A DNA stretch of 63,988 nt, filler included, from Folioceros fuciformis (Eukaryota), in the NCBI GenBank assembly GCA_049999805.1. It is 3 parts of one record of this genome, joined end to end, with 100 filler letters (N's around TTAATTAATTAA, not from the genome) between each part and the next. Parts side by side here need not be neighbours in the genome. Positions count along the whole stretch, not along the records: positions 37,257 to 63,988 come from JBNGIO010005931.1; 2 more parts are not named here. The stretch is one strand, 5' to 3'. The notes below the pieces were generated by a model. The model made no database searches and was not told the origin of the DNA. It worked only from the letters and a program-made list of their open reading frames with translations. Each line of letters begins with the position of its first letter. The stretch's first letter is position 1. The position numbers and the translations under genes were made by a program. Positions 1 through 63,988 of the stretch are shown one piece after another.

Positions 1-383
1 ATGCTAGTTAAGCCGAAGGTGCTGACGTGTAAGAACCTACGTATGGGCCGTATGGGCTCCCAAAATCAGATCTGTAACACTCAAACATCAGGGTATTAGA
101 ACCTGCTTTTTTTTTTCTTTTTCTTTTTTCCTTCTATGTGGCATTCAATGATAAGTCCCAGGAAACCACCTAATGCAATTTGATAAACTTGAACAACACC
201 CGTAATTCAGTCGGGACTTTCGATACATTCACATAAAAAATGAAGCTTTCAATAAACAAGTGATCTCTATTTCCCGATTTACAACTAAGGGGACATCCGA
301 ATCTTTTCTCCAAGTGAGGTTATTAGGATACAATAATTCCGAGTGACTGTCGAATCTGATTTTTTTTAGCCCCTAATATGAAT

Positions 384-2387
384 TCATCTACTGGCCATCT
401 TTTCGTCGACTCTAGAGTCTCTTGGAGGTGGAACTTCCAGGGTTTGGTATTGGGGTCTGTTCCTTCTCAATAAAAGGTATGCGAGAGCGTACCAAGCCAA
501 AGTTATGCGAACCTCCTGTTGCAGTGCCTCTGCCACCGAACTATTGCCAAACGATAGCCGCTCCAAAACTTGTTCACCATTCCTAAAATCAAAGGCCTTC
601 GAAGCTTCGAACGTGAGACCTTTGAATTCGTTACTGCATAATCCTTGAAATGCCCACCTGATGAGGGAAATCTGTGGTATCCATCTGAATATTTGAGGTG
701 TGTTTTCGGAATTGACGTAGTAGCCACCAAAGACGATGAATACCGTCATGAGCGATGGTCCAACTGCCATAGCCGCCTCCGAAGTGGGCGCGATGGCTCC
801 CACTGCCAATCCCATCGCAGTTGCTGCAAATGCCTCCACAGTCACAATGCCCGCAAATTGACCGAACCTCGATAGACATGGATTCAGCCGGGACAAGGGG
901 TAGAGGACAGCGCCGAAAGCCAAAGGAAAAGCAGCGCTGATAGGTGCCTCGGCAACCAGTTTAGCGGCGATGTAGGGTGCCATAGCGTAGCTACCTTTGG
1001 CGCTTTCCCGCTGCACAATGATACGCTCTCTGGGGAAGATATTCACCGTCTTGGTGAGTGCAGCCATGGCTGTGTTTATGGCTGCCACCTGAAGTAGCCC
1101 CATGCGATCTTGTATGGATGTCTGCGAGAGTCCTATCCTCCAAAAGATGGAGCCGAAGATGATAGCCGAGCTAATGGCCATCCTAGCCCTAACTTTGTTG
1201 GTTGCGCTGTCCCTCGTCGTCTGGGCCCAAGCACGACCAAGCAGCAAACAAAATTGTCGCCACAAACCAACTCTTCTGGGATGAGCAACCCGATTTCCAG
1301 AAGACGCAGAACCTTCTCCAACCTGTAACTTCAAATCCGCTCTATGCCCCATACCGAAGGCATCCACCAAGCTAGCCACGCACCTCCGTGTCACAGTCTC
1401 GCTATCCGGGGAACTGTAATCTACAGAGATCAGGTCCGCAAGGAATTCCGCCGGATTCACATGCTGCGGGCAATCGTAGCCCAGCTCCCGGAAGTGGCGC
1501 AGGGCTTCATCCTGTGCAGGCCCGACATACACCAGAGACCCTTCCGATAACAGCAGCAAATCATGGAATTTGCCATAAATGGAACCCCGAGGCTGATGGA
1601 TAGAGCACACAACAGTGTGGCCCTCTTCCGCCAACTGCCGCAGCGTCTCCATAACCTTTTCGGCTTGGAAGGCATCCAATCCCGTCGTCGGCTCATCTGC
1701 GAAGATCACAGACGGGCTTGCAATGAGTTCACAAGCTATGGCCAGCCGCTTCTTCTCGCCGCCGCTGATCCCTCTGGCCCTCGCATCCCCCACAACGGTG
1801 TCCGCGCAGCTCATCAGTCCCAGCCGAGACAGTAGATCTTCGACATATCGCTTCTTAGCCTCCTGGTCCACCGAGTCCGGCAACTGGAGGTCGCACGCAA
1901 ACTTCAAGGTCTCCCTCACAGTGAGCTGCGAGAAGAAGAGATCCTCTTGCCTGACATACGCAACCTTGTAGCCCGAGTGAGCATCTGTAGCACTCCCACC
2001 ATATACCGACACCAGTCCACTCAGCCGCAACTTGCTGGAGGCAGCCAACTGCCCCGCCAGGACATTCAGCAAAGTTGTCTTGCCAGATCCAGAGGGCCCC
2101 ATAATGGCCAACAGCCTCCCAGCTTTGGCCTGTCCATGCACATCCTTGAGCAAATGCTTCACCGGCTGCCCTTGCTTGTCCACCACGACGCAACTAATTC
2201 TCTCCCACTCCAGTGTCACAAGCCCCACAGACCGCTCCGCCGCTGCTGGATGACCTTCGGAGGCCCTTTCTGCAGTCTCCTGCTCTTCCGCGCATGTCGC
2301 ACCCTGAGCAAGAGGCGGCGACAAAAACCGCAGCGCACACGCAGCGACTCCTGCCGCTAGCAGCCGGAGACCGTAGCCGCACGCCAT
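384..2387 (-). CDS. ABCG7: ABC transporter G family half-transporter, ABCG7/WBC7-like, single exon
   Basis: Intact 667-aa ORF. Walker A GPSGSGKTT, signature ISGGEKKR, Walker B IFADEPTTGLD, H-loop CSIHQP, and a C-terminal ABC2 membrane domain. N-terminal hydrophobic segment and 'GRLLAIMGPSGSGKTTLLNVLAGQL' resemble plant ABCG7. Confidence 0.9.
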   Translation of the reverse strand: MACGYGLRLLAAGVAACALRFLSPPLAQGATCAEEQETAERASEGHPAAAERSVGLVTLEWERISCVVVDKQGQPVKHLLKDVHGQAKAGRLLAIMGPSGSGKTTLLNVLAGQLAASSKLRLSGLVSVYGGSATDAHSGYKVAYVRQEDLFFSQLTVRETLKFACDLQLPDSVDQEAKKRYVEDLLSRLGLMSCADTVVGDARARGISGGEKKRLAIACELIASPSVIFADEPTTGLDAFQAEKVMETLRQLAEEGHTVVCSIHQPRGSIYGKFHDLLLLSEGSLVYVGPAQDEALRHFRELGYDCPQHVNPAEFLADLISVDYSSPDSETVTRRCVASLVDAFGMGHRADLKLQVGEGSASSGNRVAHPRRVGLWRQFCLLLGRAWAQTTRDSATNKVRARMAISSAIIFGSIFWRIGLSQTSIQDRMGLLQVAAINTAMAALTKTVNIFPRERIIVQRESAKGSYAMAPYIAAKLVAEAPISAAFPLAFGAVLYPLSRLNPCLSRFGQFAGIVTVEAFAATAMGLAVGAIAPTSEAAMAVGPSLMTVFIVFGGYYVNSENTPQIFRWIPQISLIRWAFQGLCSNEFKGLTFEASKAFDFRNGEQVLERLSFGNSSVAEALQQEVRITLAWYALAYLLLRRNRPQYQTLEVPPPRDSRVDEKMASR

Positions 2388-2721
2388 GGCCCGTGCTCGT
2401 CTTGAGGACGGATGTGTGCAAACATTCGTCCCCGCCTGCGTTTCAATCTCCGAAATTATGTCAAATCCAGCGTGGCAACAGATTGGGTACGGACCGTCGG
2501 GATTATGGCTTCCGCCTCCAGGCTTCCCAAAATCCTCTATCCCTTAAGGCTATGCACATTCTTCTCCTTTCAATTCACAAACGTACATACGTAGGGCTGC
2601 TTTCCATGCCCAAAGTTATAACAAAGGTAAACTTCTGAAATAATTATGTAAAGAGATAAGGACGACAAGTTCTATGCGTGAAGACGGGGAGTCGTGGCAA
2701 AACTTTTGAAATTGGGGCAGA

Positions 2722-2821
2722 NNNNNNNNNNNNNNNNNNNNNNNNNNNNNNNNNNNNNNNNNNNNNNNNNNNNNNNNNNNNNNNNNNNNNNNNNNNNNNN
2801 NNNNNNNNNNNNNNNNNNNNN
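2722..2821. other. Assembly gap (100 N)
   Basis: Run of N. Confidence 1.
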
Positions 2822-3269
2822 AAGATAGGAACAAGCACCTACCATTATCTTTGTTGCCACCATTTAGCAACAATAACAAATCCAACATTGTGGGTATAGA
2901 TGCAACAAGTATTATTCATACTCCAACATTGTGAAGCGGCTTCCAAGGCCCCTCCACCAACAAAGCATCCCATAGCAAGTGCACACCAAAGTAAGGAATG
3001 TTGTCCCTTGAATGGAATAGATGGCGGCATACATAGATGTCTCTACCTACACCCTAGTTGTATACATAGTTATGAACCAAACATCCCAAACAATGAGCCC
3101 AAACACACTCTAGTAAAAGACCTTATAAGTTCATGCAAGATTTGGTGTACCACATTATGTGAGGACTAGTGTAATGCCAAATTAAAGTTAGGGAATATAG
3201 CTGAATTGCACATAAACAGAGCCGGAGCCTAAGACTCCAAAAGCTTCATTAAACTAATTGTGTTTAAGT

Positions 3270-3630
3270 TTGGGAGTACTTTAGTGTTCTTTAGCATTAG
3301 AATATGTAGGTACATACTCTAGAGTGATATGATTTGATGATACATCATCTCTAATGAAGTGATGATGAACTTTAATATGTTTCGTACATGTATGGAACGG
3401 AACACAAGATTCTGCACTAAGGTACGATGTGCCGACTAATTGTCATAGTATATAAGAGTAGGATCTTTCTAGTCTAGTCTAAAGCCCTTGAGCAATCTTC
3501 TTAACCAAATTGCCTCTTTTGCCGCTTGTGGAAGAGTTGAATTCTCAATCTTTATTGAAGAAAGAGACATAGTGAATTGCTTCTTATAGGATCAAGTTAC
3601 CGCTACACCAGCCAACATGAAGGCATATTA
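3270..3630 (-). mobile_element. Decayed Ty1/copia RNase H remnant, truncated at about 3631 by the DNA transposon
   Basis: Minus-strand translation across stops and frameshifts gives YAFMLAGVAVT*SYKKQFTMSLSS...AKEAIWLRRLL...TLIYYDN*SA...TKHIKVHHHFIRDDVSSNHITLEYVPT. Confidence 0.7.
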
Positions 3631-3851
3631 ACATGGTCTGCACCTAATAGTCGTTTTCCATGAAGCCCGTCTGGTGCACATTTGAATTTACACCATCCTA
3701 GTCACACATCCATATTTTAGCCTTTTTTTCAAAAACCACTTATACTGACGTGTGATGGACATAATTGATCTCCACACATTTGCTTTAAGCCCACAACCAA
3801 GTGGTACATGAACTCTTCAAACTCCAGAACTTTGAGAAAAAAAAGAATCTT

Positions 3852-3886
3852 ACTTTCGGTGCGCCTGTCTACCGGCGCCCGAAAGT
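3852..3886. repeat. Subterminal extended palindrome (24-bp core motif)
   Basis: ACTTTCGGTGCGCCTGTCTACCGGCGCCCGAAAGT; the core begins 226 bp from the inferred terminus. Confidence 0.85.
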
Positions 3887-4002
3887 GTATGTTGGAAGGA
3901 CAGGAAACTGGCTATCTGCATCCCATGGATTAAAAAATGAAATAGTCAAATTTGTTCATAATCATAATATACCATCCACTTCCACTACTCTTAAAATCCC
4001 CT

Positions 4003-7000
4003 CTAAACAAAAACATGAACGTCTCGGTTGGCCTCGGAATCGACAACTACATCTACGTCTTTAAGGCGCTGGCCCTCTATGTCTCCAAAGTCGTCTCCCT
4101 CCACATCTAGAACAGAGAAATGCGGGTCGTCTATAGTCTGAGGCGGAATTGTTCCATTCTCATCCCATATAGTTATAGCATAAAGGTCTTCCGGTGGCCT
4201 GTCGTCCGATTGTGAAAAAATCTCTCCTTTTTTTCCCAACAAACTGAATACCTGCATTTGACAATCCACGCTACCATCCGCGCAGACTTCTTTGGCCCAA
4301 AACTTCGTGGGCCCGTGCGAGAAGTGCTCTGTGCTGATCTCCTCATCAGAGTTTGGCAAAGAGCCTATGCCATTCACCCGTTGCATGATGTAAGTGGTAC
4401 ATCTTATATCCATATCCACTTCGAAAATATGCCTTCATCTTTGAATCGCAGACTGTAGAAATGACCCAGATCCTGCGCAAGCATCCACTACCCAGTCCCC
4501 TTCAACGGAGACCATATTCACCAACATACCCATTAAACCAAGGGGCTTTTGATACGGTGAGACGACTAGCGAATCTGCCGAGTGGAACAGATGGTTCTTC
4601 ACCCCAGCACCATGCCTTATGACTCTCGGAAGAAGGAATCCCTAATTCGTGAATAATGAAGCTTTTGTGTCCCGAGCTTCAGAGTGAACTGCACTTCCCA
4701 CAGTTAAATACTTGACAGTCTCTATTGCGCTTGCATTGGGAGGTATATTAGTCTTCTCCCACACTAAGGTTTGAATGGTTGCCTTCTTGCACCATGGCCG
4801 AAGTGCTTTCCTAGCCTGTGTAATCAGATCCATGCCATGCATAAGAACCACCCTATACACATTACTGCTGGTGCATTCTAAAAACCCTTGGATCATGTCT
4901 TCAAGCTCTTCGCTTGTCAACTGCCTGTCGTATTCATGTCGTTGCAATCCGCGAGACAAATCTACGAATAACAGAGTATACGGTCGTTTTACCAGAAATG
5001 TTTTCATCTCCAAAACGTTTCGATGGATAACTTGATACTTAGTCTTATTGTTACTGTTTGGGACTCTGAACTCTGATAATCCTGCATCTATATCTGCATC
5101 TACGAGTTCTGCTTTTCTTTTTCCATGCGCTTCTAATTTCTAGCAAAATAAACATAATCTTGAAAAGGCTTTGGCAATGCTTCAAGATCTGTGATGTCCA
5201 CTGGTTTCTGCCAAAAAGCATTTCGTTCAAGAAACCACACAAAAAGCAGAATCATAAATGAAGAATTACGTCATTCGAGCCTATGTAAGGAAAACATCAC
5301 TTCTAAGACTAGAGTGCGCCGGTAGACCGGCGCACACTCTCCCCAACCTACACGAAAGTCTTTTAAGTGGCCGGAGTGCGTCGGTAGACCATTTTTTCGC
5401 AATGCGTTATTTATTACGGAACATTCTAGAGATCTGGCCAGAGTGCGCCGGTCTACCAGCGCACTGTAGCCATTTTTCCGGAATGCGACGGAAGACAGCG
5501 CATTCCAAAGAAATCAACTAAAGTGCGCCGGTCTTCCAACGCAGTCCACAAAACTATCAGAAGTGCGCCAGTAGACTGGCGCACTCCAACCAGCATGCTC
5601 AAAAACATCTAAACACTTTGAAAAGCAAGTGTACCACTTAAGCAAAGGCGGTTTGGAACTTGAGTAGATGTGCGTCTTCCGTGTGCTTGGGATACAAGAC
5701 TTTCACTTCCTCAAATGTTGCGCACTTCAAAGCCATCCTAAAAGCATGTTGTATGAAATGTATCTTTTTCTTCTTCCCTACCTCTATGTCCATGTCTTTC
5801 AAGTGCAGCTTGCCCTGGATAACCTTTTGTGTCACACCTATAAGCATTTCCTCGCCTTTAACCCCTGTTGGGACTCCTTGAAAAGCCCTCCAAGGTCTTC
5901 CCTGCATTGCTGCAACCTTCTTCGATGAAACGTCTGCCATTTGCGCACTACTGGAAGCAAGTCCAGCTTCCCCAGGTTTCCTCTTGGCTTTTGCACGTTT
6001 CTTTGTCCTAGAGCTTTCTCCTATTATCTGTTCAAGGAGCTCACTCCTCTCCCAAATTCGGAATATCCTATCTACGTTTTCCCACATGATCCCACTACAC
6101 CTGGCCACTCAATATGGTAATGTCTGCCTGTCTACCATGTTTTGCACTCAATCAGTGTCCCGAGGGTCCCCTCCTTCATCTGTCATTCCAAGCAACCTGT
6201 ACAGATAAAACTTCCACTTCACAAGGGGCTTCTCATCCAAGTTGTGTTTCCTATAAAAGATATCAAGCTCGTCGTGTATATACCAAACTGCTCAATAAAG
6301 CCCATTCTCTTTCTCTTATTTGCGTAGACATTATGATCCATTGCGAGCACTCTCATTTCCTCCTCTATTAGTCCTGCATATACATGCCCCTCCATCCATT
6401 CATACTTGTCTTCAGCTAGGTACATCAAGTGCAGCTTCTGCATAGCTGCGAAGCAGTGGTTTCCTCCAAGCACTCCCATTTGATACTGTTGCGCTGTGAT
6501 CTTGTCCAGCGAAACATCTTCTTTTTTGGAATCCTATTTGGGATCTATCGTACAAAGTAGAGGCAAAATGCCTTCCTTAACTGACCCTGATTGCATCTGT
6601 CTGACCAGGCACTTCATCCACGCTTCGTCTACCTCCCATATTTATGCATCTGCTGTTATGTAAGTAGCCGGATGAAGGATGTCAACATGAAGATCAAACG
6701 TTGTTGATCGAATCCGTTTTGCATGGGCTTTTCTACGAACTGCATTCAAATAATCTTTGTCTTGCACAACTCTCTCCAACCTTTCTATGTCTGTCTCTAC
6801 AGTCCGTGGTGGCTCCTCTTCACAATTTGGACCTTGGGCCTTCCGCCTCTGCTTAGGCCGAGTAGCTACATCGCCTCCAGTAGTTGACATCCTGTTCCTC
6901 CTCTTCTGCGGTGAAGTAGCTGCCATTGAAACATTTGTCATTGTTAGGCAAGATGTTAAATCGTGTGGCAACCGAAGGTAACATGTTGCAAACAAAACAA

Positions 7001-8330
7001 AACACAAACAAGAGTGGGTGAGTGGATAACAACAACCTGTGTTCCTCTTTCGCATCTTCAAGGGAGAGGTGGTTGCGGTCTTCCTCTTCCGTTGAACAGG
7101 GGCGCCGGTAGCCCAGCGCCCTGTCTTCAACTTCTTTCGTGGTGGCGATATCTCGATGGGCGAATATGATGCTGCATCTTCATCCTATCCTAAGCCTCAA
7201 GCCACATCTACTGCTTCATTCAGGCTATCTTTGGTGGATGAATACTCTCCCATTTCTTTCTCCTCCTCACCGTTGAGCTGTTTTGGGTCAGGGATGTCGT
7301 CTTATGAAAGCTTTGGCTACATGCGCCGCATCTCCAAAGGTCTCTCAACCCTCTCTGTTTGCCTAGATGCGATGGGCCTGAACTTTGCTTGAATTGAATG
7401 CCTTTGGCGCTCTCCTGCGATTCTCGATGCCAACGCCTAATTCTTCAAAACGCAATCAGCAACACAGTGCAAGACAATTCGACAGAACTGTTCGCCGCCC
7501 TGCAATAAACACATAATGGGTAATTTAGGGTTACCTAACCCTGTCACTTAAAACATGAACCGAGACTGAATTAAAGATATACTAACATCTTCCAAATTCA
7601 AGCAATCTTTAAAAGCGTTCTTTAGCCACATCAATTCGCAACGCCGTGGCACAACTTTCGCAACATTCACTACAATGAGGCTGTGGCTATCGTAGTCATC
7701 AGTGATATGACTTGGTGGGTGCCGCGTGCATATGAAATTGACATGGGTTTCCTCTTCCACGCCGTCAACAGATGCACACAGAATCCATCCAGGCCTCCCT
7801 GCCTCATCATCCTACAAGCCTTGGAAACCGTTAACCCATAGAGCCACCAGCAGCACCCATGGCAAAGTGCAGTCTTCTGGCTCCTCTTCTATCACTAAAA
7901 ACCACTCTTTGTCTGTGTTGAATCTTTTGGCAAGCGTGTCTTCAAGCTTCTTCAGCTTCAAACGCTCCACAAAGTTGTACACATTTGGAATGTTGTGGTT
8001 CTAGCTACCACCTGTGCTGCCACTCTGAGTCACATTCACAGGAACATGGTTAATGTGCACTTCGCCAGCTTTGTTGTTCGAGGCACGGATGCTCCCAGCA
8101 GAATTGTCTTTCCTCAGTGCAACAGCAGGTGGCTGAGGTATAACATCCCCTATTGTGATCACTAGTCCCCGTTGGCTATCTCTTTTCAACGAATGGGCCA
8201 GATGCAGTGCAAGCTGAAGCTTTCGCAGCCTGCCATTGTTTTTTCAACCTTGGTGGTGCCTCCAATGCCTACATGTCCATTGCCGCATTCAATTGCTTGT
8301 TGCTCCGTTCATATTCAAGTGGCAGCTTAA
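4003..8330 (-). pseudogene. Multi-exon transposon cargo gene: unknown N-terminal domain + ParB-like domain + beta-class N6A/N4C DNA methyltransferase-like domain + acidic C-terminal domain (degenerate, copy A)
   Basis: ParB-like: EVDEAWMKCLVRQMQSGSVKEGILPLLC...VLGGNHCFAA...LIEEEMRVLAMDHN (about 6340-6640). MTase: LLFVDLSRG (4948-4962), LVWEKTN, SPYQKPLGLM...EGDWVVDACAGSGS (about 4462-4560). GT-AG intron at 5208-5634. Contains stops and frameshifts; start is approximate. Confidence 0.75.
5313..5585. repeat. Cluster of five 24-bp palindromes inside the intron of the ParB-MTase gene
   Basis: Variants of AGTGCGCCGGTAGACCGGCGCACT at about 5313, 5375 (partial), 5442, 5522 and 5562. Confidence 0.85.
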
Positions 8331-8427
8331 TTATGTCAAAGTAGCCCTATCTTCAATCAAACTCCGAGTGACGTTAGCTTGCAACTTGTAAGGAAGGTCA
8401 TTTGCGAGCAATCCTTGAGACATTGGC

Positions 8428-10855
8428 ATGGATGGGCAGGCTTCTTCCTCATGAGAAATGGTGGCGATGACAACAGTGGAGTTCAACTCTCAAGGTAGGT
8501 GAGGAATTCGGTTTGTGAAGGACATTCGTGTGTTCTAGTTGGAAGTTTATGTATAAGTTTTCTGCTCGTGTCATGATGCCTTGAAGTTGATGACTCAGAA
8601 GGGTACGACATCAACTTCTGAGCTTTGCCTGTACGCCTTAGTCTTTTGGACGACGTCCATACTTCAAAAATCCCATGCGCATACACTCTCCTTTCAGACC
8701 AACGATCCAGAAAACAACACCTATCAAGCGGAATGCGGACAACACAATCTTGCACACTCACGTTGTTAATGTGGATGTTGAAGTACATGCGAGTGGTAGC
8801 TGGATACCCGGAACTTCAAGCGGGCTGTGCTTCCTTGCCGAAGATGAAGGAGTTGATGTGTTGTCGGAAGAAGATGGCATGACGATTGGCACTACGGTGC
8901 GAAGATCATACAATCTAAAACCATCATCCGAATCTCTGATTGAAACTCTAGGAGATCATCGACATAGTTGGAAGAAAAAAATCTCGACTATACCTGAGGC
9001 AAAGTGCTCTGAGATCCATATTTTTGTTGATTACCGCAGGATATGTTGTGCAAAGCAGGGTCTTAGATCCTTAGGAAAACCAGGCTTTCGGGATTTGAGG
9101 TACTGATTTCTAAACATGTGCATGACAGAGCAATAAATGTTTCTGCAAACATTGTTCAATGTCAATCGTACCACAAATGGACGCTCTACAGTGGAGACTT
9201 TTTTCATTGGATCTGCAAAGATACGCTGTTGTCGGGACACCTTTAGATGAGTTTTCTGTATCGGTGCGAACAAGTACGAGGCTGCGGAAGAAAGAGCTCT
9301 AGATAACATTGTGTGGGTGCACTCTATTCGTGCAGAGAAGCGCACCACAGACCGTGTTATGGCCGCATGTGTTTGGATGGATCAATTATTTTTGCTAATA
9401 GCAGAACGCATGCCGAACATCGAAGTGTACCACCTTCCAGACTCGTACACGAAAGAGGAAATTTTTTTGGAGTACAAGAGGCAAATGCAACAAGCGGAAC
9501 AGTACAATGTGTCTTACTCTTATTTTTGTCAGTTGTGGGCTTCACATTTTCACAAAGTGCGAATTCCGAAGACCAATAGGTTTTTGTTATGTACTACCTG
9601 TGACTACCTGAAAAGGAACATACGTTCCGAGTATAATAAGAAGAAACAAGGTACGTAAGAGTGTTTTAAAAGTGTGTTTGTTGTGGGCATTTCAAGTGCG
9701 TCGGTCGACCGGCGCAATTCCTTTCCTCCTTGCGTTATAAGCGCGCGGGTTGACCGGCGCACTCTATCATCTGGGTATAATAGGAATGCACCGGTAGACC
9801 GCCGCACTCCCTCTGCTGGGCATTACGAAGTGTGCCGGTCTACCGGCGCACCTCTAAATGCATTGATGGTAGGTGTGTGCCGGTCTAGGTAGACCGGCAC
9901 ACACCCACCATTAGTGCATATTTCTTATTATTCTGATTTGAAGTTCCATGCGTTTTTTGTAGAGGGCTTCGAATCTGACTTGAAGATACATCGACATAGA
10001 TTGAAAGTAGAGCGCGAGAAGAGTATCAAACATTGGGTCAAATGTTGTGGCGACCCCAGGAAGTACATTGGGATATCTGTGGATGGAATGGATCAACAAA
10101 AGACTTAGCTACCCCATTTCGTTCGAGTACCAAAAGATTTGGCGAATGTTGGCCTCCTTGATGTGCATGTGGTAGGGTGTATGATATACAACAAGACTAT
10201 AACACCCAAGCTCTTCATCGAGTTTGGGAACATTCGAAACGATGGGAACCTAACAATATCAATTATTCAGCGCGTGATACACGAGTACGACGGCCTGCTA
10301 CCTAGAGTTCTATACTTGCAGCTAGACAACACTACACGGGAGAACAAAAACAAGTTGCTTTTTTCTTATTTGAATATGTTAGTGGAAAAGCGGGTTGCAT
10401 TGCATCATTGGTTGTATTGTTAGTGGGCCATATGCACGACCAGGTAGATAAGATGTTTTCCAGGTTTTCAACGGCACTTAGTCGGAAGGAAGCTTTGACT
10501 TTACCAAAACTTATTACAGTCTTACAGAACGCGTATACCCCCATGCCAGACATTCATGAGGTGAAAGAGGTGTTGGGCTTTAGAAAGTTTGTGTGGCCTA
10601 TACCATATGGGAAAGCAAGGTATCAGAATGTTGCAGCGATTCATCAGCTCCTTAATATATCTTTTCAACCCCAGTTCAAGATCACGAAGGAGAGCCGCGG
10701 AGATCGTGGATCTCTTACAGTGATGAGAGGGAAACAGTATTCCACCGATCAATACTGGTCGCCTGATGATGATATGGAATTTCTCAAACTAGTTCCGGAT
10801 GAGGTTATGAAAGCCGCTCCACTGATGCATCTGCAGGTGAGGAGTGCTGGAAGGA
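8428..10855 (+). pseudogene. Sola/DUF7869-like DDD transposase (degenerate, copy A), intron 9651-9962
   Basis: Cys-rich N-terminal part (ICCAKQ...CCRDTF), WASHFHKVRIPKTNRFLLCTTCD. Putative catalytic motifs SVDGMDQQKT, YLQLDNTTRENKN and LLVGHMHDQVDKMFS. Cut by an LTR at 10856. Confidence 0.75.
9695..9904. repeat. Cluster of five 24-bp palindromes (about 45-bp spacing) inside the transposase intron
   Basis: Motif variants at about 9695, 9740, 9785, 9829 and 9873, between donor GTACGT (9651) and acceptor TTTTTTGTAG (9962). Confidence 0.85.
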
Positions 10856-13800
10856 TGTTCGCTTTACCTAATTAGGCTATGTAGTTAGGTTAAATTTAAA
10901 TATATATATACATATTCTATCCTAGGGCTACGAACGACGATTAGTCGTTAGTAACTGCCATGTCTCGTGAACACCACGCGAACGTCACTTGAATGCTGGT
11001 TCACTTGTTTGCACTCTAGCGTCGTGTGTCTTTCCTAGCACGGTTGTGCGCTTAATGCAATCCTAATCGCTGTTCATAAACGACATGGTATCAGAGCTTG
11101 GTACCAGGCCTTGAAGCTATCCATTCGCTCTCTGCCGAGGAGCTGTAGCTTTTTGTCGCCTGGACAGAAAGCAAATGGATATCTTCAATACCCTGCACAA
11201 ACAACTGATGTGAGATGGACTCCCTTGCCGCCAAGTGTGGCTGGTTGTTGTACCTGGCGAAATTTGTAGGACCATAGCTCGAGACGCTGATCTACAAGCT
11301 TGTCGACCAAACAGCCAGTCATGCGAAGGCGCAAGAGAGACGCAAAAGCCTGAAACTGCGCAAGAAGGTTGTCAAAATTCAGATGCGTCGATCTAGGAAC
11401 AGCTAGAAAAGTCAGGCTTTATGGATTGCTTACTGTGAGTAGCTGGCGCTGCTGGTGGAGCGACGTGAAGGCGCACATTCCGCTCGCGAATTGAGAAGCT
11501 GGTAGGACGCAGCAAGAATGGTCCAAGAATTGATGAAGGGAGGCTCACCTGCTCCATACGATGGCACACCGTCACCGCAGCCATAGAGGGAATCAGCATA
11601 GAGCCTTCCAGCCCGTACCTCTCTACAAAATTACCAACCTGCCCATTGAGAGGAATAGATAGCCAGATAGGCATCTCTAGAGAGAAAGGATCCCAAATTT
11701 AGCCACCGCTAATCCCAATATTCACCAGCACTGTAGGTCTGTGCAGCAACGTCAACGGGAGTCAGCACCCTTACATCTTGAGTCATTCACAAGAGAGGAC
11801 GAGTCCCTCACCGTTGCCGTGCAGCATCTCACCCAGAGACTTGACAACATCAATAGCACTGCACTCTGCCGAACCTAGCACATTCTTACCACGTTAGACA
11901 GTCTTACAGACCAGATAGTCAGGTTGGAGGATCACTTGCAACAAATAGATATCAAACTTTTTGTTTTGATGAAGCCACAGCTGCAGGAGAGTAATAGAAT
12001 TACCCAAACTCTTATGTCAAACCAAAGACGACCAAAAGTGTGCTGTGTGCATGTCCAGGCCGATGGAGTCCAACAATGTGGGTAGCTGTTGATTCATGAG
12101 TGAGCGAGGGACTTACACATCTCCAGAGTGGCTCAAGAAACTTGCTCAAGAAGTTGGGCTGATTGATTTTGATGACTACTCTGAAGAAGGTACGGATGTG
12201 GACTCTGGGCGAGCATCTATAAATACAAACTTGTCACACGAAGATTATTCCTGGTTCTGGAAATCCAAAATGGATGATGATGACAAAGCACGAGTTGAAA
12301 TGATCAACGCACTGCAATCTCTGACCAGCGGTGGTTTCAAGGAAAAGGACTGACTGGTCACTGGTGTTGAATATGACATCTGGGTCATGAGGATGCAAGG
12401 AGCATTGGAAGAGAAAAATTTATGTGAAATTGTGAGTGGTGCAACACCAAAACCTGGAGAGGGTTCTGCAGACCTACCTGTTTGGAGGCTGGCGAACATT
12501 AGGGCAAGAAACCTGATCAAGTCAGGCCTTGCACCAGAGATGATGCGTCAAGCATCTGATGGACCAGGTGACTCGGCAAAAGACATGTGGAACCATCTTG
12601 CTATGATGTTTGCCTCCCATGATATGGCGGCATCCGTGTCTACATCTGCAAGATATCATAGTTTGCGGATGTCAGAAGGGGAGACAGTTGAACATTACAT
12701 AGCTCGGTTTAGAATTGCCCGTGCAAGATTGAGTTCAACTAGGACAAAGATTTCAGACTACGACGCAGCTTGTAGATTGTTAAGTTCCTTACCACCAAGT
12801 TACGGGCCCTTTGTCACTGGTCAACAAGCCATGGCGAAGGTTGAGACCAGAATAGCCAAGGCCTTGAAGCTTGATGCAGATCCTCTAACTTTCAATGGAG
12901 TTGTTAGTGCGATGTTGCAGGAAGAAGCCACGCGGCTGTCTTTACGCTCTGCAAAACAGCAAACACAGGGTCAGCAAGCCCTTTTTGCAGGTAGAGGCAA
13001 ACCATTCAAGAGAGGCCGAGGTGGCTGGAGTGCAAACCGTGGTGGTAGGACAGCTGCAAGTGGACCTAGCCAAAGCTCAGGCAGCCAGAAGAGGACAGGT
13101 AGCTGCAATTGGTGCGGTATACCAAGTCACTTAGCACGTGACTGTCGCAAAAGAAAGGCCGGCGAGCCTAGAAAGGATGGTGCAGGATCTCCTAAGGCAC
13201 ACAATGTGCAGGCACCTAAGAAGAAGCACGCATAGGTAATTTTGACTATGTGCCTTACCACTGCTGGCTCGCATACCCCAGCGTGGTTCATTGATTAAGG
13301 TGCCTCTGCGCACATCTGCCACAACAAAGCTTCCTTTTGTGAGAACAGACCGTACAGGGAAGTACAATCGGTGCTGCTAGGAGATGAAAGCACATTACCA
13401 ATTGTTGGCATAGGCAAGGTCACGCTGCCTTTACATCACGGAGGGAATCTCGAATTAAGTGATGTTTTACATGTACCTGCAGTAACAAAGAATTTATTGT
13501 CAGTTCAGAAACTTACTGTGGATAGAGCAATGCAAGTTTCTTTTTGAGGGGACAAGTGCACAATAGTGAGGAGCACGGATCCGGGTGTAGCAATTGCTGA
13601 AGGATATCCAGTCAATGATATCTACCAATTGAGCACTCCCGGTAGCAAGTTACCTACCCTGAATATTGCTGGCCTTGGAGGCAATGTTTCCTCGCATGAG
13701 GTAGCCACTGTTTGGCACTTGAGGTGTGGCCATCCTCATGGAAAGAAGCTGCAAGCTGTGGCAAACAGTGCCTTGTATTCTGACGGCATTACAGGTCAAG

Positions 13801-14048
13801 TGGGGGACCTGCCACTATGCGAAGCATGCGTTTGTGCCAAACACCATGAATTTGCATTTGACAAGTCAGGAGCTCACCGTGCTGCAGCTCCTTTGGATTT
13901 GGTGCATTCGGATATTTGTGGCCCCATCTTCGTTCCGAGCATTGGTGGAGGCTCGTATTTCATGACTTTCATTGATGATTCTACACGATATTGCATGCTA
14001 TATATCCTGAGGCACAAAAGTGAGGCTCTGGAGAGATTTAAGGATTAT
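10856..14048 (+). mobile_element. Ty1/copia LTR retrotransposon, 5' half (LTR 10856-11085, PBS, gag, protease, start of integrase), ending at a gap
   Basis: TG...CA LTR followed by tRNA-iMet PBS TGGTATCAGAGC (11086-11097). Gag zinc knuckle CNWCGIPSHLARDC, protease WFID*GAS, GAG-pre-integrase WHLRCGH...CEAC, integrase LVHSDICGP. Confidence 0.92.
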
Positions 14049-14148
14049 NNNNNNNNNNNNNNNNNNNNNNNNNNNNNNNNNNNNNNNNNNNNTTAATTAA
14101 TTAANNNNNNNNNNNNNNNNNNNNNNNNNNNNNNNNNNNNNNNNNNNN
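14049..14148. other. Assembly gap with artificial TTAATTAATTAA linker (14093-14104)
   Basis: N44-TTAATTAATTAA-N44; identical structure at 37157-37256. Confidence 0.95.
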
Positions 14149-17100
14149 CACCAAGCACAAAGGTAAGAGCTCCAATGTCTTTCATGTCATACTGCTTGTG
14201 GAGCATCCCCTTAACCCAATCCAACAGCTTCCTGTTGTTTGACGCGAGGATTGCATCGTCAACATATAGGGCTAATATCACCATGTGTTCTCCATCAGTA
14301 TATGTGTACACATTGGCATCAGCAGGGTTTTGAACAAAGCCTATGGACTTCAGGTATTTATCAATGCACTTATACCATTCTCGTGCACTTTGCTTTAAAC
14401 CATATAAAGTCTTCTTCAGCCTGCAAACCCAATCAAGGTGCTCAGGGTCGACGAAACCCTCTGGTTGGTCCATGTAGATGTCCTCCTCAAGATCTCCATA
14501 CAGGAACGCTGTTGAGACATCCATCTGCTCAAGATCCCAGTCCTTTGCAACTGCTAGAGCGAGCATCATCCTAATAGACTGGGTCTTGACTACAGGGTTG
14601 AAGGTTTCATTGAAGTCGACCCCAGCAACTTGAGAAAATCCCCAGGCTACTAGGCGACTTTTATATCTGGCGATTTATCCTTGGGCGCTAAGCTTGTGCT
14701 TAAACACCCACTTGCAACTCACTGTCTTCCGCCCAGCAGGTAGAGGACACAATTCCCAGGTTCCGTTCTTCATGAGTGAATTGTACTCATCCTGGATAGA
14801 TGGAATCCAGTGATGCTTGTCAGGGCCAATTATTGCTTCCTTATAGGTGCGGGGTTCTGCAGGGTGAACTGTGCTGGTGGAGAAAACTTCACAAAGCCTA
14901 CCGGACCTAGGGAGTCTGAAGTCTTCAGGCTGATAGGGTTTCTCGTGCCATTGGTCACGAGTAGGTCGTGATCGACTGGGGTATCTCCTTTCTTCAACAA
15001 CAGGTTCAGTATCGGAAGTAACATCCTCAACATGATCAGGCATATCCTCCTGCTCTTGGTAAGAGGTATCCACTCCGGCATGATCAGCTGTTCCTGTATC
15101 AGTATTATCACCAAGATCTGACCCGGAATCTGTGTCCACAGAACTAGTAGCATCATTGGCTGCAGAGTCAGGTACGGGCTATGGGAGCATGGGCTGTGCA
15201 GACACTAGCGTATACTACTTCAATGGGGAAGGTTGGTATGGCTGTGGCTGCTGGCCTGTGTGTTGAGACTGAGATGCTAGATTAATACCACCCCCTGAAC
15301 TGCCGACTGGTTGATGTGGCCAAACAGGGAGAGCAGAAGGCGATTCATAGGCAGCATCCTGTGGGTACTCAGATGGAGACTCATCAAAGTCTGTGGGCTC
15401 TTGTGGAGGAGAGGAGGAACTAAGAAACTCAGCATCCACTGCAGCTGTCCGAGAAGCAGGATGGACCAACTCCTTGAAGGTAACACTACGGGCAAATATC
15501 AAGGACTTGGTAGGTGGGTCATAGAGTTTATAGGCCTTGGTCTCTTCTCCATAGCCAATAAAGATAAGGGGTTGAGCTCTGTCGTCAAGCTTCTTACGCT
15601 GCTCTTCATGAATAAAGGCGTATGCAGGTGAACCAAACACCCGCAAATGAAGCAGACTAGGTTTCCGCTTCCACATAACCTGATAAGGTGTGCGATCAGG
15701 AACTGATTTTGTGAGAAGCCGGTTAAGAATGTAGGTAGCACAAACAACTGCCTTTGCCCAGTAAGCTTTGCTTAGGCCAGACCAGGCTAACATGCTGCAT
15801 GTCATGCTGAGCAGGGTCTGATTTCTCCGCTCGGCCACTCCATTCTGCTGCTGGGTGTAAGGGATACTCAGCTGACGAGTGATACCTTGAGCAGCCAAAT
15901 ATTCATCAAAAACAGAGTTGACGAATTCAGTCTCGTTGTCGGATCTGAGGCAGCGAAGGTAGCAACCTGTTTGTTTCTGCACCATGACTAACCACTCCTT
16001 GAAGAACTGAAATGTGTCAGATTTCCTCTTCATCGGGTAAGTCCAAGAGTAGCGGCTATAGTCGTCAGTGAGAGTCAAGTAATAAAGGGAGCCACCAAGC
16101 GACGGTACGTGTATCTTCCCTGAGATGTCAGTATGAACAAGGTCCAAAACGTTGGATGTCCTGAATGCAGGGTTTGAAGGGAAAGGCAACTCCCTTTGCT
16201 TAGCAACTATGCAAGAGTCACAGGTCGGGAGCTCCTTAAAACATTTTGGAAGAGGTTCCCTATAGCACTCAAGGTTAGACATTTTGACTAGCTTGTCCTT
16301 GTTTGCATGACCTGAACGAGCATGCCAGAGTTGTGCAAGCCTAGCCTGTGAGTGAACAGCAACACGAGTACTAGCAGCAGGCATACATGTTAAATCTAAC
16401 CTGTAGAGATCATGCTCTAACAAACCTCTGGCCACCACAGAGCTTCTGGAGCCCCGCTTGGAGATAAGACAGCCAAAAGAATTGAAGGTAAGATCAAAAC
16501 AATTCATACGCATGAGCTGACTAACAGACAGCAAGTGTTTAGCCATGTCAGGAACATACAGCACTTTATCCAGACAAAAGAGACGACCATCAGGCTTCAG
16601 GAAATTACAAGAACCTCGACCCAATATCTTGAGGCCTGAACGGGTGAGTTCATCACCAAGCAGTACCTTCTCAGTTGTATGTATGGGGACGAAGTTGCTG
16701 AGCAAATGCCGGTTGTGACAAATATGTGTCGTTGCTCCTGAGTCCAGGTACCAAGCATCATTCTTAGAGGATGTTGAGAGGCAGGTTGTTACCATCACGA
16801 CTGGTTGCTTGCCTGACGAAGATTTGTCCTTGGAGACCGTATGTGCCTCAGCCACTTTGTGTGCCTTCTCGGCCTTCTTAGGCTCTCCAGATTTCTTTTT
16901 ACGGCATTCCCTCTCCCAATGGCCAGGGGTGCCGCACCAATTACAGGAACCAACTCTTTTGGTTGACCCGGATTTGGTATCTTTAGAGGAGCCAGCAGCA
17001 GAGGTATTCCTATTCTTGTTGAAGGTACGAGATTTAGATGTGAACAAGACTTTATCTATTTTAGTACGTCCATGGTTGGAATGTGAATTGCTGCATGACT

Positions 17101-19548
17101 GTTCCTCTTGAAACGAAGCCCCTACGACATCAGTAAAACTAATCTGTACTGGTTGTCCTGCAGCTGCAGCTTTTCCTGCATCACGTAATGATGCTCCATA
17201 ACTGGAAACGAAAGGCTGGTAGCTAGAAGGCAGACTTGTCAAAAGCTGGGCTACTGCATCTAATTCGGTCATGGGTGAACCTAGAGATGCAAGATGGGAA
17301 CGCAGATGTCTGCACTTAGCTATGAAGACAGCAACTTTCTCGTTGTCCTTCATACGTAAGGTAAGCAACTCGCCCCTAACAGCTACAAGTGTCAAAATGT
17401 TCTTGACATCGTAGGTTTGTGAAAGTTGGTTCCAAATATCCTCAGCTTTTGAAAGGAAGGCAACATCTGGTACAAGGACCTCATCGAGGCCACTGATGAT
17501 CAAAGCTCGTGCCACGTTGTTGGCATTATCCCACCTGCCCTTGTCCACTTAAGGAGCATTGATGGGAGGTTGTGGGGACTGCCCGCTCACGACAGTCCAT
17601 ACGTGTCCAGCATCAAGGGCTGCTTGCATGCGAACACTCCACACGGGGTACTTGTTCCTGTTAAACCTGTCACGTTCTTTGAATTCCACAGTATAAGAAG
17701 GCTGATAGGTTGCAGGGTAAAGAGCACCATATCCTGCTCCATGAGGTAGAGGCAAGAGTTGTTGTGTGCCTGCAGGTGCAACTGGCGGAGGAGCTGGGGT
17801 TGGCCATATGGTTCTGTGCCGAAAGCAGAGAAGGGATTCACAAAGCCAGCTCCTCCCCTTGGCAGTGGATTCACGGGCCCTGCTCCTAGTGTAGGCAGAG
17901 GGTTCCCGAAGCCAGCTCCAAAAGTCGGCAGTGGATTGAAAAGACCTGCTCCTGATGTGGCAGGAAAATATGTTGGCATAGTTCCAGTTCCTTGCGCAGC
18001 TGCAGTAAAGGTATAGGGTACTGTATTTGTGGCAGATGTAGATGTAGCAGCTTGTGTGATTGAGGCTGACACTGCCCCGCATGTTGCAGATGGTTGAGCG
18101 GCGGTGGAAGCCGCGGCGGATGTTAGCGCCGGACCACTTGGCGCGGAACCTATCGGCAAGGGCCCGCTAGAAGAGGACGCCGCGGCACCCGCAGCAGTGG
18201 CCCCAAGCAAAGCACCGGCTGCAGATTGCCCAAGACCCTGAGTCGTATCTGGATTTCCGGCCATGGTGTTGCGCTACAGGTCAGAGATACAGCAATAGGC
18301 TTTCTCAAAGGTCAGGGGTTCTTGCGGAGAGGTCACTGCTGTTTATGAGAGGAAGTACGGGTCTGAAGAGGTGCCTGCAAAGGTTGCGACTCTGCAATTC
18401 CTGTGCCAGGTAATCGTCTTCCAAAGCTTGTGCCGCTTCATAGCATCAGACGTGACCCTTCACATCTCCCTCTTGCTGCGCGCAGGTGCGTGGAGCGGCT
18501 AGAGATGGTGGAAACACACGGCGCCGTCAGAAAATGCTGCTGCGACAACCGTCCTTCGGAGATGTTTCCTCAAAATCAAGCGCGCCCTTCAGATGTGCTG
18601 CAAGGGCATTAATTTGTGTCTTGATTTCTTGGATGTCCAGAAGGATTTGTGCTGTCAAAGCTTGATTTCTGGTGGTGTGGCGGAAGAGCATAGCCTGCAG
18701 GTCTTGGTAGTCGATTGAGGAGGTCTCGTACGGAATCACGCTCAGCAAGTGACGGTGAGAGGCAGCCTGAGCATCACCGTGTTCTTCCTGAATTTGATGA
18801 ATGCAGCCCTTCCTCCTGTTGTTATTGCCAGGCCTGATGTGGTCTGATCGGCTTGGATGCAGATTAAACCTAGCCCTGGCCGGTGTGTTTGTAGCTGTCT
18901 GCTGGCGCGAGCCCGGATGCAAGCGTGAGGGAAGAGTATCAACCGAAGAGCTTCTGGAGGACGGACCACGTCGTCGAAGACGATCCCGTTCTCGAATGAA
19001 CCTCTCTGTGATAAAATTGTTGTAGCTCCTATTTCCCGGTTGCTTGTTTCTGCGAGGCATTTTGGAGTGCCGTGTGTCCTGTCTGCATACTACCCAGCAG
19101 TGATGCAGCGGAAGTCTTTTACTTGCAACTCAATCTGCCTTTTAAATTAGTGATCTCTATCTAATGTGGACATGCGGGTGGTAACGGATTGTCGCGCACA
19201 CGAACCGAACGCCATAAGGAAATGGTTGCCGGATTGTGTGCCCGATAAGCCCTTGTACTACATGCATCTACCACATCAGAATTAGATACATAAAGCAGAT
19301 TAGATTAGGATCGGATATCAAAGCCAGAGGATCGGATATCAAAGCCAGAGGCTCTGATACCATGTCAGTTCGCTTGGAGTTGCTGGGACAGCAGACTAGG
19401 AAAACATGGAAAGCAAAACAATGATTAATAACATTGGTCAAAGAGAATGTGTTATATACATATGTCTTGTTCTCTAAGTGACCTTTCGGTAACCCTAGCT
19501 ATTTAACCCTAAGAGTGGTTATATAAATAACCCTAAGTTATTCCAACA
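14149..19548 (-). mobile_element. Ty1/copia LTR retrotransposon (5' LTR 19363-19548, PBS 19351-19362, gag-pol through RT), 3' end in the gap
   Basis: Minus-strand TG...CA LTR followed by TGGTATCAGAGC. CNWCGTPGHWEREC, WYLDSGAT, integrase LRSDNETEF/QQNGVAERRN, RT QMDVSTAFL/LYGLKQS/LYVDD. Confidence 0.93.
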
Positions 19549-20256
19549 CTCTTCACTCAATAGCACTGCTTCCCGGGCTTTGATTGACTTTTTCCCCAAG
19601 ACATCTAGTGTCTGGAGCAAGCTCTCCGTAGTCACCTTCTTCGAGATATTGGATGAGCGCTTGGATGAGCGCTTTGATCCGCCTTCGCTGACCATTTCTT
19701 GGAAGACATTGTCATCGTCGACCTCTTCGATGTGAGCTTGTTTTGGTTCGTCAGACTCTTCCACGTCCTCATCTTTGGGTCGATCTCCGCTGTCTGCATT
19801 GTCAGAATTGTCTCCATCTCGACCCGTGATATACCTCTCAATCTTGATCTGCATGGATCTGGTTTGGGGTCTACTCCACCCATATCCAACTGTCATGAAC
19901 TCGTAATTCTCATATAGCCCTTTTTCAGCAACGATGTTGTCTTTTTCCCAAACCATGGTGTAGACGCCTCCCTTTCCACACCATTTTCGCAAGCCTTCGC
20001 GAATCTCACTCTTTTGATCTGGACTGTGCATGCAAAGTACTCGGAAAGTTTGACAATCAGTCACTTTAAAAAACCCTTCCATGATCTTTTCCATGTCCTT
20101 AGCACTAAACTCTTTATCCCACAGTTCTGCATAGTTTCCTCTTGGCAAATCAAGTATAAGAAGCTTGTACTCACACTTGTTGAGGATCATTAGTGGGGGA
20201 GTCAATAGGGAAGTGTAGAAGGTAGTTGTGTCAAATGTTGCTGGTGCTGGAGGGAA
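19549..20256 (-). pseudogene. Divergent third fragment of the transposon beta-class MTase-like domain (N-terminal half), cut by the copia LTR
   Basis: YKLLILDLPRGNYAELWDKEF...GFFKVTDCQTFRVLCMH...LRKWCGKGGVYTMVWEKDNI...YEFMTVG aligns closely with copies A and B. Confidence 0.7.
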
Positions 20257-20296
20257 GGAGTGGAGTGGAGTGGAGTGGAGTGGAGTGGAGTGGAGT
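20257..20296. repeat. (GGAGT)8 microsatellite
   Basis: Direct reading. Confidence 0.95.
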
Positions 20297-21399
20297 GAGG
20301 GAAGTCGCAAATCTGAGAGGTTAAAGTCATTGTAGTGACTAGAGTGAATTTGTGGGCACCAAGAGAGGTACAGTTGACTGCTAGACAGCGAAAACTATCC
20401 CACGCCTCATCGAAGCTGGAGGGGAGCCCTCGAATCTGTCATCGAGTCGATTGAGTCCAACCCTCCATCTATAGCAGCGAGGAACCCCATAGCTCCTTTG
20501 TGGGAACAAAACCCAATGTCTCAACGACAGTGGGATAAGTGCGGTCACTAAAGGTCAAACCCATTGGCAAACAGTGCCTGGGATTTTGCCACCACAACGG
20601 GGCACCTTACTCCACTTCCCAGGGATTTCCCACTACTACATCCCAGCACACCATATTACAAAAAAAGGGACATGTTATATATATGCAACCCGTGTTGTTA
20701 CGGTGTCCTAGAACAGTGGAATTGTAACTCTATCGTAACACGAAGCTTGTAACAATTTCTGGTGTTATGGTATGGTGGTTTGGGGAGAGGTTTACGCTCA
20801 GCTTTGGTGCCTTCCGTAAAGAGCATTCATTTATGCCTCCTTTATCGAGGCATTCGTTTGAATTGGCCGCTCTGAACCAGAAGCGCTCCCCACCAGCTAA
20901 ATGGTTGACCTCGATTGACATAACAATGTAGCATTATTCGCTATAAATGTGACAGGATTGGCAGAATGTTTTTCTATAAATTGGTAATACATTTGGTTGC
21001 ATGCAAAGCCATGGTGAAGTGCGCAAAGGGTTGACATGGTGTCTCCGTATATGGAGTTCCATTTCCTTTTGCTGTAAGCTCAAAATCAATGCACTCCCAA
21101 GGTGTACACACTTACATCGCTAAGCAATAAAGGAGGAACATGTTGATTGATTATGGAATCATATTCTCGCATTGCATATAAGATGGCCCTGTCACTCATG
21201 ACACTCCGGCGGTGTGGAAGGTCGCAGGTACCAAAACTCCCCTCGGAGCAGTCGGGTGACAAGATCTGGGTAGTTTTGTTTTGTGCTTGATCCATAGAGT
21301 GACTAATTACAGTAGTCTCGGCGGCCCCTTTTATATCCAAAAGTCTTCTTGGCCCATGGCAACTTCACTCTTCGGCTTTGTTTGTTTTTCTTTGTTTCT

Positions 21400-24300
21400 T
21401 TTCACTAATAGTAGGTCCTCGGGTCTTTACATTGGGGTAGGGATGGACCCAAAGTTCCTCGGCCCTTGGCGGTTTTAGGAGTAGTTAGGCACCTATAAAA
21501 GGATGGGGGGAGGGCTACATTCAGCCACTGTTGTTTGCTCAAGTGAGGAGGTGGCTTGTTCCCCCACGATGGGGGAACATGGAACGTACTAACTAGACCC
21601 ATTCGAAATAACAACCCTAGTGGTGGAACTCGGACAGGGAATGAGTAGTGGCCACCACCAAACGCGAAGCGCAACAAGGAAGGAGAACCCTTGGGCACCC
21701 CGATCCGGTGTATTCCAAGAGCAAGGCAGGGTGAAAGAGGAGCGCCGCAGTGAGGCCGGCCCCAAGGAGAAGACCGACATATGGAAGCGGGGCCTAGAAG
21801 GACCTACGGCCGTTGACATACAACAGAGCAGAGTGAGGGGGTACCGCGAGCCGGGAGGTTGGACAGGCAAAGCACGGACGGTGAAAGGAAGGAACCGGGA
21901 GGAGGGGTGGGATGGCTTCTCAGGCCGCAGCAACGATCGCGACCGGCTAGTGGCCCAACATGGACCACTCGAAGGCTCGTGCTGGTCCTTTAGTGCAAGA
22001 GCTGGGACTAGGATTCATGGGGAAAATGTGGTGTTATGATAGCCCAACTCTGGTATAGGAGTGTGCCCAGTACCTAAGAGTGAGGACTCTAGACTCCACG
22101 CTGATCCCACGCAGCATCATCCCGAGCTCTACTTTTACATCTGGGAGTTGAACTGACTGAATCAGCAGCATCGTTGGTTCCAACTATAAAGGGTTCCTGG
22201 CAGCTTCCGGTGAACACTAGGTACTCGGGCGGTAGCCCCTAGTGGCCAGTATTCGTAGGGCAAACCTCTATGATGCTTTGCACCGTGAGCATAGAATGTC
22301 GAACTCTAAAACGAAGCTGTGTGACCGAATGACGAGCAGACTTGGGCATCATATACACCTCGACATAAAAGGACTTGTCCCCTAGATCTAGGGGGAAGCC
22401 TGAGGCAGAGACCACAGGATTGGAGCATGGAGCTTTTTTGAGAGGTATATGAACATGAAGAGGAAGAGCAAGGAGGCATTGTGATCGACCTTCAAAGAAA
22501 GAAGACTCTGAAAATTGCCGTGATTTCCCTCATGAAACCTAGAGAGGTGAGAACTAACAATGGTTGGGTAGTCTACTAGTTGGCTTTAGCCCCCGTTGGT
22601 GGGGCTGGCCAAATGGATTTTATGCTTCTTGCAAAGCAAGAAGATAGATCATATGGTCGATCATTTTCTGGTCTTCCTCCATGAGGTGGTCAATGGTGCA
22701 CAGGTAAATTGGACTCGAATTATTTTCAAGTGGGCAAGTAAGGAAAGGGCCAACTTGCTAGTGAAATCTCCCCGTCCCTCCCTCCTCTCACCTTTCTTGA
22801 TTCACCTTCTTGCCCACACTAAGTGTTTAACCGAGTTGGAAGTGGTGTCCTCCCTCCATAGATGGAAGCCAGTCAGGGAGATCAAGGTCGAGGAGGAGCC
22901 TAAAAATGTTTCGGGGAGGATTCCAACAGTTGGGAGTATGAGACGCTGGGGGATCAAGAGGGGAAAGCTGCGACAACCAGGAAGAGGAAGGGTCAAGCAA
23001 TAGGGCGAGGCAGGGCCAAGAGAGAGAAGACCGGGCCAAGCGAACAGGAGGTGGCAACCCCAACTCAAATCACCAGATCTAGGGTTGCCATAGAATCATG
23101 AGAGGAACCGAGAAAAGAGAAAAGGCAACCCACTCCCGCCACAACACAGAAAAACGATGTGCCAGGAGTTAATGGATCTGTAGTTGGAGCAAGAGAGTTA
23201 GTGTCGACGGCGGAGGGTTTTGAGGAGTGGAAGGATATTTTCGGGGCCACTCCCTTGAGCTGACCAGCAAGAGCAGGAGCAGAGGGCGTAGCCCGAGTAA
23301 AAGAGTAGCTCTGGAAAAGGATGGGGTGGGAGCAGCCCAGATCGGCGATTTACAAGGACTGACCTTAGCCATGGCCCAGACCTAGATGGACCTCCTCAAC
23401 TAGGCCGCCGTGGCACTCACATGGCTCAGCATGCAGGGGCAACAGGAGAAAATGTTGAGAGAAAAGCTGGAAGAGGTCGAATGCAAAAACCAGGTAGTGG
23501 AGGAGTTGAAGGTGATGGCAAATCAGCAAGAGGCCCTGGTAAATCAGGTGAAGACATCCCATGCTACAATTGAGGAGCTTCAAAATGAAATCTCTTGAAC
23601 TCAAGAGCCAATGGTGACACTGGAAAAATTCAAAAGGCTGGCCGAGAGATACAAGAGGGAGCGGGATGAGGCAAGAGCCAGGGTTAGGAGCAAGGTGGGG
23701 AGGCCGAAGAAGGGAAAATCTTCAGCCACTGCGGTGGCCGAAGCGGCAACTATGGTGGAATCAGCCACTATTGCGGAGACAGGAACCGGAGTGGTTGAGT
23801 TCGTCACCGTTGTGAAAGGAGGAACGGGGATGGTGGAACCAGCCACTGACAAGACTATGGTAGAGGAGCATGCAACACCCTTGGAATGCAGGAGGCAGCC
23901 ACCCAAGGACTGTCAACTGGAGGAGTGGGTAAGGACCTCTCTAGTTGGGGGCCACATTGTACTGCGATGTAGGGATGAAGATACCCATGTTCCTGGCTTC
24001 CAATTGAATGGTGAGCGGGTGCTCACTCTAAATGTGTATGTGGTGGTTGGAACAAGAGGGGGCAGGAACTAATGGCTGCACCCTTTAACAACCACGGGCT
24101 GTTACCAATGGTTCTTGCAAATGGGTGCTGGAGTGTACTCCTCACAAGTGAGGCTGCAGGATATGGCAGAAGAGGAAGTGCAGGTTTGGGTGGAAGATTG
24201 CACAGTGTGGTTGTCTAGTGAGGAAGAGCTAATACGGAGCCCTAGGAGAGAGGAGAGAGCTGTGGATAGTGGAAGTGAAGTGGAAGTATCGTGGGAAGAC

Positions 24301-27300
24301 CTCCTGGATCAGCGATGGGGGCAGAAGGGCTCGGGGGATTCTAAGAGAGTGGAGGCCGAGACAGTCGCAGTGGAGACAGGCACAATAGTCTAGGAGGCAC
24401 TAGGTCAGAATATTATAGGATAATCTACTCATGAATTTTGAACCAAGTAGTGTTGAACGTAGAAGTGTGTCGGGAACATTTAATTATTTCTGAAGACTCA
24501 GAAAGGCTGCAGCAGTAATGGTGCTCCAAGGCCAAATGTATAAGGGACTAGGTTGTGTCTCTCTCTTGAGACAATTCCAGGTGTGAGCTTCCGTGTGCTG
24601 AATTTGTGCGCTGTGGGTTGGAGGCATCCGATCGATGGAGATATGATTCAGCATGCTATCCTCTCTTCACAAGAGGACTAGGAACATCCTTGGGTGGTCG
24701 AGAGTTATGTGACCTAACTCCGCGATTGGTGTGGCTAATGGAAGGGGTGCTATGCACTTGTGAGGGAAAGAATTTATGTAGAAGGTCAGGGTGGGAACAT
24801 GAGTTTTGTGAAACCCCTGGAAAGCAGAGAGGGAGCGCGAGTTTCGCGAAACTCTTGTGAAGCCATCCGGCTGCAATTTTTCCCTTCCTCACTGCACTGC
24901 CTAACAAGGCTGTGTTTAATCTCCAAGGAGGGGTTTATGTGGCCCAAGGAGGGGGCTGTATGGCCCAAGGAGGAGGATTGTGTGAAGATTTGGTGTGTGA
25001 GAAGTGTGAGTGTTTGAAATTGTGCAGCGATGAAGAAGATTGGAGGTAGATTGTGTGAAGAATCAGTAATGCAGAGAGGCGCTGCGGTGAGGTTGGCCCT
25101 AATCTGCATCTACCAGAGTAATATGGTTGTAGAATAACGTAAGTATGGCTTGGTGTGCATGAGAATCAATCTGCACAAGCCATAGCTCCTTCATAGGCGT
25201 GGCCATAGACCCCTCGTCATGTAAGCGCTGTGAGAGTGCACCAAACGGGTGGGTCCCACCACGGTGACGAAATCCACTACCCTCGGTTGTTAAATCCACT
25301 ACCGCGGTGGCAGAACTCACTATAGTGGCAGAGTTAGGAATGACAGTGGCGAACTTAGGCACAGTGGTGGAGTACATCTTGTAGGAACTAACGGCACAGA
25401 GTCTAGAAGTCATAGAATTTAAACAACTTGACACAACCCATTCCCTTGGGATCGAATCCTAGGACTATAACAATGTAGAGGGTGAATGTGGACCTCATTG
25501 TGTCCCTAGACACGGAATTTCACTCCATAGGCAGCCTTTCGGTTGTTTTGTTTGTAATGTCACATGCTTTGGTGCTCGCCTTTTATTGGGCGGAGCAGCC
25601 AGTGGAGGCGACATTGGCAACACTCCATTGCCTATGCAGTCAGCTCCTTGTGCTTGCAAAAGCGCAAAGCATAGCAGTACTAAATCATCAAACACCAAAA
25701 CCAAGGCAACAGAATAAGAGATTGTACCAACTTCGAGTTCATCTTCGATTTCAGTGCATCCTTGTGTTGAATGGCTTTTTGGACCTATGTAGAGGCAGAC
25801 TAATTGGGGCACGTTCAGTAGTTCGAGCCCCCACCGTAAGGTCCGTTCGGGATTTCTCAAAGCTGGAGGACAATATTGGACAAGGGGAGAGCATACGAGG
25901 CATAACATTAGTAGGGGGGGATGAGCGGCGAGTGTGGAGCAAAGAAGAGGTAGCGGAATGGAGTGCAAGTTTGGCCTAGAGCGGTGAGGGCGAGATCTAC
26001 TGTCCGGCGGAGTGCTGCGACCACGGAGAGGTTGGGTAACTCTCCCCAAACGGTGCCACTTGAGTTGTCGCTGCAATTGAGGGTTGCCAAGTTTGCTCCC
26101 CGAACACCATGGTCCTTCAACGTCTTTCGGATGAGACCCCCAAAGCCCCCCGAAGCCACTCCCAACTGCTCCTTTGGACTTGTTCTTGAAGTCAGCTGGG
26201 TATGAAGATCGGTGTATGCACAAGGGGACCTGCGAATGAGGGAAAGCAAGGTGGTGAGCGAGACAGACAACCAGAGAGGAGCAGCAGCGGGGATGAGTGG
26301 ACAATGGAACTGCAAGGCCCATTCTATGTTAAGTTGTTGAACATTTATACAGGGCCGGACCTCTAGTCCGGGCAACATTCATTAATGCAAAAAAACTAAG
26401 TTCTATTCTAGGGATCTGCTGCCTTGGGGCTAGCAGTAGCCAGCTAGATCCTAACAAAAAGACTTAATGGGAAGGCGGTGGAGTGGGTGGGGTGGGGTTT
26501 GGCGAAGGAGCTACGCCTGCGGAGCCTACGGGAGAGGTGGGACTAGGAGGAGATTCTGCTCCACCAATGGGGATGGGTAGGTCGGCAAAGCTAGTATGGG
26601 GAGAATGGACTACAACCTGCAGATCGGGGTCCGGTGAAGATGGGCCAGCCTCTTGAGGTGTTGGGCTACTTGGGGCGGTCCGCGCATCGGAGGGCGGGTC
26701 CGATGCTATGACTATGGCCGCGTACTCCGCCGTCTCACTTAGGACCCGGAGTACCTTGCTGTGGAAGATGACGTGGCTATCATCCAATTGTTGGATGGCA
26801 TCCACCACCATTCTTCGGAGAGTTTACTACTCCGACCACCATCTAGCCTCTGGGAGGTTGGCATGTTAAGCTGTTGCCGTTGCTACATAGCGCCGGAGCT
26901 CCTCGAGGTCTACAAAGGTGACTGTGGCAGACTCACGTATCCAGAGATTGTTCACTACCTCCGTCTGCGCCTGGACAAGGGCTACCTCTCGGTGCTCCTC
27001 CCGAGCTCCGAAGTCTGCTAGTTGTGCCTCTAGATCTTTGACTTTGGCGCACAAAGCGTCGGACTTCTGCAAGAGTGCCTTCCGTTCCCCATTCCACAGA
27101 TCTCTGTGGGTCTGCATACTTTTGTGCATCTACGCGAGGTCTGTCTTTAGAGTCCAGACCTCTTGTTGGGCCACCTTCTCCTTTACCTGCACTGCCTGGA
27201 GCCTGCCTCGCATCTCTTCCAACTGCTGGGCATACTCCTCTAGATTACGGGACCCCCCCTTTTCATCCTCCAAGGCGCGGTTCCATTCCTTTTGGTACCG

Positions 27301-28800
27301 GTCTTGGTTTGCTATGTGCCGCCTGCAAGCTTCCTGAGCATCTATCTCCCGCTTCCTCCAAGCCTGCCGTTCCTCCGCGTGGATGGCCTCCATCGCTACC
27401 TGTGCCCAAGCGTTTTCTTCCTGGGCTTCTCCCCGCTGCCTCTCCAGGTCTGCTGTCTAATTGGCACTTGTGTTCTTAGCTCCTGTAGGGACTTATCCTG
27501 TTTGCTTCGATATTTTTTGGACTCCTCATGGAGTTTTGTGGTGTGCCCAACAGCTTTTTTCCCTTAGGGTGGACAAGTAGGTTGCAAACTCAATCATCCT
27601 CCTGCAGAGGGCAATATTTTTGCCCTCCCATGCCACGACTTGTCCAAAGGACGATGCTAGCCCCTCCGCCACACTCGTGATGATTCCATGAGCTGCTTGT
27701 GTCGCGCCTTCTGCAGTTGCTCTGGTGTACAACCGAAAGTTAGGAGGCAAGGAGGCTATCCCGAAAGATGTCTAGATAGCCCTCCTCATGGCTTCTAGGT
27801 CCGTAATACCTCCTTTGATGAGATCTTCTAGAACTATTAACCGCGACAGAGTTTTTCGCCGGTTGGTCTCCTCCTGGGTTGGGCGTGGTGCAGGAGTTGG
27901 TATTACTCTGGCAAGTGGCGGACTAGGAGAACGACGTCCCCGCCCCTTCTTCCGCCCATGCGGCAAGGGAGGTCGCTTCACTTTAAATGGCCCAATCCCA
28001 TGCCACTCGTTATAGTCGAGCTAAGTGGCTAACCGGACCAACTCCATCTGGTCCGCCTTCTCCCGTGTCTTGGGTGGACTTGTTGCTCCTGATACTGGGG
28101 CCAAAAAGTCTTCTAGCTCCGGACTAGGAGGAGGTGGGGCACTCCGCAATAGAATCCTTCAGCCTATTGTGGACATTACCCGTATAGTCCGTCGCTTTGG
28201 TGGAGGAACTTGGGCTAGTGGGGCCCCTGCCTTCTACTTTGGAGAAAATAAGTTGGGTTTTCCTATAGCAACTATTTCATAGCCATCCAATGAGATAATC
28301 CTTCAGCTCCTTGAACTGACCAATTAGTTCCAAAAATTAGTTTACTGACCCTTGGGTATTAGGTGTACTAACCCACAATTTGTTAGTATATTGACATGAC
28401 GTAAGTTCATTTCTAACGAAGAAAAACATAGCGTCAGCAGTAGTGGGGAGTTGCAAGAGCTAACCTCATGTTGGATTTTAAAAATTTTAAACAAGTAGAT
28501 AACCTAACTAGTCGGAGTGAGTGAGGTCAACGGGTAAGTTTCCTCAGTCACAAGATTGGAGCTCCATGGACTTTCCCGCAATCCTTGAACTGACATAAAG
28601 GTTAGACAAGTAGAGTAAAAAGTAAAGCCGAGGGAAGTCGGGAAAATCAGCAAATAGGAAAACAAAAAATAAAAAGGGGCAAGAAGAAAGAAAGAAATGG
28701 GAGATGAGGATGAGGGTTTGCCACGCGCGGTGTAGTTTTCAATTTTTTGAAGTCTTGTACCAAGGTGGTTCACAACAAGAAAAATGGGCTTGGTCTTCCT
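21400..28800. mobile_element. Degenerate repeat-derived region, probably accessory/coiled-coil ORF remnants of LTR retrotransposons
   Basis: Interrupted charged or coiled-coil ORFs on both strands, e.g. VNWTRIIFKW...LSPFLIHLLAH at about 22.7 kb and Glu/Arg-rich ORFs at 26.9-27.4 kb. No catalytic motif recognised. Confidence 0.3.
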
Positions 28801-29511
28801 CTTTTATGTATTGTAGGGTTTTTTCGGCATAGGGTTTCTGTTGCTCTGCAGCGAGTGTTGGCTAATGCCATATACTAGACGACAACATTGGCAGGAGAGG
28901 CGGCGTTAGCAATTCTAGTGGTAGGTAGACCCTTTTTTTCTCCTAGACCATGATGGCTTATGTGTTTTTGGTAGGCATTAGGCTTTAGGAGGTTAGCCCC
29001 TAGTGTCCCTAACATGGTTTATCTTCTCTCTAGGGGTAGATGGAATTTCCCATCTTGTTTTTCTAAAATAAATAAGGGACTTTACCAATAATAATAACTA
29101 TTTTTCTATTTTATCATTATTTACCTAATAATAACTAGATCTTTGTCTATTTTATTCTTATCTACCTAACAACTTTCTTCATTTCAAAGTAAAATCAGGA
29201 AAATAATTATCTTTGAAGTATGTACCAAATCTCTATGAAAGATGAAGCACAAATGATATCATTCATTGTTAGCCCTTGTAGATTTGTAATCGATTCAAAA
29301 TCCTTCATTGTTAGTCCTTGTAGATTTGTAGTCAATTTAGAGCGTTGCGCTTAAGTCGGGTGTGTGAAAGAAGGTTTGTTATGAAGTTGGATTTGAGTAG
29401 ACAAAGGGCATTGCGCTTGGAGGGGCGTGTGCAAAAGTAGGTTTGTTCTGAAATTGGATTTATACAGGCACTTCTCAAACAAACACCTATCCGATCAACG
29501 GACATGCTTTT

Positions 29512-29670
29512 CAACATTAGAGACATCTTCAATATCTCTCCACAACATTAGAGACTTCTTCAATATCTCTCCACGACATTAGCGACATCTTCAACATCTC
29601 TCCACAACATTGAAGACATCTTCAATATCTCTCCAAAACATTAGAGACATCTTCGATATCTCTCCACAAC
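29512..29670. repeat. Tandem repeat, about 31-bp unit, about 5 copies
   Basis: Unit CAACATTAGAGACATCTTCAATATCTCTCCA. Confidence 0.9.
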
Positions 29671-30331
29671 GATAATGGTACAGAGTCCCCGTGAAGAACG
29701 TACGGTTCCCGTGGAGAACATAGAGTCCCCGAGGAGAATACCACATCTCAACGGCGTGATGCGTGGCGACATGTAGGTCACCCATGAGACAACGAGTGAA
29801 GAAATTGTAGATCTTAAAGAAGTTCCGTCTTCCCACCTTTGTCGTCCTTCCGAATTTCTACGTAATACTCATCCATTATCATTTCATGTGCTCTATAAAG
29901 AAGTTCTACGGGCAGCCTAATTGAAACTGTCCAAAATCTTAGGCCATTCCTCACCGTGGGAATTTCCAGACTTTTTTTAACGCTTCCGATTCCTCCCTAT
30001 ATTGTATATTCAATTTCCTCAAGACCTCAACCGTTTCAATGGCTCTGTTTCGTTTTTTGTTAGCCTCTAACGACATAACCAGCTCATCCACTCAGTACCT
30101 GAATTACGCTCATTTTTCACGTAGTTAAAGCTGAGATGGTAAGGACCAGAAGAGATGCCCACGGAACAAACATAGTACGGCAGATAAATTGTCTGAACTG
30201 AGCGAAGTCGGCTTTCCAGGTTCCGACCAATGACAAAAAAAGACAATACAACCAGTGCTCACAAACTCATCGCAATACAAGTTATCAACATCTGCGAGGA
30301 CCGGTAATGCTTCCCACCCGCAGGTCAAGTC

Positions 30332-32338
30332 TCACCGGTAGAAGGACCCGGTCACAAACAGGATCACAGCTGACACGACCGTAATGAAAAGCTTCTACAG
30401 CCAACCAAAAAAATGAATTATAGACTTCCTGAAGCATGCATTAACCAGCAGTCCACAACGCACTCTGTATCCAAGGCAAGGAGGTACCTGGCTGTTGAGT
30501 AGAGTCCTTGGAATGTTCTGCCCCAACAAATCGAAGACATTCAAAGTGCCAGTAAAAGCCTGAAAAGCCAGTTTCGACAAACATCTTCACACCCCAGGAA
30601 ATGCCATGTTCGAGGCAGCGACGGCAGAAAAAGAACCAGAACAAGGAATAGTATAAGGTTCGATTAAAAAGAGCTCCCAGACTCGGTGTGATAGCATTCT
30701 ACAGAGGTAGCTCCGAGTACACTTACGTACCATTGCAGCTATGCTCACCGGGCAGAATACAAGGGCAAGTGTGCGTAACAACCGTCTACCCTTTTTTTCC
30801 ATGTCTACCCTCTGGGTGCCGTCCTACAGGTAGCGGTGAAAGTTTTGGGTAAAGTCACACGTCAGTAACAAGTGATCCACAGCTGTCAGCAAGATTCTCA
30901 ACATACCTCGGTAAATGATGAATCAGTCTCAGAGGGTTGCAACTTGTAGAACACAGAGAACATGTAGCCGAAAATAAGAAACTGAAGAGGTCTCCAATCT
31001 GCTGTTTGGTCGAAAACAGCCCAGATTGCCTGATGGGCTTGACAGTAAGAAATCAGAACTCCTCAACCCGGTGTTCCAGTAGTAAGGAAAGCAGGAAACA
31101 TGATATACAGAAAGACAGTGAGGTGGCTTACAAAGAACACAGACACAGCAAAATTGAATGCGATTTCTCTGGTACTTGATTTGGCAAACCTGCATGGTGG
31201 AATCTTTTAACGAAAGACAACCAAACAGGAGAATCATACAGTGCCATCCACCTGATCCAGCACCCATTAACTTCTTGGATAAGAAGAAAAGAATTCAGAA
31301 TGACTGGATATACAGTCCACCTTGGGCCCCAGGGAAAAAGGGGTTGGCGATCTGCATGTCTGATCTCCCTAGAGACCTGGCAGTGACAAGGAAAACTTAA
31401 GTCCATACAACAGGAGCTCTTCCCACGGACAAGAACACCAGTCAAAGAAAGGCAAACTCACCTTGAACGAACCAAAGGATATACCCTGCTTCCGATTTGA
31501 CAACTGTTTCATCATGATTTGGTCATACGCCCCTTCCAACTTCAAGCAAACACACAGACTTTAGAGGCATCTTTGATCCCTCTCCGACCCGGGGAGTGAG
31601 AAATGCGTTCACTGTTAAAAAAAAAGAAGCATACAGCAACACACGACGTTGACCTCTGTGCTGGAGACCACTGAATCTTAACACTTCCTCGAATTACGAC
31701 ACAAGCCCCAGGACCCACGTACTGCGTGACAAAGACCGGACCGGTAAAATAACATCTTACCAGAGCCATAGCGCCTTCGTCTCCCTTCTTTTCCGCATCT
31801 TTGAACTTCCTGTCGAAGGCAGCCTTCACAATGTCGAATTTCTGGATGGGGTTGACTCCAAGGACCTGTGATCGGCCAGGGTACGGGCCACGGGTTTGCA
31901 CTACGCACTCACAAACTTCGCCAAAAACAGAAGCAACAGATACAGGCCTGATTTGCACCTCATACGGATCAGGGACACCTGCCGGTGGCTGGTTGGCACT
32001 CATGCCAGCGAGGCAGATCACTGCTGTCTGCACTCTCGGGTAGCGCCTGTGGCACATAATGCACAAACGTTTATATTAGTAAATCGTTCTTTGCCAGAGG
32101 AACATACATCGATGTTGCAAGGGGCGTCCACATGACGTGCGGAGACTTCATCTGGGAGGTCAGCTGCGTCGAGCTGAACATGACCGAAATCGCAGCTTAG
32201 AGGCACAACGTAAAAAACAAAAAAAGCGAGAGAAGCGAACCGCACAAGAGGCCTGCGTCTTGCACAGATACGAGGCCCTCGTGGAGAGACTTGCAGCCAC
32301 TGCATCGAGGACGACAGCGAGGCCGGAAGAGAAGCCAT
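30332..32338 (-). CDS. CJD1: Chloroplast J-like domain protein 1 (CPP1-like/DUF3353 family), multi-exon
   Basis: Transit-peptide-like start MASLPAS. Exons PDPYE/VLGVNPIQKFDIVKAAFDRKFKDAEKKGDEGAMAL/LEGAYDQIMMKQLSNRKQGISFGSFK/VSREIRHADRQPLFPWGPR/...GRRLLRTLALVF/...KLFITVVSAVILFVTGSFYR*. Confidence 0.85.
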
Positions 32339-32557
32339 GTTCGCTGTTGGCGCCAAGGCTCAAGACTTGATGGCACAACTCTCTATCAGGTCTCTATGGT
32401 CGGTTTTAACAATTTAGGGTTTAGTCTTATCGTCTTAGGGTGTTATAGTGAGCCGGTGTTGAGCTGAATCTCGACCAAGTCAGCTAGCATTGGGCGGTGT
32501 CACCGCAAGCATCTGTTCTAAGGGTGTGTCACTGTGCGCCGGCGACTGAGGAGCCTC
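32339..32557. promoter_or_regulatory. Short bidirectional promoter region between CJD1 and LSM12 with a telo-box (TAGGGTTT, 32415-32422)
   Basis: Divergent ATGs about 220 bp apart; telo-box motif present. Confidence 0.5.
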
Positions 32558-33539
32558 ATGGATGCTGCAGATTTTGCAGTTGGTTGCCGTTTAGCTATTA
32601 AGACCACCATTGGAGAGGACATCGAGGGGCAGGTCCTGACCTTTGACAAATTGTCCAGCATTGTGGTACTTCATATCCTCAGGTCTTCTTTGCGTGGTGC
32701 TTTCGCACTTTGTTTAGGTCCAACGGTTGGCTGTAGAGCGGGGCCACAGAATTGCATTGTAGCTGTCCGCCTAGCCATGTTGTGGATGATAGTCTGCGAA
32801 CGTCCGCCCTTGACGTGAAAGAGTGCACAAGAAATCGGCAGTGGCGGTTCCAGACGCAACTTGCGTTTTCTGAAGACAGATTTCATCAAGGATTCCACGG
32901 TCCTGGGACAAGTTGATGAACCCTTCGACTTGACGAACTCTTTCCTCGACATAAATAGTCTGCGAATTCGAGAGGAGAATGCTTTAAGGTTAGGTCAGTC
33001 AGACATCGTCTCGAGTTGTTTTTGTTTTGAGCACTCGCACCCTGTTCTTAACTTGCTTTTCTTGTACATACTACATCTGCCGAACTTGCAGACAAGCTGA
33101 ATTAGAGACAGAGAGGATAGGGGTTGGAGTGTCACATGAGGCTCAAGACATATTTGATGAGCTATCCAAAACGTAAGTGGAACTGGCGTTGCATGTGACA
33201 ATGTTCATACTTCCGTCTTATCTGCCTCAATTGTGATTGTGATGGATGTTGATCACGAACAGCCTTCCGGTGAAGTGGGAGAAGACGACGATCATTGTGT
33301 TGGATGAGGTGCGGGTTAGCAACCCTTACTCTGCGGAATGCGTTACCGGCGGTTCTCAAAACGCCAACGAGTATGTAAGGAAAATGGTCAGTCATTTTTG
33401 CTATGAGGTTATCCCCGGCAGTGATGGCTTTGTTATTGTTCGCCGAGGGTTTATGTTACGTGAAGCTAATGCAAGTTGGTGGGTGACAACACTACAGGTT
33501 GATGGAATTTGGATGAGATTACAGTCGCGGGGGGGATAG
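32558..33539 (+). CDS. LSM12: LSM12-like protein (LSM + anticodon-binding AD domain), 5 exons
   Basis: MDAADFAVGCRLAIKTTIGEDIEGQVLTFDK...VVLQ/EIGSGGSRRNLRFLK...; QAELETERIGVGVSHEAQDIFDELSKT; LPVKWEKTTIIVLDEVRVSNPY; VDGIWMRLQSRGG*. Confidence 0.88.
32673..32828 (+). other. U12-type (minor spliceosome) AT-AC intron in LSM12
   Basis: 5' ATATCCTC, branch CCCTTGAC (32807-32814), 3' AC at 32827-32828. Removal restores the frame (C|AA = Gln). Confidence 0.85.
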
Positions 33540-34055
33540 AGCATGGGTGGGTAGCAGTGTGTGAGTCATCCCTGAGTCTTGAATGGAGCAAGCTCAACAG
33601 AAATTCTAATCACCGAGTGCTCAGCTTCGCTGGGCATGAAATTTGAGGTTTACTGTTGGGAGTTTTCGCGAAGGGCTTTCACAGCGAAGAGTAGCGCGAT
33701 CACGAAATGCGGACAACGCATTCTGACTAGACTAAGAAGCTTCGATCGCTTCGCAGCTGGTCAACGGCCAGATTCACCCGCTGGACGGTAGAGTTAGTAC
33801 TTTTGCGGACAGATCGTTTCTTCTGTGTACAAGTGTGTACACGTAAGTGTTCTGCGTCGGGGCACAAGCAGTAACTTGCAAGTCATTTTCGCAGTTGGTA
33901 CCGTGCAAGCGGGGCGAATGGCCGAAGCTGAGCAAACATTTGCCGTAGCTGAAACACTCCAAGGAACGCGGTGCCCATACCTTTGCCACCTCCAGGGGAA
34001 TGGGGTGGCCATAGCAGTAACACCTGTAAGCAATGGGGTGGGACACGCAGTTATC

Positions 34056-34277
34056 AAGCAACGGCGTGGGATACGCAGTCAGAGGCGGCGACCAAGCTCC
34101 ATGCCTCCGAGGTAAGCAAGAACAGCGTTAAGGAACGGCGTGGGACACGCAGTCAGAGGCGGCGACCACGCTCCATGCCTCCGAGGTAAACAAGAACAGC
34201 GTTAAGCAACGGCGTGGGACACGCAGTCAGAACCGACGACCGAGCTCCAGGCCTCCGAGGTAAACAAGAAGAGCGTT
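34056..34277. repeat. Tandem repeat, 74-bp unit x3
   Basis: Units start at 34056, 34130 and 34204 (AAGCAACGGCGTGGGA...GAACAGCGTT). Confidence 0.9.
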
Positions 34278-35076
34278 AGGCGTCCGAGGCAAAGAAGACC
34301 AGCACTAGGCTTCGAATAACCCGTCGACAGCAAGGCCAACCAGCAAAAGGTCACTCGGCGAAAGCTCGGCCAAGCATTCACGAGCCCGGTGACAACAAGG
34401 CTAGTAGTAGACCTCCAAGTAGTTCGCCGAGTATGACCATTCTCACAAAGGAGTTAGAAAAAGAGAGGATTATGGATATTGAAAAAATCAAAACGAAATA
34501 TTCTATATGCAGATTATGAATAAGGTAATGTGAAGAGAAAAACTGGAGTCCCCCATAGCAACCGTGGTCTCGAGTTCAATTTGTGGAGAACATATATGAC
34601 GACACTTTGTGAGAGTTGGAGACTATCTTTTCGAAAGTATCTAAAGATATTTTGAGAGAATTGCAAACTCATCTCTTCAAAGGGACCTGAATGATTGGCA
34701 AGTCCATCATTAGTAGGAGCATCATTACTTAGCATGGAACCCCCAGCATGACATGTTGTTGTGGAGTAAGCTTGGCCGAGCTTTTGCAGAACAGCTCCTT
34801 AATACATGAGCATGTTGTCCCTGCATCACCCATTAAAAGGTAAATGTCATTACCATCAAAAGGAGAGAGTCACCTAAGTCTATGAGGGAAAGAAAGCAAT
34901 AGCGTATTAGGAGAGCAAGAGCGAATTTGGAGCAACCTGCTAGATTACCATCTACCTTCTTTTTCTCTAGGTGATCCTCCTAGAAGGATAGTTGGAGTCT
35001 ACCCCTCCTTCAAGGAGGTAGATTGTTTTGTGATAGATATAGTGAATAGTCAGCACCAAAGTTCAAGATTGAAGTA

Positions 35077-36410
35077 ATGTCGTCAAGAAGTTCAAATATG
35101 AAGTATGTAGACATGTCCACTGTGCTAGCATTCTATGGGATGCTTGTAGAGGATCGAGACGAGCACTTAATTAGTTTCAAGCACATGCTGAGGTCTAGAG
35201 TCATGAGGATTGAAAAAAAGTACTTGAAGTATTTTCCCTCATCACTGAGGAGCAGGGCTGAGACTTGGTTTGAGTGCCTAAAGGATGCTGACCAATTGGA
35301 TTGGCCTAGACTTTGTTGCGCATTCTTGGAAAAATTTGGCAGCCCTCCTTCCACAAGGACTGCCACAATCAACTCCTTAAGTTGTACCAAGAGAGGGATG
35401 AGAGCATCGCTAAGTACATTGATAGGACCAGGATCCTTGCTAAAAAGTTGGGTTATGCAAACGAAGGTGAGCAGAGAAAGGAGGTGAAGTTCTCCTTCCT
35501 AGGGGGATTGTTACATGAGTACATCAACCAAAAGATGGAAGCTAATGACATCAGTTTTGAAAAAGCCATGGATATGACCTTGGAGCGTAGACTTCGTAGG
35601 TGGGGTGATCATTGGCACCACAAGAGCAAGTCTAGCCATATCCCTTCCACGTCACCACTTCATGCACCAGCCAAACACAAAGAGAAGGTTAGTGCACCCA
35701 CTACTATAGTTAAGGGAGAAGTGTGAGATGGACCTACAATTGCCGAATTATTTCAAGAACTTGTTAGCCTTCATGCCATGATGGCGGAGATGAAAGCTGA
35801 AAAGAAGGAGAACTAGAGCATTGGGCCTTGCAAGAAGTGTGGGAGTGATGAGCACACCACAAGATACTAAGTTAAGGGTGCCTGTACAAAGTGTAGAGAG
35901 GTTGGACACACTAATTGGCGTTGTCCCAAGTACCCTCAACTTAGTGGCAGTGGTAGAAAGGGGCCCCTTCAGCATAGCAAGCCATACAATCAACTCACCA
36001 TCCATGAAGGAAGAGCAAGAGATGTAGAGGACGAGCTAGTGCATAGAGTCTTCTTTGAATATCCACGACAATTAGCTTGCATGCCAAGCACAACCCCTTA
36101 TGCTACCGTTGCTGCGTTGGATGATGCCAAGAAGTTCAATGAAGTAGAGCCGAAAGATGAAGAGCCTGAGACCTCTCGAAGAACCAAGATGCAAAAGAAG
36201 GAGGTTGATACTGGGGTCCCTAAGGAGGTGATGAAGGAAGTTGAGAACATCGTTGTCAAGCCAAAGCGAAGGAAGAAGAAAGGCCCCACATTGCCTCCCA
36301 TCGCCAAGAACACACTTCGCTACTCACTGTCGAGGATATCATTGATTGTCAAGTGAAAATGACTTTTCAACAGTTATTTGGAATCATTCTTGCAATACAA
36401 TGGGAAATGA
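35077..36410 (+). mobile_element. Ty3/gypsy gag remnant
   Basis: FPSSLRSRAETWF...DWPRLCCAFLEKFG, LYQERDESIAKY, and degenerate zinc knuckles CKKCGSDEH / CTKCREVGHTNWRC. Confidence 0.7.
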
Positions 36411-37156
36411 CAGTTGTCGTGCTGTGCCACTAAACATCGCACTCATGCATGGTACATTAGTTAATAATACTCACACCACACCACATTACACACAAATTAA
36501 ACACTGCCTGATGGTGCTACAGCTCTATAAGAGTGAAGCGTTTGCTTCCTTCACACACCACAAAATCTCCTCCACCTGCATCCACACTTCTTAGAGCTAT
36601 AACTTGGCTTCTCAAATCCTCGATTGGGTCACATGATCTTGCACACTACGCACATGCACACCTCAACAGGATTTCCAACAAGAGAATGCTCCCTCAAGAG
36701 AAAGCCTATTCCCAAAAAGCAAGAGAATACAAGCTTACAGCTACAGCGGACACCGCTAAGATAGGCTTTTATGCTTGCTACCTCAGACCTGCTGCAACCC
36801 TAAACCCAACCACATCCACACATCTAGTTGTGTGTCTATCTAGTTGACTTTATATTATATTTTCTAATAATCTTCACTAAATAATTATTAATTACCACTA
36901 ATACCATTTATTAGCATCACTTAATTATTAACCATTTAGTATTTGCATGCATCTAAGCGACAGCACACAATCATGCTTGACATGGGATTGGGTTGGGCAC
37001 TACGGATTTCAGGAGCCCAAGATGTTGATGAGCTAGGTGCGCTATAGACTATAGACTAGGGGAAGTGTGCTGCAGAAATCTTCCGGCCAGATTACAAAAG
37101 ATTGGGACATCCTGCCCTAGCGATTCCAGCCTCCTGTCCACCTGCCGGCATTGTTC

Positions 37157-37256
37157 NNNNNNNNNNNNNNNNNNNNNNNNNNNNNNNNNNNNNNNNNNNN
37201 TTAATTAATTAANNNNNNNNNNNNNNNNNNNNNNNNNNNNNNNNNNNNNNNNNNNN
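37157..37256. other. Assembly gap with artificial TTAATTAATTAA linker (37201-37212)
   Basis: N44-TTAATTAATTAA-N44. Confidence 0.95.
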
Positions 37257-40249
37257 GGTGGAAGGATTGTCCAAGTTCAAGTATGCTGATCTTGGTCATG
37301 TGTATTCTGCATATCAATTTGGAAAACAGTCAAGGTTTCCATTTGTGCGACACGTGTAGAACAGCTCGAGACCTTTGCAATTGATACACTCTGATGTATG
37401 GGGTCCTTCACAGAATGCATCGTTTGGAGGAGCCCACTACTATGTCTCCTTCATTGATGATTTCAACAGGTATACGTGGTTGTACTTACTGAAGCATAAG
37501 GATGAAGTGTTCGAGTCTTTCAAGGACTCCAAAAAGCATGCTGAAAATGAATTCAGCTGCTCCATCTCTTGTCTAAGATCCGATGGAGGGGGAGAATATG
37601 TCTCAAATGAGTTTGACAGGTATCTTGCAGATCATGGTATACGAAGACAGTTGACTTGCAGATACACACCATAGCAGAATAGTGTTGCAGAGAGGAGGAA
37701 CAGGGTAGTCATGGAAACAGCAAGGGCAATGCTGAATGTGAAGTGCTTACCTAATGATTGTTGGGCAAAAGCAGTGATGACAGTAGTGTATGTACTGAAT
37801 CGAACTCCTACGGCAGGAATTCATGATGCTACACCAATTGAGAGATTGTCTGGCTATAAGCCGGATATTAGGCACTTGAAAGTGTTTGGGTGCATTGCAT
37901 ATGTGCATGTACTTGATGAGAAGCGTAGGAAGCTGGATCCTAAAGCAGTGAAGAGTGTTTTTCTGGGGTATGCACGAAATAGGAAGGCGTATAAGTATTA
38001 TGTGCCATCCACACATGAGATCCTGATAAGCAGGGATGTGGTATTTGATGAGTTAGCCTCCTGGTATAGCAACTCAGTTGCACTACCCTATGACGAACCC
38101 ACAGGGGAGAGTACTGTTAAGAGTACTCCAGCAAAGAGTGAGGATGTGACCAATGGTGGATCACCAACGGTGAATCCATGGTCTGGAAGACTGTGGAATG
38201 GTAAACCAAAGACCACTGACCCGGATATGTCAGTGAGGGGGAGAGTAGAAAGCAGCAAAACTGGAAATGAGGGATATGAATCCTCAAGTAGTGAGAGCAT
38301 TGACAGTGAGTTTGGCATTCCGTCTATGGAAACGCTAGGTGCTAAGGAGCAACAATATGCAAGGCAGGTTCAAAATGAACCAAGACCAAGGAGATCTGAG
38401 AGGGTTAGGAAACCCATTGACAGCTACACCTATACAAGCTACAACGCGCAACATTATGTGTATATGACAAGGGTCACAGCTTGTAAGGAGCCAACCAAGT
38501 TTGCTGAGGCAGTGACAGATGATAAGTGGTGTCAAGCCATGGATGAAGAATACTCAGCATTAGTTGAGAACGAAACGTGGGATTTGGTTCAATTGCCTGA
38601 TGGCAAGGTTCCTATTGGTTCTAAGTGGGTGTACAAGCTGAAGTTCAAGTCAGATGGAACGCTGGAGCGTTACAAGGCCAAGTTGGTTGCAAAGGGATAT
38701 GCACAACAGTATGGTCTTGATTATGAGGAAACCTTTAGTCCAGTAGCCAAGATGACAACTGTAAGGACAGTCATAGCATTAGGAGCAGCTAAAGGATGGA
38801 AGTTATGGCAAATGGATGTCAAGAATGCCTTCTTGAATGATGAGTTGCAGGAGGAAGTGTACGTGGAACAGCCTGAAGGTTATGTTCATCTTAAGTTTCC
38901 AACATACGTCTGCAAACTGAAGAAGGCATTGTATGGACTCAAACAGGCACCTAGAGCATGGAATGCTCGTATCACAAGCTATTTGAAGAAGCGAGGGTTT
39001 GTGATTGGAGACGCAGATCACAGTCTGTTTGTAAAACAGACCAAGGTAGGACAAGTGTGTCTTGTCGTTTATGATGACAACTTGATCATCACAGGAGATG
39101 ATGCAGATGGTATTGCAGATGTCAAGGCGAATCTGCAAAAAGAGTTCAAGGTGAAGGATCTTGGTGAACTCAGATACTTCTTAGGAATTGATGTGGTATC
39201 TACACCTCAAGGAATCTGGCTATTCCAAAAACAATATGCTAAGGATATATTGCAGAAGTATGGCATGGCAGATTGCAAAGCGATGGATACACCATTGGAG
39301 CAGAACGTCAAGCTGCAAATGGATGTAGGAGCTGAGCTGGAAAATGTGACCATGTATCGACATGTATGGTCGGAAGTTTGATCTACTTGACTATCACACG
39401 TCCTGACTTAAGTTAAGCAGTGGGACTGATTAGTCAATTCATTAGAAGAATCATGAGATATGTGAAAGGAACTACTGAGTTTGGATTGCTCTATGAGCAT
39501 AGGAAGCATCTTGAACTGATAGGATATACAGGTGCTGATTGGGCTGGTTGTGCATATGACAGAAGATCAACCAGTGGATATGCATTCAGTCTGGAAGTAG
39601 TATGATCAGTTGGCAAACCAAGAAACAACCGACAGTTGCTTTGTCAAGCACAGAAGCAGAGTATCGAGGAGCTGCAATGGCAGCCTGTGAAGTAGCTTGG
39701 TTGTAGAAGTTGCTACATGATCTTGGAAATATAGTGAACAGCAAGGTTACAATCTACTGTGTCAACATGAGTAGCATGAGGTTGGCTACTGATCCTGTGT
39801 TTCATGCTCGTTCGAAGCACATAGAAGTACATTATCATTTCATCAGGGAAGCGATATTATCTGAGAAGATAGATCTTCGGCACGTGAAGACCGAAGACCA
39901 GGTAGCAGATATCTTTACTAAGTCACTAGGTAGAGATAAGTTCTTACACTTTCGTGAACTACTTGGAGTGTTACAAATAGTCTGAGCTTGAGGGGGAGTG
40001 TTAGAAATCAAGCTCTAACTGAATTGTTATTCAGAGCATACAACACTTAGGATACTGTAGATTATCCCATATTGAACTCGTAGTTATCTATCACCTAAGT
40101 GTTATCAGGATATACTAGGATATTGCACCCTCGAGACTAAGGCTTACCTTATCGAGGGTTGCCCCGCCTGAAGGCTATATATGTAGCATCTTGTGCACCA
40201 CAAGTAAGGAACTGTGGAGTCCTTCTATGCCTGTGGTGCTATTTCAACA
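37257..40249 (+). mobile_element. Ty1/copia retrotransposon, 3' half (integrase, RT, RNase H, PPT, 3' LTR 39999-40249)
   Basis: LIHSDVWGP, LRSDGGGEY, QMDVKNAFL, LYGLKQAPRAW, RSKHIEVHYHFIRE; PPT GAGGGGGAG then TGTTAG...TTCAACA. Confidence 0.92.
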
Positions 40250-41725
40250 TATAAGACCCACACATGCTTTGTTGTGGGATCTTTAGCGCATCCTCGTTGA
40301 CATCCAACACTTCAGCCCTGCTTCTACCTACTTGTTGGAGAACACCCCAGCCCCTGGATACTCCACCCTAAGTGCGAAGAGATATGGCCATCATCCAACA
40401 ACATGTGGGCACCCCTTTGCTCTTTGATGTTGTTCAGGTTGGTAGTTTTGCTCATCGTTTGAGGAATTACTGGACCAACTTGCCACCTTAGCCTTTGTTG
40501 GAGCTAGTGATTACCCATATGCAAAGGGACCAGTCACTCACTCTCAAGGATGTGTTGGACCCCTGGCACCAGCCTAGGCCTATGAAAGGTGTTGAACAAG
40601 CACCCTAATACTACACCAACACTTCCAGCCAAGACAAACATACGCTTCCCACACTTATGAGCTTTCCAGGCTCCTATGCATATCGGGAACAAGGGACAAA
40701 TCCATTATTCAATAGCAACACCTAGCAGTGGGAGGAGCCCAAGGCGGAGGAGAGCGAGTGTCTCATGGATTTCACACCCATTCTATAGTAGCCCCACATG
40801 TCACAATGCAACAATGCTCAGTTGCCTTAGGCCGTGCAATGGACTTGATAGCCCTCTCTTGGCTCTTCAGCATCTGCTTGGCCTTTTAGCTATTGCACTA
40901 GCCTCCCCCAACTCTCACCCCCACCTGTTGTTTGGACTTGGTTCACTTACCCTTTTCAAGTCACCCGACATGGTCCTTCCAACTCGATGTTGTGGGGGGT
41001 GGAATAGGAGGCACAACCACCTCACTTTGCCTTCTCAACATCAATCTCTAACATACAAAGGGGCGTCCAACCTGGGGTAGTCCCGAGTATGGGATAGTCT
41101 CGAGGTTGGGACAACTTTGGAGGATGGATCCCCGAGCCACAATAAGCATCCAAGCCTCACTTATGCGCTAAGACCTTTGACTGGGTCATGGGGCCACAAC
41201 TCACAACAGATCAAAAGGTGCGCATACGCGCTCTGCTACTCGAGTACCAAGACTGTTTTGCCTTCTCCATGCAAGAGTTGAAGTGTTGCAAGGTGGCCAA
41301 GTTTTACATCAACTTCACCAACAAGGAGCCTATCTACAGAAGGCACTACAGGCTCAGCAAGACGGAGTGGGACCTGGTAGATGCATGCTGCCAAGAGTTG
41401 CATGCAGTTGGGCTCATTTGGCCCTCAAGCTCTGACTATGCTGCTGCCACGATCATGCCCCCCAAGAAGGACAACAATGGGATGTGGACTGAGAAGAGGA
41501 TGTGTGGAGACTATTGTCCCATCAATGTGGTGACAACCTAGGATTGGTATCCCATGCCAACTCCTTAAGAAATCTTCGACAACATTGGCAAGTCCACCTA
41601 TTTTTCAGTCTTGGATCTCAGGTAGGGTTTCAACCAGGTTGCTGAGGAGGATATCAAGAAGATGGCCTTCCATGGCTCTCAACAACTATGGGAATGGGTC
41701 GTTCTGCCATTCGGCTTAAAAAACA
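40250..41725 (+). mobile_element. Ty3/gypsy remnant carrying a C5-cytosine methyltransferase (C-terminal motifs) upstream of RT
   Basis: ALLWDL*RIL...TYLLENTP (motif VI), FDVVQVGSFAHRLRNYWTNL (VIII), EEPKAEESECLM...LGRAMD (IX/X), then RT start ...MPPKKDNNGMWTEKRMCGDY...YPMP...LDLR*GFNQ. Confidence 0.7.
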
Positions 41726-41729
41726 CTTG

Positions 41730-42350
41730 CTTTTCACGACATGCTCCATCACTGCTCACCACCACCCACACCCTGTACCACACTCCACCAGCATTCACGC
41801 TCCATAACCGCTCACCACCACACCCTTTCACCACACTCCATTCATGCTCCATCACCGCTCACCACCACACCCTTTCACCACACTCCATTCATGCTCCATC
41901 ACCACTCACCACCACCCACACCCTGAACCACACTCCACTAGCACCCATGCTCCGTCACCGTCACCACCACCCACACTCTTTCATCGCACTCCACCACCAC
42001 TCATGCTCCATCACTGCTCACCACCACCCACACCCTTTCACCACACTCCACCACCACTCATGCTCTATCACTGCCCCCACTCCAACACCAAACCACTCAC
42101 CCACCATACCAACATGCTGCCACACCCACCGCTTCATACCAACATGCTCTGAGACTCATCGCTCCTACTCTACTAAGCTCCATTCTTGCTCTCGCTCATC
42201 TCTCTTGCTCCATCCCCACTCCATCTTTGTTGTCTCGAGAAAAAGAAGATGGAAACCATTCTATATCCTTGCTCTTGCTCATTGCTCTCACTCCATCCCT
42301 GCTCCATCTTTGTTGTCTTGAGAAATAGAAGATGGAAACCCTTCTACTAT
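41730..42350. repeat. CAC/CAT-rich low-complexity tandem repeat
   Basis: Reiterated CATGCTCCATCACCGCTCACCACCACACCCTTTCACCACACTCC-like units. Confidence 0.8.
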
Positions 42351-43048
42351 GAAAGAGTTATTTCTTATTAGTCCTCATATTTTTAGCTTATGATATAAAA
42401 TAATGCTACCTTTCACTTTTTGTAGAAATTTATTAAGTCTGGGATATCCATCCTGTGATGTGGCGTCAAATGGAGAAAAGTCTTGTTCAATCAATTTTAC
42501 ATAAGTTTTGTAGTTTGAAAAAAGGAAGAAAAAGTTAAAAGTTCATTTGTCTTCAGCTGCAAATTGAGTAGCGATAGTGCGGTCAGCCTTTTGTTTTCGG
42601 CGTTGTAATAGTCTACGTATAACCACCACAAGCTAGTCTAGGGTTTATAACAGGGTGTTTCGCAGAAACCGATCGCATCAAACGAGGGTCCGAAGGGTTT
42701 TGCCTCCCGAAGAGTTATCGTCCCACAAGGCGAGTCATATGTATGTGCGCAAAAAGCGGAAACTGGGGTTAAAAGGACACATGGAGGTTTCGGTGGGAGC
42801 TGCTTGTTGCTTGTAACACGGATCGAATGCTCGCATGCGCTGGTGCTTGACTTGGGATTTCCTTGGCAGGCACACGGACACTCCACCTTACATGTCTAGG
42901 CATTTGGGCTTGCAGGAATAGCTGGATGCGAGGAAACCAGCAGCAGACCGTCGGTGCTTGGCTGCAAGAGCTGGTGCGTTCCTGTGCTGCCAGCAAGTAA
43001 ACAAGCGAGCTCGCAGGCAAGCTAGCTCGCTCTTTTCTTTGTTGGTGA

Positions 43049-54089
<11,041 letters not shown>

Positions 54090-54917
54090 AAGGAGCGAGC
54101 CTGCTTTTCTAAGTGAATTGAGATACAGCTGTCTGTCGCACTGGGTTTCTTGGCGCGCGTATGGCCTGTTGCGAACCTACAGAATCGAACAACTCGATTG
54201 GCCCCGTTGTGGGATTACGCAACCAACCCACTTGGCGCCTCTGGCTCCCAGCTGCCGTTAGATGCTGTTACATCGGTGACTTTGAGACGATGGCATCCAC
54301 TCAATGTTTGCTCAGATCACTTCTGGCCTACGGGTCAGACTGAAATTAACATTCCGTTGCAAAAAGGAATCCACCGAATGCAATGGGGCAGGAATGCCCT
54401 TGCCTTTGGACCTTCTAATGGACTGTGGTTGCTTCCATTCCTCCTCTTTGACGAATGCCTGGTCAAAGCCATCTGTGTGCAGTCCATGGAAAAGCCTGCA
54501 GTGCCAAACTTGCACTCAGTAGTCAACTTGTAAATCAAGTAGAGCAATGAAAATGCGCAGTAGAAAGAACATCCCCAAAAGAGAAAGAAAGGGAAAACGA
54601 TTCCTATGACCATGATAAGACTCTACCACAGTCTCCACGAGTGTTGAGAAGTCCTTGCCCACATTTACGCTGGCCTCCATAGCACAGCAATAGAATACTA
54701 TTTTCCTAACTACACCATTGTGAAGGTGTGAACCTGGTACAATAAGAGGAAGGGCCTTTTACCATTTCACACATCTATTTTCATTTCTGACCATAATTAT
54801 TACCCATAGATCCTTGTATGATTCCATCACGTATCAAAATGATAAAAAAGCATGAAAATGAGTGCTAGGTCACAACCAAGACAAGGCGTAAGCCATGATG
54901 GTACACCACGGAGTGTA

Positions 54918-55447
54918 CCATGGACTGCACACAAATGGCTTTGACCACGCATTCGTCAAAGGGGAGGAATGGAAGCAACCATAGTCCATTAGAAGGTTCA
55001 AGGCAAGGGCATTCCTGCCCCATTGCATTCGGTGGATTCCTTTTTGCAACGGAATGTTAATTTCAGTCTGACCCGTAGGTCTGAGCAAACATTGAGTGGA
55101 TGTCATCGTCTCAAAGTCACCAATGTAACAGCATCTAATGGTAGCTGGGAGCCAGAGGTGCCAAGTGGGTTGGTTGCGTAATCCCACAACGGGGCCAATT
55201 GAGTTGTTTAATCTGTAGGTTCGCGACATGCCATACGTGCGCCAAGAAACCTAGTGCGACAGACAGCTGTATCTCAATTCACTTAGAAAAGTAGGCTTGC
55301 TCCTTTTATCTTGGAAAAGCAGGAGCATGTGACAGCAAAAAGGAAGTGGGTCCATGATTAGAGTACTGTCTAGACGTCAAGGTATCGTTTAGGCCACGGA
55401 CAGCACCGTCATGGCCATGGTCTGAAATGATTCTCCTTGTTGAGCTT
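54918..55447 (-). repeat. Inverted duplication of the CHR5 last-exon end and 3' UTR (53947-54489)
   Basis: Reverse complement of 54918-55447 matches 53947-54489 with scattered substitutions and a small deletion. The peptide RIISDHGHDGAVRGLNDTLTSRQ...HAPAFPR* appears on both strands. Confidence 0.93.
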
Positions 55448-57747
55448 TGTTTGAGAGCTTGTTGGTGGAGGCGGCAATGGAGCAACAAAGGCAAACAATA
55501 TCACCTTTACAAATCCAAGGTAGGCCTGCATTCCAGCAAGCAATGAGAAGGCTAATGTTGTACAAACAAAAGGATGTTGAGCATGTGGAGTACCAACTGG
55601 AATCTTACTGCCAAGACCAGAGTGTGATTGCTAGCAACCATTCCGTGCACCAAAGGATCATTGAGTGGAATGTCACCGATGCAGGGATCACACTGGTGGA
55701 GTTGTTTGTTGGCATATGCTCAGGGTTGGAAGCAATGTTGCGAAGTGGTGTGAAGATAGGGAGATATGTCTATTGTGACATAGATACGCAGGCTCAAGTT
55801 ATGGCAACAACACATGTGCAGGAGCTATTAAATCGTTATCCAAATTTGTTAGACAAGGGGGCGGTGAGGAACTTTCAAAAACAACTACCTATGGATGTAA
55901 GGCATATAGGATGGGAGCAAATCCAAGATTGGGAGTGTCAGTAAACCTGATCATTGCTGGGTGAGAATGTCAGGGCATGTCATCAGCAGGAGCAAGAAGG
56001 GGATTGTTGGATCCAAGGTCAGCACTATTCTTTGAGGTGACAAGGATCATTAGGTTGGTTCAACAATATCAACAAGAGCCATGTGGATACATTCCTAAGA
56101 ATGTTCTGGCAATGTTTGACAAGAGGCAAACTATGAAGGATAGCTTCAAACAAATCAGAGGAGTAGTGGGTATGGAAGATATCTTAATGTTGTGCACTTT
56201 GGATCATGTGCACATCGACTAAGGTGCATATGGACAAACATGCTGCCCAGAGAAGCATTGATGGCATGCAAGGATATCACAGTGCCAAAAATGGTGCAAG
56301 TGAAAGACATCATGTTTGGAGACAAGCATCCTCAAGAAGTCATGAAGTGTGAAAGTATGCCATAGTTCACTTTGAATGAAGTGGGAAACCAAGGATAGCA
56401 TGGCCAACCTTTGTAAAAGCAAGTGGCTCTTATGCTGACTCACCAAGGAGTGATGAGCTTAGAAGGAGATGATCTAGGAGAGCCAAATGCACGGGAGCGA
56501 GAGTTAGCCATGGGATGTGTCTATGGAGCCACATACGTGGAAGATGTGATTAAGAGAATAAGACGAAGGTGATTGGGCAGTCCATGGATGTCAGCATGTT
56601 GATGTGGTTGTGCAGCACTTGTGTAGCTTATCAATGGACTAAGTATAGAAAGGGCAAGGTAATCGTTGTGGTACCGCAAGCTAGGGCAACCAAAGCAAAG
56701 AAAACCAAGCCTATCGAAGCACAAGTTAGGTATGAAGATCGGCCCAAGTTGATGGAGTGGGACATGAATAAAGAGCTAACTATTGAGCAACAACAGCGAA
56801 TGCAAGTTCTCTTGGATGCACACAAGGACAGCTTTGCATTTTCGATGAGTGATCTAGGTTGTTGTACCAAGTCCAAGTTCTCTATTAAATTGCAGGGTGA
56901 GACACCTATAAGGATGCGGCATCATAAGCTCAACATGGCTGAGTGCGACATTGTGGAAGAAAGGTGTCAGGAACTGCTCAAGACAAGATTGATCAGGGTC
57001 TCAAATTCTAATTGGACTGCAGCCACTATGTTACCGTTAATGAAGAATGAAAGTTGGAGAATGGGTGGACCGACGAATGTGTGGAGATTATCGTCACTTG
57101 AATGCTATCACTGAATTGCATGGGTATCAAATGCCTACTCCTAATGAAGTCTTTGATGACATTGGAAGTGCTTGCTACTTCTCCACATTGGATCTTACGC
57201 AAGGCTTTAACCAAATTGACATCGTGGAGGAGGATCGGTGTAAGACGGTATTCTAGGGAAGAGATTCATTATATGAATGGCTAAGGATGCCATTTGGGCT
57301 AAAGAATTCTGTTGTGGTGTTTCAATAGAATGCTAATGGTGCATTGGCATATATGCTTGAGGCAAGTTGTTATGTGGATGACATCATTATCTTCACCAAG
57401 ACTTTTGAAGAGCAAATTCAGGTGCCGGAAAAAGTCTTTGCTAGGTTGAAGGAATGGGGTCTTAAATGTCATTCTCGTAAGTGTACATTTGCGTACAACA
57501 AGGTGTTGTACTTGGGACATGAGATTACTCCAAAGGGCATTTCACCTTACATGTCCGAAGTGGAGGCCATTATGAAATTGCCGGGGCAACTAACATTTCT
57601 AAGTTGCGAACATTTCTTGGACTTGTTAATGATTATCGAAGGTACAACCTAATATGAGTGCAATTGTGAGGCCATTGACGCTATTGTTGAAAAATGGTCA
57701 GGAATGGTGTTGGGGGCAGCAACAAGAGTTGGCATTACTAGAGGTAA
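55447..57747 (+). mobile_element. Ty3/gypsy remnant with a near-complete C5-cytosine DNA methyltransferase domain followed by RT; truncated by DNA transposon copy B
   Basis: Motif I LVELFVGICSG, YVYCDID, motif IV IIAG*ECQGMSSAG (about 55950-55990), DPRSALFFE, GSCAHRLRCIWTN, EPNARERELAMG, IGQSMD; then RT RRMCGDYRHLN, LDLTQGFNQI, CYVDDIII. Confidence 0.85.
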
Positions 57748-57973
57748 CAAGGTCTAAACCAGACGGGCGGATTCCACAAAGCCCGTTTTGCGCATTTGAA
57801 ATTTGTCTTGATCCTCGCTCCTTATCTACCTTTGATCTATTTTCACAAACAATGACGCCACCGACATGTATGCGTATATTATTTTTTCTCCAAATGTCAA
57901 TAAAACCAAAATAAATGAAGTAAACATTGTGAGTCTTCTACGCGAAACTTGATATTTTGCAACTAAAACATAT

Positions 57974-57997
57974 AGTGTGCCGGTCAACTGGCGCACA
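57974..57997. repeat. Subterminal 24-bp palindrome
   Basis: AGTGTGCCGGTCAACTGGCGCACA; 226 bp from the inferred terminus, as in copy A. Confidence 0.8.
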
Positions 57998-58058
57998 AGC
58001 TATTTAAAGTACTTCATGTTCAAGTTTAGGAAGAGTTCAAGTTAAATCAAGTCAATTG

Positions 58059-61000
58059 TTAAACAAAAACTGGGTCATCATGGTTGGCTTCGGAATCCAC
58101 AACTACATCTAAATCTCTCAGCCGTTGTGCATTCGTATCGCCAAAGTCATCCCTACCAACTCGTAGCACCGAAGTTGGGGTCCTCTATAGTTTGGGGCGG
58201 CAAAGTACAATTCTCATCCCAGACGGTGATGGCATAAAGGTCCTCCGCTGGCCTAATCATCACCTCTCCTTTCTTGCCCAACATATTGAACACCATCATT
58301 TTGCGATCTACGCTCCCATCACTCCATACTTCCTTCGCCCAAAACTTTAATGGGCCTCGTGTAAACGACTCTGTTGTAATCTCCTCATCTGCGTCAAGCA
58401 AAGGCCCCAACCCGATAATCCGCTGCATAATATATGAAGTGCACCTCACATCCACATCGATAGCCACCGCGTGCCTTCCATGCTGAATTGCACTTTGGAG
58501 AAGAGATCACGAGCCTGTGCATGCATCAACCACCCAGTCCCCTTCACAAGAAAACATATTAATAAGCATACTCATCAACCCTAATGGTTTTTGGTAAGGG
58601 GAGACGACATGCGCATCTACTGAATGGAAAAGGTGCTTCTTCACCACCGCTCCATGCCTTATAACCCGCGGTAAGAGAAATCCCTGATTTGCAAAAAGTG
58701 GAGCCTTCAATTCTTGAGCCTCTGTTTGCACTGCACTTCCAACAGTCACATATTCAACTATTTCCACTGCTCCTGCGTTTGGGGGTATGTTAGTCTTCTC
58801 CCATACCAATGTCTGTATGCTCCCCTTCTTGCACCATGGTCGAAGTGCCTCCCTTGTTTCCAATATCAGATCCACTCCTTGCATTAGAATAACTCAAAAA
58901 ATATTACTCGAAGTTCATTCGCTGAACCCTCGAAGCGTTTCATCCAACTCGGCTACCTTCATTTGCTTGTCATACTCATGCCGCTGTAATCCCCGAGGCA
59001 AGTCTGCACATAGCAGCGTATAGGGGCGTTTGACAAGAAATGCCTTTATTTCTAGTACATTCCTTTGAATAACTTGATATTTCACCTTTGAATTACTCGC
59101 TAAAACTCAAAAATCCAATAACCCTGCGTCCATATCAGCGGCCGCCAGCTTCTACTTCTCTTCTTCCATCCTTTTCCAATTTTTCGCCGAATATACAAAA
59201 TCTTGGAATGGCTTGGGCAATGGCTCCAAGTCTACTATATCTCCAGGTTTCTGCAACCAGAATAGTCTACGTTAGTTTGGATACCAATTTGGCTACTTTA
59301 ACCTGAGCAGACATGAGTGCTCCGGTAGACCGGCGCACTGGGGTCCCAGCCGGGAGAAGTCTTCTGGTGCCCTTGAGCCCTAGCCGGCTACACCAGTGCG
59401 CCAGTCTACCGGCGCACTGGAGCGCGAACTTCGGGAGTGCGCCAGTCTACCACCGCACTGGAGCCCGAGCAGGGGGAAGTGCGCCGGTCTACCAGCACAC
59501 TGGAGCCCGAGCCGGCGGGAGTGCGCCAGTCTACCAGCGCACTATATCCCGCGCCGGCTGCCCAAGTGCGCCGGTAGACCGGCACACTGGAGCTCGAGCT
59601 GGCATCAGTGCGCCGGTAGATCGGCACACTAAAGCCCAAGCCGGTAGCAGTGTGCCGGTAGACCGGCGCACTAGAGCCCCAACCGGCAGCATGCGGCGGT
59701 AGACCGGCGCACTGTAGCCCGAGCCGGCGGCAGTGAGCCGGTAAACCGGAGCACTAGAGCCCCAGCTGGCAACAGTGTGCCGATAGACCGGCACCCTGCT
59801 GCTCGAGCAGGACTAGAGTGCGCCGGTAGAGTGGCGCACTCTAGTTCAATAACCAATGCATTACGGGGGAAGGAAAACAACATCAAACAGAAAAAACTTA
59901 ATCTCTTTTGCTTCTTCAAAGGTGTCACACTTCATTGCGATTCGGAAGGCATGTTGTATCAAGTGAATCTTCTTCTTCTTCCCGACTTTAGTGTCCATGT
60001 CTCTCAATTGAAGCTTGCCTTGAATAACCTTCTGTGTCACCGCAATCAACATCTCCTCTCCCTTCACACCTATTGGGACACCTTGAAAGGCTCTCCATGG
60101 CCTGCCCTGCATTGCTGATGGCCTCTTGCTGCTATCTTCCGTCACTTGGGTAACATAACTTTGTAAGACAGAATCTCCTGTCTTTCGTTTCGCCTTTGCT
60201 CTTTGTGGTCCCTGCTGTTACCATGCTCTTCTGCTCTGGCAGCTCACACTGTTCCCACATTCTGAATATCCTGTCCACATTGTCCCAAAGTACCCCAAAA
60301 CATCTAGCTACTCGATATGGCAAAGTCTGCCTATCCACCATCTTCTGGACCCAGTCTGTATCGTGAGGATCTCCACCTTCGTCAGTCATACCCAACAACC
60401 TGTATAGGTTGAACTTCCACTTCACTGGCGGCTTCTCTTCCACTGAATGAGTCCGAAAGAAAATATCTAGCTCGTCATGGATGTATCGCACCTGCTCAAT
60501 GAACCCCATCCTCTTCCTCTTCTCTGCATAAACATTGTGGTCGACAGCAAGAACTCTCATCTCTTCCTCTATCAACCCAGCATAAATGTGCCCTTCCATC
60601 CATTCGTACTTATCTTCCGCGGGGAACATCTGGTGGAGTTTCTGCATGGCTGCAAAGCAATGGTTGCCCCCTAATACTCCCATATGGTATTGCTGCACCG
60701 TTATTTTGTCCAAGGAAACCTCTTCCATGCTCGCTACTTGCTTCGGATCAATCATACAAAGGAGGGGCAAGATCCCTTCCTTAACGGAACTAGCCTGCAT
60801 CTACCTAACTAAGCTCTTTATCCAAGCTTTGTCTACTTGCCTTATCTGAGCGTCAAAGGTGATGAATGACGTAGGGTGCAAAACATCAACATGCAGATCA
60901 AAAGTCGTGGACGGAATCCTCTTGGCGTGGGCCCTTCTTCCTTATCCCATTCAAGTAGTCTTCATCTTGCGCCAACCTCTCAGTATTTGTTCTACTACAC

Positions 61001-62500
61001 AAGTGGGCTCTAGCTCCACTTGCTGCACTGCACCGCCCTTCCTTCTCTTTTGCTTCGCTGCCTGCCCTCTTGCTGCAGAGCCTCCTGGTTTTCTCCGCTT
61101 TGTCTGCGGAGATGTTGCTGCGGAGACGTATAGCCGTTGTGAGATTGGGGTCAGCATTCAGAGCTTTTCCAAAAGAATCAATGTACCAAAACAACCCCAC
61201 AACAATCAGCTAAGCATACAAACAACAGCCTCATCGGATGTCATCTTCCACTGTTTCGATGGAGATGCAAATGCTTTCCTCTTCCGCTGCCCTGGTGCGC
61301 TGGTAGACCGGCGCACTTGGGTCACCCTCTTGCACGGTGGAGTGATCTCATTTGGGGACTCATCTGATGCATCACCCTCGCAGGAAGTGCGGGGCGTCTC
61401 CAGAGCATTGTTCAAACTATCTTCCGCTGAGGAGTATTGAGCCATCTCCTGGACTTCCTCCTCTTTGCTATGTTCTTGAACGTCAGGTGCCTCCTCTTCC
61501 GAAACTTCAAGTTTCATACGTGGCATCTCCTGCCTGTCCTTCAAGAAATCTACTGCACGAGTGTTCAATACACCAAATTCTGCTTGCATCGACTTCCGCT
61601 GCCGCTCTCCCACAAGTCGTGCCACAAGAGCTCTGTTCTTCAGCACTGTGTCTCCCACACAACGCAAAACAATTTGACAAAACTGTTCTCCACCCTAATT
61701 AGAGAACATACAAACACAAAAGTTAGGGTTTAGGGTCATTCTCGGTAATGAAATATTAAACTTTTAAGCTGAGAAGACCGCTTACATCCTTCAATAAAAG
61801 ACAGTCTTTTAGCGCGTTTCTCAACCACAACGGTTCGCATTGGCGAGGAATGGCCTTCGCAACTTTCACAACGACTAAACTATGACTGTTGTAGTCATCC
61901 GTAATGTGGCTTGGTGGGTGTCGGGTTAGGATGAAATTCACGTGAGTTTCGTCATCTACACCATCCACTGACGCACAAAGAATCCATCTTGCTCTTCCTG
62001 CGCCAAGCCTTGAAAACCATTCGCCCACATAGCAACAAGAGGAATCCACGGCAAGTTCAAGTCATCAGGCTCATCTTCAGCTATCAAAAACCATTCCTTA
62101 TCAGTGTTGAATCTTTTGGCCAGAGTGTCTTCTAACTTCTTCAGTCTCAATCTCTCACAAAGTTGTAAGTATTCAGAATGTTGTAATTCTGACTGCCTCC
62201 TGTACTGCCACCTTGATTCACATTTAGAGGAATGTGGTTCAGAGGTCCTTCACTTGCTTTTGAATTGGACTCTCTCACGCTCCCACCTGAGTTATTCTTT
62301 CTTCCTCCGGCGGTCTGGGTGTTAGGAGTAGCCTCTTCGCTAGCGGGTGGTGGAGGTCGGCATCCATCTCTTTCGCTGGTGTGACGAGACGACGCTCGCA
62401 CGGTTGCTTTCCCGGCTTGCCTTTGCTTTTGTAATCGGGGAAGCGCCTCGACATCCCTGTCCACGAGCAGCAGTTTGTTGCTCCGATGACCAGATGCCAT
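58059..62500 (-). pseudogene. ParB-like + beta-class N6A/N4C DNA methyltransferase-like cargo gene (degenerate, copy B)
   Basis: IRQVDKAWIKSLVR*MQASSVKEGILPLLCMIDP...VLGGNHCFAA...EEEMRVLAVDHN; LLCADLPRG (58990-59004); LVWEKTN; SPYQKPLGLMSMLINMFSCEGDWVVDACTGS*S...AIDVD. Confidence 0.78.
59316..59845. repeat. Array of 12 24-bp palindromes, about 42-bp period, within an intervening sequence of the cargo gene
   Basis: Cores start at 59316, 59395, 59436, 59478, 59520, 59565, 59607, 59649, 59691, 59732, 59774 and 59817; the linkers (GGAGCCCGAGCCGGCRGC-like) are related to one another. Confidence 0.93.
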
Positions 62501-62669
62501 TGGTGTGCAACCAAAAAAATGAAGAGTCAAAAAGCTCTTAATCTAATCTGGAGACGGAAGATGTTGTAGACGAAGTGCCCATGCAGCGGATTTGTACAAG
62601 ACAAAATTCGAAAAGGTACTGTGCAGCTCAAAAACGAATATCCAACGTTGCCGACTGCCAATGCATTTA

Positions 62670-62827
62670 TAGCGTGATGAAGGTCGTATCAGGTGGTGAT
62701 TCTCTCTGAATAGTTAGTTCTAATTTGGCTCAAACTTTCAAATTGAATTAGCGTGATGAAGGTCGTATCAAGCGGCAATTCTCGCTGAACAGCTAGTTCT
62801 ATTTTTGGTCTAACGTTCACATTGCAT
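62670..62827. repeat. 79-bp tandem duplication in the intergenic region between the two divergent transposon genes
   Basis: TAGCGTGATGAAGGTCGTATCA at 62670 and 62749. Confidence 0.8.
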
Positions 62828-62935
62828 TAAACACCAGCGGTTTGGGACTTGGTTGAGGGGCATTGTTACAACGCTGCAGATTTGAAAGCAAGTCCAGCCG
62901 AAGTTCATACTCACCCTTCTTTCTTTTCCGCTTCC

Positions 62936-63988
62936 ATGGCAAACAAACCTTCATCATCGTGTCGCGGTATGGAGAAGTTTTGTGAAGATAGTAGCGACGA
63001 AGGTTTGGAAGAACGGACGATGCTTTTGTTCGTGGATTCACATGAATTTGATTTGCTTCTGTTTTACTAACGCGTGGATGATTCTTATCTCCAAGAGACC
63101 ATCCTTGCAGACATCAGTTTGAGGAGTTGAGGTTGTCGCCAATTTGTTGGAGTCTTCTAGACGAAATTCATAGTTGTCCAAGCCCGTCATCTCCGCGACA
63201 TTCATTTGTAGGAGCAATGATGAAGATGACACCTCTAAGGGGAAACGCCGATGTCTGTAGGTTCTCAGGAGGGAGTGGCGCAGATGGTTGGGGCCTAGAT
63301 ACTGGAACACAGATGCAGGAAGTGAACGATTCCATGAATGCGAATGAAGAAGGGCCTTGCAGTGAGGAGTGTTCGGGCTCAAGACAAACACCAAGCAAAC
63401 GGTCGAGCTTTAATCGCAAGTCGGCGTCGGAGTCAATGATCGAAACTCCCTTAGATCATCGACGATGTCGGCGAAAGAGACCTTCAACAATACCAGATGC
63501 TAAGTGTTTAGAGCTTCGCATTTCCCTTGATTATAGGAAGATATGTTGTGCGAGACAATGTCTGAGACTGCTTGGCAAACCAGGATTTAGAGAGTTGCGA
63601 TATTGTTTTCTAAAGATGAGCAGGACAGAACAAGAAACCTTTTTGCAAGCACATTTTGATGTCGATAAGACTAAGAGCGCACATCCAATCGCGGAACCAT
63701 TCTTAATCGGGTCGGGAAAAATAAGGTGTTGTCGAGACGCTTTCAAAAGAGTGTATTGTATTGGTTCAAATAGATATGAGGGAGCGAAAGATCATGCTTG
63801 TGGGAACATTGTGTGGTATGGAGCTATCCACTCATAGCCACAGACTCTAGGCTACGTCGCTACCACGTGCGTATGGATGGATCAATTGTTTCTCCTCATT
63901 GCGGAGCGTATGCCAAATGTTGAAGTGTACCATTTGCCAGACTCTTACACAAAGGAGGAAATTTTCATGGACTACAAGCGGCAAATGA
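62936..63988 (+). pseudogene. Sola/DUF7869-like transposase N-terminal part (copy B, partial)
   Basis: DYRKICCARQCLRLLGKPGFRELRY...IRCCRDAFKRVYCIG...WMDQLFLLIAERMPNVEVYHLPDSYTKEEIF, closely similar to the copy A peptide. Confidence 0.78.

Follow-up and report, generated by a model that had tools for sequence, protein, structure and literature searches.

The methylase copies of the window

The 63,988-nucleotide stretch of Folioceros fuciformis DNA analysed here (the window) carries, on the minus strand at 58153..59310, the last coding block of a longer gene (copy B). Its translation comprises a linker, a beta-class methylase domain matching Pfam N6_N4_Mtase (PF01555) and an acidic tail. Motif IV, D-L-P-R-G (GAC TTG CCT CGG GGA), stands within LLCADLPRG at 58990..59004 and is followed by VWEKTN (58789-58806), by PYQKP (58585..58599), the aligned counterpart of HPTQKP in bacterial relatives, which we take to be motif X, by motif I, read as DACTGS*S (58504..58527), and by IDVD (58450..58461), the acidic end of the strand that follows motif I and presumably motif II. 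Since motif IV lies ahead of motif I, the domain shows the beta permutation, and the order IV, X, I agrees with that of the aligned relatives. The initial annotation had described this very succession, from DLPRG through VWEK.N, PYQKP and motif I to IDVD, and it is indeed found on the minus strand over 58450-59004.

Copy B is interrupted by five internal stops (59152-59154, 59107-59109, 58915-58917, 58894-58896 and 58507-58509). The last of these, a TGA, replaces the second glycine of motif I, which the relatives have as Gly, and in place of the stop at 58915-58917 every DNA contig that spans it has TGC (12/12 in run X1, 9/9 in run X2). A second methylase block, copy A, lies on the minus strand at 4051..5139 and is 68.6% identical to copy B over 309 aa (E 9e-149). 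It contains VWEKTN, PYQKP, DACAGSGS and VDMD, with two stops (4642-4644 and 4435-4437), and its upstream linker (5090-5279) is in another frame than the methylase block, owing to a frameshift. Copies A and B are thus pseudogenes with stops and frameshifts. Both match PF01555 over profile positions 160-213 of 221 only, that is the C-terminal quarter, and the scores of copy B (33.4 bits) and copy A (27.0 bits) exceed the gathering cut-off of 26.7; relatives score 30-66 bits. The third copy is a solitary open reading frame of 291 aa (19522..20394, minus strand), the 20-kb fragment, which corresponds to the N-terminal half only of a methylase with Arg in motif IV. It is 39.5% identical to copy B over 114 aa (E 4e-20) and has VWEKDN; the half with motifs X and I is missing, and no partner blocks were seen near it within the window.

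Amino-methyltransferases carry at motif IV the signature (D/N/S)-P-P-(Y/F/W), whose aromatic residue stacks on the flipped base. This aromatic residue is absent from the copies in the window: translation bears out the earlier reading of DLPRG in copy B and in the 20-kb fragment (20137-20151, minus strand) and of DLSRG in copy A (4948-4962, minus strand). No copy with Tyr at this position was seen within the window.

The upstream part of the gene

On the minus strand, copy B continues with a middle block (59864..60217), homologous to the stretch that leads from the N-terminal domain to the methylase in the proteins P0018 and P0045, and read in another frame than its upstream neighbour. Next comes a family-specific N-terminal domain (60135..60941), with the motifs Y..VLGGxH...A and VY.GL..EE..L..HN and one TAG stop at 60801-60803. 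Still further upstream, two conserved coding blocks (61500-61730 and 61780-62383) show 47-77% amino acid identity to 7305-7532 and 7581-8195, which belong to the corresponding blocks of copy A (7305..8195, minus strand); between the two copies the conservation is at the amino acid level in one frame only. In copy A, the counterparts of the N-terminal domain and the middle block occupy 5641..6740 on the minus strand and are broken by stops and a single frameshift. The joints found in DNA contigs show no canonical intron ends and are therefore uninformative on splicing; one run guessed to be RNA gave 0 contigs on the stretch.

A ParB-like fold is suspected for the N-terminal domain. Searches with Pfam, phmmer and profiles against the PDB detected no ParB in it. 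One of seven members matches DUF6551 in Pfam (E 0.0034), and a comparison by hhalign with P0063, a bacterial-type protein, reached a probability of 0.2. An AlphaFold model of the domain is poor (pLDDT 52); its best six Foldseek matches are to Noc, KorB, Spo0J and ParB, at E 0.18-0.75 and probability at most 0.15, and VIA gave Z values of at most 4.6, on the helical part only. A longer-length search with the domain alignment returned only two of its own inputs. For this domain the Atlas points to fungal DUF3723 clusters (0.94), recognition being just below threshold.

A repeated unit with a DUF7869 gene and palindrome arrays

The methylase gene belongs to a repeated multi-gene unit resembling a mobile element, a context that the initial annotation had overlooked. 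The window contains two diverged units of at least 7 kb. In each, a multi-block gene with the methylase as its last part is accompanied by a DUF7869 gene in divergent orientation and by arrays of a 22-nt palindrome. The units have the same orientation and lie 54 kb apart in window coordinates. The segments 4004-9487 and 58060-63987 are colinear, with about 70% identity, and the coding blocks alone align.

In copy A, the DUF7869 gene runs on the plus strand over 8942..10872 (8942-9598, 10019-10420 and 10306-10872) and matches Pfam DUF7869 with E values of 6e-21 and 1e-15; it contains stops, one frameshift and a gap, 9696-9851, that bears palindromes. In copy B, only the start is seen (63442..63987, plus strand; 62% amino acid identity to 8942-9487), the gene running off the end of the window. 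The linkage between methylase and DUF7869 is known from these two copies, both in the window. Pfam lists DUF7869 as a family of unknown function. The gene gave no other sequence match in Pfam, NCBIfam or the PDB, and in the Atlas its matches were confined to DUF7869 clusters, from arthropods and molluscs, and one family-less cluster from diatoms. We infer that it encodes the putative transposase of the element.

The palindromes are most conspicuous in copy B, where a repeat search disclosed an array of 10.6 units of 42 bp (59394..59840) that separates the middle block from the methylase block and every unit of which carries the 22-nt palindrome GTGCGCCGGT-MK-ACCGGCGCAC. At the same position, copy A has three such palindromes (5314..5584). 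Four more, spaced 44-45 bp apart, occupy the gap in its DUF7869 gene (9696..9851), and a single one lies below its methylase stop (3859..3880), with counterparts in copy B at 57975-57996 and 61295-61316. The window holds 21 matches to the palindrome where 0 are expected, and all 21 are inside the two units.

An inverted-repeat search and a short-word BLAST of the flanks did not find element ends, terminal inverted repeats or a target-site duplication, the flanks yielding weak AT-rich pairs only; on the left, the homology of the two units begins near 3628 and 57745. A gypsy-type reverse transcriptase (56554-57740) that abuts copy B was rejected as a part of the unit, having no counterpart beside copy A.

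Related sequences are abundant. At a likeness of at least 80%, 725, 742 and 501 DNA contigs from three runs fall on 57900-61000; in run X1, 58 of them are at least 99% alike, 107 are 95-99%, 269 are 90-95% and 291 are below 90%. The contigs are short and the three runs represent one sample, possibly the source of the window itself, so that the copy number rests on a single data set.

Between copies A and B, identity at first, second and third codon positions is 0.76/0.88/0.44 in the methylase, 0.89/0.92/0.43 and 0.81/0.86/0.42 in the N-terminal domain and 0.75/0.79/0.47 in the DUF7869 gene; dN is 0.09-0.27 and synonymous sites are saturated. Third positions near saturation beside conserved first and second positions indicate that these proteins have long been under purifying selection, and, together with the alignment of coding sequence alone, point to old lineages rather than to a local duplication.

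The arginine of motif IV

A HMMER scan of 1.84 billion representative proteins gave 75 matches at E<=1e-3. Tyr occupies the motif IV position in 116/116 of the prokaryote-type homologues fetched by a word-indexed search with the family alignment, and Arg is rare. DLPRG is present in six intact database ORFs (P0003, P0004, P0005, P0024, P0051 and P0061), whereas the other family members reaching motif IV read D-[IAFVP]-P-[YH]-G. Among these D-x-P-Y-G relatives are the named members of the family, from Chara braunii (GBG66685.1) and Ginkgo biloba (Gb_37443). In a tree computed with the motif IV columns taken out, the six Arg rows form one clade nested among D-x-P-Y-G relatives, with a support (89/71) that falls under the star threshold of the tool, the branch of the 20-kb fragment being very long. 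The same tree separates the eukaryotic family from three bacterial-type rows (support 100/99). Only six columns distinguish the Arg clade from 14 Tyr rows. The clade has preserved PYQKP, the GSG sequence in motif I together with the acidic motif that follows it, and, within motif IV, the residues D, P and G. The Arg codons of the three window copies differ (CGG, CGC and AGA).

The six intact ORFs, the single Arg clade and the differing codons argue that DLPRG is not a product of decay. As judged from sequence comparison, the motif IV arginine is an old, selected trait of the whole gene branch. The initial annotation had taken DLPY in intact genomic copies as the sign that DLPRG is only decay; the six intact database ORFs read DLPRG. 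Its proposal that a module with Tyr changed to Arg has been retained stands in part: the Arg is common to all copies, but the window loci are broken, and with five stops in copy B and two stops plus an upstream frameshift in copy A, retention holds for the family only.

Further searches did not extend the taxonomic range beyond the Chara and Ginkgo names. A word-indexed protein search with copy A at near lengths gave no match, and one with the family alignment returned mostly prokaryote-type methylases, P0081 being the only gain. No relative turned up when metagenomes were scanned with P0018. P0009 (2954 aa) was discarded as a relative, being a repetitive bacterial surface protein that matches the low-complexity tail only. 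Among phage records, matches to P0004 are confined to the motif X-I part, with a coverage of at most 41%. The literature search found no account of a clade of the Arg type; DLPRG led to unrelated papers only and DUF7869 to none.

Predicted fold

An AlphaFold2 model was made of P0004, the closest intact relative that spans the whole methylase domain (35% identical), and not of a broken window copy. Its pLDDT is 81-98 in blocks over residues 71-210 and 221-320 and exceeds 90 in the core, and a strand at 92-98 ends at D98-L-P-R-G102. The top Foldseek matches of the model are M.BceJIV, CcrM, M.MboIIA, M.RsrI, the bdelloid N4CMT and M.PvuII, with E values of 7e-13 to 4e-10 and a probability of 1.00, the first four lying between 1e-13 and 1e-11. 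On the strength of this model, the gene is predicted to encode a beta-class methylase with a Rossmann-like fold. The class assignment of the initial annotation, which had named M.MboIIA and M.RsrI as references for superposition, thus gains structural support from these two and from CcrM, and the P0004 model does not lack the Rossmann SAM-binding fold. The SAM pocket of the Arg clade looks intact. With its positive charge, an Arg next to the nitrogen that accepts the methyl group may well preclude methylation of the amino group.

Comparison with known systems

The Folioceros protein resembles the beta-class PF01555 enzymes M.RsrI, M.MboIIA, CcrM, M.BceJIV and M.PvuII in its fold and its IV...X...I order. 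It also shares with them three motif IV residues (Asp, Pro and Gly), a block, PYQKP, that takes the place of HPTQKP, and a motif I with GSG. It differs in having Arg for the motif IV aromatic residue and Leu for the first Pro, and in being the product of a eukaryotic gene that non-coding DNA interrupts and in which unrelated blocks are attached on the N-terminal side. The arrangement of an N-terminal module followed by a C-terminal PF01555 domain is shared with the phage ParB-N6_N4 methylase fusions, as the available part of their description presents them (10.1101/2025.10.10.680097). However, the N-terminal domain has no ParB match in the Pfam, PDB profile and hhalign tests, and the kinship with phage ParB-methylases that the initial annotation implied is not upheld by any significant match.

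According to the accessible portion of a report on red algae, genes for a PF01555 methylase and for a ParB-like protein stand beside tandem inverted repeats in Plavaka, Zisupton and Mutator elements, the accessory gene PAG2 combining PF01555 with SET and PAG3 a ParB-like domain with a 2OG oxygenase (10.1101/2025.02.11.637652). As far as that portion goes, both systems are DNA-transposon-like, with a PF01555 gene, arrays of tandem inverted repeats beside a putative DNA-binding module, and mostly degenerate copies. Here, however, the putative transposase is of the DUF7869 type and not of a named CACTA or Plavaka type, methylase and N-terminal module are in one gene, and no SET or 2OG domain was matched by Pfam in window ORFs of at least 100 aa or in read-through blocks. 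The lineage differs too, since the named relatives are streptophytes.

DIRS and LTR retrotransposons carry DAM-type adenine methylases of putative activity, in the part of the account that we could draw on (10.64898/2026.05.21.726589). These are likewise prokaryote-derived amino-methylases on eukaryotic mobile elements; as described there, they belong to a different family, keep an Asn-Pro-Pro-aromatic pocket and are fused into retrotransposon polyproteins, whereas the Folioceros gene is part of a DNA-transposon-like unit. Two eukaryotic PF01555 enzymes are host genes with a proven role in 4mC, judging from the available extracts: the bdelloid N4CMT, which has a canonical SPPY (PMC8885841) and is also a structural match of our model, and DN4MT1 of Marchantia (10.1101/2021.02.12.428880). 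In those extracts both are single host genes, not repeated and without a transposase-like neighbour; the Folioceros gene is repeated and linked to DUF7869.

A probable decayed accessory gene of a mobile element

We consider it likely that the stretch at 58440..59040 is the catalytic core of the last coding block of a decayed accessory gene, in which the Arg motif arose once and was kept by purifying selection. The gene would belong to a mobile element present in many copies, the likeliest type being a DNA transposon. The product of the intact gene would consist of the upstream blocks, the family-specific N-terminal domain, a helical middle block and the C-terminal beta-class (N6/N4 amino) methyltransferase, and the element would carry in addition the divergent DUF7869 gene, a putative transposase, and the 22-nt palindrome arrays. 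D-L-P-R-G would have originated once from D-x-P-Y-G, in the ancestor of the clade within the eukaryotic family, and purifying selection would then have kept it together with the intact-looking SAM pocket. The protein may work on the element's own DNA, its N-terminal part probably docking on the palindrome arrays while the methylase domain would bind SAM and engage a flipped base. Whether catalytic or not, it could thereby control transposition or blunt host silencing.

Two other accounts of the locus fare poorly. The idea of a functional D-L-P-Y-G ancestor whose dead copies came to read DLPRG through decay or chance would suit the broken or truncated state of all three window copies and the drift of copy A to DLSRG, and is refuted by the intact database ORFs, the single clade and the three different Arg codons; we give it hardly any weight. 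A non-mobile family of host genes, locally duplicated and then decayed, with a domestication perhaps comparable to that of bdelloid N4CMT or Marchantia DN4MT1, is improbable, though less so: the two same-orientation copies, the annotation of the Chara and Ginkgo relatives as ordinary proteins and the failure to find element ends all accord with it, but hundreds of diverged contigs match the stretch, the coding-only alignment with third positions near saturation bespeaks old lineages, both copies have the linked DUF7869 gene and the unit-specific palindromes, and both are broken.

What the Arg-type domain does within a mobile element is more evenly balanced. It may be catalytically dead and still bind SAM and/or DNA, reading or clamping element DNA or serving an active Tyr-type paralogue as its inactive partner, in the way that METTL14 serves METTL3. 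The base-stacking aromatic residue, invariably Tyr in the prokaryote-type homologues, is gone; in N4CMT, the change of SPPY to APPA kills activity, as stated in the part of the report at hand (PMC8885841); and CcrM, which ranks second among the structural matches, is one of the beta-class enzymes that function as dimers. Known dead methylase partners of the METTL14, MTA9 and DNMT3L type have a degenerate catalytic motif and SAM pocket and depend on an active partner. Unlike these, the Arg clade has lost the aromatic yet keeps the motif IV Asp, Pro and Gly and all the SAM-pocket motifs, across proteins 35-40% identical, and the window is devoid of a Tyr-type copy that might be the partner. A dead module is a real possibility, to which we grant somewhat less than an even chance, and we lean slightly towards a domain that is still catalytic, with an altered target or chemistry. 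In its most specific form, a transposon-encoded Arg-clade enzyme of the plant lineage, guided N-terminally to the 22-nt palindromes, would write an unusual mark, on another base, atom or substrate than 6mA/4mC. This is a speculative and rather unlikely proposal; if it is true, such a mark would enable the element to regulate its own transposition or to evade silencing by the host.

Mobile elements are known to carry other DNA-modifying genes, such as TET/JBP in fungi and DNMTs in retrotransposons, and the Folioceros unit would add a case from the green lineage, on a different type of element. Few adenine methylases are shown for land plants in the available part of a 2015 survey of these enzymes in eukaryotes (PMC4738411). 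A natural clade that has Arg in the place of the base-stacking aromatic residue, under long purifying selection, constitutes a ready-made experiment on that residue.

Methylase motifs in the window copies

The methylase protein block of copy B, the unit near the end of the window, lies on the minus strand at 58153-59310. Its translation reads LLCADLPRG (DLPRG at 58990-59004), VWEKTN (58789-58806), PYQKP (58585-58599), DACTGS*S as motif I (58504-58527) and IDVD (58450-58461), all on the minus strand. Motif IV thus stands ahead of motif I, the beta-class order proposed in the initial annotation. Translation also bears out the reported motif variants: DLPRG in copy B (LLCADLPRG) and in the 20-kb fragment, an open 291-aa ORF at 19522-20394 (LILDLPRG), and DLSRG in copy A, the diverged counterpart of copy B (FVDLSRG; block at 4051-5139, minus strand). 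By tblastn, copy B is 68.6% identical to copy A over 309 aa and 39.5% identical to the fragment over 114 aa. The Pfam N6_N4_Mtase profile scores 33.4 bits with copy B and 27.0 bits with copy A (cut-off 26.7), in both cases only along the region from motif X to motif I. Within the window, none of the partner blocks of the methylase unit was found around the fragment, which stands alone.

DLPRG as the trait of a clade

With copy A as query, its stops read as X, HMMER matched 75 of 1.84 billion representatives at E<=1e-3; of these, 13 reached E<=1e-10 and 2 reached E<=1e-30. DLPRG occurs in six uninterrupted ORFs among the 75 (P0003, P0004, P0005, P0024, P0051 and P0061). The remaining matches that reach the motif mostly read D-[IAFVP]-P-Y-G; two carry His, and the motif of P0012 is degenerate. 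Named family members are Chara braunii GBG66685.1 and the Ginkgo biloba model Gb_37443. A maximum-likelihood tree was built from 26 rows, after exclusion of six short ones and of the five motif columns. It unites all Arg rows in one clade (support 89/71, under the tool's star level), nested in the eukaryotic family, which is itself split from three bacterial-type rows at 100/99. Tyr occupies the motif IV position in all 116 prokaryote-type homologues that the family profile retrieved. The initial annotation had allowed that DLPRG might be nothing but decay of an ordinary motif. The six uninterrupted ORFs, the single Arg clade and the three different Arg codons of the window copies (CGG, CGC and AGA) speak against this, and DLPRG is the trait of a clade, not decay.

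When five Arg rows were compared column by column with 14 Tyr rows, only six columns showed fixed differences: Leu for Ile/Ala/Phe before the Pro of motif IV, Arg for Tyr in motif IV itself, Leu for Phe after its Gly, Lys for Asn at P0004 position 160, Ser for Asn before PYQKP, and Ser for Thr at the end of motif I. The comparison revealed no newly acquired acidic residue that could pair with the Arg. The alignment shows that the Arg rows conserve the Asp, Pro and Gly of motif IV, W-x-K-x-N, PYQKP, GSG and the acidic motif after GSG.

Predicted fold and possible activity

Structure was predicted with AlphaFold2 from a 75-row alignment for P0004, an intact relative, and not for a broken window copy. 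Mean pLDDT is 70.5, with averages of 81-98 for the 10-residue blocks spanning 71-210 and 221-320 and a disordered tail. A strand at 92-98 terminates in D98-L-P-R-G102. Against the PDB, Foldseek ranks M.BceJIV, CcrM, M.MboIIA, M.RsrI, bdelloid N4CMT, M1.HpyAVI and M.PvuII highest (E 7e-13 to 4e-10, probability 1.00). The possibility that a Rossmann-type fold is absent therefore finds no favour in the model of this relative, which is predicted to resemble beta-class enzymes. The retained Asp-x-Pro-x-Gly and SAM motifs would argue for a working pocket in the Arg form; the loss of the stacking ring and the positive charge at the methyl-accepting site would argue against ordinary amino methylation.

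The repeated unit

When the window is compared with itself, 4004-9487 and 58060-63987 prove to be colinear, with about 70% identity in patches that correspond to coding blocks. In minus-strand order these are a first upstream block (A 7581-8195; B 61780-62383), a second (A 7305-7532; B 61500-61730), a basic stretch, an N-terminal domain (A up to 6028; B 60135-60941), a middle block (A 5641-6108; B 59864-60217), non-coding DNA and, last, the methylase block. Long family members (P0018, P0045, P0039, P0006 and P0025) have N-terminal parts with which both the N-terminal domain and the middle block align; the architecture is therefore common to Tyr-type relatives. In the 1825-aa protein P0028 the complete unit of N-terminal domain plus methylase occurs twice in tandem (DFPYG and DLPYG). 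A gene caller has probably fused two adjacent family copies here, which suggests that the family is clustered in another genome.

A ParB match of the N-terminal domain was not confirmed by Pfam, a PDB profile, hhalign or comparison of structure models; with a poor model, the six best Foldseek rows were Noc, KorB, Spo0J and ParB proteins (E 0.18-0.75). Divergent from the methylase gene, on the plus strand, lies a Pfam DUF7869 gene (copy A pieces E 6e-21 and 1e-15), whose first block is found again in copy B at the window end with 62% aa identity. DUF7869 may be a transposase, given a pattern of three acidic motifs, which we take to resemble that of transposases, and a patchy, mostly animal distribution; searches of Pfam, NCBIfam, the PDB and the literature gave no support for this identity. 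Inverted-repeat and flank comparison of the two units revealed no element ends.

A 22-nt palindrome, GTGCGCCGGT-MK-ACCGGCGCAC, occurs 21 times with up to 3 mismatches (0 expected), always within the two units. It lies near their left sides (A 3859; B 57975) and at B 61295. Between the middle and methylase blocks there are three in A and eleven in B, and the DUF7869 gene of A has four in its gap. The eleven in B form an array of 10.6 units of 42 bp (59394-59840). Over 59307-59840 both strands carry long ORFs that are artefacts of this array and encode repeated SAPVYRRTGA-type peptides; a gene caller could take them for proteins.

Selection, copy number and decay

Identity between copies A and B at codon positions 1/2/3 is 0.76/0.88/0.44 in the methylase, 0.89/0.92/0.43 and 0.81/0.86/0.42 in the first and second parts of the N-terminal domain, and 0.75/0.79/0.47 in the DUF7869 block. 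By the Nei-Gojobori method dN is 0.09-0.27 and synonymous sites are saturated. Copies A and B are thus old lineages that diverged under purifying selection on their proteins.

The copy-number data are short contigs from one sample, possibly the window's own source. Two DNA runs of this sample contain 0.58 of the sampled words of the stretch, and three runs (X1, X2 and X3) yielded 725, 742 and 501 contigs on 57900-61000 at >=80% likeness, some with internal deletions. The X1 contigs divide into 58 at >=99%, 107 at 95-99%, 269 at 90-95% and 291 below 90%. This shows many diverged copies of the methylase stretch in the sample, and is not a count. Over the same interval X3 has an excess of G>A (196 places against 99 C>T), and at many places all its contigs differ where X1 and X2 do not; X3 may be a base-converted (bisulfite-like) library.

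Five internal stops interrupt the methylase block of copy B, and one of these stands where motif I should have its second Gly; in copy A there are two stops, and the linker is read in a different frame. The copy B stop at 58915-58917 is TGC in 12 of 12 X1 and 9 of 9 X2 covering contigs (same organism label) and is therefore private to copy B. The stops in the window are late events, after divergence under purifying selection.

Surroundings

The window is eukaryotic. Besides retroelement ORFs of copia and gypsy type, it contains a CHD1-like SNF2 gene split by introns and an ABC transporter ORF. The last is an uninterrupted 719-aa ORF at 387-2543 (minus strand; ABC_tran and ABC2_membrane, an ABCG-type half transporter), followed by an N run at 2722-2821. 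Paired runs of 44 N lie at 14049-14148 and 37157-37256. The CHD1-like remodeller gene (45040-53200, plus strand) shows the Pfam domains Chromo, SNF2-rel_dom, Helicase_C and HTH_CHD1_Hrp3 in separate ORF pieces; downstream is an inverted duplicate of about 540 bp (53947-54489 and 54918-55447; 93.7% identity). Copia-type pieces (gag, integrase, RVT_2) lie at 12354-13232 (plus), 15218-18166 (minus) and 35050-39982 (plus). Gypsy-type reverse transcriptase fragments are found on the plus strand at 41146-41670 and 56554-57740, and a degenerate tandem repeat encoding Thr/His/Pro-rich peptides lies within an RT-like ORF at 41740-42080 (plus). The 56554-57740 fragment stops where the homology of unit B with unit A starts, which suggests that one element inserted into the other.

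A probable mobile element and its accessory gene

Taken together, the linkage of the genes, the repeats confined to the units, the selection seen in every protein, the abundance of diverged and deleted copies and the lateness of the decay are consistent with a mobile element that carries an accessory gene. The nearest case in the literature comes from red algae, in which Plavaka, Zisupton and Mutator elements bear two genes next to tandem inverted repeats, one PF01555+SET and the other ParB-like+2OG (10.1101/2025.02.11.637652). Further parallels exist: DIRS and LTR elements carry DAM-type methylases (10.64898/2026.05.21.726589), and retrotransposons with DNMTs are known (PMC5890265). The present unit appears to differ from all these cases in element type, domain make-up and the Arg. 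The observation in the initial annotation is real and its interpretation partly right: we conclude that the methylase is probably the product of an accessory gene of a mobile element, and that its non-canonical catalytic motif has been kept by selection.
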